Source: a virus
Taxonomy: Duplodnaviria > Heunggongvirae > Uroviricota > Caudoviricetes
IMG/VR virus record: IMGVR_UViG_3300044814_000107
Location: 3,224 to 67,223 of that record
DNA length: 64,000 bases
Direction: 5' to 3' (one strand)
Shown: in pieces, positions 1 to 64,000 of the stretch
Layout of the letters: every line of letters begins with the position of its first letter
How positions within the stretch are numbered: position 1 is the stretch's first letter
Translations under genes and position numbers: made by a program
The notes under the pieces: generated by a model
What the model saw: the letters and a program-made list of their open reading frames with translations, nothing else
What the model was told of the DNA's origin: nothing
Database searches by the model: none

Positions 1-1425
1 TGGCCGCCACCGGCGAAGGTATGGGCCGCGGTTGTATCCGTGATCGCGATGGTGGTCGTTCCAGCGGCGAGCGTCCCCGAGGCGAAGTTCCAGCACGTCG
101 CGTTGACGGCTCCGATCGTGACGTTGTCAGCGAGCGTGAGGGTGCCGCCGACGCACTGGATTACGAGAGCCTGGAGGATGGATACGGCGTTCGTGGTGAG
201 CGTGATTCCCCCCCGCCCTCGGAGGAAGAGGTTCTGGGAACCGCTTGTCGTCATTCCCGTCGCGAGCTTGAAGTCGCCGAAGCAGGAGCCCGCGACGGAA
301 AAGTTGAGGATCGGGCTGCCGGTGCAGGTGCAACTGATCGACCGGCCCATTCGCGGCATGTCCATCGTGACCGTCCGGCCCGCGACGAAAGCGTTCGAGA
401 TGATCACGTCGTCCTGCGGCAGCGGCGCGCGCGATGTCCAGCCGTGCGTGCTCCAGGTGAACGAAGCTGTGCCGGTTGCGGTCTGCGTAGCGGAGGTCGT
501 TGCGTTCGTCGTGACCGCGCCCGCGTTGCCGCCGCAATCACCGATGAAGGAGCCAGTGATGTTCGTCCACAAAGCGCTCCCCGAGTAGGCGAGGTTCATG
601 TCCCAGAAGTCGATGTCGCCGTTGATCGTGTAGTGCGATGCCGTGATCGTGCGCTGCGTCCCGACCGTGTCCGATTGGATAAGGAGCCGGTTAGCGCCGC
701 CCTGAGAGGGGCCGCCGAACACAATCGTCCCGAAGGTCGGGTTACCGGAGAGCGACCAAATCTGAGTCTTGGACGTTCCGCCTGTCCCGTAGACGATCGC
801 GGCGGCCGCAGCCGTCGAGGCAATCGTGATCGTGCCGCCCGCGGTCAGGCCCGAGTTGGCATCGAAGTTCGCGGTGTCGCTCGCCGTCGGCGCGGACGCG
901 CCCGAGGCACCACCCGTCGTTGCTGACCAGTGAGCAGTTGAGGAGTTGTCCCATGTTCCCGTCCCTCCGACCCAGAACCGCGTGACAGCCGCCCCTTCCA
1001 GCCTTGGCGTGAGAACCATCCCGCGCCGCGACTGCGTAAGCAGCGCGAGCCCGTCGCGGACCGTCCTCCGCCACCCGCCAGCCGCTTCGACCGCGCCACG
1101 GAACGCGGCCGGGATAACCGGCCTGACCTCGCGCCGCAGCCGCGCCCTGACCCGAGCTGTCCGCGACGCAGGGGCAGCGAGCGTGATCCGTCCCCCGTCG
1201 GGGAGCCGCAGGCGGCCCGTGTAGCCGCGCAACTCCAGACCAGCGGTCGGCATACCGCGCAGGTCGAGTTGCTCGTGTCCTTCGACATGGCAAACGACGA
1301 CAACGTCGTTGCCTCGGGCGTGGAGGTGGTGGAGCGGCTGGCCGCCCTCCTCCCGCGACCAGTTACGCGGGTCGCGCCACGACGACCCGCCGTGACCGAC
1401 GAGGTAGAGCCGACGCCGCGCCACG
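1..1425 (-). CDS. Gly/Thr/Ala-rich tail fibre-like or minor tail protein; partial, 3' end runs beyond the window start
   Basis: My own translation of the minus-strand frame, which is not in the ORF track because no stop falls inside the window. It is a continuous ORF of more than 470 codons reading ...GTWDNSSTAHWSATTGGASGASAPTASDTANFDANSGLTAGGTITIASTAAAAAIVYGTGGTSKTQIWSLSGNPTFGTIVFGGPSQGGANRLLIQSDTVGTQRTITASHYTINGDIDFWDMNLAYSGSALWTNITGSF... A candidate GTG start near 1423-1425 is preceded by GGAG. The plus-strand ORFs 21..926, 40..588 and 946..1224 are antisense to it. Confidence 0.55.
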
Positions 1426-1435
1426 GCGTCGGCTC

Positions 1436-2018
1436 CTACAACTCCGATGCGGTCAGGCCGTTGACGTTGATCTGCGGCGTGTCGCCATTCGCGACGACCG
1501 TCGACGTGATCGAACCCCAGAAGCGGATGTTCCCCGCCCCGATCGTGGCCGAGTCGAGAACAGCGATGAACGTGCAGGTCGTCGGCCCCGACCCGGCGGC
1601 CGGCCAAGTGATCGCCGTCGCGTTCTGGATGTTCGACCCTCCCGACGACGCCGGGAAGTTCGTCGTGTTCGACGTGACCGTCACGCGGGTATAGCCCGTG
1701 TAGGCCGCCTCCCCCGCCGTCGCGCCCGTCGACGTCTTGTCGAGCGTCGCCGTCCAGAGCGCGAAGAACTGCGACGCCGGCGCGGTCAGCGCGGTCGCGT
1801 TCCACTCCATGTTCAGGACCTTCGTGATCCAGTCGTTCGACTTGCCGGACGCGAAGACGACGAGATCGCGGAGCGACCTGAACCTCGGCCGGAAGACGAG
1901 GACCGCGCCGCCACGGCCGCGGAGGCGGTCACGGATCCGCCGACGGTAGATCGCGCGGTAGTCGAGCCCGTCCGCGCCGTGCCAATCGACCAGTGCCGGG
2001 TCGAGAGCGAATCCGTCC
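1436..2018 (-). CDS. putative minor tail or structural protein with a Thr/Gly/Ala-rich C-terminus
   Basis: Track ORF 1436..2158, trimmed to the internal start MDGFALDPALVDW. Its start overlaps the stop of the upstream gene at 2020. The C-terminal half has fibre-like composition (ITWPAAGSGPTTCTFIAVLDSATIGAGNIRFWGSI). Confidence 0.5.
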
Positions 2019-2019
2019 A

Positions 2020-2490
2020 TTACTGCCCACCTCCCTTGCTGCGGAGCTCGTCGAGGAACGTCTTCATCGGGCCGAGTTCCTCCTCGGTGACGCGGATCCC
2101 GTCCGAGCCGTCCTCGAGGTTGAACGACGCGAACCGCTGGTGCTTGCGGTCGTGCCACGACAGGTCGCCGTCCTCGGCGAGGTAATACGTGCCGCCGTCG
2201 TCGAGGTAGAGCTTCTGGTCCGGAATGTGGAACGGTGCCTCCTCGATTGCGGCGAGCGCTTCCTTCGCGTTCTCGAGCTGGTCGGCGGTGAACTGCCCGC
2301 CCCCGAGCGCGGCCCGCTTCTCCCAGAGCTCGACCTGCGCCTGCACGCCGGCGATGGCGGCCTGCTTCGCGTCAGTGTCCTCGATGACCGAGTAGTGGTA
2401 CCCGCCGTCGAGGAGGCGTCCGTCCGGCCCCTCGACGGTTCCGCCGGGGCTGACGTAGCAGGTAGGACCTTCGTACTTCACTGTCGCCAT
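2020..2490 (-). CDS. hypothetical phage protein
   Basis: Track ORF 2020..2619, trimmed to MATVKYEGPTCYV. A GGAGGGACGA sequence lies immediately 5' of that ATG. The amino-acid composition is protein-like. Confidence 0.55.
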   Translation of the reverse strand: MATVKYEGPTCYVSPGGTVEGPDGRLLDGGYHYSVIEDTDAKQAAIAGVQAQVELWEKRAALGGGQFTADQLENAKEALAAIEEAPFHIPDQKLYLDDGGTYYLAEDGDLSWHDRKHQRFASFNLEDGSDGIRVTEEELGPMKTFLDELRSKGGGQ

Positions 2491-2501
2491 TCGTCCCTCC
2501 T

Positions 2502-3158
2502 CTACGTGACCGGGAAGGTCTGGTAGCCGCAGGCGGCGTCGGGAATCGAGTCGGTGAGGAACCCGCCTCCGAGCTGCTTCGCCTCCTCCGGCAGGTCTCC
2601 GAAGATCCCGAGGCCCCACTCGCTGTTACCGCGAGAGAAGCCGCTCATCTTCGGCTGGTTGAAGTCGTTCTGGAGCGTGTCGGCCCCGACCGACCAGAAC
2701 GAGGACGGCCAGATCCAGTGGACGAACGGGAACGTCGCGTCCTGCCGGTCCTCGTTCCATCCCGTCTGCCAGCCCTCGAAGCAGACGTTCGGCTGCGCCG
2801 CGACGGAACAGTCGAAGGCGTTGTCGTTGAACCAGTGCCCGATCAGGTCACCGCCCGACAGGATCGCGGACGACCCGGTGAGCATCTCGAACAGGCCCCA
2901 CTCGAGCGCCGCGAGGTCGAGCTCGAAGTCGAACCGCTTCAGCTTGTCGAAGCCGCGGTACGTGGCGATGATGCAGTCGCAGCCGCCGATCAGGTCGGAG
3001 TCCTTGCCCGCGACGTACACGGGGGTGACGCCGAGCTGGATCGGCTTGTCCGAGACGTAGACGTTGTTCGGCCCGCTCATCGGCGAGCCGTCGTCGTTCA
3101 GACGGGTTGCCCTTACGCGGCACAAATGGATGGCCGCGAGGCACTCGTTTACAGCCAT
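2502..3158 (-). CDS. hypothetical virion-associated protein
   Basis: An AGGAGGTAAAGCG sequence lies 5' of the ATG at 3158. The 218-aa product is Trp-rich and protein-like. Confidence 0.6.
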   Translation of the reverse strand: MAVNECLAAIHLCRVRATRLNDDGSPMSGPNNVYVSDKPIQLGVTPVYVAGKDSDLIGGCDCIIATYRGFDKLKRFDFELDLAALEWGLFEMLTGSSAILSGGDLIGHWFNDNAFDCSVAAQPNVCFEGWQTGWNEDRQDATFPFVHWIWPSSFWSVGADTLQNDFNQPKMSGFSRGNSEWGLGIFGDLPEEAKQLGGGFLTDSIPDAACGYQTFPVT

Positions 3159-3243
3159 CGCTTTACCTCCTGGTTATGCCGGCGTTCCGGCTGATTTCCA
3201 ACGAGTCCGACCGACCCGTCAGCGAAAAGCGCGAGGGCGTTCA

Positions 3244-4272
3244 TCAGGAGCACCCCGTCATGCAGCGGTCGGCGAGAACCGCGACTTGGAGTTCCGTGTC
3301 CCACGTCGCTAGGGCATAGCGCTCGGCCCGGTACGTGATTCGGTTCGGGCGGCCGGTCGTCGCGCTGTCCGGGGTGCCGCGGTCGAGCGCCTGCTCGACC
3401 GTGTCCGGAACGACGAAAATCTCTGAGAGGCGGATGTCGACGGGGCCGGTCGCGTAAACCCACTCCTGCGTCCCGGTCGGTGCCCCGTGGCCGTGCGGAG
3501 TCGAGCCGGCGGCATAACCAGCGTCGGGGATGACGACGTTGCCGTTGATCGTCCGGATGACGCCGCCCTTGTTGTCGACCGTGAAGCGCTCGCGCAGCGC
3601 GGTCGCGAACTGCGGCGAGCAGTGGATGATCCCGAACCTCTCGCTGAGCCCGATCTGCTTCTCGAGCAGCGCGAGCGCGTTCGCTGCGCTCGTCGCTGTA
3701 TCGCCGGTCGGGAAGATGCAGTTCGAGTTCGCGTCCGACAGGTGCGGAGACAGCGGATCGGCCTCGCCGAACATGAGCTGCCGGGCGAGCGCCGCCGACT
3801 GCACGGCGGTCAGCGCAACGACCGCGCGCGCCTTGAAAGCCCCTTGGTCCCAGACCTTCGACGACGCGCAGGTCTCGGCGATGTAGAGCGTCGTCGCGGA
3901 GAACTGCGGATGCTCGAGATCGGTGCCGAAGTCCTTCTCTCCCGGGCCCGCCGTTTCCGCGTTCGAGTTACACGGCTCGTAGAGCTGGCCTTGGCCAGCG
4001 GGGTAGGGGTAGACGTCGACGCCGTTGAGCCAGCGAATATCGCCGGTAGTAGCGGGGAGGCTCCCCTCGGCCTGTAGCCGAGCGATCGCCTCGTCCATCG
4101 TCTCGCCGGTCGAGGAGAGGTCGTTCAGGTCTTCCGTCCCGTCAGCGGTGTCGACGATGATCCGAACGCCGGCCGCTGGAGCTGAGGCGGCCTGGATCAG
4201 GCCGTAGATCGGTGGGATGGGAGGAGGGCCGTCGATCCTCTCGAGCGGCCCATACCCGACTTGATTAGCCAC
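3244..4272 (-). CDS. putative HK97-fold major capsid protein
   Basis: The 342-aa product has a C-terminal region typical of HK97-like capsid proteins (GGVIRTINGNVVIPDAGY...GPVDIRLSEIFVVPD...NRITYRAERYALATWDTELQVAVLAD). Confidence 0.5.
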   Translation of the reverse strand: MANQVGYGPLERIDGPPPIPPIYGLIQAASAPAAGVRIIVDTADGTEDLNDLSSTGETMDEAIARLQAEGSLPATTGDIRWLNGVDVYPYPAGQGQLYEPCNSNAETAGPGEKDFGTDLEHPQFSATTLYIAETCASSKVWDQGAFKARAVVALTAVQSAALARQLMFGEADPLSPHLSDANSNCIFPTGDTATSAANALALLEKQIGLSERFGIIHCSPQFATALRERFTVDNKGGVIRTINGNVVIPDAGYAAGSTPHGHGAPTGTQEWVYATGPVDIRLSEIFVVPDTVEQALDRGTPDSATTGRPNRITYRAERYALATWDTELQVAVLADRCMTGCS

Positions 4273-4314
4273 GGTCCCTCCTCCCTCGTCCCAGTTCTCT
4301 CAGGTCTCCTCGGG

Positions 4315-6060
4315 TTAGCTCGTCGACCCGTAGGAGTACGGGCAGGCCGGGTTGTGCGTACCGGCCGTGATCCCCGTGTCGCACAGGGCCGAGATGACCG
4401 CGAGCGACTCGACGCCGATGAAGGCCACGTTCTCGAACGACTCGCCGAAAATCTCGAAGTCGTTCGTCGAGTTCAGGACCGAGTCGCGGACGAGGCCGAG
4501 CTCGAGCGTGCCGCCGTCGAGGTACAGGAACGACCCCTCGGGGAAGAGGTACCAGACGACGTCCGTCGGGAAGGTCTCGAGGTTCCCCGCGTTCTGGACG
4601 TCGAACTCCTGATGCCGGTTCGCGGCCGAGTCGATGTAGAACGTCGGCTCGACGCCGCCGGCGCGCAGCAGCGCGACGAACTTGTCCTGCGTCATCTCGA
4701 ACCGCTGGAACTGCGAGCGGTAGACGTCGGAGACGAGCAGGTCGAGGACCCACATCGGGAGCATGACGCGAAGGACGGCCCCCGGGTCCATGCGGTGCCT
4801 CGACCGCATTCCGGCCGCAGCGACGAGGATCTGCGAGAGCAGGCTCGCCGAGGCGCCGAGGCCGAGGCTGTCGGCGGTGACGGCCGTCGAGTTCGAGTCG
4901 ATGCCCGTCAGGAGCATCCTCTCCGCGAGGCGCGCGTGCGCCGCGAGGACGAGGTTGTTCCACTGCGCGACGCGCTCGGGGAAGGTGCGGGCACCGAGGT
5001 TCCCGAAGCGCAGGCAGTGGTAGAGGATCTCGACGTCGGTCTCGGTGAAGGCCGGACAGTCGACCGACTGGCAGGTCTTCGTCGCTCCCGCGGCGTCCTG
5101 GCCCGCCGTGAGCTGGCCGACGCCCGTCGTGATCGCCGAGAGCGCCGCCGGGCGAGCCGCCCGGATGCCGCCCCTGTCGGCGTTGAACGCCGGCAGCGCC
5201 GCGCGCACGGGGCGCTCGGCGACGGAGATCATCTGGAGGTTGTAGTACGGCGTCACCGGGGCGCAGAGGCCCCCGGACGCGACGAGCGACCCGCCGGACT
5301 GCTTCCGGCGCAGCTCGAAGTTCGACCGGATCTCGTGGTCGCTGACGACCGCAGCGATCAGAGCGGCCGTCGCCTCTTCGTCGAGGCCGATGAGCTTCCG
5401 GTCCTCGGGGTAGAGGTCGGACCAGTTGGCGACGGCGATCGAAACGTTGTCGGCGCCCTCCGGCATGTTGTCACCGAAGGAGCGGCGCCGCGAGATCATC
5501 GTGCGCGCGACGTCGGCCATCGACTCGAACGTCGAACCGAGCGACCTGTCGCCCGCCCCGGCAGCGGCGGTGAGCGGCACCATCGCCACCGACTCGACCG
5601 GCGCGGCCGCCCTTGAGCGTGCCGGGGCCGTGCCGCGACGCCGCGTGGCGCTCGCGGTGACCGCCTCGGGCTCCGCCGCGCCCTCCGCGGCGAGTGCGGC
5701 GATCTCCGCCGCTGCGGCCTCCGCCTCGGCGGGGACCTCGTCGCCCTCGGCGGGGACCTCGTCGCCCTCGGCGGGCGTCTCCTCGGCGGGGACCTCGTCG
5801 CCCTCGGCCGGGACCTCGTCGCCCTCGGCGGCGGGCTCTTCCGCCTCGAACGCGGCGGCGAGCGAACGCGCCTCCTTGACGGCCGCGATGGCCGTCTCGA
5901 CCTCGGCCTTGAGCTGCTCGTACGGCCGCTGGTCGGTCACGAACTCCGCCGGCGACTCGCTTACCTCGGAGAGGCGTGCGGTCGCGGCGTCGATGAAACT
6001 CTGGAGCCCGGCGGCATCGAGTGCGCCGAGGTCCTCCGGAATCTGGAAAAGCGGGTCCAT
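4315..6060 (-). CDS. capsid/scaffold-like structural protein with an N-terminal acidic coiled-coil repeat domain
   Basis: Track ORF 4315..6390, trimmed to MDPLFQIPEDL, where GAGGAGG precedes the ATG. The N-terminus carries AEGDEVP heptad repeats. The C-terminal ~330 aa are capsid-like (DFEIFGESFENVAFIGVESLAVISAL). Confidence 0.5.
   Translation of the reverse strand: MDPLFQIPEDLGALDAAGLQSFIDAATARLSEVSESPAEFVTDQRPYEQLKAEVETAIAAVKEARSLAAAFEAEEPAAEGDEVPAEGDEVPAEETPAEGDEVPAEGDEVPAEAEAAAAEIAALAAEGAAEPEAVTASATRRRGTAPARSRAAAPVESVAMVPLTAAAGAGDRSLGSTFESMADVARTMISRRRSFGDNMPEGADNVSIAVANWSDLYPEDRKLIGLDEEATAALIAAVVSDHEIRSNFELRRKQSGGSLVASGGLCAPVTPYYNLQMISVAERPVRAALPAFNADRGGIRAARPAALSAITTGVGQLTAGQDAAGATKTCQSVDCPAFTETDVEILYHCLRFGNLGARTFPERVAQWNNLVLAAHARLAERMLLTGIDSNSTAVTADSLGLGASASLLSQILVAAAGMRSRHRMDPGAVLRVMLPMWVLDLLVSDVYRSQFQRFEMTQDKFVALLRAGGVEPTFYIDSAANRHQEFDVQNAGNLETFPTDVVWYLFPEGSFLYLDGGTLELGLVRDSVLNSTNDFEIFGESFENVAFIGVESLAVISALCDTGITAGTHNPACPYSYGSTS
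5738..5830. repeat. tandem 21-bp repeats, at least 4 copies
   Basis: ggggacctcgtcgccctcggc is repeated in tandem. On the minus strand this encodes (P)AEGDEVP repeats inside the 4315..6060 CDS. Confidence 0.7.
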
Positions 6061-6440
6061 CTGCGAAGCCTCCTCTGCTGAACGCAGGACTGAGTTGGGT
6101 CGTGCTGACTCGGTTCGGCGCTCGGCGGCTATGTCGCCTCGCTGACGGGGAGCAACTCTGTCGCTCGATCCGGTAGCGGGAGTAAAGCACGGGCTATCCG
6201 TCGCGCCTCCGTCTCCCCGCGGGGGTATGCTCCTCGGCCGTGATCCCCGTCCTCGTTCTGAACCATTGCGTCGCGAACTCGGCCTTCGAGCCGAAGGGTC
6301 GCTGGACGGCCGAGGACGGCCGGATCGAGTCGGGCCGAACCGAACAACGGGATCTCTGCGAGGGAAGTAGGCGGCGGGCGCAGAGGCCAACAGCGCTGCT
6401 CGCGCTCACCCTGTCCTAACCCACCCGAAGGAGGCCACGA

Positions 6441-6692
6441 ATGGTCACTCGCTCCGGGGCGGGGCGGGGCCTTCGGAGCTTCCGACTCACCGACGTTCCG
6501 CAGGGCATCCGTTCCGCCGCCCTCGACAATCTGCTTCGTACTGAAGGCTCGAGCGACGGGATGCTCGTGCCGTCGTTCAGCCTGTCCGAGCGGATCGCGC
6601 TCGGCATCGCCGCCGACCGGCCGAGCGACCGCGTCTACTGGGTCTCGGCTGAGGCGTGGGAGAAGGCGTCGAAGAAGCGGAGCTGGCGATGA
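6441..6692 (+). CDS. hypothetical small protein
   Basis: AAGGAGG precedes the ATG. The stop overlaps the RNase H start (ATGA). This is a plus-strand pair inside minus-strand territory. Confidence 0.45.
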   Translation: MVTRSGAGRGLRSFRLTDVPQGIRSAALDNLLRTEGSSDGMLVPSFSLSERIALGIAADRPSDRVYWVSAEAWEKASKKRSWR

Positions 6693-7297
6693 CGACGTGG
6701 GAGGTGTGGACCGACGGGTCGTGCAAGTGCGTCGGCGACGGCTCGAGGGGAGATACTCCGAAGGGCGGTGTGGGCTTCGGCGGATGGGCCGCGATCGTCG
6801 AGCACGGCAGCGACGGGTTCGTCCTGCGCGGCCGAGAGTCGGAGACGACGAACGTCGAGATGGAGCTCCGAGCGATGATCGAGGGTCTGCGCGAGGTCGC
6901 CGACGGCGAGCGCGTCATCCTGCATACGGACTCGACCGTGGCGCTGGCGGTGCGCGAACGCTGGCAGCGCGAGGATCGGCTTCCACATCGCCCGGGCGTG
7001 CATCGGAACGGCCGACCGATCCACTGGAAGCTCTGGCTCGAGCTGATGGCCGAGTACGACCGCGTCGACGTCGAGGTTCGGCTCATCGGCAAGGGGCCGA
7101 ACGCCGTCCACTCCCGCGCGCACGCCTACGCCGGCGCGGAGGCTAAGGCGGGAGCGGGGAATCTGCCGAGACACCTCGTCCCGCTCGACGAGGCCGACCG
7201 GCGAATCCTCGGCGAGCGGTTCCGCCGCGACGTACGCGCGTGGCGGGACCGCCAGAACCAAACGACGGCGCGTCCGCTCCCTAGCTCGACCAGTTGA
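6689..7297 (+). CDS. ribonuclease HI
   Basis: The product shows the RNase H catalytic motifs: EVWTDGSC, TTNVEMELRAMIEGL and ILHTDSTVA. Track ORF 6656..7297 was trimmed to MTTWEV. Confidence 0.8.
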   Translation: MTTWEVWTDGSCKCVGDGSRGDTPKGGVGFGGWAAIVEHGSDGFVLRGRESETTNVEMELRAMIEGLREVADGERVILHTDSTVALAVRERWQREDRLPHRPGVHRNGRPIHWKLWLELMAEYDRVDVEVRLIGKGPNAVHSRAHAYAGAEAKAGAGNLPRHLVPLDEADRRILGERFRRDVRAWRDRQNQTTARPLPSSTS

Positions 7298-7952
7298 TCG
7301 CGGTCGCGTCGCAGCCGTAGTCGGGGTCGTCACCGATGAAGAAGTAGGCGCGCCGGTGGGGGTCGAGGCCGTCGCCGACGCGCCTGTTCCCGTTCATCAC
7401 GGAAGGCTCGGTATCGGGATGCTCGACGAGCGAGGGGACAGACGCGAGCATCGGCGTCTTGATCTGCGCGAGGAACCGGCCGACGATCTCGTCGTCCGCC
7501 GACCACGGGCGAGCCAGATTCGCGGCGTCGTACCAGGCGAGCAGACGGGCAGCGAGCTCGGCGGGCCACAGGCTCGCGACGACCGGCGCCCACGTCCCGA
7601 GCGGCAGTTCCGCCCACGCCGCGCCGGCGACGCGAGCCCGGTAGATCGCGTTCGTGTACGAGGTCGGCTTGCCGGGGACGAAGAAGGCGAGCGGCCGGTC
7701 TGGCCTCGCGGCAGCCGCCATCTCGACGCCCTCGAGCAGTCGGCCGCAGATCAGAACGTCCTCCTGCAGGATAAGGACGCTCCCTGCGTCCTCGCTCAGG
7801 CCGCGCTCTAGGCAGGCTCGGTAGGTCCGCCACGGAGACCGATGCGGAGAATCGGGGTCTGGGTCGTAGACAATCTCCGCCTCGCCGAGGCACTCGAGTA
7901 GTCCCTCGGCGAGGTCAGAGCGGGCAGGGTGCGCCTGGATCAGGCACTTCAC
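7281..7952 (-). CDS. hypothetical protein
   Basis: Track ORF 7281..8279, trimmed to the GTG (VKCLIQAHP) that overlaps the stop of the AAA ATPase gene as GTGA. The region upstream of that GTG in the same frame is Arg-rich and looks like noise. Confidence 0.45.
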   Translation of the reverse strand: MKCLIQAHPARSDLAEGLLECLGEAEIVYDPDPDSPHRSPWRTYRACLERGLSEDAGSVLILQEDVLICGRLLEGVEMAAAARPDRPLAFFVPGKPTSYTNAIYRARVAGAAWAELPLGTWAPVVASLWPAELAARLLAWYDAANLARPWSADDEIVGRFLAQIKTPMLASVPSLVEHPDTEPSVMNGNRRVGDGLDPHRRAYFFIGDDPDYGCDATAINWSS

Positions 7953-9544
7953 GCGCGACGTGCGAGCGCGAGCGCGCCGTCGATCGCGTCGAACGCTCGC
8001 TCGGCGAGCGACGCACGCGGAGCCTTGAACCCCAGCGCGGTGGGCCGAATCGCGAGCGGCCGGGTAGCGAGCGCCAGGACGCGCTCGTACGCCTCCTCCG
8101 ACCCTGGTACCGGCCAGACCTGCTCCCAGCCTTCGCCCTCGGGGGTGTTCGCCTCGGAGTCGCAGTCGAAGTTCTCGACGCCGTCGATCGCGAGGAACGC
8201 GGCCTCGGCCGCGTCGTGCTCGTCGTTCGACGTCCAGTCGGCGTGGTTCCAGAAGACCGCCTTCGCCTCGGCGTTCCACGAGGTCTCGCCGTAGCCGCCC
8301 TCAGGCGCGTGCTCGCTCGCGACCGCTTGGATCGCGGAAACGACATCGGTAGCCGCGGCAGCGGTGAGAGCCTCTTCCTCGGCCGGCTCATCGACAGGCT
8401 CGAGCGGCGCCGCTCCCTCGCCGACGTCCGCGTAGAGCTCCGCGAGCGTCGTCCCCGTAGCCGGTTCGCTCCCGAGCCACTCCGCCGCCTCCTCATCCGT
8501 CATCGGAGAGAAGACGATCTGCGAGGCGCACCGGCCGGGTCTGCGGACTGCCGCGTTCAGTTCGCCGAGCTCGTCGTTCGTCGTCACGAGAACGAGGACG
8601 CGGAGTCCCTGCCCGATCAGACCGTCGACGACGTTCAGGAGCCGCGAGAGACCCTGCCCGTACTTCTCCTTCGCGCCGGCCGAAAGCAGTTCGCCGGTGT
8701 CCTCGAGGATCAGGACGCGCCACTTCCCCTCGGGGGCCGCCTCAGAGACGACATCCCCGCCGGGCTCGCTGAGCGCCTCGTACGAGTCGGAGAGAAGGAC
8801 TTCGACCATGTAGGACGCGCTCTCGACGAAGAAGGCGTCCGGGTCGGTGATGTAGTGGAACTCTGCCCAGGGGAGCCACTCCGAGACGAGCGCGCGCAGC
8901 GCCCACGTCTTCCCCGTTCCTGGGGGTCCCTGCCAGAGCAGGAGCAGGCCACCCTTCCCCGGCTCGAACGACCGCATGACGCCGTCGAGTTCGTCGCGGA
9001 CGACCGCCGAGTAGTTGCGGCTGATCGTGTCCCAAGGGGAGGCGTCGATCATCCGGAGCCGACGCTCCGGCCCGTACTTGCCGTGCATCCAGAACGTGAC
9101 TGGGACGCGGTCGTCGGTCGCGTCAAGATAGGTCGCCGGGTAGAGCGTCTGGAACATCGACATCGACTGCTGGACCGATGCCGTCGACGCGCCGGCCAGC
9201 GTCGCGCCTGCCCAGCCCGAGCAGACCTTGACGAGCGCGAGCGTCCCGTCGGGAAGCCGGTAGAACGCTTGGCTGCCCTCCCGAAACAGTTCGCCGCGAA
9301 CGCCGCCGACGAAGTGGCCGTCGTACGGCCAGCTCCCCGAGTCGATCGTCGTGAGGCCGGACTCCATGACCGCCGCCTGAAAGAGGCGGTGCGCGTGTCC
9401 CCCGTAGAGCATGTCGTACGTCGGGAGAAGCCCAGGCGCGCCAGCGGCGACGAGAGCCTGCTCGAGCGCCGCCGCTCGAGGCGAGACGAAGGCGTCCGGC
9501 ACGCGCAGGGGCGCGTACCGGAGCTTGGCGCGTCCGCGCGGCAC
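7949..9544 (-). CDS. AAA+ ATPase
   Basis: A Walker A motif (GPPGTGKT), a Walker B-like motif (RVLILEDTGE) and a sensor-2-like motif (RRPGRCASQ) are present. The GTG start lies 3 nt after the stop of the upstream 812-aa gene. Confidence 0.8.
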   Translation of the reverse strand: MPRGRAKLRYAPLRVPDAFVSPRAAALEQALVAAGAPGLLPTYDMLYGGHAHRLFQAAVMESGLTTIDSGSWPYDGHFVGGVRGELFREGSQAFYRLPDGTLALVKVCSGWAGATLAGASTASVQQSMSMFQTLYPATYLDATDDRVPVTFWMHGKYGPERRLRMIDASPWDTISRNYSAVVRDELDGVMRSFEPGKGGLLLLWQGPPGTGKTWALRALVSEWLPWAEFHYITDPDAFFVESASYMVEVLLSDSYEALSEPGGDVVSEAAPEGKWRVLILEDTGELLSAGAKEKYGQGLSRLLNVVDGLIGQGLRVLVLVTTNDELGELNAAVRRPGRCASQIVFSPMTDEEAAEWLGSEPATGTTLAELYADVGEGAAPLEPVDEPAEEEALTAAAATDVVSAIQAVASEHAPEGGYGETSWNAEAKAVFWNHADWTSNDEHDAAEAAFLAIDGVENFDCDSEANTPEGEGWEQVWPVPGSEEAYERVLALATRPLAIRPTALGFKAPRASLAERAFDAIDGALALARRA

Positions 9545-9547
9545 GGC

Positions 9548-11986
9548 CTAGACCTCGGCCTGCGCCGTGAGCTCGCGAATCTCGGCCTCCTGCTCCGCCG
9601 AGATCCCCTCGAGGAGGATCCCCGCGGCGGTCAGCGTCACGACCTCCGCGTTCTCGCCGTCCGAGACCCCGAGCGCGTGCTGCCGCGGTACCGGAAATCC
9701 CGGCACGTTCACGGCGAGCAGAGCGATGAGCTCGAGGTTGCCGTCGACGCCGCGCCAATCTCCCGAGACGGTCGCGCCGCGCAGCAGGCGCAGCTTCTCC
9801 TCCGAGAGTTCCGGGCTGATCGCGCCGGCGAACCAGCCGCCGAACTCGTCCTCGCCGAAGTTGACGTGCGCTACGACGGTTCCCGTGTGGTCGTAGTGCC
9901 GGGTCGCCTGCTGGCGGGAGAGTCGCTGGCCGGCGTGCGCCGTATCGAGCGTGATCTTGCCGACCGCGAGCTGCTCGCCGTCCTCGCACTCGATCTCGCC
10001 GAGACGGAAGTAGGCGTATTCGGTCTCCGAGTGGGGAGCCGTGACGCACCCGTCGAACGAGAGGTGGCAGGTCTCCCACTCCCAGGCGTGGCCATAGACG
10101 CGACCATCGGGCGTGATCGTCATAGGCGTCAGCTCGGTCAGCTCGGGGTTCTGGAACCACTCGGCGGGCGGCGTAACCGGCGCGAGACCAGCAGCGGCCG
10201 CCGTCAGCGCGGTCGCAGCCTCGACCGCCTCGATGATCTCCGTGATCGGAGGGACGGTCTCGATGGTTTCCTCGGTGCAGCCGCAGTCGAACTCGACGCC
10301 GGACGCGACGAGCGCATCGCAGTCGACCTCGAACTCACTGGTCATTCCCTCGAAGCGGTAGAGCGGAGCGCCGGCGGACGCTGCGAGCGCGATGCTCGCT
10401 CCGCCGAACGCCGGGAACGGGCAGACGGTCGCCATACCGATGACGCCCTTCGTAATGACGAGGATCATCTGCTCGTCGCCGCCGAACAGGCGCTCGACAG
10501 CCTCCTCGAGCGACGGCGGCTCGCCGGCGGGAACCCACTCGCCGTCCTCGCCCTGCTGCGCGATCCAGTCCCCGTCGTCGCCGAACCAGTCGGAGCGCGG
10601 ACCGCGTTCCCACTCGAGCGGCGCGATGTCCACGCTCAGGCCGGTCAGCTCCTTCTCGGCGACCATCCTGGCAATCTGCTGGCCGTACTCCTCCTTCGAG
10701 AAGACGCCGGCCGCCTTGACGAGCTCTCCCTCGCGCCAGAGCTGGTCGATCCGGCCCGCGACCTTCGCGCCGTCGTGGCCGCCTTCCGCGGACGTCTCGA
10801 TCATCGCCATCAGGGTCAGCGGCAGATCGCGCGACCCCTCGTCGGGCGGCAGGATCAGCGCGCCTGGCGCGAACGCGCGGCCGTCCTCGGTCAGGACTCC
10901 CTCGGGCACGAACGTCGCCGTCCACGGGATCGACCCGTCGGTCGGCCGCGCCGTGTCGGCGGGTGCCGGAGTTGGCTCGCCGCTCGGCCCCGGCAGGATC
11001 TCGGCCGGCTCGTGCTCGGCCGGGATCGCGGGAGCGGTCGCCCCGTCCGCCAGTACGACGTCGCGAAGGGCGAAGCGGAACTTCGCCGACGCGGACATCA
11101 CGTCGGCGTCGTCGGGACTCTCGATCCAGCCGCTCTCGACGGTGACCCAGTCGGAGCGGTCGGAGAGGACGGGCTCGCCAACCCCGTCGATCGTGATGGG
11201 CGCGACGAAGTAGTCATCGCCGTCGCAGATCAGAACCTTGTCGAGCTTCACGCCGGCGTCGATCGCGCGCGGCCCGTCGAACGGCTCGCACCATTCGCTC
11301 GCGTAGCCGTCGCTGCGGCCACCCGAGAGGGTGTGGTTCACATCGCAGAGCAGGTCGACGAAGCCGTCCTCCGGCCCCCATGCGACGTCGCCGGCTGCGG
11401 CCTCGAGCGCGAGCAGCGTCCGGCGCGCGATGCGCGCGATCTCCTGCTCGCACCCCTCGAGGTCGGGCCTGACCGCGACCATCGCCGCGGCGAGAGCCTG
11501 TACGTCGGGCTCGGACTCGGGGTAGGCGAACTCGCCGCACCGGCAGGTGCCGCGGCCGTCCTCGTGAGCGCAGGTTCCGCCGGCGCCGGAGTGTTCGGAG
11601 AAGGGATGAGTGCAGGAGCAGCGGACGGCGGCCTGGTACGCCTCGAGCGCCTTGAGCGCCTCGTCCTCCGGCTGCATCTTCGCGCCGGGCTGGTTCTCCT
11701 TCAGCCGCTTGTCGGGCTTCGTCGCGGGGTTCGGCTTACCGCCGAGTTCGAGAGGGGCGAGCGCCTCGGCGAGCTGCGCGCGCTGCTCATCGGTGAGATC
11801 CGCGCCGATGACGAGCTCCTCGGAGTCGTCGGGAACGCCGACCTCGGTTGCGGCTGCGACGAGTTCGCGGATCTGCGCGATGTCCTCGGCCCCGAGGCGC
11901 TCGGTGCCCTGGACCCTGCGGCCGGCCGCGCGCCGTGCGCGCCTCCGGTCCTGCGCGTTCCCTCCACTGACGGTGCGACGGGCCAT
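9548..11986 (-). CDS. large hypothetical phage protein (812 aa) with an N-terminal Cys/His cluster
   Basis: GAAGGAGGAACGGG precedes the ATG at 11986. The product is an acidic 812-aa protein with a CSCTHPFSEHSGAGGTCAHEDGRGTCRCGEF cluster. It sits between the MuF-like gene and the AAA ATPase in the head-gene region. Its function cannot be assigned from sequence. Confidence 0.6.
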   Translation of the reverse strand: MARRTVSGGNAQDRRRARRAAGRRVQGTERLGAEDIAQIRELVAAATEVGVPDDSEELVIGADLTDEQRAQLAEALAPLELGGKPNPATKPDKRLKENQPGAKMQPEDEALKALEAYQAAVRCSCTHPFSEHSGAGGTCAHEDGRGTCRCGEFAYPESEPDVQALAAAMVAVRPDLEGCEQEIARIARRTLLALEAAAGDVAWGPEDGFVDLLCDVNHTLSGGRSDGYASEWCEPFDGPRAIDAGVKLDKVLICDGDDYFVAPITIDGVGEPVLSDRSDWVTVESGWIESPDDADVMSASAKFRFALRDVVLADGATAPAIPAEHEPAEILPGPSGEPTPAPADTARPTDGSIPWTATFVPEGVLTEDGRAFAPGALILPPDEGSRDLPLTLMAMIETSAEGGHDGAKVAGRIDQLWREGELVKAAGVFSKEEYGQQIARMVAEKELTGLSVDIAPLEWERGPRSDWFGDDGDWIAQQGEDGEWVPAGEPPSLEEAVERLFGGDEQMILVITKGVIGMATVCPFPAFGGASIALAASAGAPLYRFEGMTSEFEVDCDALVASGVEFDCGCTEETIETVPPITEIIEAVEAATALTAAAAGLAPVTPPAEWFQNPELTELTPMTITPDGRVYGHAWEWETCHLSFDGCVTAPHSETEYAYFRLGEIECEDGEQLAVGKITLDTAHAGQRLSRQQATRHYDHTGTVVAHVNFGEDEFGGWFAGAISPELSEEKLRLLRGATVSGDWRGVDGNLELIALLAVNVPGFPVPRQHALGVSDGENAEVVTLTAAGILLEGISAEQEAEIRELTAQAEV

Positions 11987-12095
11987 CCCGTTCCTCCTTC
12001 TTCAGGAGCGCTCCCTGCTCGGGAGTTGCTCGAATCGAGGAGGTTCTAGCACGGGAACTCCGCCGCGACCAGCCGCGCAGCGGAGTTCAGGGGAG

Positions 12096-12277
12096 GATCA
12101 GGCCGCGCTACGTTCGTCCGGGTCGACGCCGTGCTGGTAGACGAGGTGCTGCCTGAGGTTCCAGACAGCCGACTCTCGTGAGGAGCGGAGAAACTGGCGA
12201 CCGCAGTCCTCGACCTCGCAGCACGCGACGTAACGCTTCGCGACGGGGTCGTAGGTGACGTTCAGTTCGCGAGCCAC
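12096..12277 (-). CDS. possible small Cys-containing protein (about 59 aa)
   Basis: Own translation, below the track length threshold. A GTG start sits directly after the TAG of the upstream gene. The product reads VARELNVTYDPVAKRYVACCEVEDCGRQFLRSS... Confidence 0.25.
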
Positions 12278-12628
12278 CTAGACCTCCTCCGCGAGCGCGA
12301 TGGTCCACTTGCCCGCGTCGAGCGCCGGCGTATTCCCCGTGCCCTGACCGACCTCGATACACCCGGTCAGGTCGCGCACGACGTCCTCCGTCGCGAACGG
12401 CGCGTCGGGGGGAAGCTCGACGTTCAGGTGGACCAAGATCGTCCTCGGGACCGCGATCAGCGTCGCCCCGGAGACGGGGCAGCAGTGGGTCGTCCCGTGC
12501 CGCGGCTCCTTCAGACGGAGATCCCCGCGCCAGTAGTCAATGACCTCGAACTCCACCTTGCCGTAGCGGGAGTCCCTGACCTTCGACCCGATGGGGAACT
12601 GTTCGCTCAGATCAGACTGCGTGTGCAT
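12278..12628 (-). CDS. hypothetical protein
   Basis: GAGGAGG precedes the ATG at 12628. The 116-aa product is protein-like. Confidence 0.55.
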   Translation of the reverse strand: MHTQSDLSEQFPIGSKVRDSRYGKVEFEVIDYWRGDLRLKEPRHGTTHCCPVSGATLIAVPRTILVHLNVELPPDAPFATEDVVRDLTGCIEVGQGTGNTPALDAGKWTIALAEEV

Positions 12629-12861
12629 CCTCGCCTCCTCTCGGGTCTTCGCGAGCGGCGCAGAGGCGGCCGCGCACGGACTCGAGCAGCTCGAGCGGCC
12701 CAGCAGGAAGGCCGTCGAGACGATCCAGCGTCTCCACCGGAAACAGACACGGGGAGTAGAATCGAGCCGTGGCTGAGCCGCAGAAGAAGAAGGACGAGAT
12801 CGGAGAGCTCCTCGCTGAGGACGAGAACGCGACCGTCGTCGAGGGGCAGCAGGAAGCCTGG

Positions 12862-13152
12862 CTACTGACGGGCGACGCCGTCAAGATCGCCCACGACGCG
12901 CTGCCCGTCCCGAAGCGCAAATAGACGCGGCTTCCCGCTTACCTTCTGACGGACGAGCTCGAGTACGCCCTCGCCGCTCGTCGGCTCCTCCCATCCCGGC
13001 GACATCGCGCGCAGCGACCCGACGAGGACGGGTGGCCCGTACGAGTCCATGAGCAGGTCGTAGACGCGGCCGAGTTCTTGGCCGTCCGAGTCTGAGCCGA
13101 CGTCGACGAGATAGCGGTGGTCGCCCTGCTGCGCGATGATCTTGACGTCCAT
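12862..13152 (-). CDS. hypothetical protein
   Basis: The ATG at 13152 overlaps the stop of the upstream gene (ATGA). The sequence is protein-like. Confidence 0.5.
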   Translation of the reverse strand: MDVKIIAQQGDHRYLVDVGSDSDGQELGRVYDLLMDSYGPPVLVGSLRAMSPGWEEPTSGEGVLELVRQKVSGKPRLFALRDGQRVVGDLDGVARQ

Positions 13153-13631
13153 CAGATGTCCCCCAGGAAGTCCGCGTCGTGCGCGACGAACGCGGCGCTG
13201 CGGACGAGAGAGTCGAGGATGACGGTTCGCTCGTTGGCGCGCTTCGCGATGTCGCGTAGTTCCTTCGCGACATCGACGCTGGTCGGCGTCTCAGGCAGAT
13301 TCGTCTGGACGACCTGCTCGCCCTCGTAGTTCGCCGAGAGCGAGGTCAGCGCCTCGACGGCGTCCTTTAGCGACTGCGCGTGCTCGCGGCTGATGATCAG
13401 GTCGCGGTCCGGGGTGATCCCGCCGATGTCCGCAGTCGTAAGGCCTCCGTGGAGCTCGACCTCGACGTACTGCATCACGTCGGGAAGCGAGCCGTCCTCG
13501 GCGGCTTGAAGGATGTCGAAGTTCCCGGCCCAAGAGCCGATGCCGGGACTTGCGAGCGATGTCGGCGAGAGGTGGTTGGCGAGACCCTCGCGGTACGAAT
13601 CGCCCATCGCGAAGGTCGCGCGGCTGTTCAC
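13152..13631 (-). CDS. hypothetical protein
   Basis: The 159-aa product is protein-like. It is the first gene downstream of the IS insertion site. Confidence 0.55.
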   Translation of the reverse strand: MNSRATFAMGDSYREGLANHLSPTSLASPGIGSWAGNFDILQAAEDGSLPDVMQYVEVELHGGLTTADIGGITPDRDLIISREHAQSLKDAVEALTSLSANYEGEQVVQTNLPETPTSVDVAKELRDIAKRANERTVILDSLVRSAAFVAHDADFLGDI

Positions 13632-13762
13632 GGCCGGGTTGAGGTTGACGATGATGTCGCCATACTCGCCGACAGCGCCACCCTCGTTCGCGGTCCCGGC
13701 GAGGTAGCCATAGATCGGGGATGACTTACTTGACTAACCCCGAGAGGCAAGAGAGGCATAGG

Positions 13763-14482
13763 ATGGCACCTGTTCGGTGCCGTCAACCGCAGGAGGTTCC
13801 CTTGACGCTTCTCTACGACTCGTTCGGTGTTCGCCGTGTGTGGATCGACGTGAACTTCTGGCCCGAACTCCGTGACTTCCGACCAGGGGAACTATCGCAG
13901 CTCTACGCCCATCTCAACTCTGACGATCTCTTCTTGTCGTGCGACCTGAACTCCAACCAGGGCGCACGATTCGATGGGGAGCAATGGGCCTACGACATTA
14001 CGAGCGACCGGCTTGCGCTCAGATGCTTCGGCTACGAGTCCGTTGAACATCTACGTGGCCGTATCCGCGAAATGCTCAGAGGCACCCGAGAGTTCTTTGC
14101 GCCTCGCCGCGTCGCCTTCTTCGTCGATGAAGTTCGGATGTTCGGGGTCGTCCCGGATGACCGCGACCGTCCTATCGGCGAAGTCGTGCGCAAGCGTCTC
14201 CTGCGGGGAACGAAGGCCGAGGAGCTTGAGGGGCTGCCAGGACTCGTCGGCGCCGGTCTGCGGCTCGTAGGAGATACGGACGAGTTCCATTGGCATGCCA
14301 ACATTGAGCCCCCGCATGGCTCCTATGGCGTTCTCGGGCTGGGTGTAGAGGCTTACTTCACGCCGGATGTTGAACCGCCCACGCCCGAGACAGACATTGA
14401 GAGAATCAGCGGACAGGTCGATACTGCGTATACGTTTCTAAACGACCAAGTGAGGGAGTTTGCTAGCAAGCTCTTTCACTAG
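13763..14482 (+). CDS. hypothetical protein (IS cargo)
   Basis: Track ORF 13721..14482, trimmed to MAPVRCRQ, which is preceded by gagaggcatagg. The product is protein-like, with no recognisable family. Confidence 0.5.
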   Translation: MAPVRCRQPQEVPLTLLYDSFGVRRVWIDVNFWPELRDFRPGELSQLYAHLNSDDLFLSCDLNSNQGARFDGEQWAYDITSDRLALRCFGYESVEHLRGRIREMLRGTREFFAPRRVAFFVDEVRMFGVVPDDRDRPIGEVVRKRLLRGTKAEELEGLPGLVGAGLRLVGDTDEFHWHANIEPPHGSYGVLGLGVEAYFTPDVEPPTPETDIERISGQVDTAYTFLNDQVREFASKLFH

Positions 14483-14499
14483 AACAGGAGGAACGGAAG

Positions 14500-14658
14500 A
14501 TGGGTACAGCACGGATCCAGGACGCGGCGATTTCTGCTGCGCGCCGGAAGCGAACTCAGCGGCTCCGCGAGGAGCAGCGCGAGGACTGGGATCGCTTCAA
14601 GAGCTTGACGCGGACGCTCGTCCGCACGCCGAAAGACAAGACCCCCAAGTCCTAGCTA
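14500..14658 (+). CDS. possible small basic protein (52 aa)
   Basis: Own translation. AGGAGGAACGGAAG precedes the ATG. The product reads MGTARIQDAAISAARRKRTQRLREEQREDWDRFKSL... Confidence 0.3.
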
Positions 14659-14668
14659 GTGCGGCTAG

Positions 14669-14890
14669 CTAGCGAAGAACGCCAGAAGCGCGGAGTTGCC
14701 TCAGCGCGTTAGCGGCGATCCGATTCGTGCGCTCGATCTCTGGGCGCCTGCGACGCATCTGATCGCGCGCAGCGCGAAGCGAAGCCTCGTTGTCCCGAAG
14801 CTGTCGCTGAACGCGGGCCAAGAGTTCGCGATCGGATGCGGTCACGAGAGACAGAGTATCGGCGGAAGGGCGGCCTCGGTCAAGAGTCAC
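14669..14890 (-). CDS. small coiled-coil protein
   Basis: AAGGAGG precedes a GTG start that overlaps the upstream stop (GTGA). Confidence 0.4.
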   Translation of the reverse strand: MTLDRGRPSADTLSLVTASDRELLARVQRQLRDNEASLRAARDQMRRRRPEIERTNRIAANALRQLRASGVLR

Positions 14891-15408
14891 AGTTCCTCCT
14901 TAAGCCGAGCAATTTCAACCAGAGCGGCTTGGTAATTCGTGTTCAGGTCGGCAATCAGCTGATCCGACTGTTCGACGCGCTCTTCAAGTTCGGTGCGGCG
15001 GTCGAACTCCTCCTCCCACCATCCCTGCCACTGTTCGACGGCGCCCCGAAGATCCTCAAACGCCTGCGTCTCCAGGGGTCCGAACTTGGACATCCAGTGG
15101 CCCGCCTTACCCCGCTTCCAGAACGAGATGACCATGAATATCGCGGCGACCGCAAGGACGCCGGCGGCGGAGAGCAGGACGAGGCGCGCGGCGAACAACA
15201 CCAGGTTGTTCGCGAAGATGACGTCGATGAAGTTCGGGTTCTTCTGCAGCGGGTGCTGATTGGGGTAGACCCGGTACACAAGTAGTGCGACGGGAGCCAG
15301 GAGTACAAGAAGGGCCACGGCTCCTCTGACAGGATGCTGCTGTTCGGCCGCCTGCGGTTCGGCCTCGGAGCCAGCGTCAGGCAGACCAGCAGCGGGCGGC
15401 TCAACCAT
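14887..15408 (-). CDS. membrane protein with a C-terminal coiled coil
   Basis: Two hydrophobic helices (AVALLVLLAPVALLVY and LLSAAGVLAVAAIFMVISF) are followed by a coiled-coil tail. Confidence 0.5.
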   Translation of the reverse strand: MVEPPAAGLPDAGSEAEPQAAEQQHPVRGAVALLVLLAPVALLVYRVYPNQHPLQKNPNFIDVIFANNLVLFAARLVLLSAAGVLAVAAIFMVISFWKRGKAGHWMSKFGPLETQAFEDLRGAVEQWQGWWEEEFDRRTELEERVEQSDQLIADLNTNYQAALVEIARLKEEL

Positions 15409-15451
15409 GCGGGACCGAGCCTACTACCCGCACCGGTCAATTTCGCCTAGA

Positions 15452-15532
15452 GGTGCGGCCCCGGAAGGATTCGAACCTTCGACCGTCCCCTGAGACCAGC
15501 AGGGCGCTCTGTCCACTGAGCTACGGGGCCGC
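15452..15532 (-). tRNA. tRNA-Thr (anticodon GGT)
   Basis: Minus-strand sequence GCGGCCCCGTAGCTCAGTGGACAGAGCGCCCTGCTGGTCTCAGGGG...GGTTCGAATCCTTCCGGGGCCGCACC. The acceptor stem is a perfect 7 bp, the D-arm is canonical, the anticodon loop is CTGGTCT and the T-loop is GGTTCGAATCC. It lies inside the IS insertion. Confidence 0.75.
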
Positions 15533-15716
15533 TGCGGTCCACAGGCTACGAAGTGGTGCGGACGGAACCCCGCGCAAAGGTCCTGCAAATGAGGCACTGT
15601 TGCGCCGTCCGGTTGAGGGACCTAAACTCTGTTTGCCTGAGACCAGCGTTCTAGGCGCTGAGCTGCGGGGCATTCCCGTTGCACAGCGGAGCGGCCCTGC
15701 GGGGCCGCTCCAACGT

Positions 15717-16229
15717 CTAGGAGGCGGTGAGTTCGAGCCAGGTCAGGCGTCGGCCGAACGCTGTGCCGAGTACGGCGGCGAAGCGGTCGTAGTCGGTGAG
15801 CTTGCGGAGGTTGTAGGCGAGCGTCCGCTCGTCCAAGTACCGGTTCAGGTGTGCCGGATCGACGCTGATGTACGTGCCGTACAGCGACCGCTTCAAGACC
15901 GACCAGAAGTTCTCGATGGTGTTCGTGTGGGTATCGCCGTCCACGTAGCCGTTCATGTGGTTGATGGACGAGTGCTTGAAGCCGTACTCCCAGAGCGCGT
16001 CGTAGGCGCGAGCATTGTCCGTGTAGACGGTCGCTCCGCGCTCGACGGTGTTGACCACATGGCCTTTGAGCGATTGGTGCCCCGCGTCAGGGACGACGCT
16101 CGCGCGGACTTCGCCGCCGCGCTCGACGGCCCCAACGACGACCGTCTTGCTCTTGCGAGTGGCCCTCTGGCGAGCGTTCATCTTCGCGGCCTTCGCGCCG
16201 ACGAACGTTTCGTCAAAAGGGGTATCCAC
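15717..16229 (-). pseudogene. IS1595 (ISXO2-like) transposase, C-terminal DDE fragment
   Basis: The ORF resumes at FDETFVGAKAAKMNARQRATRK...GHVVNTVERGATVYTDNARAY. It is separated from the N-terminal fragment by the MITE-like insertion. Confidence 0.8.
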
Positions 16230-16418
16230 TTACGTGGCCCGATTGTGACGTGGCCCGATTGTGCTGGGAAACGTCGCAACACTTAGACATCGAGTCCTCC
16301 GTGGCAGATGAAGCGCAGGCAGCCAAACTTGCCGCAGCGAGGACAGATGAACCAGCGCCCCACCATCGGATTGGTTCTCCCGGTACTCGCTGAATGGGTC
16401 ATCTAAGTGGATACCCCC
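16217..16418. mobile_element. MITE-like miniature insertion (~200 bp) splitting the transposase gene
   Basis: Terminal inverted repeats aaaggggtatccactta and taagtggataccccctt are flanked by a direct repeat tttcgtcaa. An internal 14-bp direct repeat gtggcccgattgtg occurs twice. The insertion site falls exactly at the EIDE/TFVG junction of the transposase. Confidence 0.55.
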
Positions 16419-16827
16419 TTTCGTCAATCTCGACCTCACCGCTGAACTTCTCGAAGCTCCCGCGCCGCATCGCTTCGCGGACCCGATGGAGGACGAACCA
16501 CGCCGACTTCTGAGTGATCCCGAGCGACCGGCCGAGTTCATGCGAGCTGATCCCGTTCTTCGAGTTCGCAACCAGCCAGATAGCCGGAAGCCACTTGTCG
16601 AAGCCGAGCGCGGAGTCCTCGAAGATCGTGCCGACCTTGACGCTGAACTGCCGCTTGCAGGACTTGCACTTCCACCTGCGCTGATTGGCCAGGTAGGAGT
16701 GTTCGGGAGCGCCGCAGGACGGGCAGACAGGGCCATCGGGCCAACGCAGATCGGCCACGAACTTGGTGGCTACGTCGAGGTTGGAGAAGTAGCGGATCAC
16801 TTCGAGGAGGTTCGTGGGTTCGTTCAT
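16399..16827 (-). pseudogene. IS1595 (ISXO2-like) transposase, N-terminal zinc-ribbon fragment
   Basis: The product reads PDGPVCPSCGAPEHSYLANQRRWKCKSCKRQFSVKVGTIFE and ends ...SGEVEIDERGYPLR* at the MITE boundary. Confidence 0.8.
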
Positions 16828-16900
16828 AAGGGTTACTCTACTACCTCACGGCTGGTTAGTCAAGTAAGTCATCCCCCATAGATCGGACGCTTCTCCGGCG

Positions 16901-18307
16901 TCACATAGCGGTCGTAGCCGAACATTCTGCGCTCGGACTCAGCTCGCCCCGCGACCATGTTGGGAGTGACGCCGGGGGGCCATACGTCAGGACGCACCGG
17001 CAAGCGCAGACCTCTCCCGGATCGCCGTCCGGGTCGCCGGGGAACTGGAGCTGGTCCTCGCCGACCTGGAAGGTTCCGTCAAGCTCGACCGTCTGGCCGT
17101 CGAGGCCGGCGTAGAGCTCGTGGCGGGGGTATTTCGCGCCCGGCGCTGTCCGCCACGTCTTCGAGTAGTTCTGGCCGGTCGCGCCGGCGACGAGCTGCGT
17201 CGCGGCGAGCGAGCCACCATTTGCGGCGCCCGCCAACTCTGTACGCGCAATCAGCGTCGCCCTGGTCGCGGACGCGGCCTTCATCCCGGCGCGGATCGCG
17301 GTCGCTGTCTGCGGGATCGTGAGGCCGTTCTGATAGGCGGACTGGATGATCCGCATGACGTTGAGCTGCGTCGTCTCCGCGATGCTCGTGATCTGGCTGG
17401 CGCTCTGCGCCAAGACCCTCGCGGTCAGCGGGTTCGTCACGTCCCACGAGAGGCCCGCCTGCTCGAGCGCCGGCGTCATCGTCTGCTCGATCATCGCCTT
17501 GCGGACGGGCTCGGTCTTCTGCAGGAGATCGGCGACGAGCTGGTCGACGTCGATGACCTCGTCGGGGAACGGTGCCGACCACGTCGGCGGCTCGCCGGCA
17601 GCGGTCAGCGACGGCACGCCCACGAGCGGGACAACGACCTCCTCGCTATCGCCGCGCACGACGTGGATCGCGTCGAAGTGGAGCGGCTTCCCCGCGGCGC
17701 GCTCGATCGCCGCGTCCCGCTCCTCGGTCGAGGGGTCGGAGTGGACGGTGATATGAGCGGCGAATCCGTGCTGCCTGCCGTAGTCGATCCGCGCCTCGAG
17801 CAGCGCCTCGGTGACGGCGACGCGGAGCTCGACGAGGCCGCGCACGTCGGGGAGCAGGATCCCGACGCCGGGGAAGAGGCCGTAGCCGCCGACGACGCCG
17901 GTCAGCGGGGCGAGCGAGGCGGCGACCGGCCGTAGCGCGTCCGCGATCTCCTCGAGCGGCTGCTCCGTCTGGCCGAGATAGGCGAGCGTCACGTGAAGAC
18001 GCGCCGGCGGATCTCCGTCGGGATCGGCGATCGCCTCAGCCTCGTCGAAGCGGGGCCGCAGGCAGACCATCGTCGCGGTCGCCGAGACGTTCTCGTTCCC
18101 AGCCGCGGCGGTCAGGTGGTTCGTCGCCTTCTGCTCGAAACGGTGCGCGGCGCGCGCACCGGCGCGCGCGAGGATCGGGACTAGAACCCTCGCGAGTCTC
18201 CCCTCGAGAGCGTCTACGCGCTCCTGCGCCGCCGCCAGGACATCGTTGTGCTGTGCGGGGGTCACCCGTACGGCCTTCCTCCGAGCTGTCGACGCAGCCC
18301 TAGCCAC
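16901..18307 (-). CDS. MuF-like head morphogenesis protein with an N-terminal 2H-phosphoesterase-like domain
   Basis: AAGGAG precedes the GTG start. The C-terminus matches the Phage_Mu_F domain (ARTELAGAANGG...YSKTWRTAPGAKYPRHELYAGLDGQTVELDGTFQV). The N-terminus has the paired HxT motifs of a 2H phosphoesterase (LHVTLAYLG and AAHITVH). Confidence 0.75.
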   Translation of the reverse strand: MARAASTARRKAVRVTPAQHNDVLAAAQERVDALEGRLARVLVPILARAGARAAHRFEQKATNHLTAAAGNENVSATATMVCLRPRFDEAEAIADPDGDPPARLHVTLAYLGQTEQPLEEIADALRPVAASLAPLTGVVGGYGLFPGVGILLPDVRGLVELRVAVTEALLEARIDYGRQHGFAAHITVHSDPSTEERDAAIERAAGKPLHFDAIHVVRGDSEEVVVPLVGVPSLTAAGEPPTWSAPFPDEVIDVDQLVADLLQKTEPVRKAMIEQTMTPALEQAGLSWDVTNPLTARVLAQSASQITSIAETTQLNVMRIIQSAYQNGLTIPQTATAIRAGMKAASATRATLIARTELAGAANGGSLAATQLVAGATGQNYSKTWRTAPGAKYPRHELYAGLDGQTVELDGTFQVGEDQLQFPGDPDGDPGEVCACRCVLTYGPPASLPTWSRGELSPSAECSATTAM

Positions 18308-18314
18308 GGCTCGA

Positions 18315-21300
18315 CTACTCCTTGCGGGCGAGGACGCCGGAGACGTAGGTGGCGAACTGCGGAGGCAGCGGAGCCGGTGACTCGTCGTAGAGCGTCCGGG
18401 CCGCGTGACGCTCGACCTGCTCGAGCAGAACGGCTACCTGATCCGCGCGGAGGTTCCAGCTCGAAAGCGTCTCCTCGAGGACCCCGCGCGCGCCCGCGAT
18501 CAGCTCGCGCTCCGACGTTCCGAGTGCCCGCGTCCTCTCCGGCCCCAGCCGCGCGGCGACAATCTGGTTAGGTACGCCGTCGATCAGCTTCTCGCTGTCC
18601 CTGTCGCGCTTGGCGAGGGAGCGGAGTCGACTTCCCGCGAGCTCGCGGCAGCGCCGAAGCGCCAGGTCGGCCGCGCCGACGACCCTCGCCGCCTCGAGCG
18701 CCGACCCGACGACGCTCGAGATCGGTTCCTCGGCCGCGCTCTTCCCCGCGGGCGGTCCGGGCTCGACCTCGGCCCCGACTGCAGGCCCTTGCGACGCGCC
18801 CTCGGTGCCAGTCGCGGAGACGATCTCGCCGCCCTGCGGTTCGATGCCTCCCGACTTGATGGACGGGATGCCGTAGAGCGCGAGGCTGCCGTCGCGGACG
18901 GCGACGCCGATCATCTCGTTCAGCTCGTCGTCTGAGGGCGCGTCCACGTCGTCGAACCCCTTCGCCTTCCGCAAGGCTGCCTTCCCGATCGCGCGCGACT
19001 GGTAGGCGTCGAGCGCGTCCTTGCCGCGATCCGGATGGTTCACGACGTCGGTCGCGTCGTACTTGATCGCGAACTCCGCCCAGTCCTCCCGGCCGCTCGC
19101 GCGCATCTCGGGGCCGAAGTAGGAGGCGGTCAGGTCGTTCACGAGCTGGTTCGACGCCGGCTGGCCGTGAGCCTTCCACGTCTGGTCGTCGACGAGCCAT
19201 CCCGTGTTCCCGGTGAAGAAGACCTTGCCGTTGCGGCGCGCGAACCATGTGTGGTTCGGCGTGACTGGGCACCAGACGATCCCGTCGTAGAAGACGATCC
19301 GGTCGGTCGCGCCGTCAATCCCCTCCCGACGCGCGTGCTCCGCGGCCTTCACCGGCCGGACGCTCTTGGTCTCTAGCCCGTGAACTACGACTCCTCCACC
19401 GCTCTCGTGACGAGAAACGGCGCAACCCGCGAGGATGCACGCCAACTCGAAGGCGTCGAGTCCGTCGCCGTCCTTCTGCCAGATGTCGATGCGGCCCTGC
19501 GAGTAGTGCCAGCCGTCAGCCGCGCAGGAGACGGCGACGAAGATTTGGAGCTGTTCAAAGGTCAGCGCGCGGATGAAGTCGAGCGAGACGCGCTTCTTCG
19601 GCGCGACCACAAACAGATCCTTTGCGGCGTACTGGTTCAGTCGGAAGACGGTGATCGCGCCGCCGTGGCTCGACTCGTTCGACTGCTCGGCCTCGCGCCA
19701 GGCGGGCGCGGACGAGCCGCGCAGCGTGTCGCTGGCGGGGCCGTAGAGACGGCCGAGCAATTCGCGGATCTGCACGACCCGTTCTGGGTTCCTCGTGTGC
19801 GACTGAGAGATGGTCACGTTGCCGCCGATGCTCCCTTCCGTCCAGAACCAGGCGACCAGCCGCACGAAGTCGGACGAGTACGTCGCCTCCTCGGGCGCAG
19901 CGTGCGGCGCGGCGGTGATGATCGAGTGCTTCGCGGCCAGCTCAGCCGAGGTCGTCCACTCTCGGACAAACGGGATTCCTTCGCGCACCGCCCGCGACCG
20001 AGCTTGTGAACGCGCCGCCATGTCAAGAAGCCACGCCTCCTCCTCGGTTAGCTCTCCTCCGACCGTCACGACTATCGGATCGACGACTGCGTTCTCGTCG
20101 ATCGAGCCCGGACATAGGACGGGCCAGCGATGCGGAAGCGTCGTCAGCGAGGAGTGCGTCCGGCTCCGCAATTCGCGCATCGGCTCTCTCTGCGCCTCGG
20201 CGCGATAGATGTCCTGCACGGGCTGCCACTCCGACGCGCCAGTCTCATGGTTCAGCGTCAGAACCTCATCGCCCACGTCGAACTCGTTGTAGTGCCGCCA
20301 ACCCCCAGCCGTCAGGATCTCCGTCTCCTCGTCAACGCACCAGTGATTCGCGTCGGTCATCCCGAGCAGGATCTCGGGAGGCATATCGACTCCGAGCGCG
20401 ATCCGCTTCACGCACTCGTAGCGGAGGCCAGTCTCGGGGTAGAGCTGCGTCGGGTCGATGACCTGGATATGCCGGATCCCTCTCTCCACGGCTTCCGTCG
20501 AGCCGCGAATGACGAGCGGGACGATCTGCGACGCTGCGCCCTCGTTCGCGATCGGGGCCATCATCGCGTTCTTCAGGTCGCGCAGGAACGGGTCCTCCTC
20601 GATGTCCTCGCCGGGTGTGGCCTCGAGCGGCGCGTGCGAGAAGTCCTCCGAGATCGCGAGGATGCCGCTGCCGGCGAGCCGCGACCGGCCGCGCGCCCGG
20701 ACGGCGCGTGTCAGGATCAGTAGCTCCTCGCAGAGGTCGAGGACGCCCTTCATCGGCGAGTCGGCGAGCATCGAGTAGCGCGGGTGGCGGCGCCAGAGCC
20801 GGTAGACGACCGCTTGGTCACCAAGCGGCTCGAAGTCCTCGTCCGCAGCCTCGTAGAGCTGCTCGGCGGCCATCGACGGTGCCCTGTACCGCGTGTAGAT
20901 GCCGGACTGGACGCGAAGCTCGTCGGTCGAGAGCATCTCCCACTGCTCTTGGCCCGTATCGGGATCGGTCGAGCAGAGGAGGTACGTCTCGCCGGCGATG
21001 AACATGAGTCGGCCGTACGAGCTCAGCAGGCCCTCGCGACCGCCACCCGGATCTTGGATCCGCTCGAGTGCGGCGACCGCGTCTGGATCGTCGGTCTCCT
21101 CCCACTCGCCCTTCGCGTTCTTCTTCGCCGGGTAGAGCCGCAGGAGAGACATCATCCGCGCGTAGAACTGCGAGGCGTACCAGATTTCGCCGATCTGGTC
21201 GTAGTAGGAGAACGAGCGCGCCTGCCACGGCTGGATCAGCCGCCGCATCTGGTCGCTGTCTTGGTGGGTGACGCGGAAGCCGGCCGCAGTCAGCCCCTCG

Positions 21301-21365
21301 AGGCCCAGTCCGGAGGCGTTCGGATTACCCGTGCCGTAAGACTTCCGACGCGAGAAGAACCCCAT
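18315..21365 (-). CDS. portal protein interrupted by an intein (1016-aa precursor)
   Basis: The flanking (extein) regions resemble an SPP1 gp6-type portal (SFSYYDQIGEIWYASQFYARMM ... ETGLRYECVKRIALGVDMPPEILLGMTDANHW / TGWLVDDQTWKAHGQ). The intein shows block A (CVDEETEILTAGGW), block B (TLPHRW), a LAGLIDADG-like segment (LVAWFWTEGSIGGN) and blocks F/G (IVWCPVTPNHTWFARRNGKVFFTGN, followed by Thr). Confidence 0.8.
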   Translation of the reverse strand: MGFFSRRKSYGTGNPNASGLGLEGLTAAGFRVTHQDSDQMRRLIQPWQARSFSYYDQIGEIWYASQFYARMMSLLRLYPAKKNAKGEWEETDDPDAVAALERIQDPGGGREGLLSSYGRLMFIAGETYLLCSTDPDTGQEQWEMLSTDELRVQSGIYTRYRAPSMAAEQLYEAADEDFEPLGDQAVVYRLWRRHPRYSMLADSPMKGVLDLCEELLILTRAVRARGRSRLAGSGILAISEDFSHAPLEATPGEDIEEDPFLRDLKNAMMAPIANEGAASQIVPLVIRGSTEAVERGIRHIQVIDPTQLYPETGLRYECVKRIALGVDMPPEILLGMTDANHWCVDEETEILTAGGWRHYNEFDVGDEVLTLNHETGASEWQPVQDIYRAEAQREPMRELRSRTHSSLTTLPHRWPVLCPGSIDENAVVDPIVVTVGGELTEEEAWLLDMAARSQARSRAVREGIPFVREWTTSAELAAKHSIITAAPHAAPEEATYSSDFVRLVAWFWTEGSIGGNVTISQSHTRNPERVVQIRELLGRLYGPASDTLRGSSAPAWREAEQSNESSHGGAITVFRLNQYAAKDLFVVAPKKRVSLDFIRALTFEQLQIFVAVSCAADGWHYSQGRIDIWQKDGDGLDAFELACILAGCAVSRHESGGGVVVHGLETKSVRPVKAAEHARREGIDGATDRIVFYDGIVWCPVTPNHTWFARRNGKVFFTGNTGWLVDDQTWKAHGQPASNQLVNDLTASYFGPEMRASGREDWAEFAIKYDATDVVNHPDRGKDALDAYQSRAIGKAALRKAKGFDDVDAPSDDELNEMIGVAVRDGSLALYGIPSIKSGGIEPQGGEIVSATGTEGASQGPAVGAEVEPGPPAGKSAAEEPISSVVGSALEAARVVGAADLALRRCRELAGSRLRSLAKRDRDSEKLIDGVPNQIVAARLGPERTRALGTSERELIAGARGVLEETLSSWNLRADQVAVLLEQVERHAARTLYDESPAPLPPQFATYVSGVLARKE
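19206..20339 (-). mobile_element. intein (~378 aa) with a homing-endonuclease-like domain, in the portal gene
   Basis: Coordinates were derived from the amino-acid positions of intein blocks A through G (aa 343-720 of the precursor). The ending is unusual: GN followed by Thr. Confidence 0.65.
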
Positions 21366-21370
21366 CTAGG

Positions 21371-21553
21371 TCAGGCCGCCGACGGCTCGGGCTCGGCGGC
21401 GGCTGGCTTCGGGTTCCGCTTCGGGCCGCTCCACTTGAAGCCACCCGGATCGGCACCGCGCGCCTGGTCCGGCGACCGCTGACCCCGTACGACCTGCTCG
21501 CGCGGAACCCGTTCCGCTGAGCGCTTCGAGCCACCGCAACCGCAACCGCCCAT
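21371..21553 (-). CDS. small basic protein (60 aa)
   Basis: ACAGAGGAGGAACGGG precedes the ATG. The stop abuts the portal start codon. Confidence 0.4.
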   Translation of the reverse strand: MGGCGCGGSKRSAERVPREQVVRGQRSPDQARGADPGGFKWSGPKRNPKPAAAEPEPSAA

Positions 21554-21584
21554 CCCGTTCCTCCTCTGTTTTGACCTTGGACGA

Positions 21585-21658
21585 TGGCGCCGGCGGGACT
21601 CGAACCCGCGACCTCCGGATTATGAGTCCGGCGAGCTACCGACTGCTCTACGGCGCGC
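21585..21658 (-). tRNA. tRNA-Met (anticodon CAT)
   Basis: Minus-strand sequence CGCGCCGTAGAGCAGTCGGTAGCTCGCCGGACTCATAATCCGGAGGTCGCGGGTTCGAGTCCCGCCGGCGCCA. The anticodon loop is CTCATAA. The characteristic AGSSPAG peptide appears in the overlapping spurious ORF. Confidence 0.75.
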
Positions 21659-21662
21659 ACGC

Positions 21663-21836
21663 GAGGGTACTACGGGGAACCGTTGCCGCCATCGTCGCGC
21701 TGATGCGCGTCTCCGGTCAGCGTATGCCCCTCATACTCGGCGATGTCGTTGCGGAGGCGTTCCCGCTCGTCGTCGTCGGTGGCCGCCGCGAGCTGTGCGC
21801 GGAGCTCGGCGGCGACCTCGAGCTGGTTCTTGTTCA
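21663..21836 (-). CDS. possible small protein (57 aa)
   Basis: Own translation. GGGGGGAGG precedes a GTG that overlaps the upstream stop. The product reads VNKNQLEVAAELRAQLAAATDDDERERLRNDIAEYEGHTL... Confidence 0.3.
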
Positions 21837-22298
21837 CGGGGTAGCGCCTCCCCCCTCGTACGAGTAGCCGTTCGGAGGAGCCGCGATACCGACTCCCTTC
21901 GCGGGGAACTCGTTCGTCGTGAGAAGTCCCTGTACCGCGCGCAAGCCGGCGTTCAGAGCGCCGAGGATCGCGGCGACCGCGAGCGACTTCATCGTGTTCA
22001 GGTCGGGAGCTCCGAAAGTGCCGGGCAACGTCACGACAAGTGACGCGACGAACGCCTGCAGGAACGAGTCGGCCCAGTCCCCGAACGGGCTGCCGAAGTA
22101 GCTGACGAAATCGAGCTTCGGCAGGTACGCCTGGATACCCCGCAAGAACGCGACGATCGCCGCTCCGAGCGCGGCGACGCCGAAGAGATACATCTTGCCG
22201 AGGTTCGGAGCCGCGAGGATGCCGAGTCCGTAGGTGATGAGAGCCGCGAGGAAGGCACGAATCGCCGCCCGTCCGGCTGCTCCGAGTGTCGTTGTCAC
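21834..22298 (-). CDS. multi-pass membrane protein, possibly holin-like
   Basis: Track ORF 21834..22331, trimmed to a GTG preceded by AAGGAGG. Four predicted transmembrane helices. Confidence 0.5.
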   Translation of the reverse strand: MTTTLGAAGRAAIRAFLAALITYGLGILAAPNLGKMYLFGVAALGAAIVAFLRGIQAYLPKLDFVSYFGSPFGDWADSFLQAFVASLVVTLPGTFGAPDLNTMKSLAVAAILGALNAGLRAVQGLLTTNEFPAKGVGIAAPPNGYSYEGGGATP

Positions 22299-22445
22299 CG
22301 CTGAGTCCTCCTTCTGAAGGATGGCTTGCACGCTGAGAGGCTAGTGCGCGAAGGGGTCAGCGGCTACGCGCGGTCAGGGCGCGACCGCTTGCCAGACCCC
22401 GCAACCCCGAAGGGGATTCGGTGCTAGCCGCGCCCGACAGGGACG

Positions 22446-22742
22446 CTAGCAAGCGAGCGGTGGCCGACGCGGTACGTTGTGGAACGCCCAGTAGGCGTCG
22501 GGGTCGCGCGAGGCGGGGAACTGCCCGTAGGGGATGCGTTCGCAGTGGAGGCGGTAGCCGGTCTTCGTCTCGAAGACGCCGAAGACCTCGTAGGCGCGCT
22601 CGACCTCGTCCGGGTCACCGCCCGGTCCGTCGGTCTGGACGATCACGTCGAGGAGCTGCGGGCGGCGCCTGTCGCGCGGCCAGTCGGGGAACCGCATCCA
22701 CGTCGTCGTACCGAGCGGCCGGTGGTGGCCCGGCCGGATCAT
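22446..22742 (-). CDS. hypothetical protein
   Basis: Trimmed to MIRPGHH. The start overlaps the upstream stop (ATGA). Confidence 0.45.
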   Translation of the reverse strand: MIRPGHHRPLGTTTWMRFPDWPRDRRRPQLLDVIVQTDGPGGDPDEVERAYEVFGVFETKTGYRLHCERIPYGQFPASRDPDAYWAFHNVPRRPPLAC

Positions 22743-22921
22743 CCCGGCCAGACGCCGCCGCACGCGGCGAGGAGTTCCTCGTACCGCTCCTCCCACTCGC
22801 GCGCGTCGTCGAGCTCGGTGAGCAGGTCGACGAGGACGGAGCCGATGCGCGAGTGCTTACTGCCCGGTGACGTGAAGCGCTCGGCGAGCGCGCGGATCTC
22901 GGCTTCCCGCTCGGGCGTCAC
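22739..22921 (-). CDS. hypothetical small protein
   Basis: Translationally coupled to its neighbours by GTGA and ATGA overlaps. Confidence 0.4.
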   Translation of the reverse strand: MTPEREAEIRALAERFTSPGSKHSRIGSVLVDLLTELDDAREWEERYEELLAACGGVWPG

Positions 22922-23121
22922 CCGACGCGGCGCGCGGACGGCGCGAAGAGTTTCGCCTCGACGCTGCCCGGCGCGAGGTACTCGTAGACCTCGGCACCCT
23001 GGGGCCGTACGAGACGGACGGTCCCGGTCGTTCGGACGTCGTGGCGAATCCGGGCGGCGTCTTTCTTCCAGCAGAGGACCTTCTTGCCGTCAGGCAGCGT
23101 CAGCTCGAAGGTCGCTTTCAC
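22918..23121 (-). CDS. hypothetical small protein
   Basis: The 67-aa product is protein-like. The stop overlaps the next start. Confidence 0.45.
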   Translation of the reverse strand: MKATFELTLPDGKKVLCWKKDAARIRHDVRTTGTVRLVRPQGAEVYEYLAPGSVEAKLFAPSARRVG

Positions 23122-23462
23122 GGGTCCCAGTTCTTACTGACGAGGCCGACGGCGGCGTTCAGCGCGAACGCTGCGAGGGCGTAGAGCGTCCAGCGCGGCT
23201 CCTCGAGCCAGGCGACGTAGACGCCGCAGCCGACCCAGAAGCCGGCGCACCAAGGACAGCCGAGGAACTTCGCGAGTACCGGTCGGGTGTAGGTGCCGCG
23301 CGGGTCGTCGTTGTAGACGCGGACGCCCTTGTTCCGCTCGTTCCGGCCAGAGAGCCAGTGGCGGAGCCTAACGGCGTACGGCCACTCATCCCAGCCGATG
23401 AGTCTCACGAGACGAAAGGTCCCGAGCGCGAGAACGAGCGCGACCCACGGCGACGGGATCAC
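23118..23462 (-). CDS. membrane protein with a CPWC motif (DUF1360-like)
   Basis: Track ORF 23118..23507, trimmed to the GTG (VIPSPW) that overlaps the epimerase stop as GTGA. The product contains FLGCPWCAGFWVGCGVYVAW. Confidence 0.5.
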   Translation of the reverse strand: MIPSPWVALVLALGTFRLVRLIGWDEWPYAVRLRHWLSGRNERNKGVRVYNDDPRGTYTRPVLAKFLGCPWCAGFWVGCGVYVAWLEEPRWTLYALAAFALNAAVGLVSKNWDP

Positions 23463-24345
23463 GAGACGAGCTCCGAGAGTCCGACTTCGAGCGGACGCGG
23501 GTTCCACCCGCGCAGGCCCGCGCGGATCTTCGTCGAGTCGAGACAGCTCGATCGAACCTCTCCCGGCCGCGCCGCGACGAACTCATGGCGCGACCCGAGC
23601 CGCGTAAGCAGCGAGAGAATCCGCGTCTCCGCTCCGGTGCCGACGTTGTAGACGCCGGGCAGAAGATGGCAGGCGTCGATCGTCGCCGACGCGACGTCGG
23701 ATACGTGGACGAAGTCGCGGGTCTGCTCGCCGTCGCCGTAGACGACCGGGACGAGACCCCGTTCGATCTGGTCGAGGAAGATCGCGACGACGCCGCCTTC
23801 GGCGTCCGCTCGCTGACGAGGCCCGTAGACGTTCGCGTAGCGCAGGATGACGTGACTGCAGTCGAGGCCGAGGTAGCCCTCGCCGGCGAGCTTCGAGACG
23901 GCATAGGGGGAGACTGGCTTCGGAAGGTCGATCTCCAGCGCCGGCCCTCGACAGTCGCCGTACATCGCTCCGCCCGTCGATGCGAAAACGACCTTCGCCT
24001 CGCAGAGAGCGGCCGCCTGCGCAACGCGGAGAGTGCCGAAGACGTTCGTTCGCGCGTCCTCGAACGGATCGACGACGCTGCGGGTTACGTCGGTCTGCGC
24101 CGCCAAGTGATAGATGACCTCGGGCTCGGCCTCGATGATCGCTTCGGCCGCCTCTACGGTCGCGACGTCCCGCTTCACGAAGTAGGCGGCCGACCCTACG
24201 AGGTTCTCGAGCCTGCCGGTCGAGAGGTTGTCGATCACGAGGACGTATTCGCAGCCGCGCTCGAGAAGCTGCTCGACGAGGTGCGATCCGATGAAGCCTG
24301 CGCCGCCGGTGACGACAGCGCGGCGCGGCGTTCGGCGAGAGTCCA
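23459..24345 (-). CDS. NAD-dependent epimerase/dehydratase (GalE-like)
   Basis: A Rossmann motif (VVTGGAGFIGSHLVEQL) and a catalytic YxxxK motif (YAVSKLAGE) are present. The start was approximated at the GTG of VDSRR. Track ORF 23459..24499. Confidence 0.75.
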
Positions 24346-24419
24346 CGCCCGAAGGATGCCACGAACGGCGAGAGAGCGCGGAGGGAGCCTCACGGCCCCC
24401 CTCCGCCAGGTTGGTTCCT

Positions 24420-24884
24420 CTACGCCGACGGCGTGAGGATGATCTCGCCCGAGGTCTCCTCGCTCGCGGCGACGGTGAGCGTCGCTGCGAGGTGGACATC
24501 GACGCCGTCCGAGCTGCGCGTCGAGTCGCAGGAGATGACGGTCGCGCCGAGCGCGGTCGTCAGGGTGACGACGGCGGACAGGCCGTCCGCAGCCGCCTCG
24601 ACCGTCGCGACGCTCTCGTCGCTGGACGCCCAGACCGGCACGTCGTCCGGCGCGGTCGGGTTACCGTCCACGTCGAGGAACGACGCCGCGGCGCTGAGCG
24701 GAGAGCTGGTGTCGAGGACCTGAAGGTCCATGATGGTGACTCCTTCCAGTTGATGCCAGACTATGAATCCGAGGAGGGGCGGCCCTGGCGCAGCCAACTC
24801 CACCTGTCGCGCGAGTTGCCGTAGCAGTCGCGCTACGACCGTGCCGTTGGCCTCGATGAGTTGCCGCCAAAATCCCTTGGTCAT
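24420..24884 (-). CDS. bacterial Ig-like (Big_2-type) domain protein
   Basis: The C-terminal ~100 aa have an Ig-like pattern (VWASSDESVATVEAAADGLSAVVTLTTALGATVISCDS). An alternative internal start MDLQVLD at 24731 is preceded by GGAAGGAG. Confidence 0.55.
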   Translation of the reverse strand: MTKGFWRQLIEANGTVVARLLRQLARQVELAAPGPPLLGFIVWHQLEGVTIMDLQVLDTSSPLSAAASFLDVDGNPTAPDDVPVWASSDESVATVEAAADGLSAVVTLTTALGATVISCDSTRSSDGVDVHLAATLTVAASEETSGEIILTPSA

Positions 24885-24930
24885 GACTCTCCCTCTCGAA
24901 CGCTAGACGGCCTGGCGCGATTCTAGTCCT

Positions 24931-25218
24931 TTACGACGCCCGGCGCAGCCGACCGATCAGCGCGTCGACCTCGGTGAGGTCACCCGGCCACGACCTGCGG
25001 TGCCGCATATGGCTGATGAACGAGTCCGCTTCGATGATCAGCGAGAGCAGCGCCGAGCATTCGCCGGCGCTCAGAGGCGCGCCGCCGATGATGTCCTGCA
25101 CGCCGTCCTTCAGGAGCGCGATCGCGTTCCGTTCGTCGGCTAGATCCGCCACGGTCTCCCCTCCCATCCGTCGGGCTTCGAGGCGAGCCCGTGGACGGGC
25201 CTGCCGATCCGCCACCAC
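24931..25218 (-). CDS. hypothetical protein
   Basis: Protein-like C-terminal 78 aa. The start is uncertain (25218 or 25167). Confidence 0.35.
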   Translation of the reverse strand: MVADRQARPRARLEARRMGGETVADLADERNAIALLKDGVQDIIGGAPLSAGECSALLSLIIEADSFISHMRHRRSWPGDLTEVDALIGRLRRAS

Positions 25219-25382
25219 TCGTCCCAGGAGAGATTCGTCGCGATCAGCGCCTTGAGACGCAGGTCGCCTCCGAACTCGGACGGGCCGAGATCGCTGGTCG
25301 CGAACAGCGCGGCTTCGATGTCGTCGTGGACATCCTCGAGCGTCTTCCCCTGCGGGGTCACCTGCTGCTCGTCGTCACCCAT
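25140..25382 (-). CDS. hypothetical small protein
   Basis: Track ORF 25140..25613, trimmed to MGDDEQQ, which is preceded by GGGAGG. Confidence 0.4.
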   Translation of the reverse strand: MGDDEQQVTPQGKTLEDVHDDIEAALFATSDLGPSEFGGDLRLKALIATNLSWDEWWRIGRPVHGLASKPDGWEGRPWRI

Positions 25383-26995
25383 CGCGTGCCTCCCTTCAGC
25401 CCGCCCCTTACCGGGGCGGGGTCGTAGATCAGCTCGGCGTCGGCCGCGGGGTCGCGGCGGACGAAGTGCTCGTGGTAGCTCGCGCGGATCGCCTCCTCGG
25501 GCGCGCCGTCGTAGACGCGCCAGCCGGCGCCATACATCGCGGGGAGGTTCGTCGCGGCGTAGGCAGCGCGGCCGTTCGTGATCTTCCGACAGTTCTTCGA
25601 GGCATACCCCCACGCGACGTAGTTCCCGGTAGCCGTGGTGAGACTGATGACTTCGCTTTCGCCGTCCTCTTCAACCGCAACAATCTTGTCTGGGTGGCCG
25701 ATCGTACCGCCGATCCCGCGACTGGCGAGCATTTGGTCTGCCCACGTGCTTCGCTTCTTCGGCCGGACGAGATTGGCGAATCTGACAAAGGTTTCGCGGC
25801 CACCGACTAGATGGACACCCATTTCCGCCTTGCGGTACGGGAAGCCGAAGTGGTCGAGCGCTTCGCACAGCTCCTCGTAGAGGAAAGGGTTGGCGGCCGC
25901 GCTCTGTGCGATGTGGTTTCGGTGGCCCTCGCCGTCGAACATCCCCGCGAGCCAGCCGGCTAGCCAAGCATCATCGTAGTCAGGCGACGGGAACGACGGA
26001 GTTATGACGTGGGTTAGCGACCGGCCAATGGCCGCCGTCTTGAACACTCCGCTTCCCCGTACATAGGTAGCGTCGCCAACAATGACCTCGTTTCCCTGCC
26101 CCCATCTTCCTATCCCCTGCCCCCGGCCTTGCTCTCCGCCGACAGCGATGGGGAAGCGATCCGGCCCGCGAGTACCGTAGAAGTGCTGCCGCCAAAGGTG
26201 ATCAGGCGAGCAGCGAAGACTTCGGCCGGACTCAAACTCCACACGAACGATTGGCGACTGTCGTACCGAGACGTCCGTTACAGCGGATGGCAGTAGATGG
26301 ATCTTCGTTCGCGCAGAGGAGTGTCCCCAGCCGATCACCTCGTCACCCACTCGGACATCGCCTAGATGGCGAAAAGTGAGATCGCCCATCCAGATCGGTG
26401 CCTCTGGCGGATTACAGAACTGCGCCTCGGAGCGCCACGAGAAGTGCCGGACGTTCAGGGGCGCGTCGATCGTCAGCGTGCCGCCGGTCGTCTGGGCTCC
26501 GTGGTTTCCCATCTCGATCGAGAGGTCGGGCCTCAGTCGGCACGCGACCTTCACCATCCCGTGTTTCTTCTGCCGCCAGCAGAGCTGCGCGACAGGATTC
26601 GCCGCCGGCTCGTCGACATCGGTCGCGAAGTGGTTGAAGACGAGAGCGCGCAGGATTCCGACGTCGGGGCCGAGACCGCCGAGGTAGTCGCGGATCGGCA
26701 GGTCGCAGTCGCCGTGGTGCCAGATTTCGTCGGCGTCGCAGGGCAGCACCCAGCGGTGGCCGCGCGCGAGGGCCTCCATCGCGAGCGCGGTCGTCTTCCT
26801 GTCCTGGTAGTAGCCGATCTCGGGATCGTCGCGCAGTTCGACCGGCAGCCGCTCGAGGATCTCGCGCGTCCCGTCGCTCGAGAGGTTGTCGGCGACGATG
26901 ACCTCGTCGACGTGCCAGAGCAGGTGCCGAATCGTCGTCTCGACAATATCCGCCTCGTCTTTGACGAGCATGACCGCGCAGACCGTGCCGCTCAT
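25358..26995 (-). CDS. GT2-family glycosyltransferase interrupted by an intein (545-aa precursor)
   Basis: The flanking (extein) regions carry GT-A motifs: MLVKDEADIVETTI, VADNLSSDGT and a DxD motif (PCDADEIW). The insert runs from CNPPEAPIWM to SLTTATGNYVAWGYASKN and is followed by Cys. It contains block B (RCSPDHLW) and a LAGLIDADG motif (WLAGWLAGMFDGEGH). Confidence 0.8.
   Translation of the reverse strand: MSGTVCAVMLVKDEADIVETTIRHLLWHVDEVIVADNLSSDGTREILERLPVELRDDPEIGYYQDRKTTALAMEALARGHRWVLPCDADEIWHHGDCDLPIRDYLGGLGPDVGILRALVFNHFATDVDEPAANPVAQLCWRQKKHGMVKVACRLRPDLSIEMGNHGAQTTGGTLTIDAPLNVRHFSWRSEAQFCNPPEAPIWMGDLTFRHLGDVRVGDEVIGWGHSSARTKIHLLPSAVTDVSVRQSPIVRVEFESGRSLRCSPDHLWRQHFYGTRGPDRFPIAVGGEQGRGQGIGRWGQGNEVIVGDATYVRGSGVFKTAAIGRSLTHVITPSFPSPDYDDAWLAGWLAGMFDGEGHRNHIAQSAAANPFLYEELCEALDHFGFPYRKAEMGVHLVGGRETFVRFANLVRPKKRSTWADQMLASRGIGGTIGHPDKIVAVEEDGESEVISLTTATGNYVAWGYASKNCRKITNGRAAYAATNLPAMYGAGWRVYDGAPEEAIRASYHEHFVRRDPAADAELIYDPAPVRGGLKGGTRWVTTSSR
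25592..26416 (-). mobile_element. intein (~275 aa) with a LAGLIDADG homing endonuclease, in a glycosyltransferase gene
   Basis: Positions were derived from aa 194-468 of the precursor. The penultimate residue is Lys rather than the usual His, and the +1 extein residue is Cys. Confidence 0.65.
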
Positions 26996-27681
26996 CAGCG
27001 CTTCTCCACGAGCTCGCGGACGGCGGCGCGGCCGATAGCGGCAGCGTCGCGGTATTCCGCGAGGATCGTGAACTGCTCGGTGTAGCCTTCGCCTCCGGGG
27101 ATCGACTGTGGGAGTCGCTCGTGGAAGCTATGCAGAGCCAGTCCGAGGACGCGACGTGCCGGGGTCTCGCAGAAGGCGTCGCAGGCGTATGCGAACGCGC
27201 CGTCGTCGCCGCCCCAGAGTCCGAAGCGCTCGTCGTAGCCGTGCGCTCGTTCCCATGTCGAGCGGGAGAAGACGGTGAGGAGGCCGCTGCCGCCGTGGCC
27301 GAACTGCTGGCAGTCCGCCTCGCTGAAGGTAGGCAGCCCGCGCCAGAGTGAATCGTGGAGACGGACGGTCGCGGCCCGGTCGAGGTATGCGTAGTCGCTG
27401 AAGGGGACGACGAGCCCGTCGTGCTCGCTGGCGAGTTCGATCGCCAAGTCGAGCTGCGGCAACGGCGCGACGACATCCGGGTCGAGTTGGACGATCAGGT
27501 CGTGCGACGCGGCCGAGATGGCGGCGTTCAGGCCGCGCGCCTTAGTGAACGGCTCCGGGGCTCCGACGATGAACTCGGCGCTCGGGTAACGGCTGCGCCA
27601 CCACCGCTCTACGAACTCGAACGCGCGGAGGCGGTCGGGGTCGCCGAGATCCTTCCAAGCGGTGACGATCGAGAAGTTCAC
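26995..27681 (-). CDS. glycosyltransferase-like protein (GT-A fold)
   Basis: Track ORF 26995..27834, trimmed to a GTG preceded by AGGAGGAGGG that overlaps the upstream stop (GTGA). The product contains FSIVTAWKD, LIVQLDPDV and GLWGGDDGAFAYA. Confidence 0.55.
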   Translation of the reverse strand: MNFSIVTAWKDLGDPDRLRAFEFVERWWRSRYPSAEFIVGAPEPFTKARGLNAAISAASHDLIVQLDPDVVAPLPQLDLAIELASEHDGLVVPFSDYAYLDRAATVRLHDSLWRGLPTFSEADCQQFGHGGSGLLTVFSRSTWERAHGYDERFGLWGGDDGAFAYACDAFCETPARRVLGLALHSFHERLPQSIPGGEGYTEQFTILAEYRDAAAIGRAAVRELVEKR

Positions 27682-28412
27682 GCCCTCCTCCTGAGGTCGT
27701 CGCGCTCGGCGATCCGCCACTGGTAGATGTCCGGGTGGACGAGAGAGAGCGGCAGACCATCCGGACTCGGGATCTCCGCGTAGCCCGTCGATGCCTGGAT
27801 GTCGGTGAAGAAGAGAAGGTTCTGCCGGTACCACGGCTCGACGAGTTCATCGTTCCAGAATTCGCTGCGGATGAAGTCGTGCGCGTAGAGGCCGAACGTC
27901 TCGAACTTCTCGGCCCAATACGCCGGCCACTGTTCGTTCAGGTGGCCGTGTCCGCCCTGGCCGGGGATCGCAGCGGAGAAGACGATGCGCCGCGAGACGG
28001 CACAGAGTCCCGCGACGAGGTCGTCGGCGAGCTCAGCCGGCAGGTGTTCGGCTACCTCGAGGCAGACAGCGAGGTCGAAGGTGGGACTGCCCCCGTGGAT
28101 ATGCGCGATCTCGGCGCGCTCGTCGACGACGCGGCTGGCCCAGCTCCGGGAGCGCAGATCGACCGGGAGGAAGTCGATGCGGTGGGGATCGGGGGAGCCG
28201 AACGCCTCGAACTTCCAGACGTCGATCGAGTCGTCGGCGATGAGGACGTCGCAGCCGCGGTCGAAGAACGCGCGGCCCCACCAGCCTTCGCCGCCACCGA
28301 TGTCAGCGACGGTCTTCGGGAGGATCAGCTCGTAGAGGCGTGGGACGACCGCCTCGGCGCTGCGCTGGCATCCCTCGCGAATCCGTTCGTAGACCTCCGG
28401 CGAGAACGTCAT
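27678..28412 (-). CDS. class I SAM-dependent methyltransferase
   Basis: Motif I (VADIGGGEGWWG), an acidic loop (CDVLIADDS) and a post-I motif (DLAVCLEVAEHLP) are present. Confidence 0.75.
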   Translation of the reverse strand: MTFSPEVYERIREGCQRSAEAVVPRLYELILPKTVADIGGGEGWWGRAFFDRGCDVLIADDSIDVWKFEAFGSPDPHRIDFLPVDLRSRSWASRVVDERAEIAHIHGGSPTFDLAVCLEVAEHLPAELADDLVAGLCAVSRRIVFSAAIPGQGGHGHLNEQWPAYWAEKFETFGLYAHDFIRSEFWNDELVEPWYRQNLLFFTDIQASTGYAEIPSPDGLPLSLVHPDIYQWRIAERDDLRRRA

Positions 28413-28647
28413 CGCAAAACCAACCAGGCGAAGAAGACGATCCAGAGAGTGACAAGCGCGCCGATCGCGGCGCCGAGGATGAGCGTTCCTTTGACGAGGT
28501 TACGGTAGACGTCGCGGTTCCAGCGGAAAACAGCGACCGAGTCGGAGACCCACTGGTCGAGAACCGCAGCGATGCCCTGGCGTCTGCCGTGCTGGTAGCG
28601 CTCGGCCAGCCTGACCAAGCCGCTGGTGAGGGCGTCGCGAGCCATCA
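28409..28647 (-). CDS. small membrane protein
   Basis: Track ORF 28409..28759, trimmed to MARDALTSG. The ATG overlaps the upstream stop. It has a C-terminal transmembrane helix. Confidence 0.45.
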
Positions 28648-29310
28648 GTACCCGGCCCCCGAGCGGACGCCGATGTGCTCGACCTGCGGCTCGCCGTCGC
28701 CCCAGACTCCGAAGCGGTACCCCTGACGGACGAGCTCTAGTCCGAACCGACCTTCGCACTCTGGAAGTCCGTCGTCAGGCCAAGGGTTGGAGCGCATGAA
28801 CTCTGTACGCATGAGATTCGGGTTAGTCGTTAGGTACGAGCGGTGGCGGAGCCAGCCGCGCATCGCCTCGTACTCGCCGGGGCGCGACTCGACGAGTCCG
28901 CCGGCGGCGATCTCCTGCTCGCTCACGGCGTCCCGCATCAGCGCCATCTGCGCGAGCGTGTGGTCGGAGTCGAGGACTGCCGCGAGCTCGTGGAGGTCGA
29001 GGCGGTCGAGGAAGAGGAAGTCGTGCTCGAGCCAGAAGACGTATGGGATGTCGGAGTCGCACGCCCACGTCCAGAGCTGCCCGGTCGCGCGACAGAAGCC
29101 GACCTGCGCGGGACCGCCACGCAGCGAATAGCCGTCGCGGTGGCGGACGGTCCACTCGCTCTCGAGGCTCCGGAAGATGCCGTCGCCGAGGATCCGGACG
29201 TCGGCCGGTCGTGGCGACACGTTCTCGAAGAACGACTCCAGCGTCTCGTCCAAGGTCGACATCCGGCCGTGCGTGAGGACGGCGAGCTGGTAGCGGATCG
29301 CTTCCTCCAC
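28645..29310 (-). CDS. hypothetical protein, possibly a sugar-modifying enzyme
   Basis: The GTG start lies 2 nt after the CGACGACCGTAG variant of the start-associated motif. The product is protein-like (YVFWLEHDFLFLDR). Confidence 0.5.
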   Translation of the reverse strand: MEEAIRYQLAVLTHGRMSTLDETLESFFENVSPRPADVRILGDGIFRSLESEWTVRHRDGYSLRGGPAQVGFCRATGQLWTWACDSDIPYVFWLEHDFLFLDRLDLHELAAVLDSDHTLAQMALMRDAVSEQEIAAGGLVESRPGEYEAMRGWLRHRSYLTTNPNLMRTEFMRSNPWPDDGLPECEGRFGLELVRQGYRFGVWGDGEPQVEHIGVRSGAGY

Positions 29311-29311
29311 G

Positions 29312-29323
29312 CGACGACCGTAG
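29312..29323 (-). promoter_or_regulatory. start-associated motif variant (CGACGACCGTAG), 2 nt 5' of the GTG of 28645..29310
   Basis: One mismatch from CTAC-N4-GTAG. Confidence 0.4.
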
Positions 29324-29342
29324 CGGATCGAGCAGACGGCGT

Positions 29343-29825
29343 CTACCAGCTACCGCGCGTATCGACGCTGGCCGACGGCCATTGCTCGTCGGTCAGCGCG
29401 GCGACGTAGAACCGTTCAGGCGCAAGTTCGGGATGCTGGTAGCCGAACTCGGGACGCTCGAAGAAGCCGGCAAGCGCCGGGTCGGCGAACAGCGCCGCGA
29501 AACTCAGCGTCCGGTGGCTCGTAATCTCCTCGTGCGCGCTCCGCAGCAGAGCCGTCGCGTACCCCTTCCCGCGATGGTCAGGGTCGGTGCAGACGTTCAT
29601 CACGGCTCCGACGCGGACGACCGTCGCCGCGACTCCGATGCCGGCGCCGGGCGCGCTCGACGCGCGGACGAGGACGCTGCGGTAGGCGATCCCGACGAGC
29701 GCCCGAACGTGAACGATCTGCGGGTTCTCGTCGTCGAACTCCTGCTGGACGAGGTACTTCTCCGGGCGAGGCAGGTCGTCGACGGGGCGGCCGAAGCAGA
29801 GCTCGAGGAGCTCGTCGCGATTCAC
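29343..29825 (-). CDS. GNAT family N-acetyltransferase
   Basis: GNAT motif A is present (VCTDPDHRGKGYATALL). Confidence 0.7.
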   Translation of the reverse strand: MNRDELLELCFGRPVDDLPRPEKYLVQQEFDDENPQIVHVRALVGIAYRSVLVRASSAPGAGIGVAATVVRVGAVMNVCTDPDHRGKGYATALLRSAHEEITSHRTLSFAALFADPALAGFFERPEFGYQHPELAPERFYVAALTDEQWPSASVDTRGSW

Positions 29826-29959
29826 GCTGCGAGCCTACCGAGGATCGCTCGGACGTCCCCGACTTTCAGGCCGAGCCGCTTCGCGATCATCCGCGGCGGC
29901 ATCCCGTTTCTCGTGAGGCTGAGAACGGCCTGCTCGCGTTTAGCCTGCGGCGATTTCAT
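29822..29959 (-). CDS. small HTH DNA-binding protein
   Basis: Track ORF 29822..30037, trimmed to MKSPQAKREQAVLSLTRNGMPPRMIAKRLGLKVGDVRAILGRL, which is a LuxR- or sigma-region-4-like helix-turn-helix. Confidence 0.45.
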   Translation of the reverse strand: MKSPQAKREQAVLSLTRNGMPPRMIAKRLGLKVGDVRAILGRLAA

Positions 29960-30327
29960 CCCGGCGCCGGCGCAGGGAACCGCTCGGCGGCGCGGAGCTT
30001 GATCGGCTTTGGCATCCGCAGTTTCACCTTCGCCCACTCGTGCTTACGGCGGGGTTCGTCGTCGTCTCCGGTGATCCAGTCGTCGATGCTCCAGACGAGG
30101 TAGGCGACGTTTACGACGATGCACGGGAGCGCGAGGTCGGCGATCGTGAGCAGGGGCGCAGACGTGAGCAGCGCGATCTGGGAGGCCCATACCCGGAGAT
30201 ACGTCCAGCGGAGTCGGCGCCCTAGAGGACGACTGACGTGACGGCCGCGACCGCGGCGGCGCGTGGGGCATCCGACGATGGTTCCGAGTATCGCGAGTTG
30301 GGTCGCGCCTGTGATGAGCCAGATCAT
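29956..30327 (-). CDS. membrane protein
   Basis: Three hydrophobic segments. The stop overlaps the downstream start. Confidence 0.4.
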   Translation of the reverse strand: MIWLITGATQLAILGTIVGCPTRRRGRGRHVSRPLGRRLRWTYLRVWASQIALLTSAPLLTIADLALPCIVVNVAYLVWSIDDWITGDDDEPRRKHEWAKVKLRMPKPIKLRAAERFPAPAPG

Positions 30328-30551
30328 CGCGGCGTGCGTCCCTTCTTCGCGTTACCCAGCATGGGGGTTCGCGGCGTCCGTCCGTGCGTCTTCTTCTGGT
30401 AGGCGCCGCAGCAGTACCAGCGGTCAGGGTTCGAGATCGACGGCCCCCGGCTCGTCTCGCAGCCGCAGGCGAGCGTCACCGTCGCTATCGGCTCCGCCGA
30501 CAGCCCGACGAGCTTCTGCTTCGCGTCCTTCGACCTCGGGAAGTACGTCAC
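30324..30551 (-). CDS. small Cys-rich protein
   Basis: Contains CGCETS...WYCCGAY. The gene is overlap-coupled to its neighbours. Confidence 0.3.
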   Translation of the reverse strand: MTYFPRSKDAKQKLVGLSAEPIATVTLACGCETSRGPSISNPDRWYCCGAYQKKTHGRTPRTPMLGNAKKGRTPR

Positions 30552-30717
30552 CGGAGCCGGACCGCCTCGATCTTCTCGAGGACGCCCTCGTCCTCCTCGT
30601 TGAAGTCGTGCGCGACGATCTCGTCGGGGATCGCTCGGAGTGCGGAGACGCTGCTAGCGACTTCCGCCCAGGAGACGAGGACGGTCAGTTCGTCGTCGGT
30701 GAGTAGGAGCATCCGCT

Positions 30718-31032
30718 TCACGCGGGGCTCTTCGTCTCGAGGAAGAGCGGCCCGGTATCGTCGGTCAGGACGAGACCGTGGCGCATCCCGACCGCCATCT
30801 CGCCCGAGCGCTCGACGCCGAACTGCTCCATCGCGGCCTTCAGCGACTCGAGCCGCCAGTGCGCCCCGAGCAGACCGAGCGGCGTAGAGCGGAAGGTGTG
30901 GACGCAGGGTCCCGGCCCCTCCGTCCCGCCGGGGTCGTAGTCCTCGGTGATCGCGAGCATCGCGACCGCTTCGTCAAAGCTGACCGCGACAGGCTTCTCA
31001 GCCGTCACGATCGTCACCGCGCGAGAACGCAT
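30718..31032 (-). CDS. hypothetical protein
   Basis: The 104-aa product is protein-like. Confidence 0.45.
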   Translation of the reverse strand: MRSRAVTIVTAEKPVAVSFDEAVAMLAITEDYDPGGTEGPGPCVHTFRSTPLGLLGAHWRLESLKAAMEQFGVERSGEMAVGMRHGLVLTDDTGPLFLETKSPA

Positions 31033-31336
31033 CGACAGCGAGAGCGGCCGCTTCCTCGTCGTCCGAGTTGCCCTTCTCCCACACGGGCGAGATCCAGAGG
31101 GCGTACTCGATCAGGAGAGCGCGTTCCCGTTCCCGCGCTCGCTCGACCTCGGCGGTCCCGGCGCGCTCGCGATACTCGGTGATCGCGCGGTCGATGCCGT
31201 CGCCGAGCAGCGCCCCCGTCGTACCGACGTAGAAGACGCCGTCCTTCTGCCAGGCGAAGAGGTAGATCCCAGCGACGAGACCCAGCTCGTACGGCGAGAG
31301 CGGCTGGTGCTTCTCGATGGCCTCTTCGTATCTCAT
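30998..31336 (-). CDS. hypothetical protein
   Basis: The ATG lies 2 nt downstream of the CTACGGTCGTAGCG motif, and there is no separate Shine-Dalgarno sequence. Confidence 0.5.
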   Translation of the reverse strand: MRYEEAIEKHQPLSPYELGLVAGIYLFAWQKDGVFYVGTTGALLGDGIDRAITEYRERAGTAEVERARERERALLIEYALWISPVWEKGNSDDEEAAALAVDAFSRGDDRDG

Positions 31337-31338
31337 CG

Positions 31339-31350
31339 CTACGACCGTAG
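31339..31350 (-). promoter_or_regulatory. start-associated motif CTACGGTCGTAG(CG), 2 nt 5' of the ATG of 30998..31336
   Basis: Exact 12-mer. No separate Shine-Dalgarno sequence. Confidence 0.55.
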
Positions 31351-31533
31351 CCTACCCGAGTCAGTCGCGCCCATCCGCTCGTTCGCCTCGTCGATCTCGG
31401 CGTTCTCGCGCTCGAGCTGACGGACGTGTTCGAGGTTGGAGAGGCGCCGCTGCCGACGGCGCCTCCTCCACATGAGCCCGATCAGGATGGCCCCGAAGTT
31501 CAGGGTGCCGGCCAGATCGAGAACGAGTCTCAC
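31339..31533 (-). CDS. small membrane/coiled-coil protein
   Basis: An N-terminal transmembrane helix is followed by an Arg-rich stretch and a coiled coil. Confidence 0.3.
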   Translation of the reverse strand: MRLVLDLAGTLNFGAILIGLMWRRRRRQRRLSNLEHVRQLERENAEIDEANERMGATDSGRLRS

Positions 31534-31537
31534 CGTC

Positions 31538-32443
31538 TTACTTCTTCGCCGCCGAGTCGCCGAGCGTCCCGAGGAACGCGGGACAAGAGGCGTTCGCGCA
31601 GTAGATGACCTCGGCCTTCGGGCTCAGATGCTCGAGCGCCCGGAGCTTGAGAACCTCGGGGAAGTTCTGCAGCGCGTGACCGACGAGCGAGATCGACGCC
31701 GCCTGACCCTCGGCGAACTGGATGGCCTGCTGCGCCTCGGCGTGCGCCTGCGCGACCTTCGCCTGCGCCTGCTGCGCCTTCTGGACCTGTACCTGCTTGG
31801 CGGTGATCGCGTTCTGATACGCCTGCGAGAAGCCGATGTTCTGGATGAAGAAGTCGGTCACCGTGATCGAGTACGGGGCGAGTTCCTGCTTCAGACGTGC
31901 GAGAGTGTCGCGGCGGAGCTGCTCCCGGTGGTTCGTGATGTCGATCGTGTGGTAGGTCGCGGTGACCTCCTTGAAGTCCTGCAGGACCCGCGAGTCGACG
32001 AGCTTCTGCTTCCAGCTCGGCCCGACGTTCTTGTAGAGGGTGAAGACGTGCTGCGGGTCGACCTCGTAGTTGATCGCCAGGTTCGCCGTGATCTCCTGCT
32101 GGTCGTTCGTGACCGCGGAGTTCTCGGCACCGAGGACGAAGTCCTCGCGCTGGATCTGTACCGACTCCTTGACGATCGACGTCCAGGGAGCCTTGGCGAT
32201 CAGACCGGGCTGGGTCTTTACGCCGGTCAGTTTCCCAGCGAAGTTGTAGACGAGGCCGACCTGCCCCGTCCCGAGCAACGCGAACGAGGAGGCGAGCGTA
32301 AGAACGACCTCGGCGAGGAGCGCGAGGATAACAGTGATTGCGCCACCAAAGCGGCCGTCGGTGCCCTTCGCGGCTGCGACGAAGACGAAGAGACCGATCG
32401 CTCCGATGACGACGAAGATGACGGTGAGTACGAGCCAGACCAT
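31538..32443 (-). CDS. SPFH/Band-7 (prohibitin/HflC-like) domain membrane protein
   Basis: An N-terminal transmembrane helix precedes an SPFH core (GQVGLVYNFAGKLTGVKTQPGL...PWTSIVKESVQIQ...) and an AQ-rich coiled coil. GAAGGAGGG precedes the ATG. Confidence 0.85.
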   Translation of the reverse strand: MVWLVLTVIFVVIGAIGLFVFVAAAKGTDGRFGGAITVILALLAEVVLTLASSFALLGTGQVGLVYNFAGKLTGVKTQPGLIAKAPWTSIVKESVQIQREDFVLGAENSAVTNDQQEITANLAINYEVDPQHVFTLYKNVGPSWKQKLVDSRVLQDFKEVTATYHTIDITNHREQLRRDTLARLKQELAPYSITVTDFFIQNIGFSQAYQNAITAKQVQVQKAQQAQAKVAQAHAEAQQAIQFAEGQAASISLVGHALQNFPEVLKLRALEHLSPKAEVIYCANASCPAFLGTLGDSAAKK

Positions 32444-32467
32444 TGACCCTCCTTCGGGGGATTAGGA

Positions 32468-32479
32468 CTACGACCGTAG
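32468..32479 (-). promoter_or_regulatory. CTACGGTCGTAG motif, 24 nt 5' of the SPFH gene start
   Basis: Exact 12-mer, followed by GAAGGAGGG and then the ATG. Confidence 0.5.
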
Positions 32480-32601
32480 TAGTTCGGTCGGACGGCGTTT
32501 AGGGGATGACACCGAGGCCGAGCTAGACTGCCCCGCATGATCCTCTGGATTCTCGTAGTGGCCGTGATCGTGGTGCTGCTCGTGCTCCTCGCCAAGCACC
32601 T

Positions 32602-32853
32602 TTAGGCGGTACGCCACTTCCGGCGCTCGTGTGCGGCGATCTCGCGCGGGACAGCCTCACGATCCTGCTTCGCCTGGATCGCCGCGCGATGGATCAGCGA
32701 GCGCGCGAGCTTCGACGTCCTGCAGAGGCTACCTCGCGCGAAGACGAGCAGCGACCAGAAGACGATCCCGAGAGCCAAGCGGAAACGGATGATCTGGCGG
32801 CTGCTGAACTTCTCGGCGAGGAGACGGGCGAGCGGCGGATCAGGCTGCGGCAT
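32602..32853 (-). CDS. small membrane protein
   Basis: Track ORF 32602..32949, trimmed to MPQPDPPLARLL, which contains a transmembrane helix. Confidence 0.35.
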   Translation of the reverse strand: MPQPDPPLARLLAEKFSSRQIIRFRLALGIVFWSLLVFARGSLCRTSKLARSLIHRAAIQAKQDREAVPREIAAHERRKWRTA

Positions 32854-33541
32854 CAGCGATCCTCGCGAGGTGGTCGGCCCAGATCGCCGCGTAGGGCGAC
32901 TGGTCGACGTTCCGGCCGCTCGAGCTGACGTAGGCGCGGTACACGGCATCGGGAGCGTACACGAGGTGCGCGCCGGCGTCGAAGCAGCGGAGCCAGAGGT
33001 CGTAATCTTCGAGCGAAGACAGCTCCGTCCCGTCGTCGGTGCAGCCGCGGAACCCGCCGACCCGCTCGAACAGATCGCGGTGAACGGCCGTCCCGATGAC
33101 GCACTCGTTCAGCTCGGGCCACCGGCCCTGCTGCGGGATCCCGACGTACGGGTCGAAGCGGAGGCCGCGCGCGGTCTGCCGAACGTACTGGACGGCAGGG
33201 ATGAGCAGCGGCGGCGTCACCCAGAGCTCCTCGTAGTAGTCGTCGTCCTCCCATATCCCCGAGGGGTTGCGCTCGAGCGCGCAGTCGATCTCGCAGAGGA
33301 AGTTCTCGTCGAGCTCGTCGTCGGCGTCGAGGAAGATCAGCCACTCGGCGGCCGCGTTCGCCGCGGCGGCGTTCCGGGCCGCGGAGACCGTCAGCTCCGG
33401 GTAGTGCTCGACGACGATCTGCGGCCGATCCCCTTGCCCGTCGCGCTGCTTCTCGGCGGACGGGTGCGCGCGCGACCACGCGAGGTCGGACCACGGGTGT
33501 GCGTTCCCGCAGGTCGCGATGACGATGGCGAAGCGCGTCAC
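32840..33541 (-). CDS. GT2-family glycosyltransferase
   Basis: GT-A motifs are present: FAIVIATCGN, LIFLDADDEL (DxD) and EDYDLWLRC. Confidence 0.75.
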   Translation of the reverse strand: MTRFAIVIATCGNAHPWSDLAWSRAHPSAEKQRDGQGDRPQIVVEHYPELTVSAARNAAAANAAAEWLIFLDADDELDENFLCEIDCALERNPSGIWEDDDYYEELWVTPPLLIPAVQYVRQTARGLRFDPYVGIPQQGRWPELNECVIGTAVHRDLFERVGGFRGCTDDGTELSSLEDYDLWLRCFDAGAHLVYAPDAVYRAYVSSSGRNVDQSPYAAIWADHLARIADAAA

Positions 33542-34125
33542 GGCGTGGCCGTCGCTGCTGCCTCGGCCGCATGTTCCGGCCGTACGACGACGATCACGCT
33601 GGGGTTGGGCGGCGGCAGGAAAGCCTCTAGCCAGAGCACATGCTGGACTAGGAGGCGGGGGTCGTTACGGCCGTTTCTCAGTCGGATAAGTTCGCCCTCG
33701 CGGGGTACTCCTGACAGGACAACCTCCTGCCGTTCGCCGTCGGGATAGAGCAGAACGACCGGAGTAGCTTCCTGCACGGGCAGCTTCGAGGTTCCCGCGT
33801 CGCCCTCGGCGACAAGCCTTGCGACCTCCTTCGTGCCCTTGGCGGCCTCTTGCGCCAACCGCGTCGTCTCCGACTGCGCGGCCAACAGCAGCGCCGCTGC
33901 CTTCTCCGCCGTCCTCGCGACCTCCTCGCGCTGGCGCTGCTCCTCAGCCTTCGCCGCCTCTTCACGCTGCGACCTTCGGGTTTCGGCCTTCGCCTGCGCG
34001 CGCAGAAGCAACAGCGGTCCAGTGATGACGCCGCCCGCCGTAATGACTCCGGCCAGCACGACCCACAGGGGATCGACGCCGGGCGGGGTGATAGCAGAGA
34101 TGAGGAACGCACCTACGCCGACCAT
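33538..34125 (-). CDS. membrane protein with an EAAK-rich coiled coil
   Basis: Two N-terminal transmembrane helices, then AKAETRRSQREEAAKAEEQRQREE. Confidence 0.5.
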   Translation of the reverse strand: MVGVGAFLISAITPPGVDPLWVVLAGVITAGGVITGPLLLLRAQAKAETRRSQREEAAKAEEQRQREEVARTAEKAAALLLAAQSETTRLAQEAAKGTKEVARLVAEGDAGTSKLPVQEATPVVLLYPDGERQEVVLSGVPREGELIRLRNGRNDPRLLVQHVLWLEAFLPPPNPSVIVVVRPEHAAEAAATATP

Positions 34126-34325
34126 TCCCGCGGGACTTTACCCACCGCGGCGGTGGCCCTACAGGTCTGTCGTCCGACGCGCCCAGACGGAGAGAACGAC
34201 CATGAGGGCAGCGAAGGCGAGTTCGACGCCGCGGGTACGCCACGTCATCCACGGCACGATCACCGCCATAATCGTCGGGACGACAGCGGCGAGCCACGCC
34301 GACCGACAGTAGTACCGAAGCTCGC

Positions 34326-34580
34326 TCACCGCTCGTACTCCCGCGAGTCCCTTCCGAGCGTGACCTCGGCGCCGCACTCGTGCAGTCGCGCGGCCAGATC
34401 CTCGCCTGAAATGATCTCGCCAGCGAACCGGAAGACGGCCCCGTCGCGCTCGTACCGCGCGTACCGAACCGGCTCCTCGCCGACGCAACGCCACGTCTCC
34501 TCGAAGCCCTCGACCGGCAGCTCGGCGATGTGGCCGTCGCACGGGCCACCGATCAGACGGAACGCCTCGAGGCGGGTCAT
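34326..34580 (-). CDS. hypothetical small protein
   Basis: GGAAGGAGACGA precedes the ATG. The 84-aa product is protein-like. Confidence 0.5.
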   Translation of the reverse strand: MTRLEAFRLIGGPCDGHIAELPVEGFEETWRCVGEEPVRYARYERDGAVFRFAGEIISGEDLAARLHECGAEVTLGRDSREYER

Positions 34581-34867
34581 TCGTCTCCTTCCAAGTCGCT
34601 TTCGTCGAGCCAGCCGCGCTCCGGGTCGTTCTCGTCCTGAACGCCAACGAACGCGACGACTCGCCGGCCGTTCTCTAGTGCTCGGCGCCGCCAGTCGCGC
34701 AGGAGTGCGTCAGCCTCCTCGAGCGCCCTCCGCAGCGACGGGTACGTCGCGTCGCGCTCCGGGTTACCGTCGGCTTGGACGACGTAGACGCCGAACTCTC
34801 CGAGCTCGTCGTACTGCTGTGGGTAGCCCGCCTGGGGGCATCCGGTACCGAGAGCGATGCGAGTCAC
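34577..34867 (-). CDS. hypothetical protein
   Basis: This is the C-terminal 96 codons of track ORF 34577..35398, starting from the GTG at VTRIALGTG. That GTG overlaps the stop of the Zn-ribbon ORF (GTGA). The upstream part of the track ORF is Arg-rich noise. Confidence 0.4.
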   Translation of the reverse strand: MTRIALGTGCPQAGYPQQYDELGEFGVYVVQADGNPERDATYPSLRRALEEADALLRDWRRRALENGRRVVAFVGVQDENDPERGWLDESDLEGDE

Positions 34868-35017
34868 GGCCGGACCTCGTACGTCGGCGGGATCGCGGTC
34901 GCGACGCGCAGCGGGAGACTCCCGTCGACGACGACGCAGCCCGACTCCGAGCAGCGGACGTGGTCGAGCGGCGGATGGCCGCAGTACGGGCAGGGGTCGA
35001 GCAGGCCGGCGCGCTTC
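34862..35017 (-). CDS. possible small zinc-ribbon protein (about 51 aa)
   Basis: Own translation gives MKRAGLLDPCPYCGHPPLDHVRCSESGCVVVDG... The frame assignment is uncertain because of a homopolymer run at about 34920. Confidence 0.3.
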
Positions 35018-35550
35018 ATCGCTTCGTAGAACTCGACGATCGCGGCGGCCGCGCGCTCGACGACCGGCCCGAAGGCGAGTCCGAACTTGCTTCTCGAGCT
35101 CGCGGAACGCCTGCGTCATCCGGATCATCGCGCGGCGCGCCTCGCCGCCGACCCGGCCGCGCTCGCCGCCGACCCGGCCGCGCTCGACCCCGACGCGCCA
35201 GATCAGGACGAACCAGAAGACGAGAACGCCGACGATGATCGCGAAGGTCAGCACGTCGCCTCCGAACGACGATCCCCTCGGACGTTGAAGTTCGGGTGCG
35301 AGCGCCGCCAGAGCGCCCGAGCCAGCTTCCGTCGAACCCCGCGCTCGGTAAGCGCTGTAACGCTCTGCACGAGACGCGGCTTCACGCCGTCGATCCACTC
35401 GTTACCCCACGGAGGAGGACAGTGGAAAATCTCGCCGACCCAGAGGAGCCAGCCCTTACGCCGATAGCGGCGCCGATACGTCCACTCGCGGCTCACGTCG
35501 CGTCCCAGCGCGCGCGGCGCTCGGCGAGTTTCTCGGCGATACGCTCGATC

Positions 35551-36027
35551 TCAGCGGCCTCGCCCCAGCAGAACGCGCCCGGGAGGAGGTCGTACGGGCC
35601 GCGAAGAAGATCCTCCAACGGAGGGTTCGGCACGACGGTCGGCGGGGCGAATGGGTCGAGCGCGAGAACCTCGGCGAGCGTTCCCCTGCCAGACGAAGAC
35701 GAGCCCGCCGAGGAACCCGGCCGGCCGCGCGACGACGCGGATCTGGCGCTCTTCGTCTGAGGCTCCGGTGTCGTCGAGTCCCATCGCCTGCTGCCCGTAC
35801 TCGAGCACTACGGCGTAGCAGAGAAGCCCATCCTTCACGGCCTTCAGGAAGTCGAGCGGGCCATCGGACGACGGGAAGCGGTGCGGCGTGTCGTCGTTCT
35901 GGCAGTTGAGCGGCAGGCCGGTCTCCTTGTCCGTGAACTGGACCTTGTCCGGCTCGTCGTTCCAGGGACCGGCGCCCCACTCGCTCTTGTCGACGGTCGT
36001 GTAGACGCGCTCGGCGGCGTTACCCAT
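35551..36027 (-). CDS. hypothetical protein
   Basis: Track ORF 35551..36069, trimmed to MGNAAERVYTTVDKSEWGAGPWNDEPDKVQF. The sequence is protein-like. The C-terminal extent is uncertain. Confidence 0.5.
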   Translation of the reverse strand: MGNAAERVYTTVDKSEWGAGPWNDEPDKVQFTDKETGLPLNCQNDDTPHRFPSSDGPLDFLKAVKDGLLCYAVVLEYGQQAMGLDDTGASDEERQIRVVARPAGFLGGLVFVWQGNARRGSRARPIRPADRRAEPSVGGSSSRPVRPPPGRVLLGRGR

Positions 36028-36379
36028 CGCGGAGTCTCTCGCCGAACGCCTGCCCCGCCGCCATCGCACTATCGGGCGTCACCTTGTCGGCTAGATCGGG
36101 ACCGCCGAAGATCGGGTGCGCTGTCTGGAACAAGCGCAGCAGCTCGACCATCGTGTCGTGGCCGTAGTAGCCGCAGAGGTCGCAGAGGTAGCCGACGTTC
36201 GCGTCGGCGTACTCGGTATGGGCGCGGTACGCCTCCATGAAGGCGTCGGCCGTCCGCTGCCGATCCTCAGGGTCGGGCAATTTCCGGATCGCGTCCATCG
36301 CGTTCGCGATGTCGCCGAAGGTGGCGAGCGTTTCTCCCTGCCACTCGAACTGTGCCATCGGTACCTCCGTCGTCGTCAT
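36020..36379 (-). CDS. hypothetical protein
   Basis: The ATG lies 3 nt downstream of the CTACGGTCGTAGCG motif. An internal alternative start MAQFEWQ is preceded by GGAGG. Confidence 0.55.
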   Translation of the reverse strand: MTTTEVPMAQFEWQGETLATFGDIANAMDAIRKLPDPEDRQRTADAFMEAYRAHTEYADANVGYLCDLCGYYGHDTMVELLRLFQTAHPIFGGPDLADKVTPDSAMAAGQAFGERLRDG

Positions 36380-36382
36380 TCG

Positions 36383-36394
36383 CTACGACCGTAG
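36383..36394 (-). promoter_or_regulatory. start-associated motif CTACGGTCGTAGCGA, immediately 5' of the ATG at 36379
   Basis: Exact 12-mer. Confidence 0.55.
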
Positions 36395-36411
36395 CCTACC
36401 GGACGGACGGA

Positions 36412-37926
36412 TCAGGAACGAACGCCACGACGCGGCATACGGCGCGGATCCCACAGACGCCGGCGCTCCTCGAACAGCGCCCCGTCCTCCTGGATCGTCG
36501 CTTGCCCGATCCGGTAGGTCTCGTCGTCGTCTGCCTTCGACCAAGCGGGATGGAGATGCTCGACGATCGCGTCGTGCGCGTGCGCGTAGGTGCCACGTAT
36601 CTGAGCCGTCTGGACAAACTCGTCGTCGCAGTTGCGGCTTGCATATCCGTGAGCGATGTAGTTGCCGCTACTCGTCGTCATAGAAACAACCTCACCCTCA
36701 CCGTCAGGGTGGACGGAGACGATCCGGTCGCGACGACCGAATCTGCGCGCCCCGATCTTCTCGCCTCGCAGACGCGACCTGCCACGCGCTCGCCATCCGA
36801 CGATCAACTCCTCTAGTTTGGCCCGCTTCGTTGGCTCCACCCGGAGCAGAAAGTCGAGGTATCCCTGACGACCCCCTTGCAGGTTGAAATAGGTCATCCC
36901 GTGGTGCTGTTGCTGTGAGTACCGCTTCTCCGTTACAGGGATCTCGAGCATCTCGCACACGTGTCGTACGCGATCAACGATCTCTTCGTTCCGAAGGTGG
37001 CTCTGTGCGGCAACAATTAGACCCGATCCTTCGCCATCGTAGATACCAGCGAGCCAGCCGGCCTCACGCTCTAGGCCAGCAGGGATCGGCTTCGGCTCGT
37101 CGGCCACGTGTAGCAGCAGCGCACCAGGGTGAGGAGTCACCCACTGTCGATCCGGCTGTTTATCTAGGAGTGCAGGAGTCCACCACGCATTCAGCCAACG
37201 GTGATCGGGTGTGCAGCGAAACTCGCGCCCCGATTCCATGACCACCCGCACGAGCTCGGCATGACGTCTCTGCACGCTGAGGACATCCGCGAAGCAAAGA
37301 CTCCTCCTCGGAGATCCGACAGTCGGTCGCGCTGCTGCGTTGTATTCCCACCCGATTACTCGATCGCCTACCTCGATCTCCCCGAGAGGCGTAAAGGAGC
37401 AGTCGGCCATCCAGATAGGTGCCTCGGGCGGGTTGCAGTACCAATGCCCATACACCTCCGGGAGGATCCGGGTCGGGTCGTCGATGACGCCGCCGCAGGC
37501 GAGGTAGTCGCGATGCACGAGCGGGTGCGTCGAGTGGACGCCCGAGAGGACGCGCCGGTTCCCGAGGTCGTTCGTGCCGACGACGCAGGCGCCGAACGGG
37601 TGCCGGGAGGCGGCTCGTAGGCACGCCTCGAACCAGCCGTCGTGGAAGAGGAGGTCGGAGGCGGCGAGCAGGATCCAGTCCTCGCTCATCAGATCGTAGG
37701 CGCGGTTGTGCTTCCGAGCCCAGTCCGCGCGACACGGCTGCTCCCACGGGACGACGACAACTTCTTCGCCGGTCGATCGGCACGCCTCGATCGTCTCGTC
37801 GTCGCCGGGCGAACAGGAGAACAGGATCCGCGCGTGGGGAGCTGTCGCTCGAGCTGAACGCGCGGTCTCGACGCAGCGCTCGGGCCGGCCGAGAGTCGGA
37901 ATCGAGATAAGCAGCGACGGCGTCAT
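36412..37926 (-). CDS. glycosyltransferase-like protein interrupted by an intein (504-aa precursor)
   Basis: The N-extein carries GT-A-like motifs (ISIPTLGRPERC and ILFSCSPGDDET). The insert begins CNPPEAPIWM and ends GNYIAHGYASRN, followed by Cys. It contains block B (RCTPDHRW) and a LAGLIDADG motif (WLAGIYDGEGSG). This is a paralog of the intein in 25358..26995. Confidence 0.75.
   Translation of the reverse strand: MTPSLLISIPTLGRPERCVETARSARATAPHARILFSCSPGDDETIEACRSTGEEVVVVPWEQPCRADWARKHNRAYDLMSEDWILLAASDLLFHDGWFEACLRAASRHPFGACVVGTNDLGNRRVLSGVHSTHPLVHRDYLACGGVIDDPTRILPEVYGHWYCNPPEAPIWMADCSFTPLGEIEVGDRVIGWEYNAAARPTVGSPRRSLCFADVLSVQRRHAELVRVVMESGREFRCTPDHRWLNAWWTPALLDKQPDRQWVTPHPGALLLHVADEPKPIPAGLEREAGWLAGIYDGEGSGLIVAAQSHLRNEEIVDRVRHVCEMLEIPVTEKRYSQQQHHGMTYFNLQGGRQGYLDFLLRVEPTKRAKLEELIVGWRARGRSRLRGEKIGARRFGRRDRIVSVHPDGEGEVVSMTTSSGNYIAHGYASRNCDDEFVQTAQIRGTYAHAHDAIVEHLHPAWSKADDDETYRIGQATIQEDGALFEERRRLWDPRRMPRRGVRS
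36631..37437 (-). mobile_element. intein (~269 aa) with a LAGLIDADG homing endonuclease, in the second glycosyltransferase gene
   Basis: Positions were derived from aa 164-432 of the precursor. Its N-terminal and C-terminal blocks are identical to those of the intein at 25592..26416. Confidence 0.6.
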
Positions 37927-38002
37927 TCGAAGAACCCGCCGCCGCAGCCCGCCGCGATCAGCACGACCGCGGTGAACAGAACGACGGCGGGTAAACCGAG
38001 TC

Positions 38003-38848
38003 TCACGCCGAGGATGCCTCCCCCGCGCCCTCAGACGCCGCCTGCGTCCCGCCGCCGCTGCCGCCGGTGATCGCGGTCAGGTCGGCCTCGAGCGCCGACA
38101 GATCGAATCCTGCGGGCGAGGAGTCCTTCCCGCCGAAGAAGTCAGGAGAGAGCAGGGCGTAGACCTCGTCGACGTACTCGGCGAAGAAGGCGTTCGTCAT
38201 CTTCAGGACGCCGCCCCACGTCACGACGACGAGAGAGTCCTCGTCGTAACCGACGATCGGGACCGCGTGGCCGCCCCACGATCCCGGCTGGCTCCGCTCC
38301 GGATCGTCCGCGACGACGTCCCAGACCGGCTGGCCCTGCGCCGTCAGCGGCAGCCCGACGCCGATGTAGACGCCGCCGAACAGCGCGATCGCGGCCTTCA
38401 CGAGCTCGAGGTTCGACGCCTCGACGCCTGCGTACGCGGTGATCTTGTCCACCCACGTCGTTCCGGCGGCGATGCCCTGCTTCCGCCAGTAGTTGAGAAC
38501 GTCGATCTCCGACCGGCCGTTGTCGTCGCTGCCGGTCGCCCAATACACACCGACCACGTCGGCGTCACCCATCGTCTTGAGACCGCCAGCGGCGGCGCTC
38601 CACGCCTGGACCATGTGGCCCGAAGCGGCGCAGGTGCAGTCGCCGAGCGAGTCGTTGTCGTACATCGGCCACGACGGGACGTCCGAGTAGAAGTCGGTCG
38701 TCAGCGGCGTCGCGGGGAGTACGACGGCCTCGTCGACGTACTTGGCGAGGCGCAGTTTCGGTGGCTCGGCGGGCTTGATGCGGCCGAGGCGGAGATGTCC
38801 GAAGTCGCCGTGCTCGGCGAACTCGGGATGGATAGCGAGCTCGATCAT
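38003..38848 (-). CDS. papain-like (C1-type) cysteine peptidase
   Basis: Track ORF 38003..38947, trimmed to MIELAIHPEF. A catalytic Cys motif (GDCTCAASGH) and a His motif (WGGHAVPIVGYDEDSLVVVTWG) are present. It may be a lysis or virion peptidase. Confidence 0.6.
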   Translation of the reverse strand: MIELAIHPEFAEHGDFGHLRLGRIKPAEPPKLRLAKYVDEAVVLPATPLTTDFYSDVPSWPMYDNDSLGDCTCAASGHMVQAWSAAAGGLKTMGDADVVGVYWATGSDDNGRSEIDVLNYWRKQGIAAGTTWVDKITAYAGVEASNLELVKAAIALFGGVYIGVGLPLTAQGQPVWDVVADDPERSQPGSWGGHAVPIVGYDEDSLVVVTWGGVLKMTNAFFAEYVDEVYALLSPDFFGGKDSSPAGFDLSALEADLTAITGGSGGGTQAASEGAGEASSA

Positions 38849-39089
38849 GCTGCTGGGTCTCCTTCCGGTAGTGCCCTGGGGAGGGCTAGGCGTAGGGGCG
38901 TGACGACGGGCGTCGATCGTTTCCGATTCGTTCGCGCCTGGCGGCACGACGGCGAAGGTGTCGCGGAAGGCGTCGAGGCTGTCGGCGAACTCGCGCGCGT
39001 CCGCGGCGAGCCGCTCGAGTACGCGGGCGTCATCCTGAGAGAGCGCCGGGCGGATCCGGTACGAAGATGCCTCCGACCTGCACGGGCGC

Positions 39090-39250
39090 GAACGCTAGCA
39101 ACTCCTACGGACGTAGTTCAACTCAGAGCGGCGGCTTGTCTCGCGAGGAACGGAAGCGAGGACGTTGCGGCGAGGGGAACCTTTCCACTTTGGGTTTGTG
39201 GCGCCCGAAGAAGTGGCCTCCCTCGTGGGAGTCGCTGCCGCCGCTCTGAG
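39090..39250 (-). ncRNA. structured intergenic element with nested hairpins, candidate regulatory or non-coding RNA
   Basis: An outer 14-bp stem (ctcagagcggcggc paired with gccgccgctctgag) encloses inner stems (ccactt paired with aagtgg, and cgaggggaa paired with tccctcg). It has no coding potential. It lies between the peptidase gene and the upstream Zn-finger gene. Confidence 0.3.
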
Positions 39251-39261
39251 TATTCGAGATC

Positions 39262-39621
39262 CTACGTCGCAGGCGCGCCCTTGCGGCGGAAGATCGGACG
39301 GACCCCGCTCATCCAGACGCTCCGGTACGTCTTGATCAGGAAGTCGTTGACAACCGCGTACGCCGGTAGGTCTTCCAGAGACGACGCCGAGATCGTCGCC
39401 TTCAAGTCCTGCTCGAGTTCGCCGGCCTTCGTCAGAACGTCGTTCAGCGGTACCTGCCCCGCGATGTCTGCCACGTCACCCGACGCCCTGACTTCCTCTG
39501 CGGCCCATCGGTGTAATCCCGAGACATGCACCAAGCATTTGGTCATCGGGAACTGTGACTTCTTGTATCCACAGTCGACACACCGGATCGTGCCGGCAGG
39601 AGACACGGAGGGATCAGGCAT
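39262..39621 (-). CDS. small zinc-finger protein
   Basis: AAGGAAG precedes the ATG. The product contains CVDCGYKKSQFPMTKC. Confidence 0.5.
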   Translation of the reverse strand: MPDPSVSPAGTIRCVDCGYKKSQFPMTKCLVHVSGLHRWAAEEVRASGDVADIAGQVPLNDVLTKAGELEQDLKATISASSLEDLPAYAVVNDFLIKTYRSVWMSGVRPIFRRKGAPAT

Positions 39622-40141
39622 CGGACTTCCTTTGCAGCCGGTCGATCTCAGCGGCGATCAGCGCTCCGGCCTTTACGAGTTCGCGCTTGCGGTCGTAGGG
39701 CGTCCGCTTGTACCAGCGCCCCGCCCACGGCCAGAGCGGAGGGATCGTCACGCCGTCGAGCAGCGAGCGCGTCGGGAAGCGCACAGGCTCAGAAGCGTCA
39801 CCGCCGTCCGGTATCGCGTAGCAGGCTGCGGCGAGAGCAAGCTCGCCCTGGTCGTGGAGGTCGTCGTGATCCGGCGTCCATCCCTCCGCGTCGATCTGAC
39901 GTTGCCGTTCGGTGGCGATCAACTCAACTCCCGACGGTTCGGCGGGAGACACGGACACGGCAGCGGGATCGGAACGCGCCACAACGAACAGGTCTAAGCT
40001 CTCAGCGACGGTATGGAGCGCCGCGCCGCGGGCCTCGTGCTCGGTTCCCGCATCGACAGTGAAGCCGCCGCAGTCAAGCGTCACATCCCACGTAGCTGCT
40101 TCAGGGTCGCTCACGGTAGAGCGGGAATCAGGCGCGGTCAC
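39614..40141 (-). CDS. hypothetical protein
   Basis: GGGAGG precedes the GTG start. The 175-aa product is protein-like. Confidence 0.5.
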   Translation of the reverse strand: MTAPDSRSTVSDPEAATWDVTLDCGGFTVDAGTEHEARGAALHTVAESLDLFVVARSDPAAVSVSPAEPSGVELIATERQRQIDAEGWTPDHDDLHDQGELALAAACYAIPDGGDASEPVRFPTRSLLDGVTIPPLWPWAGRWYKRTPYDRKRELVKAGALIAAEIDRLQRKSDA

Positions 40142-40400
40142 GAGACTCAGCCTCCCGATGTAGCTTGCGGCCGAAGTCGAACGCTTCCCACGGAGGGCGG
40201 CGCGTGACGATGAACCGAGCGCCGTTAGGGGGCCACTCGCGGTACTGCGCCGCGATGTAGAACCGCCGCAGGAACCACGGCAGGCGGTCGATCATCCAAT
40301 GCAGAGGATCGCGGAATCGGTCAAGGCGCGGCTTCACATCGGTCGTGTGATCGAACCACGGGCAGCGCGGTGCGGTAGAGCGGGGATCGTCAGCGGCCAT
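40128..40400 (-). CDS. hypothetical small protein
   Basis: Track ORF 40128..40442, trimmed to MAADDP, which is preceded by GGGAGG. Confidence 0.4.
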   Translation of the reverse strand: MAADDPRSTAPRCPWFDHTTDVKPRLDRFRDPLHWMIDRLPWFLRRFYIAAQYREWPPNGARFIVTRRPPWEAFDFGRKLHREAESRDRA

Positions 40401-40557
40401 GCTCAGCCTCCCTCTCCTTCGCCATCGTCTCCAGACGGTCAAGCGTCCAGAACGCCTCCGGCTGCCGAGCGTGAGCGCCGCGCGGGAACCCGAAGATGCG
40501 GAGATACGCGCCGAGACGCCGAACCCACGGGCGGGGAACGTCAGCGGGGCGCTCAGA
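40390..40557 (-). CDS. possible small protein (about 56 aa)
   Basis: Own reading of the C-terminal part of track ORF 40390..41232. A GTG start is preceded by GAAGGAGG. The product reads VSERPADVPRPWVRRLGAYLRIFGFP... Confidence 0.3.
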   Translation of the reverse strand, partial: SERPADVPRPWVRRLGAYLRIFGFPRGAHARQPEAFWTLDRLETMAKEREAEHGR

Positions 40558-40601
40558 CACGGCGCAGCCTCCTTCGCAGGCCCTTGTTCCAGGGGTCGAT
40601 G

Positions 40602-42226
40602 TCAGATCCTTTCGGCGATGAAGTCGCTCAGGATGTTCGGAGTCGCGGTGTCCATGCCAACCACGTCCATCATCCCCGCGTCGTTCGGGTCGGCGATCGA
40701 GAAGCCGTTCGAGACCATCCCGACGACAGCGCAGCGCGCGTCGATCTGCGACGAACGCCGGTACTGGTCGAGGGCCTGCTTCGGATGGATCGAGCCGGCC
40801 CACGTCTCGCTGTCGGTCAGGACGACGAACGAGTCGAAGTCCTTCCCCTGCTGCTGCGCGTAGAGCATCGGGAGCGCGCAGTCCGTCCCGCCGAACGGCA
40901 GGCCCGTGACCGTCCGTACGGCGTCGTCGAGCCGCTGCCGCGACGAGAGGCCGAGCGGCGTCAGAGCGGTATCGCCGCCGAACGTCGAGTAGCGGCCGGT
41001 CTTCGACGTGAAGCCGACGACCTCGCAGTCCTTCTCCTTCGCGAGCGTGACGAGCGCGAGCGCGGCCGACGCGCCGCGGGGCGTCAGCGGCGAACCGGCG
41101 ACGTTCCCCGAGGCCATCGACCCGGAGACGTCGAGCGCGAGCAGGATCCGCTTCCCCGTCGCCTCGACGTTGTCGAACGCGAGGTAGAACGCCGCGTCGA
41201 GCGCGTCGATGACGACCGGCAGCGGAGTCCACGTGTTCGTACTCCGCATCCCGTGGCCGACCCCGTACGTCGCGAGCGCGACGAGCAGCGCCAGCGGATG
41301 CAGGCGCGACTTCCGGATCCGCTCGCCGTCGGCGAGCTGCTCGACGACGAGCTTCCGGTAGTCGCCCTCGAGGACCCCGAGGCGCGTCATGTTCGCGAGG
41401 TTCCGCGTCAGCGCGTGGATCGGCATCCCCCCGTCGAGGAGCGCGCGCCAGACCTCCGGATCGGTCAGGTGCTCCGTCTTCAGCGCCTCACGCGGAAGGA
41501 CGTATTCGCGGCAGAGCGACGCGGTCTGCGCCGGCGTCTCGGCCCGCTGTGCCCGCTCGAAGCCGTTCACGATGAGCGTGTTGTCCGAGAGCGGCGTCTT
41601 CTCCGACCCGCCGACGATCCAGGCGAAGAGCTGGTCGAGCTCGGAGCCGCGCTCGGGCGTCGGCTTCGCGAGGCGGAGCAGGTCGCGGTGCGACCAGCCG
41701 TCGCGCTGCCGGTACTTCACGGCGTCGTACGCGAGCGAGGAGACGCCCTTCGTCTCGTACCAGTTCCGGATCGCCCACTTCGCCGTCCGGCCCCAGCCGC
41801 GCTGCGTCTCGAGGTACGTCGCGAAGTGGTACAGGTGCGTCCCGATGCGCGCGACGAGCGGCAGCGCCTCGGCGGCCGCCTTCTTCGTCGCCTTGTCGCC
41901 GGCCGAGATCGCGACGGCCAGCGCGAAGAGCGCCGGGTCGTTCGAGGGTGCGCGACCGGCCTGCGATACCTGGACGATCTCGGCAACGAGGCGCTCGCCG
42001 TCCTGCTGCGCGAGCTCGCGGAGCGCGCCGACGTTCTCGCGGGTCAGGTCACGCTCGGTCGCGTAGTACGACCCGCCCTCGGAGCCGAGGATCAGGAAGC
42101 GCCGGAGGCGCGTCCAGCCGTCGACGGCCCAGACGAACCCGCCGGCCGAGTTCTCGACCTGGCCGGGCTCCATCGGCTCGTCCTGCGGGGTCTGAAGGGT
42201 CGAACCGTGCTTCTCGAGGTAGCTCA
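40602..42226 (-). CDS. rsr: Ro60 ortholog (Rsr; TROVE domain plus vWA/MIDAS)
   Basis: Track ORF 40602..42668, trimmed to MSYLEKHG, which is preceded by GGAGA. The product has a TROVE region followed by a C-terminal vWA domain with a MIDAS motif (ILLALDVSGSMASG). Confidence 0.85.
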
Positions 42227-42379
42227 TCTCGGTCTCCAATCGGCAGAGGGAACGGGACGTCGCGGACGAGATGTGGGAGTCGGATCGGGCGAGCGTCACG
42301 CCCATGCTCCGTTGCGAGGTAACCGACCTAGCCCTCCGGTCCAGCGACAGCGGGGAGACTACCTGACGCAGCGGTCGTA

Positions 42380-43168
42380 GTCGAGGGGGCGAGTAACGCG
42401 ACGGTGTCGGACTCCTGCCAGCTTCAGCAGCCGGTGATAACCGACGGGGTGCCGCTCCGGCCCACCTCTTCTGTCTCTGCCGAGAGACGTCAGGGAGAGT
42501 ACCGCGCGGGCGAGGAACTGACGGCCGAGTCCATCCGATCCCGAGGGATCGTACGGCGGGAGTCGAACCCGCTTTACCAGATAACCGGCTACGTCTCCGG
42601 CCCAGCGCTCGAGCCAGCGTACCGCCCGCGCAGATCCCTCGTTCGAGGGATTCTCTCGATCTCGGCACGTTCCGATCTATCCGACATGGATACAGAAGAA
42701 GAGATCGAGATCATCCCGGGCCGCTGCGTCGTCTGCGACGGGCCGGCCGAGGAGGACGGCGGACTCCTGTTCTGCGAGTTCTGCCCCGCCGTCGACGACG
42801 AAGCGAGAGGTGGAAGGCTGAAGTTGCGCGGGCGAGGTGTCGAAATCGGGTTTAGCGCTCTTCCAGTTGAGCTACCGCCCGCCGAAGCGGAACGACCGGG
42901 GATCGAACCCGGATCTCTCCTTTAGCAGAGGTAACCGATTCCGTTCGGCCCAGCGCGACGCCCAGCCTAGCAGGGCTGTCTCGTCGGCGTCGCGCTTGAG
43001 CGAGGAAGGAGTGCAGTGCGCGGGCGAGATTATCGAGGACCGGGTTTTAGGCGTCCTGTGCCACTTAGACGACGTCGCCCGAAGGCTACGGCGGGAGTCG
43101 AACCCGCGTCTCCCCCTCCAGATGGGTAACCGGATCTCGGCCGGCCCAGCGCGACGCGGACTCTATCA
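42380..43168 (-). ncRNA. cluster of about four tRNA-like, Y RNA-like repeats upstream of rsr
   Basis: The minus strand carries repeated canonical T-arms (GCGGGTTCGACTCCCGC and CCGGGTTCGATCCCCGG). There is one acceptor-plus-D-arm module (GCGGGCGGTAGCTCAACTGGAAGAGCGC...CGCCCGC). Conserved GCGCTGGGCC and GGTTA(C/T)C blocks recur in each unit. The units do not fold as complete cloverleaves, because the anticodon arm is missing, which fits the tRNA-mimic domain described for bacterial and phage Y RNAs. Boundaries are not resolved. Confidence 0.5.
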
Positions 43169-43169
43169 G

Positions 43170-43251
43170 CGGAAGGTGAAGGAGTCGAACCCTCGGGCAT
43201 TACCCCGGCCTGGTTTTCGAGACCAGTTTGCTCCCACGAGCGCCACCCTCC
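43170..43251 (-). tRNA. tRNA-Ser (anticodon CGA)
   Basis: Minus-strand sequence GGAGGGTGGCGCTCGTGGGAGCAAACTGGTCTCGAAAACCAGGCCGGGGTAATGCCCGAGGGTTCGACTCCTTCACCTTCCG. The acceptor stem is 7 bp including one G-U pair. The anticodon stem is CTGGT/ACCAG with loop CTCGAAA. The variable arm is long. Confidence 0.7.
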
Positions 43252-43263
43252 AGGGAAGCGGCG

Positions 43264-43521
43264 TCATTCTGCCTCCATTGTGTAGACGATCTGCAAGGGG
43301 TTCAGGAACGCCCGCCTCGGCGGAGCGCCGTGGACGATCCCGATGAGGCGCGGCTTCGAGCGGACACGAACTCCGAACCAGCGATGGACGCGGATGACCG
43401 TGCGCCAGTAGAACGTACCCAGCATCGCCCTCTGCCAGCGACGGTTGAACGAACGGTACGAATCGGAAACGGTAAAGGTGATCCCGTCCCCCATGCGTAC
43501 CAGCGTCGATCGCCTAGCCAC
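43264..43521 (-). CDS. hypothetical protein
   Basis: An 85-aa ORF downstream of the HNH gene. Support is only moderate. Confidence 0.35.
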   Translation of the reverse strand: MARRSTLVRMGDGITFTVSDSYRSFNRRWQRAMLGTFYWRTVIRVHRWFGVRVRSKPRLIGIVHGAPPRRAFLNPLQIVYTMEAE

Positions 43522-43885
43522 GGGAGGCCACGGTCTGTTCGGGCAGCGGAAGAACTCCCGCCTCTTGTTGTCGCCGCCATGTTCGCTCGCGGTGGCAGTT
43601 CGCGCAGACGACGTCGCACATCGCGATCTCGGCGAGGAGACGCGCGAGCGAACCGCCCTTGTGGGCCAGCTCGCAGATGCCGCTCGTCTTAGGTTCGCCC
43701 GGTCGGTGATCGAGATCCATCACGTAATGCGGGTACGAGTGGCCGCAGTCTTGGCAGGGCTTCGCCTTCGCCTCCCTGACGACAGCGGCGTTCCGCGCCT
43801 TGACTCGGTTGCGCGTCCGCGGCCTGTTCTCACGCGCCCACTTCGCCTGCGCCTCTCGTTGCCGGTCCTCGTCCTTGTACGGCAT
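43514..43885 (-). CDS. HNH endonuclease
   Basis: HNH motifs are present: CQDCGHSYPHYVMDLDHRPGEPK and CANCHRER. Confidence 0.8.
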   Translation of the reverse strand: MPYKDEDRQREAQAKWARENRPRTRNRVKARNAAVVREAKAKPCQDCGHSYPHYVMDLDHRPGEPKTSGICELAHKGGSLARLLAEIAMCDVVCANCHRERTWRRQQEAGVLPLPEQTVASRG

Positions 43886-43912
43886 CCCCGCACCGCAGTC
43901 TAACGGGTTATA

Positions 43913-43996
43913 CGGCGGGCGAGGGAGTCGAACCCTCTCAGCCTTGCGACCTCACGCGGCTAGCAACCGCGGCTCGTCACCGTGCGAGCACCCGCC
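43913..43996 (-). tRNA. tRNA-Ser (anticodon GCT)
   Basis: Minus-strand sequence GGCGGGTGCTCGCACGGTGACGAGCCGCGGTTGCTAGCCGCGTGAGGTCGCAAGGCTGAGAGGGTTCGACTCCCTCGCCCGCCG. The anticodon stem is CGCGG/CCGCG with loop TTGCTAG. The variable arm is long. Confidence 0.7.
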
Positions 43997-44049
43997 GTAG
44001 TCGGCTAGGCAGATGACGAACTGAAGACCGCGAACCTCACGCCGGCGAG

Positions 44050-44198
44050 TCTAGCTGTGACGAGCGCTCTCGGCGACGATCTTCCTTGCTGCGCCACGGC
44101 TTGACCTCGGCGTTGCAGTTCGAGCATCGTCCTTCGACGATCTTGCAGCGGCCACCCTTCTCCGGGCAGAACGTAACCTCGCCGAGGAATCGCATGTG
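44050..44198 (-). CDS. possible small zinc-ribbon protein (about 49 aa)
   Basis: Own translation gives MRFLGEVTFCPEKGGRCKIVEGRCSNCNAEVKPW..., directly after the stop of the upstream gene. Confidence 0.3.
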
Positions 44199-44206
44199 GC
44201 CGTCGA

Positions 44207-44782
44207 TCAGAAGAGGTCGTCTCCCATCCCGAGGCCGCGCTTGCGTTCCGGCCGTTCGAGCATCGCGAGGTCTACGGACGGCATCAGTTCGTCGACCGAC
44301 GGCATCGTCTCGAGGAATCCGAGCGCCGCGTCGCTGGTCAGGCCGGCGCGGACGAGCTGCGTCTGCACCTCGAGAAGCTGCCGGTCGATCTCGGCGACCG
44401 CCGTCCGTTCGCTCGCCTCGATCCGCTTATACGCCGCGCGGCGGAGGTCGTTCTGCTCGAACGCGACCGCGACCGGCCCCTGCGCCTGCCACGAGAACGC
44501 GAGCCGAGGCGCAAAGCCGGCCGGGATCCCGAGTTCCGCGCAGCGCTGCGCGACCTTCTCCTGCGCCTCGTCGACCGCCTTCTTTGCCTCCTCGACGGCC
44601 TCCTTCCAGACGTCGTCGCGGTTGTAGTCGTAATGGGTCAGGAGCTCCTGCTCGAACATGGCCTTCAGATCGGAAGAGCGGCGCTTCGCGTCACTCTTCG
44701 CGACCCTGGCCCGCTCGCGGGCGAGTCGGCGAAGGTCCTCGCGCTCGCCCTTCGTCATCGGTTTCTGCTCGGGCTCAGACAC
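44207..44782 (-). CDS. hypothetical coiled-coil protein
   Basis: Track ORF 44207..44911, trimmed to a GTG preceded by GGAGGAG (VSEPEQKPMTKGERE). Confidence 0.5.
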   Translation of the reverse strand: MSEPEQKPMTKGEREDLRRLARERARVAKSDAKRRSSDLKAMFEQELLTHYDYNRDDVWKEAVEEAKKAVDEAQEKVAQRCAELGIPAGFAPRLAFSWQAQGPVAVAFEQNDLRRAAYKRIEASERTAVAEIDRQLLEVQTQLVRAGLTSDAALGFLETMPSVDELMPSVDLAMLERPERKRGLGMGDDLF

Positions 44783-45122
44783 GGCTCCTCCATAGCATCG
44801 GCCTCTGGCCCTCGATCTGGATGCGCTCGACCGCGCCGCGCTTCTCGAGCGCTCGGAGGCGAGGGTGGAGCTGGTAGCCGAGGGTCTTGATTCCCTCGTC
44901 CTTCGCCTCACCCAGCGCGAGCAGGCGAGCGCCGAGCGGCTCTTCTGTGCCGCGCGCGTCCGTTCCCCACTCGAAGTCGTATCCGTGCCGGTCGCTCCAA
45001 CGATCGAAGGCTCGCTGCCGGATGCGATCAGCGATCTCGTTGGCCGAGAGCGGCCCGTTCTCCAGCACGGCGAGGATCTCGCGGTCGTCCGCGCGAAGGG
45101 TCACCTGCGTACTGGTCGTCAC
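44775..45122 (-). CDS. putative winged-helix DNA-binding protein
   Basis: The product reads LRADDREILAVLENGPLSANEIADRIRQ. The GTG start overlaps the upstream stop (GTGA). Confidence 0.45.
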   Translation of the reverse strand: MTTSTQVTLRADDREILAVLENGPLSANEIADRIRQRAFDRWSDRHGYDFEWGTDARGTEEPLGARLLALGEAKDEGIKTLGYQLHPRLRALEKRGAVERIQIEGQRPMLWRSRV

Positions 45123-45385
45123 CGTCTGCCGCTGCCGCGCGCGATGTACCCGCCAAGCTCGGCCGTGCCGGTCTTCCGGTCGAAGACGGGAACACCGGCA
45201 CCACGGATCGCGTCGTCGTCGGCGATCTGCGCCGTCGTCCGCGCGCCCTGGCGGCGCCTACCCCTCGAAACGGCAGACTCGTACCCGGGAGCTTCGCGGC
45301 CGGCGATCAGGCCGTCGTCGTCGTCGCGGTTGACGCCGGGGATCCGGCTCTTCGTGAAGAACAGACCGCGAGGAAGTTTCGGCAC
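45119..45385 (-). CDS. hypothetical small protein
   Basis: The GTG start lies 8 nt after the TerL stop. The stop overlaps the next start. Confidence 0.35.
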   Translation of the reverse strand: MPKLPRGLFFTKSRIPGVNRDDDDGLIAGREAPGYESAVSRGRRRQGARTTAQIADDDAIRGAGVPVFDRKTGTAELGGYIARGSGRR

Positions 45386-45395
45386 GCCGAGAAGT

Positions 45396-48002
45396 CTAGT
45401 AGTCGTGGACGCCGGCGCCCATCGGGACGATCCCCGGAATGTCGCCCTTCGCGACGAACGAGCCGTGCGGCGCCGTCGCTGGCTTCCACATCTTCAGCTC
45501 CCAGAACCCCCAGACGAGCGCGTCCATGCGGTTCGGAGACTCGTCCGCGGGCGTCCAGGTCGTCATCTCGTCCTCGAGCTCGGGGAAGGCGCCGACGTGC
45601 CGGATCGTCGCCTGCTTCTCGTGCTCCACGTCGGAGAAGTAGAGGGCCGAGATCGGCTCCGCCCTGGTGCGCTTCCCGCGGCTGGCCGTGACGAGCCTGA
45701 CGGGGACCGTCGAGTCGTACCCCTTGATCGTCAGCTCGACCATCTCGCCGCCGTTGTTCGACTCGGCGACGATCTTGTCCGCCTTCCAGTCGTGGAAGGC
45801 GTCGACGCTCGCGGCCGCCCACGCCTTCGGGCCACCCTTGATCTGCGTGCGGTCGTCGAGGACGTACCCGAGACCGTCTTCGCCGAGCCCGACGACGACG
45901 ATCCCGGCCGCGTCGGCCGACTCGCCTGACGTCGTGTTCGGGTCGACGCCGACCACGATCTTTCGCATCCGGTCGCCCCACTCGTCCCGCAGCGCCGCGA
46001 CCCGCTGCCAGCCACCCTGAACGACCGGCGCTTCGACGCGGATAGCGTCGATCGCCGCGCGCGTCCAGAGCGCCCCCTCGACGTCCTCGAGCAGTTCGGC
46101 CTCGATCTCCTGCCGGCCCGTCCGCGTCCCCTCAAGCGGCGCGACGACCTCCTGCCACCAAACGTCCGAGAGGTTCTCGCGGTTCTCGTACGACGAGCCG
46201 CGGACGAGGACGTACGCGGCTCGCGTCTTCGTCAGTTCGACCAGCTCGCGCGTCAGCCGGTTCGCCTTCGGCGTCGACGTCAGCACCGCCCGCGGATGCA
46301 CGCCGAGGCGCAGACCCAGCGTCATGTTCGACCACGTCGTGTCCATCTGCGACCCGACAGCCGCGCCCTTCGCCGCGTCCTTCCACGACGAGGTCTCCTC
46401 GCACCATGCGTAGTGGTGCTGCGGGCCTCGGAGCCGGTTAGGCTCCTCCGACCCGAACCCCTTGTAGATCGTCCCGTTCGCGAGGGTCAGCTCGAGCAGA
46501 GACTTGTTCCAGGCGACGCTGCGCGACCCGCCGAGCAGCTCCGAATCGGCGAAGACGGAGAGCAGGCCGGTCTCGCCCTCGAAACAGGTAGCGCGGACAT
46601 CGCCGAGCGTCGGCGCGATCACCGCGATCCGGCGCCGCGGAGCTTCGAGGCCGCGCGCCCTGGCCCACTGCGCCGCGCTGACCGTGTTGTGGGTCGGAAT
46701 CATCGCGTCCCCGGCGAGGTAGATCCGGTGAGGCGAGCCGACGGCGACGCAGTACATCGGCAGATCGACGCCTGTCGGCTCGATATTCACGATCATCCGG
46801 TGAAGCGACCGGAACGCCTGCCGCCCGAGCGGCCGACACCGATCGGCCTTGCGAGGGAGCCGGAAGACGGGCAGCGTCGGCCGCCACGTTACGCGATAGC
46901 GGCGCTTGCACTCGCGGCCGTTCAGGAAGGACGGACCGTCGGAGAGGGACGGCTTCTGGCCTAGCGACGTCGCGAGTTCCATCACAGCCTCCGCGAGCTG
47001 CGGGAGAGACGACGCGAACTCGACGTGCGAGGTCTGCGCGACAGCATGTCCGTCCGAATCCATGAGCCCCTGCAAGAGCGCGAGTCTCTGCGCGATAGAC
47101 CCGCGCAGGTACGCGGCCGGGACGTGCTTATTACCGAGCAGCCCCTCCTCCCTGAGAAGTCCGCGCAGACCGCGCGTACCGACGTCATTCGGATGCGAGA
47201 GTCGCCGGGGCGAGAACGCGGCAGCCTCCTTGAAGAACGACGTCTGGTCGTCCGGATGAATCGTTAGCTGCCCCGAGATCGTCGTCCCATCGCCGAGCCA
47301 GTAGCCGAGGACGTACGGGTCGATCGGCAGGTCAGCCTCGGGAAGGTCGAGCGGTGCCGCGACCGGGATCGAGTGGTTCAGGTCACCGCGGACGCCTCTC
47401 CGCAAATCGAACGCGAGCTGCGCGGTCGTACGAACGCGCGGCCCCGGACCGTCCTCGACCCTCTGCGGCTCCCTGTCGCGCCTCCACGCCCGCCGTACGC
47501 GCCACGCAGGCCAGTCATCCGGAAGCCGCGTCGAGTCCTCATAGGCCGACCGGAGATACGCCTTCCGCGCCGCCTTATCCCATGTCGTCCACTGGTGATC
47601 GGCGCAGGCGAGGATCGAGCTCCCGTCCGAGAACGTCAACCGATACGCCTCGACGATGCGACGCTCCGACTTCCAAGTAACGCGCGTCGGGCACCCCTGC
47701 TCGTCGAGCAGAAGATCGCCTACCCGCACGTCGCGCATCGTCACCCACCCGGACGGCGTCGGAAGCCGCGTCTCCTCGTGCAGGAGCTTCCCGAAGCCGC
47801 GGCCGGCCATCAGGTACCAGAACACCCAGTCGCCCGCAGGCGCGAGCTGCTTCGGCCTGGCGCGGTACCGCCAGTTCGTCAGGGCCCGACGGGATAGCTC
47901 GTCGGGAGAGATGTTCGACTTCGCAGCCTCGTCCGCGAGCCACGCGCGTCGCTGCTCCGGCGCGAACCCGGCGACCCGCTCGAGCAGGGACTCCTCGGTC
48001 AC
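45396..48002 (-). CDS. terminase large subunit with a P-loop intein (868-aa precursor)
   Basis: The Walker A motif AGRGFGK is split before its final Thr by an insert that runs from LLHEETRLPTPSG to MIPTHN. The insert contains block B (CADHQW) and a LAGLIDADG-like segment (LGYWLGDGTT). The C-extein has nuclease-like residues (VVGVDPNTTSGESADAAGIVVVG) typical of a terminase nuclease domain. Confidence 0.85.
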   Translation of the reverse strand: MTEESLLERVAGFAPEQRRAWLADEAAKSNISPDELSRRALTNWRYRARPKQLAPAGDWVFWYLMAGRGFGKLLHEETRLPTPSGWVTMRDVRVGDLLLDEQGCPTRVTWKSERRIVEAYRLTFSDGSSILACADHQWTTWDKAARKAYLRSAYEDSTRLPDDWPAWRVRRAWRRDREPQRVEDGPGPRVRTTAQLAFDLRRGVRGDLNHSIPVAAPLDLPEADLPIDPYVLGYWLGDGTTISGQLTIHPDDQTSFFKEAAAFSPRRLSHPNDVGTRGLRGLLREEGLLGNKHVPAAYLRGSIAQRLALLQGLMDSDGHAVAQTSHVEFASSLPQLAEAVMELATSLGQKPSLSDGPSFLNGRECKRRYRVTWRPTLPVFRLPRKADRCRPLGRQAFRSLHRMIVNIEPTGVDLPMYCVAVGSPHRIYLAGDAMIPTHNTVSAAQWARARGLEAPRRRIAVIAPTLGDVRATCFEGETGLLSVFADSELLGGSRSVAWNKSLLELTLANGTIYKGFGSEEPNRLRGPQHHYAWCEETSSWKDAAKGAAVGSQMDTTWSNMTLGLRLGVHPRAVLTSTPKANRLTRELVELTKTRAAYVLVRGSSYENRENLSDVWWQEVVAPLEGTRTGRQEIEAELLEDVEGALWTRAAIDAIRVEAPVVQGGWQRVAALRDEWGDRMRKIVVGVDPNTTSGESADAAGIVVVGLGEDGLGYVLDDRTQIKGGPKAWAAASVDAFHDWKADKIVAESNNGGEMVELTIKGYDSTVPVRLVTASRGKRTRAEPISALYFSDVEHEKQATIRHVGAFPELEDEMTTWTPADESPNRMDALVWGFWELKMWKPATAPHGSFVAKGDIPGIVPMGAGVHDY
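46686..47786 (-). mobile_element. class-3-like intein (~367 aa) with a LAGLIDADG domain, in the TerL P-loop
   Basis: It has a non-nucleophilic Leu at position 1, the WCT signature residues (Trp after the block B His, Cys in block F at MYCVAV, Thr in block G at PTHN), and Thr as the +1 residue. Confidence 0.6.
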
Positions 48003-48490
48003 CCGCCGGCGGTCTGGCGGGCAGCCTCGCGCGCGTCCCTGCGCCGGCGCGCATCCGCGATCTCGTCGCAGCGACGCTCGAGCCGCTCAGCGATCGACTC
48101 GTCCTGAACGAGCTCGAGGTCGAGCGGGTCGCTGTCGTCGATCGGGACGAACTCCGCCGGCCTGCCCCAGCCGCGCTCGGCGAGGATCTTCGAGACCGCG
48201 AGCCGGTCACCGATCGAGACCGGCTCGTACGTCGTCTCCTTCTCGCCGGTCGGCTCGCCCTTCGCGTTCACGACGGTGCGCTGCGTTCGGAGCTCGCCGG
48301 AGAGGACAGCTCCCCAGAAGCCGACGAGGCTCTCGCCGTCGTCGCCGATGGTCTCGCGGACGCGGGATGCGAGGCCCTTCTTGCGGCCTCCGGGGTTGCC
48401 GGAGACGCCCTTCTCGAAGGGGCGGCCGACCGTCGCTGTTCTTGGGCTGTTCTCAGCGGGCGGTTCGGCTTGATCAAGCGGTTCGCGCAT
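47999..48490 (-). CDS. putative terminase small subunit
   Basis: It sits immediately upstream of TerL with an ATGA overlap. A GNPGGRKKG-type motif (FEKGVSGNPGGRKKG) is present. The CTAC-CCTC-GTAG motif lies 5 nt upstream of the ATG. Confidence 0.5.
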   Translation of the reverse strand: MREPLDQAEPPAENSPRTATVGRPFEKGVSGNPGGRKKGLASRVRETIGDDGESLVGFWGAVLSGELRTQRTVVNAKGEPTGEKETTYEPVSIGDRLAVSKILAERGWGRPAEFVPIDDSDPLDLELVQDESIAERLERRCDEIADARRRRDAREAARQTAGG

Positions 48491-48495
48491 TGGGA

Positions 48496-48507
48496 CTACG
48501 AGGGTAG
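48496..48507 (-). promoter_or_regulatory. CTAC-CCTC-GTAG variant, 5 nt 5' of the terminase small subunit ATG
   Basis: Same arms as the canonical motif, with a different 4-nt spacer. Confidence 0.4.
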
Positions 48508-48625
48508 CGCGCGAGGGGGTGAGCGGGCAAGTCCGCCGGCTTATCGGCGCTTCGACTTAGCGATCCCGATGATGCGGCCGTCACGGACGTAGAGGGTCAG
48601 TCGCCCAGCTACGTTCGTAGCACTT

Positions 48626-50221
48626 TCAGGCTACTCGGCGGCGTTTGTCGCGGGCGATAGCGGCGCTGATGAGGTCAGACGCCTCGCCCTTCGTCAGGCC
48701 GTCCGTGACCGGGATCCCGTGCTGGTGGAGGAACGCGACCTGCTTCCCGGACGGCGGCTTGGCCCTCCACGGAGCGGTCTTGTCGACGAGAGCCTTCACG
48801 CTGCTGTCCTGGTTACTGCGGAGGAACTCTTCGGCGACGCCCATCGCGTATCCGATGTCGAGTCCTTCGCCGAGGCTGACGTTGCGGCCACCCTTCTCGC
48901 GGCGTATCGCGTCCCATCGTTCGGCGGGTCGCGGGTGGAGGAAGATGTCGCCGAGGTCGCCGAGGTTGAGGAGCCAGCTTCCGTCCTCGAGGCGGAGCCA
49001 GTTGAGGTCCTTCCGCTCGAAGAGGTTCGCGACCTCCATGCCCGCGCCGCTGGCGGTCGGGTCCCAGAGGCCGGCGAGTTTCGCGGGGCCCTGCGCCAGG
49101 ATGCGAACGGCCCCTTCCTTTTCGCAGGATCCGGGCCGGAGGCCGAACATCTTCGGCAGCGACATGATGTCGAGGCGGTCGCTGTTTCCGACGAGGTCGA
49201 GGACGACGAGGTCGTCCTTGCCGGGGTGGAGGCGCGTGCCGCGGCCGACCATCTGGACGTAGAGCGGTCGGCTGCGCGTCGGGCGGGCGACGATGATGCA
49301 GCCGACGGATGGCTCGTCGTATCCCTCGGTTAGGACCATCGCGTTCGCGACGACGCGCGTCTCGCCTGATGCGAACCTGTCGAGGACGGCCCGACGGTCG
49401 GAGATGTCCATGAGTCCGTCGACGGCCTCGGCCGGGACTCCTGCGGCGCTGAACGTGGCCGCCATCTGGTGTGCGGCGACGACGGTCGGGGTGAAGATGA
49501 TCGCTTTGCGGCCGTCCGCGTGTTCGAGGTAGGAGTTCGCCGCGACTGAGTAGGCGTGCGTGGCGTTGAGCATCCCTTCGACGTCGCGGCCGACGAAGTC
49601 GCCTCGGCTGACGCGGAGCTTGCCCATGTCGTAGGCGAGCCGGACGGCGTAGGCGCGGACGTCGACGAGGTATCCAGCGGCGATCATTTCGCGGATGTCC
49701 TTGAAGTAGACGACACGCTCCCAGACGGCTCCGAGGCCGACCCTGTCTCCTCGCTCGAGGGTCGCGCTGACGCCAACGAGCAGCGAACCCGGCGCGCGGG
49801 CGTCGATGATCCGACGGTAGGTGGCGGCGACGGCGTGGTGGGCCTCGTCGATCACGGCCGTCGCGAACAGGTCGAAGGGGAACTCGTCGATTCTGCGCTG
49901 CCGGGAGAGCGACTGAACGCTGGCGATCACGACGTCGTGGTCGATGTCGTTGGTGCCCGCCTGGACGAATCCGATGTCGACCGCTGGGTTGATCTCCCGG
50001 TACTTGTCCGCCGCTTGGCGGAGTAGCTCGTCCCTGTGCGCGAGGATCAGCGTCCGGCCGAGGTGCTTCCGCTCCTCCGCGAGCTGCGAGAAGACGATCG
50101 TCTTGCCTGTCCCCGTCGGGAGTCCGACCGCTGGTGCCATGCAGCCATCGGCCGCGGCGGCGTGAATCGCATCTACGGCTTCTCGCTGGTACGGCCGAAG
50201 CCGGATCGTCGGAACGGTCAC
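48626..50221 (-). CDS. SF2 DEAD/DEAH-box helicase
   Basis: Motif I (LPTGTGKT), motif II (DEAHH), a SAT-like motif and motif VI (QMVGRGTR) are present. The GTG start lies 2 nt after the CTACGGTCGTAGCG motif. Confidence 0.8.
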   Translation of the reverse strand: MTVPTIRLRPYQREAVDAIHAAAADGCMAPAVGLPTGTGKTIVFSQLAEERKHLGRTLILAHRDELLRQAADKYREINPAVDIGFVQAGTNDIDHDVVIASVQSLSRQRRIDEFPFDLFATAVIDEAHHAVAATYRRIIDARAPGSLLVGVSATLERGDRVGLGAVWERVVYFKDIREMIAAGYLVDVRAYAVRLAYDMGKLRVSRGDFVGRDVEGMLNATHAYSVAANSYLEHADGRKAIIFTPTVVAAHQMAATFSAAGVPAEAVDGLMDISDRRAVLDRFASGETRVVANAMVLTEGYDEPSVGCIIVARPTRSRPLYVQMVGRGTRLHPGKDDLVVLDLVGNSDRLDIMSLPKMFGLRPGSCEKEGAVRILAQGPAKLAGLWDPTASGAGMEVANLFERKDLNWLRLEDGSWLLNLGDLGDIFLHPRPAERWDAIRREKGGRNVSLGEGLDIGYAMGVAEEFLRSNQDSSVKALVDKTAPWRAKPPSGKQVAFLHQHGIPVTDGLTKGEASDLISAAIARDKRRRVA

Positions 50222-50223
50222 CG

Positions 50224-50235
50224 CTACGACCGTAG
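50224..50235 (-). promoter_or_regulatory. start-associated motif CTACGGTCGTAGCG, immediately 5' of the helicase GTG
   Basis: Exact 12-mer. Confidence 0.55.
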
Positions 50236-50472
50236 CGCAGCGGTCGGACGGGATCTACGCAGCGCGGAGGAGTTCGAGCTCTTCGAGTTCGACAACGGAC
50301 TCGGGCAGCAGTCGCAGCGGCACCTTGAAGTCCTGCTCGACCTCGTGACGGATCATGGGAAGGTTCCGCCGGCGCGTCTCCGCGTCGATCCGTCTACGGA
50401 TCTCGTCGAGCTCCGGAACGGTGAGGGATCGCCTGTCGATGCGTGGAGTTGAGCAGATCCATCGGCCGGACG

Positions 50473-50841
50473 CTAGGCAACGCGCGCCGCGCGCCGCTCG
50501 AGCTGCTCGGCACGCTGACGGAGCCGACGCCGCTCGCACTCCCTCCGGCCCGAGGCGTAGACGTGCCGGTGACGGCAAGGCGGCAGGTCGCCGCGGAACG
50601 CGCGCATCAGCCGGGCGAGCATCTCGACCTGCGGGTGATGGTGGGCGCACGCGGTCACGCAGTTGTCCTCGTCGAGAGCGAGGTCGGGGCGCTGCTCGCG
50701 CGGGATCAGGTGATGGACGTGGAGGACGCCGCGGCAGTCCCCGCCGAGGAGACGGGCGACACTACAGCGGCCAGCGTCGCGCGCGAGAACGCGCTCGCGG
50801 ACGAGCTTCCACTCGGGTGAGGTGAGGAACGGGTCTGTCAC
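50473..50841 (-). CDS. HNH endonuclease
   Basis: HNH motifs are present: CRGVLHVHHLIPREQ and NCVTACAHHH. Confidence 0.75.
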   Translation of the reverse strand: MTDPFLTSPEWKLVRERVLARDAGRCSVARLLGGDCRGVLHVHHLIPREQRPDLALDEDNCVTACAHHHPQVEMLARLMRAFRGDLPPCRHRHVYASGRRECERRRLRQRAEQLERRAARVA

Positions 50842-50948
50842 AGCGGATCACCGCTAGGAGGATGCCCGACCCGTCGGACAGCAAAACGCCCATAGCGAGC
50901 GCGACGAGCCACAAGCAGGGCCGGTAGAGACTCTACGCCGTGCAGCGA

Positions 50949-51929
50949 TCAGAACGCGACGAGCGGCTCGAAGATCGGCAGCGACTCCTGGTTCGCCTCG
51001 TCCCCAGCAGCAGCGACGTTCTTCACGGCCTGCCGGTAGTAGCTCGGCTTCAACTCGACGCCGATCCCGAAGCGGCCGTTCTGGACGGCCGAGTAGACCT
51101 CCGACCCGACCCCCATGAATGGCGTCAAGACTCGCTCGCCGGGATTCGACCAGAGCACTACAGCCCGGTCGATCACGTCGAGTTGGAGCGGATGAACGTG
51201 CTTCTCGTCCTCGTCGTCGCGGGCCTCACGGAACGGGAGCACACGGTCGAGCCGCACGTCGTCCCAGAACGCGGATGCGTACTGTCGCCAGATCCAGTGC
51301 GAGTAGCGGTTCTCGGTCTGCTTGCCGTCGTAGCCGCGGTAGCGGAGCAGGTCCTCGGGGATAGATCGTTCGCCGGCGTAGTCCAGTAGGCCGTTCGGGT
51401 GTTCCACCGGGACGGGGTTTTCGCCGGCGCTGCGGAAGACGAGGAGGTAGTCGGCCGAGGCGACCGAGCAGCGCGTCGCGTCCTCGACGACTGTCCGGTG
51501 CGTGAGTCCCTTCACCATCGTCCGGTTGCGAACGGTGAGCGGCTCCTTCCAGACGTGGTAGCGGGCGACGTAGTCGAACCCGAGCTCGCGGTGGAGGCGG
51601 ATGATGTCGCCAGGGAAGTCCGTCAGGCCGTCGCCCTTGCCGGTGTTCCCGGTCGGCACGTCCATGCAGTGAACGCAGCTCATCCGACCCGGCATCGTCG
51701 CGCGACCGATCTCCTCAACAAAGAAGCGGTAGTGGTCGAAGAACTCGTCGTAGTCGCGGCTGTTCGAGAGATCCCGCTCGCTCGACGTGTACTGGTAGAG
51801 ACCCGCGAACGGCGGCGAGTAGATCGACAAATGGATCGACCCGTCAGGCAGAGACGGCATAACCTCCATCGCATCGCCGCAGTAGAGGGCGTATCGCTCG
51901 GTGAGCGTCTGGTCTACGACTTGAGCCAT
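50949..51929 (-). CDS. DNA methyltransferase (beta-class N6A/N4C; motif IV SPPF)
   Basis: Track ORF 50949..52367, trimmed to MAQVVDQTL. Motif IV (IYSPPFAG) precedes a C-terminal motif I (VLTPFMGVGSEVYSAVQNGRFGIGVEL), which is the permuted beta-class order. Confidence 0.75.
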   Translation of the reverse strand: MAQVVDQTLTERYALYCGDAMEVMPSLPDGSIHLSIYSPPFAGLYQYTSSERDLSNSRDYDEFFDHYRFFVEEIGRATMPGRMSCVHCMDVPTGNTGKGDGLTDFPGDIIRLHRELGFDYVARYHVWKEPLTVRNRTMVKGLTHRTVVEDATRCSVASADYLLVFRSAGENPVPVEHPNGLLDYAGERSIPEDLLRYRGYDGKQTENRYSHWIWRQYASAFWDDVRLDRVLPFREARDDEDEKHVHPLQLDVIDRAVVLWSNPGERVLTPFMGVGSEVYSAVQNGRFGIGVELKPSYYRQAVKNVAAAGDEANQESLPIFEPLVAF

Positions 51930-53317
51930 GCGGGTACCTCCATCGTGGTCTCGTAGGTTTGGGAGCGGGCGACATCGGTGGCGTCTCGCATGTGCGAGAC
52001 GAGAGCGTCGAACATCCGGTCGGCCTGCGCCGCCTTCCGCTCGAGGCTCCGTAGCGTCGACTCGCCGCCCGTCGTCGTGATGACATCGACGCGGACGGGG
52101 CGCGTCTGGCCGAACCGCCAGCTCCGGCGTACGGCTTGGTAGAACTGCTCGTAGGAGTGGTTCGGGAAGTACGTCATCCGGGCGCAGTGCTGCCAGTTCA
52201 AACCCCACGCTCCGATCGCGGGCTTTGTAACGAGAACGCGGATCTCGCCCCGCCCGAACGCGGCCAGCTTCTCCTCCTTCGCGTCGAGCGAATCGGCGCC
52301 CGAGACCTGGACTGCCCCGTCGATGAGCCGCGAGAGCAGGTCTCCCTCGTCGTTTAGCTGACACCACGCGACTCCGCTGTCGGCGCCTGCGAGCAGCTCG
52401 GCCGCGCGGTCGCAGCGCTCCTCGAGCGTCCGTCGCGCCTCCTCGCGCTCCTCGTTCAGACCTTGCGCCGGCAGATCGAAGAGTTGCCCCTCCCGCGGCC
52501 TGTTCGCGGCGATGATGTGGTCTACCTGCTCAAGTGGGGGAAGTACGAACTGGTCATCGGAGTAGCCGAGATCCGACGGCTTCCGCATCGACCGCGCCCA
52601 CGACGCGACCCAGCGCCAGAACGGGTCCTCAGCGTGGCCCTTGAAGCGCCAGTTCTCGCCGCCACGCGGACGCCACCGGCCACCCATCGACTGAGAGGTC
52701 TTCTCCTTGTTCGTGAAGAACCGAGAGAGCATGTCCATGTGGCCGAGATAGCCAAGCGCCTCGCTCGACGTACCGAGCTCGATGTAGTCGTTCGGCGCAG
52801 CCGTAGCGGTACAGAGAAGGCGGTAGGGAGTCTTGCGGACGAACTCAGTCACGGCCTGTCGGCGCACCCCGTCGAACGCCTTGATCGCGCTCGACTCATC
52901 GCAGACCACCGCTCCGAAGTCGCCCCGGTCGAATAGGTGAAGACGCTCGTAGTTCGCAACTGTGATTCCGGCTGCGATCTTCCCGTCGCGAGAGACAGCC
53001 GCCTCGATCCCGAACTTCTCTGCTTCCCCCTCGGTCTGGTATCCGACGGCGAGAGGCGTCAAAAGGAGAACGGGTTTCCCAGTCGCGCGGCGGGCGTTCT
53101 CTGCCCAGACGAGCTGCATCGGCGTCTTGCCGAGTCCGCAGTCAGCGAAGATCGCTGCTCGGCCCCGAGATACAGCCCACCTTACGAGGTCAGCCTGGAA
53201 GGGGTAGAGGAAGTCGGGCATCCACTCCGGGTCGAAGCCGCTCGCGGCGTCGAGTTGCGTCTTCCTCTCAAGGAAGTCGAGGTAGGTCGCGATCTCCTTC
53301 TGGGACGAGGACGCCAT
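51914..53317 (-). CDS. SF2 helicase-domain protein (possible partner of the methyltransferase)
   Basis: Motif I (ADCGLGKT), motif II (VCDESS), a TAT motif and a helicase-C motif (WRFGQTRPV) are present. The ATG lies 3 nt after the CTACGGTCGTAG motif. The 3' end overlaps the methyltransferase start. Confidence 0.7.
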   Translation of the reverse strand: MASSSQKEIATYLDFLERKTQLDAASGFDPEWMPDFLYPFQADLVRWAVSRGRAAIFADCGLGKTPMQLVWAENARRATGKPVLLLTPLAVGYQTEGEAEKFGIEAAVSRDGKIAAGITVANYERLHLFDRGDFGAVVCDESSAIKAFDGVRRQAVTEFVRKTPYRLLCTATAAPNDYIELGTSSEALGYLGHMDMLSRFFTNKEKTSQSMGGRWRPRGGENWRFKGHAEDPFWRWVASWARSMRKPSDLGYSDDQFVLPPLEQVDHIIAANRPREGQLFDLPAQGLNEEREEARRTLEERCDRAAELLAGADSGVAWCQLNDEGDLLSRLIDGAVQVSGADSLDAKEEKLAAFGRGEIRVLVTKPAIGAWGLNWQHCARMTYFPNHSYEQFYQAVRRSWRFGQTRPVRVDVITTTGGESTLRSLERKAAQADRMFDALVSHMRDATDVARSQTYETTMEVPAWLKS

Positions 53318-53320
53318 TAG

Positions 53321-53332
53321 CTACGACCGTAG
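53321..53332 (-). promoter_or_regulatory. start-associated motif CTACGGTCGTAGCTA, immediately 5' of the ATG at 53317
   Basis: Exact 12-mer. Confidence 0.55.
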
Positions 53333-53358
53333 CGTAAAGATCGGCCGGACAGGGGCCA

Positions 53359-53940
53359 CTACTCGCCCGTTCCTTCTACGTCTAGCTGGGGATGGCCCCT
53401 CAGTGCTTTCGCGCGGGATCTCCTACCCGCCCGCTTATCGGCTGTCGGGCTGAGTCCCATGAAGAACCCCGGCTGCACTCTCCACGCCTCCCATGCTCGG
53501 CCGACAGCGCCCGATCCAGGGAAGAGGTCATCAAGCAGATCGTCAGGTCGAGCGCCGAGCCACTCGAAGATCCAGCGCGAGAACGCTTCGGGCTTCTGCC
53601 CGATGACGTAGCTTTCGGGGATCGGACGCCACGTAAAGCCCTCGGTCTCGCAGTGGATCCAGTCGCGCAGATCCGCCGGCGGGCGGGCGCTTGAGACGAT
53701 CACCGGCTCCCAGCCGTAGCGGACGGTGTTCTTCACCCAGGCGAGAACACGTACTCCGGGCGGGCAGAGAGCGAGTATGTCTCTCAGCGCGGCAGCGCTG
53801 GTCGAGAGCGCCCAGCCGTCGTAGCCGACGAGCCGCTCGAGGAGCTCGACGTGGTCGACCTCGCCCGCGTAGTCCGGGTGGTCCGCGTACAGGTGGGCCT
53901 TCCCAGGGTACGGCGGATCGGCGTAGGCGAGTAGTAGTGG
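53359..53940 (-). CDS. MT-A70 family N6-adenine methyltransferase
   Basis: Track ORF 53359..54294, with the start placed downstream of the CTACGACCGTAG motif at the GTG of VPNEAPLLL. The catalytic motif is DPPY (LLLAYADPPYPG). Confidence 0.65.
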   Translation of the reverse strand, partial: PLLLAYADPPYPGKAHLYADHPDYAGEVDHVELLERLVGYDGWALSTSAAALRDILALCPPGVRVLAWVKNTVRYGWEPVIVSSARPPADLRDWIHCETEGFTWRPIPESYVIGQKPEAFSRWIFEWLGARPDDLLDDLFPGSGAVGRAWEAWRVQPGFFMGLSPTADKRAGRRSRAKALRGHPQLDVEGTGE

Positions 53941-53984
53941 CGCTTCGTTCGGCACGACAGGACGGTACTCGGCACCCCGGACAA

Positions 53985-53996
53985 CTACGGTCGTAG
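53985..53996 (-). promoter_or_regulatory. CTACGACCGTAG motif, about 40 nt 5' of the proposed MT-A70 gene start
   Basis: Exact 12-mer in the opposite centre orientation. Confidence 0.45.
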
Positions 53997-54038
53997 CGAA
54001 TAGTTCACGCAGGCAGTAGTCGCAGGTTTTCGTCTCGC

Positions 54039-55979
54039 TCAGAGAACCCCCGTCAGAGTCAGTCGGCCTAGCCACAACCCTACTTGCTCCGAGACCTGAA
54101 CCTGAACGGAGTTCCCGAGGATGCGGAGTTGAGCCGTCCGCGGGATGTCGACGTCGCTGACCCAGCCCGCGGGGAAGCCGAGCATCCACTCGACGAAGGC
54201 TGGGGCTAGTCGTCCCTGTTCGTCGGTAGGAGCGGGAGCTGGCCGTCCGAGGATTCGCTCCCATCGGTCGACGGCGGGTCCGTAGACGCCCCATTCGACG
54301 TTTCCTCGTTCACCGCGCTCGAGAGCGTCGGACCGCCCGTCCCGAACCTCTGCCCCTTGCTCCCCTTCTCCCCGTCGGAGCTCATCGGGGTCGGCAGCAG
54401 CTTCTTCGTCCTGCCCCGGTTCGGCCGGCCCATCGTGTCCGTCCCCGTCTCGTTTCTGCGGCTCTCGCCGTGCGTCAGCGCCGCCCGCAGTTCGCCTCCC
54501 GCGCCCGGGTTCTCCTCGTTCGCGACCGGCGTCGGCAACAGGGTCGGCTGCTCGCCCTCCTGCGTGAACGGCGTTTCGGAGATCGTCTCGCGCATCGAGA
54601 TCGCCGTCCCGAGCGGCAGAGTCGCCTTCTGGCCCGACGGTCGGCGTCCCGACTGCGACATCGCGCCCCTCTCCTGCCTGCCCCCGTCCCCGTCCGCAGC
54701 CTGCGGCGTCGGCAGCAGCCGCGGCGTCCTCGAGTCGCCTGTCTGGATCGCGTCCGTCAGGCTCACCCCCGAATGCGCCCTCGACCCCTCCAGATTCCGT
54801 GAGCCGCTCGCCTCCGAGTCCCCCGCCGTCGGCGTCGGAAGGAGTTTCCCGTCCACCTGCTGACGGCGAATCTCCGGTCCCAGTAGTCGACGGAACCCGT
54901 CCGGCCTCTCTCCGTCGCCGCCCGTCTGCGCCGTCGGGGTCGGTAGTAGTTTCCCCACGGCCGCGTCCGCCGCAATGAGGTTCAGCGGTGGCGAGTTCCT
55001 CTCCCGCTGCGACGGCCCCGCCGTGTTCTCGCCGTCCTGCGTCGTCGGCGTCGGCAGCAGCCGGTCTACCTCCCGAAGGCTCGGCCCCCCGTCCCTCGTC
55101 TCGCCGTCCGTCAGGCCCCGGCTGTCCGAGACGACCGGCGTCGGCAGCAGCCTTACCTCGGCCGCGATCGCGTCCGGCAGTTCGACCGATCGCTTCCCGC
55201 GCGTCCCCTCGTGCTCCCTCGACGCCGCCCGCTCCGGATCCGCCATCGAGTTCTCCGGCCTCCGACCCAGCCACGCGCCCGGCGTCGGCAGCAGATCCTC
55301 CTCGCCCTTCGGGAGGAGCGCCGGGACCGTCCTCGAGAGCGTCCGCTGCGTCATCCACTTCCGGCCCGGCAGCCACAGCCGGTGAAGCGGATCGTCCGGA
55401 TCCAGGTGCGTCCGGAACTCCTCGAGGAACTCCCCCGTCGGCGTCGACTCCTGCGCCGACGGGGTCGGCAGAAGGAAGTCGGGCGATGAGGAACCATCGG
55501 TCTCGGCCGTGAGGCGCTCCGACATCGGCAGCTCGCAGGCAGTCGTAGGCCCACCGATAGCCGAGCGCGGCCAGGTCGGCGCAGACCACTCCGAGAGCAG
55601 ATTCTCCTGCATCGAGGCGTAGGCCGGCCGCTGTTCGGATTCCGGGGACGTTCTCGAGGACGACGTAGCGGGGACGAAGCGCGCGAAGGGCGTCGGCGAC
55701 TCCGAACCAGACCTGGCCGTGGTCGCCCTCGATCCCGGCTCGGCGCCCGGCGAGGCTGTAGTCGGGGCAGGGGAACCCGGCGGCGAGGAGATCGACTCGC
55801 TCGACGGTGGACCAATCTCGAAAGAGGTCTCCATGATTCGGTACTCCAGGGTAGTGGGTTTCGAGGACGGTGGCCGCGGCCGGGTCGGGCTCCGCGAACC
55901 ACGCCCACTGGATGCCGAGCGCCTGCTCGAGGCCGAGGTCGAGACCACCGCCTCCCGAGCAGAGCGACCCGCCGATCAT
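54039..55979 (-). CDS. Dcm-like DNA cytosine-5 methyltransferase with an aberrant ~1-kb variable region
   Basis: Motif I (LCSGGGGLDLGL), motif IV (FPCPDYS), motif VI (ENVPG), motif VIII (HGRDRWFLIA), motif IX (FVEWMLGFP) and motif X (GNSVQVQ) are all in this frame. The intervening ~330 codons are low-complexity Gly/Arg/Asp/Ala-rich. In the +1 frame (track ORF 54206..55948) the same DNA encodes at least 10 LLPTP repeats. Confidence 0.55.
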   Translation of the reverse strand: MIGGSLCSGGGGLDLGLEQALGIQWAWFAEPDPAAATVLETHYPGVPNHGDLFRDWSTVERVDLLAAGFPCPDYSLAGRRAGIEGDHGQVWFGVADALRALRPRYVVLENVPGIRTAAGLRLDAGESALGVVCADLAALGYRWAYDCLRAADVGAPHGRDRWFLIARLPSADPVGAGVDADGGVPRGVPDAPGSGRSASPAVAAGPEVDDAADALEDGPGAPPEGRGGSAADAGRVAGSEAGELDGGSGAGGVEGARGDAREAIGRTAGRDRGRGKAAADAGRLGQPGPDGRRDEGRGAEPSGGRPAAADADDAGRREHGGAVAAGEELATAEPHCGGRGRGETTTDPDGADGRRRREAGRVPSTTGTGDSPSAGGRETPSDADGGGLGGERLTESGGVEGAFGGEPDGRDPDRRLEDAAAAADAAGCGRGRGQAGEGRDVAVGTPTVGPEGDSAARDGDLDARDDLRNAVHAGGRAADPVADAGRERGEPGRGRRTAGGADARREPQKRDGDGHDGPAEPGQDEEAAADPDELRRGEGEQGAEVRDGRSDALERGERGNVEWGVYGPAVDRWERILGRPAPAPTDEQGRLAPAFVEWMLGFPAGWVSDVDIPRTAQLRILGNSVQVQVSEQVGLWLGRLTLTGVL

Positions 55980-56220
55980 CGCGCGGAGAGAGGGATCTGG
56001 AACGGGGAGTCTGGCGGCGACGTGAACGCGGGTTCGCCGACGATCTCGGTTCGTTCCTCGTCGGAGAGCAGACGGGCGTCGAAGCAGACCTTGACCTCGT
56101 GGAGGACGCAGAGTTCGTGGGCGATCTTGCTCTTCTCGATCCCTGCGGCATCAGCTTCGGCCATCATCAAGCGGACGAGAGCCGTCTCCTCCTCCGTGTA
56201 TTCAGCGACTCGGCCGCTGT
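55976..56220 (-). CDS. hypothetical small protein
   Basis: This is the C-terminal ~80 codons of track ORF 55976..56557, from the GTG (VEIEFPKDSG) that lies about 25 nt downstream of the CTACGACCGTAG motif. Confidence 0.35.
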
Positions 56221-56274
56221 CCTTAGGGAACTCGATCTCCACGAAGGGGTGACCGTAGCCGCCTTCTCGGACGG

Positions 56275-56286
56275 CTACGGTCGTAG
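56275..56286 (-). promoter_or_regulatory. CTACGACCGTAG motif, about 25 nt 5' of the GTG of 55976..56220
   Basis: Exact 12-mer, with a half-site (gaccgtagcc) 15 nt away. Confidence 0.45.
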
Positions 56287-56289
56287 GAC

Positions 56290-56616
56290 TTACAGCGACG
56301 ACGGGCTTGCGCCGGCGACGGCCATCGCGCGGCGAACCCCGCCGATCATCGCCAGCGTGCGAGCTTCGATGCCGAACGCCCGCTCGAGCTGGAGCGAGAG
56401 GTGGTAGAGCCTGCGCCCGAGCCGCCGGTCGAGGTCGGAGGCGTAGGCTCCGGTCGAGTCGTATTCGATCTCGACCATCTTCGCCCAGAACGCGGCGAAG
56501 CGATCCCAGTCGAAGTGGACTCCTTCGTTCTCGACGTACTCCTCGCAGCGGGCGCACCCGTCGACGAGGAACTCGTCGCGCTCGTCCGGGCTCGGGTGGG
56601 CGATGTGGGTCGTCAC
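56290..56616 (-). CDS. hypothetical protein
   Basis: The GTG start (VTTHIAHP) overlaps the upstream stop (GTGA). The sequence is protein-like. Confidence 0.45.
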   Translation of the reverse strand: MTTHIAHPSPDERDEFLVDGCARCEEYVENEGVHFDWDRFAAFWAKMVEIEYDSTGAYASDLDRRLGRRLYHLSLQLERAFGIEARTLAMIGGVRRAMAVAGASPSSL

Positions 56617-57002
56617 CGGACGCACCGGACCGAGATCGTGTACGTCATCTCGGGAATCGCGGTCGGCGGCGGGTTCGGGACCTCGATGTAGCCCTTCGCC
56701 CTCCGAACGCCCTTCAGGACGGCGCTGACCTTGCGACCGACGGGAGTCAGGATCGGCGACTGCTGCCAGCCGCCGCGCCGCGCCTTGTAGGTGAGCCAGA
56801 CTTGGAAGCTGTCCGTCGGGATCCGCGACAGGACGATCCTGCCCGACCTCCTGTGGCAGACGAGCCGTGCTGACGTCCTGCAGGGGAGGTTGTCCCCGTT
56901 GCCGGAGCAGGTCACGGTCTGGCTCGTCGAGGATGACCGCGCGAGCGCGGCCGGGACGAGAACGAGCGCGGCCAGGGCCGCGAGTACGACGAGATTCTTC
57001 AT
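56613..57002 (-). CDS. secreted protein or lipoprotein with a signal peptide
   Basis: Track ORF 56613..57329, trimmed to MKNLVVLAALAALVLVPAALARSSS, which is preceded by AAGGAG. The mature part contains Cys residues. Confidence 0.5.
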   Translation of the reverse strand: MKNLVVLAALAALVLVPAALARSSSTSQTVTCSGNGDNLPCRTSARLVCHRRSGRIVLSRIPTDSFQVWLTYKARRGGWQQSPILTPVGRKVSAVLKGVRRAKGYIEVPNPPPTAIPEMTYTISVRCVR

Positions 57003-57433
57003 TTCACTTCTCCTTCTTGGTCGTGGGGGAATCGGGTTCGGGCGCCGACTGGTTGCGCCCAGCCGGCGCGAAGCGCCTCCCAGACGCGGTCTCGGATCCA
57101 GTCGACGCTGTTCGGGAAGCCGCAGACCTCGGCCCAGCCGTCGAGGATCGCTTCGACGTTCGCATCGGGTAGCGGGCCGTCGAACGGCGGGATGACGCAG
57201 AGCAGTTCGGTCGTCCCGTCGCCGAGGCGGAGCAGGTAGAGCTCGCCGGGGTCGGCGGATGTCGGACCGCGTCCGAGGGGGCCGATCCATGTCAGCCGGT
57301 AGTGGTCGCGGCCCGAGCCGCCGCGCCACAGGACTCCGAACTCGTAGCCGTCCTCCATGTAGCCGCCGTCCGTTCGGGGCTGGATCTGGCGGTTCCGCAG
57401 CAGGTCGGCGAGGGTGGGGAAGATGACGCTCAC
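56999..57433 (-). CDS. hypothetical protein
   Basis: Trimmed to a GTG preceded by GGAGG (VSVIFPTL). The stop overlaps the next start. Confidence 0.5.
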   Translation of the reverse strand: MSVIFPTLADLLRNRQIQPRTDGGYMEDGYEFGVLWRGGSGRDHYRLTWIGPLGRGPTSADPGELYLLRLGDGTTELLCVIPPFDGPLPDANVEAILDGWAEVCGFPNSVDWIRDRVWEALRAGWAQPVGARTRFPHDQEGEVK

Positions 57434-57645
57434 GACTCGCCTCCGTGCGAGCGGATGTACTCGAGAGCCTCCTCGGGACTGATGAACGCGAACGGGGTCG
57501 CGTCGATCTCGGCCGCCTTCAGGCCGTGCTGCGCGATACAGATGCGGCAGACCCACCACTGTCCGATCGCGCCGACGGTGACCTTGACCGGCTCGTCCCA
57601 CTCGATCTCCGGGTAGCTGTCGCGGAGTTCCTGTACGGAGATCAC
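57430..57645 (-). CDS. hypothetical small protein
   Basis: Coupled to its neighbours by GTGA overlaps at both ends. The 71-aa product is protein-like. Confidence 0.45.
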   Translation of the reverse strand: MISVQELRDSYPEIEWDEPVKVTVGAIGQWWVCRICIAQHGLKAAEIDATPFAFISPEEALEYIRSHGGES

Positions 57646-58106
57646 TGGTCGCGTCCGATCCGCGGGCTGAGCAGACCGCCGCGGCTGAGTTCAGCCCCGA
57701 GCGGGTAGTGCGCGTCCGTCCTGCGGCGTCCCTTCCCGGGCGAGTTCACGATCTTCGCGAGGTGACGCTCGACGAGCGCCTCCCGCAGGCCCGGCTCGAA
57801 CTCGTAGGGAACGCCGCCGGGCCAGAGCTCGTGTGTATCGCGGAGCCCGAGCCCGTCGTCGACAACGTGGACGAACCAGCGATCGCCGGCGCGGTTACAC
57901 GCCCGCCAGATCGTCGCGCCGAACGACGTATCCTCCTCGTCGGCGCGAGCGGCCATGACTTCCCCGACTCGCGCGAGGCCGCGCTCGTAGACCTCTCCGG
58001 CCGCATCCTTATCGGGGAACTCGAAGGCGAAGACGTCGACGCGGTCGATCATCTCCGTCAGGGTTTCGACGCCCCGAGCGAGGCGTTCAGTGTTGGTGGT
58101 TTCCAT
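57642..58106 (-). CDS. hypothetical protein
   Basis: GGAAGGAGAG precedes the ATG. Confidence 0.55.
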   Translation of the reverse strand: METTNTERLARGVETLTEMIDRVDVFAFEFPDKDAAGEVYERGLARVGEVMAARADEEDTSFGATIWRACNRAGDRWFVHVVDDGLGLRDTHELWPGGVPYEFEPGLREALVERHLAKIVNSPGKGRRRTDAHYPLGAELSRGGLLSPRIGRDQ

Positions 58107-58411
58107 CAGTGTTCTCTCCTTCCGGCCGTAGGACGGCCTATGGTCGTTTCTCTTTCAGGTCGGTGCCAGCAGGGGATTAGCCAGCGGCCGGCGACAGCGT
58201 CGAGGACGCCGATCGCGCCGAGGTCGCAGAGCCGCCGGCCGTGCTCGGCCTCGTCCGCGTCGAGCTGGCGGAGCGCCGGCCCGAGCCCCTCGAAGTCGGT
58301 CGCGGCGACGACGCGGAGTCGTTTCCCGACCCGCGCGTAGATGCGGAGACGATGCTCCTCGTCGAGCGGGTAGAGCGCCGTCGACGGAATCACGTAGGTC
58401 GGGCGCGCCAT
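58106..58411 (-). CDS. hypothetical protein
   Basis: Track ORF 58106..58543, trimmed to MARPTYVIP. The start overlaps the upstream stop (TGATG). Confidence 0.45.
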   Translation of the reverse strand: MARPTYVIPSTALYPLDEEHRLRIYARVGKRLRVVAATDFEGLGPALRQLDADEAEHGRRLCDLGAIGVLDAVAGRWLIPCWHRPERETTIGRPTAGRREH

Positions 58412-58890
58412 CAGATGTCGCGCCCCCGTTCGCGAAGTACCGAGACCAGCTCGGCCTCGGCGCAGGCGTCGATTAGCAGGATCGCCCACCGGAGCGCCGC
58501 GAGCTCCTCGCGGGTGCGGTCGGCGTCGCGGCGCGGATCCCACTCCGCGAGGCGACGCTCGAGCCGGTCCCGTCGGCGATCAAGCGCCGCGCGGTAGTCC
58601 CGCTCGCGCTTCCTGAGCTGCGGCACCGCCTCGTTCGGGAGTTTCACCATCGCCAGCGCCGGGTCGTCGATGGTGCTGTCGCGCCTGACCTCCTGCGCGG
58701 ACTGGAGACAGCGAAGGCACCACGCTATGCGGGCGCTATTCGCCTCTCGCCTCGTTACCGGCCGAAGACTGATCGCCGTTCCGCAGAACGGCTGGCCGGC
58801 GTCGTCCAGCAGGTGCAGGTCGAGGGTGTGGCCGCGCGAGGCGACCACACCCTCGTACCCGCCGAACCACGTCAGGGACTTCGTCGCCAT
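58411..58890 (-). CDS. hypothetical protein
   Basis: GGAGACG precedes the ATG. The 159-aa product is protein-like. Confidence 0.5.
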   Translation of the reverse strand: MATKSLTWFGGYEGVVASRGHTLDLHLLDDAGQPFCGTAISLRPVTRREANSARIAWCLRCLQSAQEVRRDSTIDDPALAMVKLPNEAVPQLRKRERDYRAALDRRRDRLERRLAEWDPRRDADRTREELAALRWAILLIDACAEAELVSVLRERGRDI

Positions 58891-59672
58891 TAGGCCGACG
58901 TCTCCTCCGCGGTCGAAACGGCGGCGGCCGCGATTGCAAGCGCGTGCGCGACCTTCGGTACGTCCGCCTTACGGCTGACCGTCCGGGTCAGACCCCACTT
59001 CGTCTCGTGGAAGCCCGCTCCCGCAGGGAGGCTTTCCATGACCGCCATCAGCGGCTTCGGGATCTTCACCGGCTGGCCGGTCGCGCGGCCCTTCTCGAGA
59101 TACGCGAACGCCTTCTTCCCGACCAGCAGCCGGGTCATTCCGGAGGCGTTCGTCGCGACCTCGACGCCAGCGACGCGCTCCTTTACCGCTGCGATCAGGA
59201 CGGCCGCGAGATCCTCGCCGCCCTCCTGCCGCTTCTGCGGCGTCTTCTTCGTGGTCGTATTCTCCGCCACGGAGTCCTCCTTCGTAGGGGTGGTAGGCGG
59301 GGGAGCCTCACTAGCGACGCGGCGAGAGCGGTAGCGACTGCTAGCGGTCGTCGGGCGTTCGCCTTGAAGGTCTGCTCCCCCGTTAGGCCGACCGCGACTG
59401 CGGCCGACCGCCGAGCGACCCGTCCCGGCGAGGGAGAACGGGTCGCTCGGCGCTCGGTCGATGTTGTTGGGGCCGTAGATGTTGACGTTTCCGTGACCGT
59501 CGGCGTCCGTACGGCCGACGACCTTGCCTGACGGATCGCGGACGTAGAAGCTCGCCTCGACGCCGCCGCGCGTGGCCTCGTTCGCGACCGTGATCGCGGC
59601 GGACAGGCCGAGAGCAGCGCTCTCGGCCTTCCTGTCCACCTCGGGTCCGGTGACGGTGTACCGAGCCTTCAC
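58890..59672 (-). CDS. hypothetical two-domain protein
   Basis: Track ORF 58890..59873, trimmed to a GTG preceded by GAGGAG (VKARYTVTGPEV). A Pro/Thr-rich linker separates two domains. The C-terminal domain contains LLVGKKAFAYLEKGRATGQPVKIP. Confidence 0.5.
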   Translation of the reverse strand: MKARYTVTGPEVDRKAESAALGLSAAITVANEATRGGVEASFYVRDPSGKVVGRTDADGHGNVNIYGPNNIDRAPSDPFSLAGTGRSAVGRSRGRPNGGADLQGERPTTASSRYRSRRVASEAPPPTTPTKEDSVAENTTTKKTPQKRQEGGEDLAAVLIAAVKERVAGVEVATNASGMTRLLVGKKAFAYLEKGRATGQPVKIPKPLMAVMESLPAGAGFHETKWGLTRTVSRKADVPKVAHALAIAAAAVSTAEETSA

Positions 59673-60355
59673 GAAGTGCTCCTCGGGTCGTCCAGCGAGC
59701 GGACGGGGTTCCGCTCGAAGAACCGAACGTAGAGCTGCTCGAGCTCGGCGACGTCGAATCGCTCGCGCGGTACCCCGATCCGCTCGAAGTCGGCGCGGTC
59801 GAGGACGTGCGCTGCGAGTTTCGCTGCGTCGCCCTGCTCGACGACCGGGTCGCAGTCGGGGCAGGCGGCCCAATACTCATCTTGGACGATTGTGGCGACG
59901 CCCGATCCGACCTCCGGACGCCCCGGGGAGGCGATGAGGATGTCCTCGACGAGATGGCCGTCGGTCGTGTACGTGACGACGTTCTCCCCGAGCAGGTGGC
60001 AACAGAAGTCGCAGACGCCTCCCTCCGCGACGTTCTGTGCCGCCCACTCGTTCGCGTCGGCTGCTGCGCGGTCGATGAACTCCTGCGGGTTCCGGGCGTG
60101 CCGCTTCTCGACGCTCGTCCTGACGTTCTCGCGGACAGACTCGATCTCCTCCTCGGAGTAGCCGAGGTCGGCGACACCGTCGATCCCTTGCTTCCCGCCG
60201 ACGACGTCGATCTCGTACTGCCAATCCTCGCCGGACTTGAGCGTCAGTTCGCAGCGACAGCGATGGGACTCCGCCGACAGGAAGGCCGCGTGCGGCTTCC
60301 TGATGGCGTAGCGGTTCCCCGAGGGGTAGACGGCGACGACCTGAAACTCGGCCAC
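59669..60355 (-). CDS. hypothetical Cys-containing protein
   Basis: The 228-aa product is protein-like (CRCELT...CDFCCHLL...CPDCDP). The stop overlaps the next GTG. Confidence 0.5.
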   Translation of the reverse strand: MAEFQVVAVYPSGNRYAIRKPHAAFLSAESHRCRCELTLKSGEDWQYEIDVVGGKQGIDGVADLGYSEEEIESVRENVRTSVEKRHARNPQEFIDRAAADANEWAAQNVAEGGVCDFCCHLLGENVVTYTTDGHLVEDILIASPGRPEVGSGVATIVQDEYWAACPDCDPVVEQGDAAKLAAHVLDRADFERIGVPRERFDVAELEQLYVRFFERNPVRSLDDPRSTS

Positions 60356-60727
60356 CTAGACCGCCCCCTCGTCCTTCGCGCGGGCCTCGTCCGAGGCGCG
60401 GTCGAAACGCTCGACCGTCTTCACGATCCCCTCAACCGCGCGGTCGCGCGCCTCGAGGACATCGCGTCCGCTCCGTTCGAGGACGTACTCCGGAGAACCC
60501 TTCGTCCCCGGTTCTACCTCGGTGCGCGAGGGGACGTACGAGTTGTAGAAGTCGCGATGCCCCTCGGGGCCGAGTGCGATCTCTCCCGCTTCGAGCAGGC
60601 GGTCGGCCGTCCGTCCGACGTGGCCTTCGAGGTGCCACGCGAGTCCGGTATCGACCAGCTCTTGGTAACAGGCGACGACCTCCTCCTCGGAGGCCGTCTC
60701 GTCGTAGAGCGCAGTCAGGTCGGCCAT
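60356..60727 (-). CDS. hypothetical protein
   Basis: GGAGGCGAGC precedes the ATG. Confidence 0.5.
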   Translation of the reverse strand: MADLTALYDETASEEEVVACYQELVDTGLAWHLEGHVGRTADRLLEAGEIALGPEGHRDFYNSYVPSRTEVEPGTKGSPEYVLERSGRDVLEARDRAVEGIVKTVERFDRASDEARAKDEGAV

Positions 60728-61015
60728 CTAGCTCGCCTCCCCGGGAGCGCCGAGGTACTCGATCCGACGCGCGACGACGGCGAAGTGGCCGTCTGTCGAC
60801 TGGATTCGTCCGTCGATGGCGATACGCCGACCCTTCGAGAGGTACTGGCTAGCGAGTTCGGCCTGCCTGCCGAAAGTCTCGACAGAGATTAGGTCAGTAC
60901 CGCCAGCGCTGGTCGGGCGGTCGACCGCGAGGGTGAAGGTTGCCTTCGCCTCGCTGCCGACGCCTTCAGCCTCTACGTCGGTCGTCAGGTTACCGATCAG
61001 GGTGACGAGGTTCAT
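60728..61015 (-). CDS. short SSB-like OB-fold protein
   Basis: The product reads MNLVTLIGNLTTDVE...FTLAVDR...ETFGRQAELASQYLSKGRRIAIDGRIQS. This pattern resembles the SSB N-terminal OB fold. Confidence 0.6.
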   Translation of the reverse strand: MNLVTLIGNLTTDVEAEGVGSEAKATFTLAVDRPTSAGGTDLISVETFGRQAELASQYLSKGRRIAIDGRIQSTDGHFAVVARRIEYLGAPGEAS

Positions 61016-61440
61016 GCCGCCACCGCCGCCCAGACCCGCGCCTCGTAGCCGCGATCGTCGATAGTCCCGCGTCCGCGCCGCGACGCGACGAGCGAGGGTG
61101 CCGCTTCGACGGCCTTCCGCAGTTTCGTAACAGCGAGCGGGTCGCTCCCTGTCTTCTGCGTCGCGACCGTGTCGATCCCGAGCGCTCTCGCCCGGTCGCA
61201 GAGCGCGTAGTACGCCTCTGGCGTGATAAACGAATCGGCCAGCGAGGACAGGTCTGCCCTGCGGACCCTCTCGCGGATTAGCTGGCCGTCGACGTAGAAG
61301 TCGGCGGTCAGGAACCGCGACGCCGCGCCGTTGTCGGTCGCGTCGTTCATCAGCGTCCGGGCCGCGACGACCGCAGACTCCGGATTCTCCGCCTCGGCTG
61401 TATCGCCGTTCGAGAGGCGGATCTCGATCATGGTTTCCAT
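61012..61440 (-). CDS. hypothetical protein
   Basis: The 142-aa product is protein-like. The stop overlaps the SSB-like gene start (ATGA). Confidence 0.5.
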   Translation of the reverse strand: METMIEIRLSNGDTAEAENPESAVVAARTLMNDATDNGAASRFLTADFYVDGQLIRERVRRADLSSLADSFITPEAYYALCDRARALGIDTVATQKTGSDPLAVTKLRKAVEAAPSLVASRRGRGTIDDRGYEARVWAAVAA

Positions 61441-61572
61441 CTGTTTGCCCTACTTTCCGCCCCGTCCCCGGGGCCGTTGTTATCTGCTGTTGTTGTAACA
61501 GGTTCGTAGCGTCACCGCCAGCCGCAAGACGAGTTATCTAGCGGAATACGAGGCTACGTCGTAGCGTTACTC

Positions 61573-61800
61573 TCAGGTCGTCGCCGCGAGAAGCGCGTCG
61601 CGCAGGTCAGCCCACGCGCTCGTCTCAGGCAGCGACGTAAAGAGGCGGTCGCATATCTCGCGGGGAGACTCCCCCCGGCGGATCGCGACGCAGTAGACGC
61701 TCGCCAGAAGGAAGGCGTCAGCGATCTCCGGCTCCTGCTCGAGCAGAGCCGTTGTCGACCGGAGAACCGCGTTGCCCTTCTCCTCGGTCTCGGTGTCCAT
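61573..61800 (-). CDS. hypothetical small protein
   Basis: This is the C-terminal 75 aa of track ORF 61573..62049 (MDTETEEKGN...). The upstream part is Arg/Pro-rich noise. Confidence 0.35.
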   Translation of the reverse strand: MDTETEEKGNAVLRSTTALLEQEPEIADAFLLASVYCVAIRRGESPREICDRLFTSLPETSAWADLRDALLAATT

Positions 61801-61877
61801 CGAAGCGGCCGGCTGCGAGTCGAACGCGCTGATCCCGACTGGATCGTCGGGCTGCCCCCGTGGGCTCGGCCGCGTGG

Positions 61878-62519
61878 TCAGGCTATCGCGCGCTTCGGAT
61901 ACGGGCGGCGGCGCAGCTCGACGAGCTCGCGCATATCCGAGTCGAGCGGCATTTCGTAGCGGTATTTCCCCGGCATCGTCCGGGTCGGCGTCGTGGCGAG
62001 TCGGCCGCTCTCGCGGAGGTCGTAGTAGACGCCCTTCTTGTGCCTCCACCGGCCACCGACGAAGTATTCGACGACGCTCGCGGACTGGCCGGTGAAGATC
62101 CAGTTGCCCGCCTGGTAGATCCCGCCGACGTGGTCCTGCGACGGGTCGGCGAACGAGACGACGAGACGGAGGCCAGGGTTCGACCGCTTCAAGAAGCGGA
62201 GCGCGATCGCGACGATCTTCGAGACCGGCGCGTCATGCTCGCGGAGCGCTACCCGCGTCAGCTCGCAGACCTCCGTGTGGTCGAGGTCGAACTGCCGGCC
62301 GAGGTGCGGGGACGCGCCGCGGGAGAAGATCACGACGCCCTTGAAGTGTTCGTCCTCCCAGACGCCGACGATGACGAGTTTCCCGGTCGGCAGGACGCCG
62401 GCGTAGTGCCAGCGAGTGCAGGCGAACTCGGCGGCCGCGTGGTCGGCAAAAGCGAGGCGGAGGGCTCCTCCGGAGGAGCGTTCAGTGGCACCCTCGAGCC
62501 ATTCGCGCTCGCTCGGCAT
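61878..62519 (-). CDS. conserved phage protein of unknown function
   Basis: Trimmed to MPSEREW. The product is protein-like (WHYAGVLPTGKLVIVGVWEDEHFKGVVIFSRG...YQAGNWIFTGQS). Confidence 0.5.
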   Translation of the reverse strand: MPSEREWLEGATERSSGGALRLAFADHAAAEFACTRWHYAGVLPTGKLVIVGVWEDEHFKGVVIFSRGASPHLGRQFDLDHTEVCELTRVALREHDAPVSKIVAIALRFLKRSNPGLRLVVSFADPSQDHVGGIYQAGNWIFTGQSASVVEYFVGGRWRHKKGVYYDLRESGRLATTPTRTMPGKYRYEMPLDSDMRELVELRRRPYPKRAIA

Positions 62520-62535
62520 CCCTTCGCCGTCAGAG

Positions 62536-62841
62536 CTAGCCACGCTGTACCACGTCCTCTCTGACGATGCCGGTCATCGGTTCGCTCTGGCCGATCGCGC
62601 CGCACTTCGTACAAGCAAAGCGCAGGACGCCCTCGACGAGCGGGATACCGTGAACGTGCGGCCTGTCGGAGTCGCGGTACTCGTTCGTCTGACGCCATAC
62701 ATGCTCGCAGGCGGCAGACGGGGTGTAGCCGGCGCACTCGCACGGGCCGCGCTTCGGATCGGCGAAAGCGTGGAGGCAGCGCCGACCCCGCGTGAAGGCG
62801 TGATCGCTTTCGGGATGCCCACACTCGCAAGCGGACTCGCT
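62536..62841 (-). CDS. small Cys-rich (zinc-binding) protein
   Basis: This is the C-terminal 102 codons of track ORF 62536..63489 (MSESACECGHPESDH...CECAGY...CEHVW...CTKCG). The ATG overlaps the ParB-like gene stop (ATGA). Confidence 0.4.
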   Translation of the reverse strand, partial: SESACECGHPESDHAFTRGRRCLHAFADPKRGPCECAGYTPSAACEHVWRQTNEYRDSDRPHVHGIPLVEGVLRFACTKCGAIGQSEPMTGIVREDVVQRG

Positions 62842-63482
62842 CATGTGCGCTCGGCCGCCTCGCGGACCGCCCGTACGACCGCCTCCGCCGCCGTCTCGAG
62901 GCCCCACTCGCGGCGCAGGATCGAGACGTGTCGGGCGAAGTCCTGGCGACCCTCGCGCGAGAGAAGCAGCGGTACCTCGAACGTCTCCGGAAGCGGGGAG
63001 CGCGCGTCGAGCGCCGGGACCCCTTCGACCTCGGGGAACTGTGGGTCGGCGAGGAACGCGAGCCGTTCGGCGAGCTCGGCGGCGTCCTCCTGCGAGTAGC
63101 CGGTCCCCTCGAAGTTGGCGAGGTCGGCTAGCTGCGCGGCGAGCAGCTCCTCGTCGAAGCCACCGGCGCGCCCGGTCGCGTTGTCGCCGACGAGGTAGGC
63201 GCGAGCTTCCTCCTCGTTCGCGAACTGGTTCGGGATCGCGGCGATGTGCGTCCAGCCGAGAGACCGAGCCGCAGCGACGCGGGTGTGGCCGGCGACGATG
63301 CGCGAGCCGTCGACGCTGATTGGGAGCACCTGCCCGAATCGGGCGAGCGAGCGCGAGACGAGTTCGACATCGCCTTGGTTCGGGTTGCCGGGCCACGGCT
63401 CGAGCGAGTCGATCTCGACGAGGAACCGCTTCAGATCCGCGGCGCCGTTCCAGACCTTCGGCTTCGTACGAGGAGGCGTCAC
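62841..63482 (-). CDS. ParB-like nuclease domain protein
   Basis: Track ORF 62841..63788, trimmed to the GTG (VTPPRTKPKVW) that overlaps the upstream stop (GTGA). The product carries a ParB/Srx N-terminal domain motif (LVEIDSLEPWPGNPNQGDVELVSRSLARFGQVLPISVDGSRIVAGHTRVAAAR). Confidence 0.7.
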   Translation of the reverse strand: MTPPRTKPKVWNGAADLKRFLVEIDSLEPWPGNPNQGDVELVSRSLARFGQVLPISVDGSRIVAGHTRVAAARSLGWTHIAAIPNQFANEEEARAYLVGDNATGRAGGFDEELLAAQLADLANFEGTGYSQEDAAELAERLAFLADPQFPEVEGVPALDARSPLPETFEVPLLLSREGRQDFARHVSILRREWGLETAAEAVVRAVREAAERT

Positions 63483-63727
63483 AAGGCACCCAGGAGCCAC
63501 GTAGCGACCCGGTAGAGGCCGACGAAGGCTGCGAGCAGGAGAACCGCCACCAGCGCGTAGACGAGCAGTACGAAGGCCCGGCCGACGACCGCCCCGACGA
63601 CCGAACCGATGGCGGCGCTCAGCGGCGCGCGGGCGCGGTTGCGCGCCTTCTCCTGCAGCTTCGCTACGCGCGCCCCGATCTCGGGATCGTCGGCGCCGCC
63701 GATCATCGGCACGTCGTCCTTCTTCAC
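63479..63727 (-). CDS. small membrane protein
   Basis: The GTG start overlaps the stop of the upstream partial gene (GTGA). It has C-terminal transmembrane helices (FVLLVYALVAVLLLAAFVGLY). Confidence 0.4.
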   Translation of the reverse strand: MKKDDVPMIGGADDPEIGARVAKLQEKARNRARAPLSAAIGSVVGAVVGRAFVLLVYALVAVLLLAAFVGLYRVATWLLGAL

Positions 63728-64000
63728 GCGACATACCCCACCGGCTCGACGCCGGTCTCGCGGATCCACGCGCCGCCGATCCGTTCACCGTGCTTCCCGC
63801 CGAGGTCGATGCAGAGCACGAACGGCTCGTCCGGCTCGAATCCTTCCGGGCGACCGTCCACGAAGCGAGCGTCGTCGGCGTCGCGGCCGAGAGCCTTCAT
63901 GTCCTTGATGCGAGCCGGCTGGCCCTGAACGCGGAAGACCACGCCGGGCGTGTGCCCGACGATCTGCGAGAACCCGGCCGTGGACTTCGGCTCCTGCCAG
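63724..64000 (-). CDS. metallophosphoesterase (calcineurin-like); partial, 5' end beyond the window
   Basis: The minus-strand frame is open to the window end and reads ...SQIVGHTPGVVFRVQGQ...FVLCIDLGGKHGERIGGAWIRE, which contains the GHT(P) motif of the phosphoesterase C-terminal region. Confidence 0.5.
   Translation of the reverse strand, partial: WQEPKSTAGFSQIVGHTPGVVFRVQGQPARIKDMKALGRDADDARFVDGRPEGFEPDEPFVLCIDLGGKHGERIGGAWIRETGVEPVGYVA

What the first reader, a model, noticed from the sequence alone, without database searches (positions are those of the whole stretch)
40602..43260. Ro60 (TROVE) ortholog with an upstream array of tRNA-like Y RNA candidates and two tRNA-Ser genes
The gene at 40602..42226 encodes a TROVE domain followed by a vWA/MIDAS domain (DVSGSM), which is the Ro60/Rsr architecture. 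Directly upstream on the same strand lie about four repeats. Each contains a perfect tRNA T-arm (GGTTCGA(C/T)TCC), shared GCGCTGGGCC and GGTTA(C/T)C blocks, and in one case a complete acceptor-plus-D-arm module without an anticodon arm. This matches the tRNA-mimic domain reported for bacterial and mycobacteriophage Y RNAs (YrlA-like). Bona fide tRNA-Ser(CGA) and tRNA-Ser(GCT) genes flank the array. Such modules have been described, but this one has several Y RNA paralogs packed next to tRNAs, and its boundaries are unresolved.
Basis: partly seen in the sequence, partly recalled or inferred. Interest (0 to 1): 0.7.

Follow-up and report, generated by a model that had tools for sequence, protein, structure and literature searches.

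The report
Phage Ro60 gene with five Y RNAs
An uncultured actinobacteria-type phage carries a Ro60 RNA-binding ring protein preceded by five small Y RNA genes, two of which mimic tRNA; it is a well-supported, richer-than-usual example of a module already known from bacteria and mycobacteriophages.

Summary
The minus-strand gene 40602..42227 is a full-length Ro60/Rsr ortholog (TROVE plus Ro60-type vWA). Upstream on the same strand lie five Y RNA units, not about four. Each has the same closing helix, a CGGUUAYC block and a CUCG(C/U)CC 3' strand.

- **Y1 and Y2:** complete YrlA-type RNAs with T arm, closed acceptor-like stem and D arm.
- **Y3:** keeps only the T arm plus one hairpin.
- **Y4 and Y5:** have no tRNA-like part.

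A covariance model built only from other phages finds Y2 (81 bits), Y1 (62 bits), Y3 (24 bits) and weakly Y5. Y4 and Y5 are supported by orthologs in related contigs that carry compensatory changes. Rfam's YrlA threshold is not reached, but it is not reached by known phage YrlAs either.

Each unit is preceded by a TANNNT hexamer at a fixed distance, which suggests each has its own promoter. Y5 lies in the presumed Ro60 5' UTR. A 181-bp segment carrying a small Cys-rich ORF is inverted relative to a close relative.

Both tRNA-Ser genes lie upstream of the array, and they are structurally atypical. Multi-copy Y RNA arrays are common at phage Ro loci. This is a new member of a known kind, of moderate interest.

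The parts
40602..42227 (-). Ro60/Rsr ortholog CDS, 541 aa, stop at 40602-40604, ATG at 42225-42227
   Evidence: Pfam TROVE 5e-39 and vWA_Ro60 6e-58. PHROG 850 RNA-binding protein 2e-84. PDB 2nvo 3e-118 and 1yvp 4e-108. The public JGI gene call for this protein (P0003, 567 aa) starts 26 codons too far upstream, inside Y5.
42234..42248 (-). Conserved CUCUGCCGAUUGGAG just before the Ro60 start codon. CUCU can pair with the Shine-Dalgarno GGAG.
   Evidence: Seen directly in the sequence. The same motif, CUCUGCCG(A/G)A(A/U)GGAG, is present in L032, L034, L036, L037, L039 and L040. Its function is inferred.
42259..42348 (-). Y5: short Y RNA with no tRNA-like part. Closing helix GUCGC-U-GGAC/GUCC-GCGAC, then a three-way junction with two small hairpins. 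Its 3' end lies 31 nt from the Ro60 ATG.
   Evidence: R1 gives 15.5 bits, E 0.05. Orthologs exist in L032, L036 and L040. The RNAalifold consensus has 28 pairs, 5 with compensatory changes and 1 broken cell of 112. MFE fold.
42356..42361 (-). TAGTCT, a -10-like hexamer 7 nt upstream of the first base of Y5. A TCGACT -35-like motif lies 17 nt further upstream.
   Evidence: Conserved in position in L032, L034, L036, L037, L039 and L040.
42383..42468 (-). Y4 core: short Y RNA with closing helix GAGG-U-GGGC/GCCC-CCUC, CGGUUAUC and an apical hairpin
   Evidence: Matches the composite motif. MFE fold. Y4-class orthologs exist in L032, L034, L036, L037 and L039; stem 1 is 98% paired with 3 compensatory pairs. 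Not detected by R1 or R2. L032 carries a 27-nt apical deletion.
42473..42501 (-). Y4 leader: TACTCT -10-like hexamer (42496-42501) and conserved hairpin GUCUCU-CGGC-AGAGAC (42473-42488)
   Evidence: The hairpin with its GGCAGAG loop is conserved, with compensatory changes, in L032, L034, L036, L037, L039 and L040.
42504..42608 (-). Y3: Y RNA with a T arm (42556-42572) and one long hairpin (42531-42556), but no D arm
   Evidence: R1 gives 24.2 bits, E 3e-4. MFE fold. Units of the same class are L034 691-817 and L036 2549-2682.
42616..42621 (-). TACGCT, a -10-like hexamer 7 nt upstream of Y3
42623..42803 (.). Segment inverted relative to the close relative L032. It is bounded by inverted copies of the Y 3'-strand motif CGCCCGCGC. 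It carries the start and the first 39 codons of a small plus-strand ORF whose full extent is 42686-42925 including the stop (79 aa, CxxC-17-CxxC); the ORF therefore runs about 120 nt past this segment into the antisense of Y2.
   Evidence: blastn: L032 170-345 matches window 42623-42803 on the opposite strand at 85.7%. Inverted repeat I17. In L032 the ORF is 48 aa, has its own stop and is on the Ro strand. Codon-position GC is .72/.40/.85 for the first 40 codons.
42804..42822 (-). Orphan half of a Y RNA 3' end (UUCAGCCUUCCACCUCUCG), cut off by the inversion
   Evidence: Homologous to L032 152-170. Its continuation CGCCCGCGCA now lies on the plus strand at 42623-42632.
42826..42956 (-). Y2: complete YrlA-type Y RNA with an exact GNCGAAN0-1G motif (GCCGAACG), UUAC, T arm 42896-42912, closed acceptor-like stem with UUCG loop 42875-42895, and D arm 42857-42872
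   Evidence: R1 gives 81.2 bits, E 1e-18. Rfam YrlA partial hit at 21.5 bits, E 0.16. Included in the RNAalifold analysis.
42964..42969 (-). TAGGCT, a -10-like hexamer 7 nt upstream of Y2
43018..43152 (-). Y1: complete YrlA-type Y RNA with T arm 43091-43107, a 7-bp acceptor-like stem with UUCG loop 43073-43090 (one A.G mismatch), and D arm 43053-43070
   Evidence: R1 gives 62.4 bits, E 7e-14. Included in the RNAalifold analysis.
43160..43165 (-). TAGAGT, a -10-like hexamer 7 nt upstream of Y1. The -35 position falls in the T loop of tRNA-Ser(cga).
43169..43251 (-). tRNA-Ser(cga), abutting Y1. It has a 7/5 cloverleaf and a long variable arm, but G instead of U at position 8.
   Evidence: ARAGORN. 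The Rfam tRNA model did not reach its gathering score. tRNA-Sec model 34.7 bits, below its gathering score of 47.
43912..43997 (-). tRNA-Ser(gct), upstream of an HNH endonuclease gene (43514-43885) and an 85-aa ORF (43264-43521). ARAGORN draws an 8-bp acceptor stem and a single linker nucleotide.
   Evidence: ARAGORN. Rfam tRNA-Sec 42 bits, below its gathering score of 47. HNH PHROG 3106 at 3e-23.

Best explanation
This is the Ro60-Y RNA ribonucleoprotein module of an uncultured actinobacteria-type phage: one Ro60 gene and five Y RNA genes (Y1 to Y5) on the same strand.

**Shown**
- The protein is a full-length Ro60 ortholog.
- All five RNAs share one closing helix: 4-5 bp, a bulged U, then GG(G/A)C paired to G(C/U)CC, a bulged C, then 2 more bp. 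They also share an internal loop, a second stem ending in CGG-UUAYC, and a variable apical module.
- In Y1 and Y2 the apical module is a circularly permuted tRNA (variable loop, T arm, closed acceptor-like stem, D arm), as in YrlA.
- Y3 keeps the T arm only. Y4 and Y5 have simple hairpins.
- These classes are conserved in the same order in related phage contigs.

**Inferred**
- Ro60 binds the 5' strand of the closing helix of each RNA, by analogy with the X. laevis and D. radiodurans work cited in Chen et al. 2014.
- The apical module tethers the ring to a host factor, most likely PNPase, or gates access to the ring. This would redirect host structured-RNA decay or repair during infection.
- Each RNA is transcribed from its own -10 element, starting at the first base of the helix, or at a leader hairpin for Y4.
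- Transcription from the Y5 promoter runs on into Ro60, so Y5 is also the Ro60 5' UTR.
For: **Protein**
- Pfam TROVE and vWA_Ro60.
- PDB matches to Rsr and Ro60 at E 1e-108 to 1e-118.

**RNAs in the window**
- Five composite-motif matches against 0 in shuffles.
- Model R1, built from 11 units of other phages only, hits Y2, Y1, Y3 and Y5 and nothing else comparable in 64 kb.
- Among the five paralogs, 4 of the 8 closing-helix pairs change on both sides with none broken (sequences).

**Family structure**
- On 27 units, 94.6% of cells are paired against 39-43% when the partner is slid. 23 of 28 pairs have compensatory changes.

**Orthologs**
- Y5 class: 28 pairs, 5 compensatory.
- Y4-class stem 1: 98% paired.
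- The order full YrlA, T-arm-only, Y4-like, Y5-like recurs in L034. A similar five-unit array occurs in L036.
- The Y4-Y5 non-coding stretch is about 98.5% identical to L032, while Ro60 third codon positions are 89.5% identical.

**Promoters**
- TANNNT lies 7 nt upstream of Y1, Y2, Y3 and Y5. Its background frequency is 0.1% per position, giving P about 5e-10 if the units were independent.
- The same arrangement holds at 16 units of related loci, and ahead of the Y4 leader hairpin in 6 loci.

**Literature**
- YrlA-like RNAs lie within 4 kb of Ro60 on the same strand in 254 bacteria and 22 phages. M. smegmatis YrlA and YrlB are bound by Rsr (PMC4201824).
- Thermus phage phiLo Ro60 binds two upstream Y-like RNAs and host PNPase in vitro (PMC12135203).
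Against: - There are no expression, end-mapping or binding data of any kind.
- Rfam's YrlA model reaches only 21.5 bits against a gathering score of 69. The Deinococcus Y RNA hit has E 8. Known phage YrlAs also fail that threshold, at 33-42 bits.
- Y4 is not found by either model trained on other phages. A close relative has lost its apical hairpin, so Y4 could be decaying.
- Folding energies are not better than shuffles at a convincing level: z from +0.6 to -2.1.
- The sigma-70 consensus scan finds no promoter and no relevant terminator. The promoter claim rests on a -10 hexamer alone, and the paralogs are not independent trials.
- No PNPase, RtcB or other obvious partner is encoded next to Ro60 in the window, so the effector is unknown.
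Confidence: 0.85

Rival explanations
1. The units act mainly in cis. They would be Ro60-binding or structural elements of a long leader of the Ro60 mRNA, giving autoregulation or processing signals, rather than stable trans-acting Y RNAs.
For: - No intrinsic terminators lie between units.
- Y5 ends 31 nt before the Ro60 ATG with no -10 hexamer in between.
- A conserved motif can sequester the Shine-Dalgarno sequence.
- Spacers between Y4 and Y5 are as conserved as the units themselves.
Against: - Each unit has its own -10-like hexamer at a fixed distance.
- Homologous RNAs in M. smegmatis, S. Typhimurium and D. radiodurans are stable, Rsr-bound species (PMC4201824).
- A full tRNA-like fold is hard to explain for a leader.
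- This reading may still hold for Y5 in addition to a trans role.
Confidence: 0.08
2. The units are decayed tRNA genes or tRNA-gene fragments left next to the phage's tRNA cluster, with no relation to Ro60.
For: - T arms are identical to that of the neighbouring tRNA-Ser(cga), GGTTCGACTCC.
- The Rfam tRNA and tRNA-Sec models give weak hits on Y2 and Y3.
- A Y RNA in prophiGD43A-5 is annotated as tRNA-Thr.
Against: - The element order is T arm, then acceptor-like stem, then D arm. This is permuted relative to a tRNA gene and has no anticodon arm.
- ARAGORN calls none of them.
- The non-tRNA closing helix is the most consistently conserved part and it covaries.
- The same units sit next to Ro60 in dozens of unrelated contigs.
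Confidence: 0.03
3. The repeats are reiterated promoter or recombination elements. What is conserved would be the DNA (the TANNNT boxes and GC-rich repeats that mediate rearrangements such as the 181-bp inversion), not an RNA.
For: - The inversion is bounded by inverted copies of CGCCCGCGC.
- The unit homologous to Y2 in L032 looks recombinant, at 72.7% identity against 91.5% for its neighbours.
Against: Compensatory base changes preserve pairing between segments 60-130 nt apart. Selection on DNA repeats does not predict this.
Confidence: 0.03

Closest known systems
YrlA RNAs (Rfam RF02553; S. Typhimurium, M. smegmatis, mycobacteriophage ET08; Chen et al. 2014, PMC4201824; structure in bioRxiv 10.1101/312249)
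   Same: - Encoded upstream of Ro60 on the same strand.
- The 5' and 3' ends pair to form the Ro60-binding stem.
- A GNCGAA-type motif sits near the 5' end (exact in Y2), followed by YUAY.
- The effector module is a circularly permuted tRNA: variable loop, T arm, closed acceptor-like stem, UA linker, D arm. This applies to Y1 and Y2.
   Different: - The Rfam gathering score is not reached.
- The motif is mostly CCGGAG rather than CGAA.
- Both strands of the Ro-binding helix are conserved, with a bulged U and a bulged C. Chen et al. report that only the 5' strand is recognisable in Salmonella and M. smegmatis.
- There are five paralogs, each with its own -10-like box.
- The acceptor-like stems are closed by UUCG tetraloops.
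YrlB of M. smegmatis and S. Typhimurium; Yrl1 and Yrl2 of Thermus phage phiLo (PMC12135203)
   Same: They are additional short Y RNAs between YrlA and Ro60 that lack a full tRNA-like domain. M. smegmatis YrlB keeps a possible T arm, like Y3. The phiLo RNAs are phage-encoded, lie upstream of the phage Ro60 and bind it in vitro.
   Different: No sequence similarity was tested or expected. The window has three such RNAs of distinct, conserved classes. The Y4 class has a leader hairpin and the Y5 class a three-way junction.
D. radiodurans Yrn1/Yrn2, metazoan Y RNAs and nematode stem-bulge RNAs
   Same: They have a bulged closing helix with both strands conserved. The 5' strand (U)GG(G/U)CCGA is followed some 10 nt later by GGUUAUC. 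Human Y1 starts GGCUGGUCCGAAGGUAGUGAGUUAUC (recalled from memory, not tested). Related phage units reach the Rfam nematode sbRNA family ceN72-3_ceN74-2 (L008 38.5 bits against a gathering score of 38; Cashline 31.8 bits).
   Different: The window itself gives no match to the metazoan Y_RNA family at E up to 10, and only E 8 to Deinococcus_Y_RNA. The metazoan RNAs have no tRNA-like module.
Ro60/Rsr proteins (D. radiodurans Rsr 2NVO, X. laevis Ro60 1YVP, phage Ro-like RNA-binding proteins, PHROG 850)
   Same: Full-length TROVE ring plus vWA domain with a MIDAS motif. 356 phage records carry a homolog.
   Different: At most 53% identity to any cultured-phage protein (Gordonia phage Cashline). At most 71% to any metagenomic one apart from its own contig and the partial L032.

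Membership tests
Ro60/Rsr (TROVE) proteins | TROVE HEAT-repeat ring domain followed by a Ro60-type vWA domain with a MIDAS motif | tested here: met
   PF05731 at 5e-39 and PF25045 at 6e-58, both above their curated cut-offs. DVSGSM is present in the translation. Full-length alignment to 2nvo, 9nen and 1yvp.
YrlA (Rfam RF02553) | Score at or above the Rfam gathering threshold (69 bits) | tested here: not met
   Best hit is 21.5 bits, E 0.16, a partial match on Y2. The published phage YrlA of ET08 reaches 37 bits, and Cashline, GD43A-5 and FuzzBuster reach 33-42 bits, so all also fail. The threshold therefore does not separate actinophage members from non-members.
YrlA (as defined by Chen et al. 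2014) | Encoded within 4 kb of the Ro60 ortholog on the same strand | tested here: met
   All five units lie 31-925 nt upstream of the Ro60 ATG on the minus strand.
YrlA (as defined by Chen et al. 2014) | GNCGAAN0-1G motif near the 5' end, followed by a conserved YUAY | tested here: met
   Y2 has GCCGAACG, an exact match. Y1 has GCCGGCCG, Y3 and Y4 have GCCGGAG, and Y5 has ACCGGAG; these are one- or two-base variants that are the consensus of related phage units (R1 consensus CCGGA). UUAC or UUAU is present in all five.
YrlA (as defined by Chen et al. 2014) | T stem-loop, closed acceptor-like stem-loop and D stem-loop, in that order | tested here: met
   Met for Y1 and Y2: R1 alignments and RNAalifold with 16 of 24 pairs compensatory. 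Y3 has the T arm and one hairpin only. Y4 and Y5 have none, so they are Y RNAs but not YrlA-type.
Y RNAs in general | The 5' and 3' ends pair into a bulged helix that carries the Ro60-binding site | tested here: met
   The helix of 4-5 bp, bulged U, 4 bp, bulged C and 2 bp appears in the MFE fold of all five units. Compensatory changes are seen among paralogs and orthologs.
Y RNAs in general | Stable small RNA physically bound by Ro60 | not testable with these tools
   Requires RNA-seq or Northern blots plus Ro60 immunoprecipitation or EMSA.
YrlA tRNA mimicry | tRNA-type modifications (pseudouridine 55, dihydrouridine), and RNase P or CCA-adding enzyme recognition | not testable with these tools
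   Only sequence prerequisites can be read. The T loop is UUCGA(C/U). The Y2 D loop has A14, G18, G19 and A21, with an A15:U48 pair possible. Y1 has a 7-bp acceptor-like stem with one mismatch.
Canonical bacterial tRNA-Ser | Rfam tRNA (RF00005) gathering score; U8; two-nucleotide linker between the acceptor and D stems | tested here: inconclusive
   ARAGORN calls both, with 7-nt anticodon loops, long variable arms and anticodons cga and gct. Neither appears at Rfam gathering thresholds. Both have G at position 8. ARAGORN draws Ser(gct) with an 8-bp acceptor stem and a one-nucleotide linker.

The most novel reading that the evidence does not exclude
In this phage clade one Ro60 ring is served by a conserved set of separately promoted Y RNA classes with graded effector modules: a full permuted tRNA, a T arm only, a hairpin with leader, and a three-way junction. 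These would act as interchangeable adaptors that couple Ro60 to different host partners or substrates. The promoter-proximal class (Y5) would double as the 5' UTR of the Ro60 mRNA, so that Ro60 controls its own synthesis by binding it, next to a hairpin that sequesters the Shine-Dalgarno sequence.
Probability: 0.25. Interest if true: 0.6.

Novelty: new member of a known kind. Interest (0 to 1): 0.42.

Why it matters
Ro60-Y RNA particles are studied mainly in animals, because of lupus autoantigens, and in three bacteria. What phages do with them is open. This locus and its relatives offer a compact natural series for that question.
- One Ro60 gene sits with five RNAs that share the binding helix but differ in the effector end.
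- It could serve as an experimental system for asking which module recruits which host factor, and whether the tRNA-like domain is needed.

The work also shows that current annotation misses these RNAs or mislabels them. One is annotated as a tRNA, and another is buried under an over-extended Ro60 gene call. The Rfam YrlA threshold does not capture the actinophage members.

Tried and rejected
- **Rfam at gathering thresholds:** nothing in the array. At E up to 10, only sub-threshold YrlA, tRNA, tRNA-Sec and Deinococcus Y RNA hits.
- **Model R2 for short Y RNAs:** built from 15 units of other loci, it was too weak. It hit Y2 and Y3 at E 0.08 and 0.37 and missed Y4 and Y5. It gives no independent support for Y4.
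- **RNAalifold on the Y4 class:** it returned an alternative local pairing, not the Y fold. I therefore counted only the named stem 1. G+C richness keeps the slid controls high there, at 58-82%.
- **Folding-energy z-scores:** uninformative.
- **Sigma-70 and terminator consensus scans:** nothing relevant.
- **The 215-nt gap between Y2 and Y3:** tested as a sixth structured RNA, z -1.8, not convincing. It turned out to be an inverted coding segment.
- **The small ORF:** no Pfam or PHROG family. tblastn hits to other loci were only to the antisense of Y RNAs.
- **Close relatives:** none in IMG/VR, GTDB genomes or INPHARED, where identity is at most 53%. The useful relatives came from exact-protein and pattern look-ups.
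- **Two review papers on bacterial Y RNAs:** not held in the library. The statement that five-member arrays are undescribed therefore rests on the papers I could read.
Full report
**1. The protein**

The minus-strand ORF ending at 40602 has its most likely start at the ATG at 42225-42227, preceded by GGAG. The 541-aa product matches Pfam TROVE (5e-39) and the Ro60-specific vWA domain (6e-58). Both are above their curated cut-offs. It also matches PHROG 850. It aligns end to end with D. radiodurans Rsr (2nvo, 3e-118), RO60 (PDB 9nen) and X. laevis Ro60. The MIDAS motif DVSGSM is present. It is a Ro60 ortholog.

**2. The genomic setting**

The window is phage DNA of high G+C content.
- Portal at 18315-21365, 36% identical to that of Gordonia phage Belphegor.
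- Large terminase with a LAGLIDADG intein at 45396-48002.
- A MuF-like protein fused to a 2H/LigT phosphoesterase at 16901-18307.
- An IS1595 transposase, a Mom-like protein, a helicase and glycosyltransferases.

No cultured phage, IMG/VR contig or GTDB genome has a Ro60 more than 53% identical. The same protein is found on a 92-kb JGI contig. A Logan contig (L033) is 100% identical to window 40689-52925.

**3. The repeats are five units, not four**

Read on the minus strand, every unit has three shared blocks.
- 5' strand: (G/U)(C/A)G(C/G)-U-GG(G/A)C-CG(G/A).
- CGGUUA(C/U)C some 10-20 nt later.
- 3' strand: CUCG(C/U)CC, continuing as the complement of the 5' end.

CGGTTAYC occurs six times in the window, five of them here. 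The three-block composite occurs five times, against none in 300 dinucleotide-preserving shuffles.

A search for the best partner of each 5' strand gave the same helix in all five units: 4 or 5 bp, one bulged U, then 4 bp. The MFE folds extend it by a bulged C and two more pairs. The units are Y1 43018-43152, Y2 42826-42956, Y3 42504-42608, Y4 42383-42468 and Y5 42259-42348.

For Y5 the true 3' strand is CUCGUCCGCGAC at 42259-42270, not the nearer CUCGCCC. Only the former complements GUCGC-U-GGAC.

Among the five paralogs, four of the eight helix pairs change on both sides and none is broken:
- G-C to U-A and G-C to A-U in Y5.
- C-G to A-U and C-G to G-C in Y4.

**4. Independent test with covariance models**

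Rfam finds nothing in the array at gathering thresholds. At E up to 10 it gives a partial YrlA match on Y2 covering the T arm, acceptor-like stem and D arm (21.5 bits, E 0.16). It also gives an insignificant Deinococcus Y RNA match whose alignment follows the closing helix.

This weakness is a property of the Rfam model. The published YrlA of mycobacteriophage ET08 scores 37 bits, and the units of Cashline, prophiGD43A-5 and FuzzBuster score 33-42 bits, against a threshold of 69.

I therefore collected Y-like units upstream of Ro60 in other phages and viral contigs. I aligned 11 of them, with none from the window, and built model R1 on their RNAalifold consensus.

Run without filters over all 64 kb, R1 gave these hits:

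| Target | Bits | E-value |
|---|---|---|
| Y2 | 81.2 | 1e-18 |
| Y1 | 62.4 | 7e-14 |
| Y3 | 24.2 | 3e-4 |
| Y5 | 15.5 | 0.05 |

The only other hit below E 0.05 is the T arm of tRNA-Met. Y4 is not hit.

On 27 units from 15 sources aligned to R1, 94.6% of cells form standard pairs, against 39-43% when partners are slid. 23 of 28 pairs show compensatory changes. That alignment is fitted to the model, which favours it somewhat. An unfitted MAFFT/RNAalifold analysis of 13 units including Y1 and Y2 gave 16 of 24 pairs with compensatory changes.

**5. Anatomy of each unit**

- **Y2** is a textbook YrlA. It has an exact GNCGAAN0-1G (GCCGAACG), UUAC, a variable hairpin and the T arm CCGGG-UUCGAUC-CCCGG. 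An acceptor-like stem is closed by UUCG, followed by a UA linker and the D arm GCUC-AACUGGAA-GAGC. The D arm has A14, G18, G19 and A21, and an A15:U48 pair is possible.
- **Y1** has the same parts. Its acceptor-like stem is 7 bp with one A.G mismatch, again closed by UUCG. Its linker is UC.
- **Y3** has the T arm, identical to Y1's, and one long hairpin, but no D arm.
- **Y4** has an interrupted second stem and one apical hairpin.
- **Y5** has a three-way junction with two small hairpins.

This matches the description of YrlA as a circularly permuted tRNA lacking the anticodon loop (PMC4201824; bioRxiv 10.1101/312249). It also matches the YrlB-type companions. ARAGORN calls none of the units a tRNA.

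**6. Relatives settle Y4 and Y5**

A search with the small ORF of the array found L032, a 1.6-kb contig. Its Ro60 N-terminus is 92% identical. Ro60 homolog look-ups gave these contigs:

| Locus | Ro60 identity |
|---|---|
| L034 | 71% |
| L036 | 66% |
| L037 | 66% |
| L039 | 64% |

A pattern scan added L040.

- L034 carries four units in the window's order: full YrlA (96.6 bits), T-arm-only, Y4-like, Y5-like. L036 carries five.
- The Y5 class (window, L032, L036, L040) has an RNAalifold consensus of 28 pairs. Five have compensatory changes, and a single broken cell occurs among 112.
- Adding shorter Y5-position units from L034, L037, L039 and L036 keeps the closing helix.
- The Y4 class (six loci) keeps stem 1 at 98% pairing, with three compensatory pairs. 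That test has little power because the helix is G+C rich.
- L032 has lost 27 nt of Y4's apical part. In L040 the unit at the Y4 position still has a T arm. Y4 therefore looks like a reduced derivative.
- The Y4-Y5 non-coding stretch differs from L032 by three substitutions and two indels in about 205 nt. Ro60 third codon positions differ at 10.5%. This indicates constraint, or recent exchange, across the whole stretch including the spacers.

**7. Boundaries and transcription (inferred)**

In the window, a TANNNT hexamer ends exactly 7 nt before the first base of the closing helix in four units:
- Y1: TAGAGT.
- Y2: TAGGCT.
- Y3: TACGCT.
- Y5: TAGTCT.

For Y4, TACTCT lies 7-8 nt before a leader hairpin, GUCUCU-CGGC-AGAGAC. 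TANNNT occurs at 0.107% of positions in this window. Four of five by chance has P about 5e-10 if the units were independent, which paralogs are not.

The same arrangement holds for 16 units in L032-L039, and for the Y4-class leader hairpin in six loci. The middle letters of the hexamer vary. The Y5 class also has TCGACT or TTGACT at the -35 position.

TAG(A/G)(A/G)T-like -10 boxes are what I recall as the streptomycete consensus. That is memory, not a test. The tool's E. coli-type scan finds no promoter.

More distant phages such as ET08, L009 and L018 show a -10 box only before the first unit. This fits the single precursor reported for M. smegmatis (PMC4201824).

No terminator follows any unit. 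Y5 ends 31 nt before the Ro60 ATG with no -10 box between. Ro60 is therefore probably translated from a transcript that begins with Y5. The conserved CUCUGCCGA(A/U)(G/U)GGAG before the start codon could pair CUCU with the Shine-Dalgarno GGAG.

**8. Rearrangement inside the array**

Window 42623-42803 matches L032 170-345 on the opposite strand at 85.7%, while the flanks match on the same strand.

The segment is bounded by inverted copies of the Y 3'-strand motif: CGCCCGCGCA on the plus strand at 42623-42632, and its complement at 42825-42834 (repeat I17). Window 42804-42822 plus the inverted CGCCCGCGCA together reconstitute the 3' end of a Y RNA homologous to the L032 unit at 55-178.

The segment carries a small ORF with the motif CxxC-17-CxxC. 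In L032 it is 48 aa, has its own stop and lies on the Ro60 strand. In the window it is antisense to the array. It runs on for 39 more codons through the antisense of Y2, and that tail lacks coding-type composition: GC3 is 0.51 there, against 0.85 for the first 40 codons. The two copies differ by three synonymous changes, two replacements and an in-frame 6-nt indel.

The window's arrangement is thus most simply a derived inversion. L032 in turn has lost the 5' part of Y3.

**9. The tRNA genes**

Both tRNAs lie upstream of the array on the same strand. Ser(cga) ends 3 nt before the Y1 -10 box. Ser(gct) is separated from it by an HNH endonuclease gene (PHROG 3106, 3e-23) and an 85-aa ORF.

ARAGORN draws Ser(cga) as a normal class II tRNA, except for G at position 8. 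It draws Ser(gct) with an 8-bp acceptor stem, a single linker nucleotide and a 4-bp D stem. Neither reaches Rfam's tRNA threshold. The tRNA-Sec model scores them 34.7 and 42 bits, against its gathering score of 47.

Both have proper 7-nt anticodon loops and Ser anticodons. "Bona fide" is plausible but not established. tRNAs are not a conserved neighbour of the array in the relatives.

**10. How it most likely works**

Shown: the parts list and their conservation. The rest is inferred from the family.
- Ro60 binds the 5' strand of the bulged helix.
- The other end of a Y RNA tethers Ro60 to an effector. In D. radiodurans and Salmonella this is PNPase, forming a structured-RNA degradation machine. 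Bound Y RNA also gates the Ro60 cavity (PMC4201824; bioRxiv 10.1101/312249).
- A phage Ro60 with two upstream Y-like RNAs assembles with host PNPase in vitro (PMC12135203).
- A Listeria phage makes three very abundant RNAs upstream of an Rsr-like gene (PMC12282133).

In relatives of this window, the array sits next to a PNKP-like kinase/phosphatase and a SpoU methylase (L036), or a 2'-5' RNA ligase-like protein and RlaP (L037). This echoes the RNA-repair context noted for cellular and jumbo-phage TROVE proteins (PMC7824862). No such gene adjoins Ro60 in the window.

I put about 0.85 on "Ro60-bound Y RNAs". I put about 0.4 on host PNPase as the partner of the tRNA-like units. I put about 0.5 on per-gene promoters.

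**11. Novelty**

Ro60 with YrlA-like RNAs in phages has been known since 2014, and 356 phage records carry the protein. Multi-unit arrays are common once looked for: 4 in prophiGD43A-5, 3 each in ET08 and FuzzBuster, 2 in Cashline, and 3-5 in several metagenomic contigs. The array as such is therefore not exceptional.

What is new here:
- The resolved five-member set with conserved classes.
- The metazoan/Deinococcus-like conservation of both helix strands.
- The per-unit -10 boxes in this clade.
- Y5 as the presumed Ro60 leader.
- The inversion.

It is a new member of a known kind.

Noticed in passing
window 42623-42803, with the ORF at 42686-42925 on the plus strand: A 181-bp segment inside the Y RNA array is inverted relative to the close relative L032 and is bounded by inverted copies of CGCCCGCGC. 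It carries a small Cys-rich ORF (CxxC-17-CxxC) that in L032 is 48 aa and co-oriented with Ro60. In the window the ORF is antisense and reads on into the antisense of Y2. It has no Pfam or PHROG family.
   Followed up: yes
L001 3773-3892 and about 3581-3697; L006 3533-3654; L008 3224-3336: These are tRNA-ordered (un-permuted) versions of YrlA. They have an open 7-bp acceptor stem, a D arm, then a long closed stem-loop carrying the Ro motif (GGGUCGA...GAUUACC) where the anticodon arm should be, then a variable hairpin and a T arm. Rfam calls them tRNAs of 113-122 nt at 40-47 bits. The MFE fold of L001 3773-3892 is this cloverleaf, z -3.4. I did not find this form described in the papers I could read.
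   Followed up: partly
L013 4814-4892 (Mycobacterium phage prophiGD43A-5, MW584167): The annotated tRNA-Thr(tgt) overlaps a 117-bit YrlA-like hit at 4755-4886. It is probably the tRNA-like domain of a Y RNA mis-annotated as a tRNA.
   Followed up: partly
window 43169-43251 and 43912-43997: Both tRNA-Ser genes have G instead of U at position 8 and miss Rfam's tRNA threshold. ARAGORN draws Ser(gct) with an 8-bp acceptor stem and a single linker nucleotide, and its best Rfam match is tRNA-Sec at 42 bits, below that model's gathering score of 47. This is possibly an unusual cloverleaf geometry.
   Followed up: partly
window 42473-42488, and the equivalent sites in L032, L034, L036, L037, L039 and L040: A conserved hairpin with loop GGCAGAG directly precedes the Y4-class unit. 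Its stem covaries (UCUCU/AGAGA against CCUC/GAGG). It resembles the CUCUGCCGA..GGAG motif in front of the Ro60 start codon. Its function is unknown.
   Followed up: partly
window 42983-43003: The spacer between Y1 and Y2 (AGCGCGACGCC) is complementary to the leader plus first helix strand of both Y1 and Y2 (repeats I3 and I8). It could form an alternative hairpin in read-through transcripts.
   Followed up: no
window 42228-42305: The public JGI gene call for this Ro60 (P0003, 567 aa) starts 26 codons upstream of the likely ATG and so runs into Y5. Chen et al. 2014 reported the same kind of overlap for M. smegmatis YrlA.
   Followed up: no
L036 231-2248; L037 1011-2456 and 4721-5506: In related contigs the Y RNA/Ro60 module is adjacent to RNA-repair-type genes. 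L036 has a PNKP-like kinase/phosphatase and a SpoU methylase. L037 has a 2'-5' RNA ligase-like protein and RlaP.
   Followed up: no
window 16901-18307: A MuF-like minor head protein is fused to a 2H/LigT phosphoesterase domain. The 481-aa 2_5_RNA_ligase2 protein directly upstream of the Y array in L037 may be its counterpart.
   Followed up: no
window 15717-16827, 45396-48002 and 21400-45400: An IS1595-family transposase, in two ORFs, sits next to tRNA-Thr. The large terminase contains a LAGLIDADG intein. About 24 kb separates terminase from portal; this stretch holds glycosyltransferases, an epimerase, an SPFH protein, the Ro60 module and the tRNAs.
   Followed up: no
window 42259-42503 compared with L032 381-590: The non-coding stretch covering Y4, Y5 and their spacers is about 98.5% identical between the two phages. 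Ro60 third codon positions are 89.5% identical. The spacers, including the hairpin GACUAC...GUAGUC between Y4 and Y5, are as conserved as the RNAs.
   Followed up: partly

Follow-up and report, generated by a model that had tools for sequence, protein, structure and literature searches.

The window, by which we mean the whole 64,000-nucleotide stretch of DNA that was analyzed, comes from an uncultured phage of high GC content; its portal, head-morphogenesis, and tail genes make up what looks like a complete phage module. Judged by sequence, two packaging genes are interrupted by inteins: the gene for the terminase large subunit (TerL) carries a class 3 intein in its ATP-binding loop, and the portal gene carries a second intein. 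We find no second copy of TerL or portal within the window. The features and their coordinates are given in Table 1.

Table 1. Intein-bearing genes of the window and the parts of the TerL and portal precursors. A slash marks a splice junction.
Feature	Coordinates	Strand	Evidence or context
TerL precursor, Terminase_6-type, 868 aa	45396..48002	-	ORF; Pfam Terminase_6C, E 1.8e-11; PHROG TerL families
TerL N-extein, residues 1-72	47787..48002	-	closing motif corresponds to AGRGWGK in the Mae-JY09 TerL, which has no intein
Walker A AGRGFGK, residues 66-72, closing the N-extein	47787..47807	-	
TerL intein, class 3, 367 aa, residues 73-439	46686..47786	-	PDB phmmer; AF2; Foldseek; family alignments
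Block B core CADHQW: Cys133 (B:7), His136 (B:10), Trp138 (B:12)	47589..47606	-	relatives; 6BS8 HQW
LAGLIDADG homing-endonuclease domain of the TerL intein, approximate limits	46887..47339	-	Pfam LAGLIDADG_3, E 3.9e-6
LAGLIDADG motif 1 LGYWLGDG, codon of Asp238	47289..47291	-	
LAGLIDADG motif 2 LLQGLMDSDG, codon of Asp317	47052..47054	-	
Block F Cys418 (F:4), predicted initiating nucleophile, motif MYCVAV	46749..46751	-	relatives; 6BS8
Block G Thr437-His438-Asn439 (IPTHN) and +1 Thr440	46683..46694	-	
TerL C-extein, residues 440-868 and stop: remaining ATPase domain, RNaseH-like nuclease domain	45396..46685	-	
Portal protein precursor, 1016 aa	18315..21365	-	joined exteins match phrog_776
Portal intein, 378 aa, residues 343-720	19206..20339	-	splits the conserved NHW/TGW motif; family alignment; AF2; Foldseek
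Third intein, 275 aa, Cys1 ... Lys-Asn/Cys	25592..26416	-	within family-2 glycosyltransferase gene 25358..26995
Fourth intein, 269 aa, Cys1 ... Arg-Asn/Cys	36631..37437	-	within second family-2 glycosyltransferase gene 36412..37926

The Hint and intein models of Pfam and NCBIfam give only below-threshold matches to all four inteins, and for that reason the identification is based on sequence searches of the PDB, family alignments, and predicted folds. A megablast search with the TerL gene and with positions 1-25000 of the window against 50,697 phage records reports a tRNA as its sole match, and no TerL relative turned up in a scan of the GTDB species genomes. The identical TerL protein is present on a 92,052-bp JGI contig, where it is annotated as terminase.

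An earlier note on this DNA had counted four inteins of at least three lineages, and the count is right: the TerL intein, the portal intein, and two related glycosyltransferase inteins make three lineages. The third and fourth inteins both start with CNPPEAPIWM, end in KN/C and RN/C respectively, and are 34% identical (E 1e-42); their similarity to the TerL and portal inteins is marginal only. In the host gene of the third intein, Pfam recognizes just the N-terminal part of GT2. A tblastn search with this intein finds the portal inteins of cluster C1 mycobacteriophages (E ~1e-34), including one labeled 'intein-containing portal protein'.

The insert in the terminase P-loop

The TerL gene had been read as AGRGFGK, an insert of about 367 residues, and then Thr. 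The insert is exactly 367 aa long, from residue 73 to residue 439, and Thr440 follows, doubling as the Walker A Thr and as the +1 residue of the intein. Every motif named for it (Leu1, ADHQW, MYCVAV, IPTHN, and the +1 Thr) is present. Residue 1 is Leu73, and there is no Cys, Ser, or Thr nucleophile at that position. A LAGLIDADG homing endonuclease interrupts the Hint splicing domain of the intein, and the GC3 of the intein (0.83) is below that of the exteins (0.92-0.93), which fits horizontal acquisition; relaxed selection would fit as well.

Both the TerL and the portal inserts break alignments that are otherwise continuous. For TerL, a full-length MAFFT alignment with intein-less homologues misplaced the short N-exteins, and we therefore used a pairwise alignment of the joined exteins, which match the intein-less TerL of Mae-JY09 with no gap at the junction (41% identity, E 7e-97). 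The closest intein-less alleles are about 494 aa long, have 73-76% identity, and read GRGFGKT. There are 15 intein-less homologues among the top 120 matches, and, of the 120 best metagenomic TerL homologues, no fewer than 78 have an insert of like kind directly after the Walker A Lys. As an example of an empty site, the intein-less P0003 (locus L009) has 61 of 90 bases identical to the window; around the site, this type of allele reads GGTCGCGGGTTCGGCAAG on one side and ACGATCAGC on the other.

The 78 metagenomic relatives show which residues of the intein are kept and which vary. Residue 1 is Leu in 25, which makes Leu the commonest first residue of the family, Met in 18, Ala in 16, and one of 11 other types in the remainder (the full set is L, M, A, G, E, V, D, Q, R, H, F, and K, with Ser once and Cys once). 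On the other hand, His B:10, Trp B:12, and the terminal Asn are found in 78/78, Cys F:4 and Thr G:5 in 77/78 each, and Cys F:4 is invariant in family alignment A3. The +1 residue is Thr in 71 and Ser in 5. Position B:7 is Cys in the window copy and in 58/78 relatives and Gly or Asp in 18/78, while the class 3 inteins studied so far have Asp or Ser there. The window copy also has its own deviations: Tyr precedes Cys F:4, where most relatives have Arg, and a family Cys near intein position 34 (at least 90% conserved) is replaced by Thr, with a Cys two residues earlier.

Only three PDB entries match the TerL intein significantly in a phmmer search, and all are class 3 DnaB-1 inteins (6BS8 and 6OWN, E 1.9e-19; 6RIX, E 4.6e-19). 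HQW, xCVxV, and PTHN line up residue for residue with these inteins; MYCVAV falls on VRCVEV of 6BS8, and Cys418 on Cys118 of Mycobacterium smegmatis (Msm) DnaB-1, which is catalytic (PMC6195587). Cys F:4 and Trp B:12 have been shown to be essential in the DnaB-1 class 3 inteins (PMC5222942). The AF2 model of the TerL intein is of high confidence (pLDDT 95.7, pTM 0.93), and its splicing lobe superimposes on 6BS8 in Foldseek with a target-normalised TM of 0.84-0.86. Over its full length the model is similar to PI-SceI (E 6e-18), and I-DmoI is matched too. The insert has the Hint fold, the C-terminal Asn439, and the nucleophilic +1 Thr440 of an intein, and its endonuclease has the two LAGLIDADG helices, the acidic residues, and a PI-SceI/I-DmoI-like fold; both acidic residues are invariant across four aligned phage inteins.

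The closest phage relatives of the TerL intein are P-loop inteins of DnaB and TerL that bear the Trp-Cys-Thr (WCT) triplet. The combination of a K/T or K/S site with the WCT signature is also found in the TerL of Gordonia phage APunk and of Methanosarcina virus MetMV, and the DnaB intein of Brevibacterium phage Rousseau has the same P-loop site and signature. By affinity, the insert would belong with the monophyletic class 3 clade, and it carries every feature by which class 3 is recognized in sequence. The earlier note called it "class-3-like", a label that is overly cautious: its WCT residues align with those of class 3 inteins of solved structure and proven mechanism and are near-invariant across the TerL family. 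The novelty that was implied is not supported. As early as 2009, inteins of class 3 were noted in the P-loops of TerL proteins (PMC2807308), and a catalogue of actinobacteriophage inteins lists 287 of class 3 (bioRxiv 10.1101/2025.01.02.630785). The TerL and portal intein families are both on record in actinobacteriophages already, and the finding is correct but ordinary.

The portal intein and the WCT triplet

The joined portal exteins match the portal family phrog_776 in a single stretch (23-606 of 638, E 1.8e-89), and 106 of the top 120 portal homologues are insert-less, reading NHW followed directly by Thr or Ser, any residue, and Trp; 13 of the 120 have an insert at the same point. The intein begins with CVDEE and ends in FFTGN, with Thr721 as the +1 residue, and so the separate Cys1 intein ending in Gly-Asn before a Thr that had been proposed is indeed there. 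Its key residues are Cys343 (Cys1), Thr409-x-x-His412-x-Trp414, Cys699 (F:4), and Thr718-Gly719-Asn720. It has the LAGLIDADG-like motifs WFWTEGS and CAADGW, its AF2 model has a pLDDT of 85.8, and Foldseek matches it to the inteins TliVMA, PI-PfuI, and PI-SceI (E 2e-13).

The wider family of this intein has 4175 representatives and more than 100 insertion contexts. We aligned 169 copies. The Gly-Asn ending, which had been called unusual, is the family norm: Gly is found at G:6 in 164/168. Cys1 together with TxxH in block B is as expected for class 1, and two typical but not obligatory class 1 features, the penultimate His at G:6 and the Asp at F:4, are replaced by Gly and Cys. Functional inteins with a penultimate Gly or with Cys F:4 are documented (PMC5050341, PMC3196547), those with Gly among mycobacteriophage inteins (PMC5050341).

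Could the portal intein still be of class 3, or work in two modes, with Cys699, Trp414, and Thr718 as the triad and Cys1 dispensable? Trp, Cys, and Thr are invariant in the 13 copies at the portal site, and the three positions are filled in 164-168 of about 168 copies of the wider family (Cys F:4 in 167/168). At +1 the family always has Ser or Thr, the usual residues of class 3 as well, where Cys is rare. In a profile-profile alignment of the splicing blocks, the portal HRW falls on the HQW of the TerL class 3 family and Cys on Cys, with a probability of 74% (E 2.8e-5), while the global profile alignment of the whole inteins reaches 15%. Of the relatives at this portal site, three (P0145, P0146, and P0148) begin with Pro-Cys instead of Cys. 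Moreover, the WCT triplet is on record in inteins whose first residue is Ser or Cys (PMC2807308), and Catera gp206, a reported class 3 intein (PMC3196547), does start with Ser1 and does have the triplet in the sequence that we inspected.

But class 3 is marked by the loss of the N-terminal nucleophile along with the gain of WCT, and here Cys1 is family-wide. It is present in 166/166 full-length copies, and Thr B:7 in 166/169, which is the class 1 pattern; residue 1 of the TerL class 3 family does the opposite and varies freely. Direct comparison reveals no significant sequence similarity to the proven class 3 inteins: a search of PDB sequences with the portal intein gives no match at E up to 10. 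Class 1 inteins with Cys F:4 have been reported outside the monophyletic class 3 clade (PMC3196547). With Cys1 and Thr B:7 so strictly kept, we dropped class 3 as the leading reading, and we consider it rather unlikely. Because Cys1 and TxxH are strictly kept despite WCT, the portal family is most likely class 1, and the portal intein would most likely splice by the standard pathway that starts at Cys343, its penultimate Gly being ordinary for the family. A family of mechanistic hybrids, able to start splicing from Cys1 or from the block F Cys, seems a long shot. If it were so, the three Pro1 variants would be copies switched to block F initiation, and splicing that begins at block F would have arisen a second time, independently and outside the monophyletic class 3 clade.

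Can we tell a class 3 intein from its WCT triplet? The earlier note used the triplet as the class 3 signature, and while the class 3 assignment of the TerL insert stands, the triplet alone is not diagnostic, since all three residues (Trp B:12, Cys F:4, and Thr G:5) are found in the portal intein too. What separates the two families in our alignments is how residue 1 behaves, freely variable in one and an invariant Cys in the other. Side by side, they provide a simple sequence test, and they make WCT by itself unfit for class 3 calls.

Predicted splicing and its alternatives

We think it very probable that TerL holds a full-length class 3 intein, with a Hint domain and a two-motif LAGLIDADG endonuclease, at GRGFGK/T, and that the portal holds an unrelated and most likely class 1 intein. 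The boundaries, the conserved residues, the fold, the kinship with proven class 3 inteins, and the empty alleles are seen directly; splicing itself, its chemistry (drawn from characterized relatives), and endonuclease activity are inferred. With Leu at residue 1, an N-S acyl shift at the N-terminal junction of the TerL intein would be impossible. Instead, Cys418 would attack the Lys72-Leu73 peptide bond, activated by His136 and Thr437 and with Trp138 packing behind the site, which would yield a block F branched thioester. The N-extein would then be handed to the hydroxyl of Thr440, cyclisation of Asn439 would free the intein, and an O-N shift would rebuild the P-loop GRGFGKT. Until then the ATPase site is split, such that DNA packaging should depend on splicing. 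The endonuclease may cut intein-less alleles, with repair copying the intein-bearing allele, which could give the element its patchy distribution.

The TerL insert could also be a decayed intein that no longer splices, like Arth_1007 of Arthrobacter FB24, in which case the terminase would be dead and the element that carries it defective. Class 3 inteins that have decayed to inactivity are on record (PMC3196547), the GC3 of the intein is somewhat below that of the exteins, and the closest intein-less allele examined (P0005) sits among bacterial chromosomal genes, which places this TerL lineage in non-autonomous surroundings too. Yet His B:10 and Cys F:4, both missing in the Arth_1007 relic, are present here, and Trp, Thr, Asn, and the +1 Thr are likewise kept; all 868 codons are open, with GC3 of 0.83-0.93; and the gene lies in a complete-looking phage module without a second TerL. 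We regard decay as very unlikely. A working intein might also do without attack by Cys F:4, either in a class 2-like manner through Thr+1 or with Cys133 (B:7) as the nucleophile or redox partner. Cys is common at B:7, which in Hint folds lies next to the scissile bond of the N-terminal junction, and a second Cys is known to put Msm DnaB-1 under redox control (PMC6195587). But B:7 is variable where Cys F:4 is kept, the B:7 residue is dispensable in MP-Be DnaB (PMC2807308), the KlbA inteins, the only ones known to splice by class 2, have Cys at +1 and lack the triplet (PMC4031507), and close homologues are class 3 by experiment (PMC5222942), all of which makes this route highly improbable. Finally, it is scarcely credible that the TerL and portal inserts are permanent nuclease or DNA-binding domains that stay in the finished proteins. 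A P-loop whose Walker A Lys and Thr are separated by the TerL insert could not bind ATP, each insert has a Hint fold that closes with Asn ahead of a Thr, and insert-less orthologues are the majority for portal and common for TerL.

Under the preferred reading, class 3 splicing in TerL and class 1 splicing in portal, what is added to the catalogue is one full-length class 3 intein and its metagenomic family, which counts at least 78 insertions in TerL P-loops of the top 120 homologues. Class 3 inteins are already known to favor the P-loops of phage and helicase ATPases, and the importance of the case beyond cataloguing is small. TerL and portal are both proteins of the packaging vertex, and both would need to splice before DNA packaging, which makes this phage a natural system in which to ask whether inteins time or gate virion assembly.

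Comparison with known systems

The relatives of the two glycosyltransferase inteins are the portal inteins of cluster C1 mycobacteriophages such as JayJay (31-33% identity, E ~1e-34). The C1 inteins sit in portal proteins, whereas those of the window sit in two dissimilar family-2 glycosyltransferases, and the text of the 2025 survey of actinobacteriophage inteins makes no mention of this protein type. The portal intein of the window has its counterpart in Belphegor, whose portal intein is of the same family, occupies the same NHW site, ends in FFTGN/S, and is 45% identical. In the RDF intein, a Gly in the penultimate position favors rapid splicing (PMC5050341). The window copy differs in having about 34 extra residues after block B in the family alignment; residues 84-97 of the AF2 model, within this extra segment, have low confidence (pLDDT <50).

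For the TerL intein, the inteins of proven class 3 mechanism (PMC5222942, PMC6195587, PMC7664689) to compare with are the DnaB-1 mini-inteins of Msm and M. chimaera (6BS8, 6OWN, 6RIX, and 6RIY). They too are inserted between G-K and T of a P-loop, start with a non-nucleophilic residue, have the HQW, xCVxV, and PTHN motifs, and are about 50% identical over the N-terminal splicing lobe. They differ in that their host is a helicase and not a terminase, they have no endonuclease, and they read Ala1 and Asp B:7 where the window intein reads Leu1 and Cys B:7; moreover, their redox partner Cys48 is without equivalent in the window copy. In the mycobacteriophage Bethlehem DnaB prototype, residue 1 is Pro (PMC2807308).

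The same host family is found in Gordonia phage APunk (cluster DE4) and its relatives in Ali17, Verity, and Zipp, with an intein at the Walker A K/S or K/T. The APunk intein, which is class 3 in the existing catalogue (bioRxiv 10.1101/2025.01.02.630785), shares Leu1, the WCT triplet, and the LAGLIDADG endonuclease with the TerL intein of the window, but it has 34% identity, 327 aa instead of 367 aa, and Ser at +1. The closest phage relative is in a different protein: the Rousseau DnaB intein, at a P-loop K/T site, is 40-43% identical over the whole intein including the endonuclease, and differs in its DnaB extein and in having Ala as residue 1. This likeness illustrates the movement of such inteins among P-loop proteins that was noted in PMC2807308.

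Inserts in the terminase and portal genes

The host proteins of two inserts in this window (67.6% G+C) are the terminase large subunit (TerL) and the portal protein, and both are cleanly interrupted. The earlier note had read TerL as AGRGFGK, an insert of about 367 residues and then Thr. The 868-residue ORF has this arrangement, with exactly 367 residues in the insert, and the insert motifs ADHQW (His136, Trp138), MYCVAV (Cys418) and IPTHN (Thr437-His438-Asn439) stand where that note had placed them. Pfam places Terminase_6C toward the C terminus of TerL and a LAGLIDADG_3 domain within the insert. Once the insert is taken out, TerL aligns to that of Microcystis phage Mae-JY09, which has no intein (41% identity, E 7e-97), without a gap at the junction, AGRGFGKTVSAAQW in the joined window protein opposite AGRGWGKTRTGAEW in Mae-JY09. 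The portal protein minus its insert gives one unbroken match to PHROG 776 (portal protein), covering 23-606 of 638 residues (E 1.8e-89); both inserts thus disrupt otherwise continuous alignments. No second copy of TerL or portal was found in the window. The protein database holds an identical TerL on a 92,052-bp JGI metagenome contig, and also intein-less alleles of about 494 residues that read GRGFGKT, the closest at 73-76% identity.

Features in the window and their coordinates
Feature	Window position	Strand	Details
TerL ORF	45396..48002	minus	868 aa
TerL Walker A			AGRGFGK, residues 66-72
TerL insert	46686..47786		367 aa, residues 73-439; starts LLHEE, ends IPTHN; residue 440 Thr
TerL intein, block B position 7	47604..47606	minus	Cys (CADHQW), intein residue 61
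Portal ORF	18315..21365	minus	1016 aa
Portal insert	19206..20339		378 aa, residues 343-720; starts CVDEE, ends FFTGN, then Thr
Family-2 glycosyltransferase with intein	25358..26995	minus	intein 25592..26416
Family-2 glycosyltransferase with intein	36412..37926	minus	intein 36631..37437
C5 cytosine methyltransferase	54039..55979	minus	
Overlapping ORF	54206..55948	minus	
Ro60 orthologue	40602..42668	minus	TROVE and vWA domains, Pfam E 9e-58 and 1.5e-38
Head morphogenesis (MuF/SPP1 gp7-like)	16901..18307	minus	next after portal in direction of transcription

The TerL intein as a class 3 intein

On every sequence criterion, the insert in TerL qualifies as a class 3 intein. Comparison with all solved structures gives class 3 DnaB-1 inteins as the best matches, from M. 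smegmatis (6BS8/6OWN, E 1.9e-19) and from M. chimaera (6RIX, 6RIY), with HQW over HQW, MYCVAV over VRCVEV, and IPTHN over VPTHN. The Trp, Cys and Thr that the earlier note took as a class 3 signature therefore align with class 3 residues, which confirms its observation and supports its interpretation. These DnaB-1 inteins depend on Cys F:4 and on Trp B:12, and their splicing passes through a block-F branched intermediate (PMC5222942, PMC6195587, PMC7664689). An AlphaFold2 model from a 59-sequence alignment (mean pLDDT 95.7, pTM 0.93) has a predicted overall architecture similar to PI-SceI (Foldseek E 6e-18, TM 0.68), and its modeled splicing lobe superposes on 6BS8 with a target-normalised TM of 0.84-0.86.

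Class 3 is defined by co-variation, a free residue 1 together with an invariant WCT triplet (PMC2807308). Of the top 120 metagenomic homologues of TerL, 78 carry an automatically delimited insert right behind the Walker A lysine; two more have an insert whose end could not be located, and the alignment covers the 78. At residue 1, 25 of them have Leu, 18 Met and 16 Ala, and the other 19 are spread over eleven further residue types. His B:10, Trp B:12 and the terminal Asn are found in all 78, Cys F:4 and Thr G:5 in 77 each, and the +1 residue is Thr (71) or Ser (5). Because residue 1 varies freely beside an invariant triplet, Leu1 is the family norm and no oddity.

Block B position 7 is Cys here and in 58 of the 78 relatives; it is Asp or Ser in studied class 3 inteins, and Thr in class 1. 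This Cys could be a redox partner of the catalytic Cys F:4 (cf. PMC6195587). Another TerL homologue (47% identity) has an intact P-loop and a class 3 intein elsewhere, at EGE/TGLL (slash, insertion or splice point), reading ALALDT..HHW..RCLTV..RTHN/T. Class 3 inteins thus occupy at least two different sites in this family of TerL proteins.

From its homologues, we would expect Cys418 to attack the bond between Lys72 and Leu73 with help from His136 and Thr437, and Trp138 to shape the pocket. The N-extein would then be handed to Thr440, and cyclisation of Asn439 would give the P-loop back as GRGFGKT. The unspliced ATPase site is split, and therefore packaging should depend on splicing.

The LAGLIDADG motifs, LGYWLGDG and LLQGLMDSDG, both keep their acidic residues (Asp238, Asp317), and homing fits the patchy occurrence of the intein among close alleles. 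GC3 is 0.83 in the TerL intein versus 0.92-0.93 in the exteins, a larger gap than in the portal gene (0.84 versus 0.89-0.90). The empty site of one intein-less allele (locus L009) is identical to the joined window site at 61 of 90 bases. A different close allele of TerL without an intein (76% identity; JGI sample 3300047160) comes from a contig of 59 kb, where it is surrounded by ordinary genes of bacteria (histidine kinase, MIP channel, pyruvate-ferredoxin oxidoreductase). Its only other neighbors are a Dam methylase and small ORFs, and this locus has the look of a remnant or a small element and not of a full prophage.

The portal intein, the glycosyltransferase inteins and neighboring genes

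Most of the 120 best portal homologues (106) have about 640 residues and read DANHW/TGW; 13 carry an insert at that point. The intein family is large (4175 cluster representatives at E <=1e-3, 606 at E <=1e-30), with copies in more than 100 different sequence contexts. The AlphaFold2 model (pLDDT 85.8) resembles the endonuclease-bearing inteins TliVMA, PhoVMA, PI-PfuI and PI-SceI (E 2e-13 to 1e-9); a segment after block B is modeled with low confidence and is absent from most relatives. Residues were counted in 169 copies taken from the 150 best representatives. Cys1 is present in 166/166 full-length copies, block B reads T-x-x-H-x-W (Thr 166, His 169, Trp 168), F:4 is Cys in 167/168, 164 copies have Thr at G:5, and Ser (105) or Thr (53) occupies the +1 position. 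The earlier note correctly described a Cys1 intein ending in GN before Thr. It also called that ending unusual, which does not hold: G:6 is Gly in 164/168, so Gly-Asn is the family norm. A penultimate Gly is known in mycobacteriophage inteins, where a Gly-to-His change slowed splicing (PMC5050341).

Which class does this intein belong to? Unexpectedly, the family carries Trp, Cys and Thr precisely where class 3 inteins have them, and a profile alignment of its splicing blocks with those of the TerL family matches HRW to HQW and Cys to Cys (probability 74%, E 2.8e-5). Moreover, some WCT inteins that begin with a nucleophile are class 3, such as Catera gp206 with its Ser1 start (PMC3196547), and three homologues with an intein at the same NHW site (P0145, P0146, P0148) start with Pro-Cys instead of Cys. 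We nevertheless regard a class 3-like or dual mechanism as improbable and favor class 1, because the family strictly conserves Cys1 and the threonine of TxxH, a pattern opposite to that in TerL inteins, and because class 1 inteins with Cys at F:4 have been reported outside the monophyletic class 3 clade (PMC3196547). The three Pro-Cys inteins keep TxxHxW, Cys F:4 and TGN/S; in them, either residue 1 is dispensable or the splice point is shifted by one residue.

A six-frame scan with profiles of the TerL and portal intein families gave a weak pointer to two glycosyltransferase genes, in both of which the Pfam match is confined to the N-terminal part. Both inserts begin CNPPEAPIWM, end in ASKN/C or ASRN/C, and have one clear LAGLIDADG-like motif each (LAGMFDGEG, LAGIYDGEG). 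The two inserts share 34% identity (E 1e-42) and show hardly any similarity to the TerL and portal inteins; the claim of four inteins of at least three lineages is therefore correct. No similarity is detectable between the two glycosyltransferase host proteins.

The C5 methyltransferase gene appears split over two frames. One frame holds motifs I-VIII (residues 5-168, Pfam E 1.5e-34) together with the C-terminal FVEWMLGFPAGW..LGNSV; for the middle, about 1.2 kb, GC3 is coding-like (0.86-0.96) only in a second frame, where ten 'LLPTP' repeats are encoded. In Arthrobacter phage Lymara the gene is split in the same way (gp76/gp77), into an N-terminal ORF and an overlapping ORF with the repeats and C-terminal motifs. 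The window would require one extra frame change near 54210..54330. A sequencing error, a pseudogene or recoding might account for the split. The Ro60 orthologue has two tRNA-Ser genes just upstream (43169 and 43912). A Ro60 orthologue also occurs beside the TerL of a relative (L010), and mycobacteriophage Catera has one; no Y-RNA family reaches the Rfam gathering score in the window. The N-terminal half of the head-morphogenesis protein matches RNA-ligase/2H-phosphoesterase-like PHROGs.

Comparison with known phage inteins

Neither 50,697 phage records nor the GTDB species genomes contain a close relative of the phage. The text of a 2025 actinobacteriophage survey, which lists 19 host protein types, does not mention glycosyltransferases (10.1101/2025.01.02.630785); relatives of the glycosyltransferase inteins are found in cluster C1 mycobacteriophage portal proteins (E ~1e-34). 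Gordonia phage Belphegor has a portal-type intein at the identical NHW site (45% identity), the Hail2Pitt and Woes portals have this family at another site, and GMA3-type TerLs also host it. Portal inteins and variable penultimate residues were described in a 2016 mycobacteriophage survey, as were class 3 TerL inteins and the classic K/T P-loop site in TerL (PMC5050341). The 2025 survey counts 287 class 3 inteins, mostly in TerL and Cas4, APunk included. Three known viruses share the Walker A K/T or K/S site and the signature of our TerL intein: Gordonia phage APunk in TerL (K/LVAHDTPVPTPSGW..HEW..RCVEV..TPTHN/S), Methanosarcina virus MetMV in TerL (K/AQPL..HLW..QCIKI..ATHN/T), and Brevibacterium phage Rousseau in DnaB (K/ALALD..HQW..RCIAV..IPTHN/T). 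The Rousseau intein is the closest phage relative, with 40-43% identity across the whole intein. The TerL intein adds a member to an already known kind of intein.
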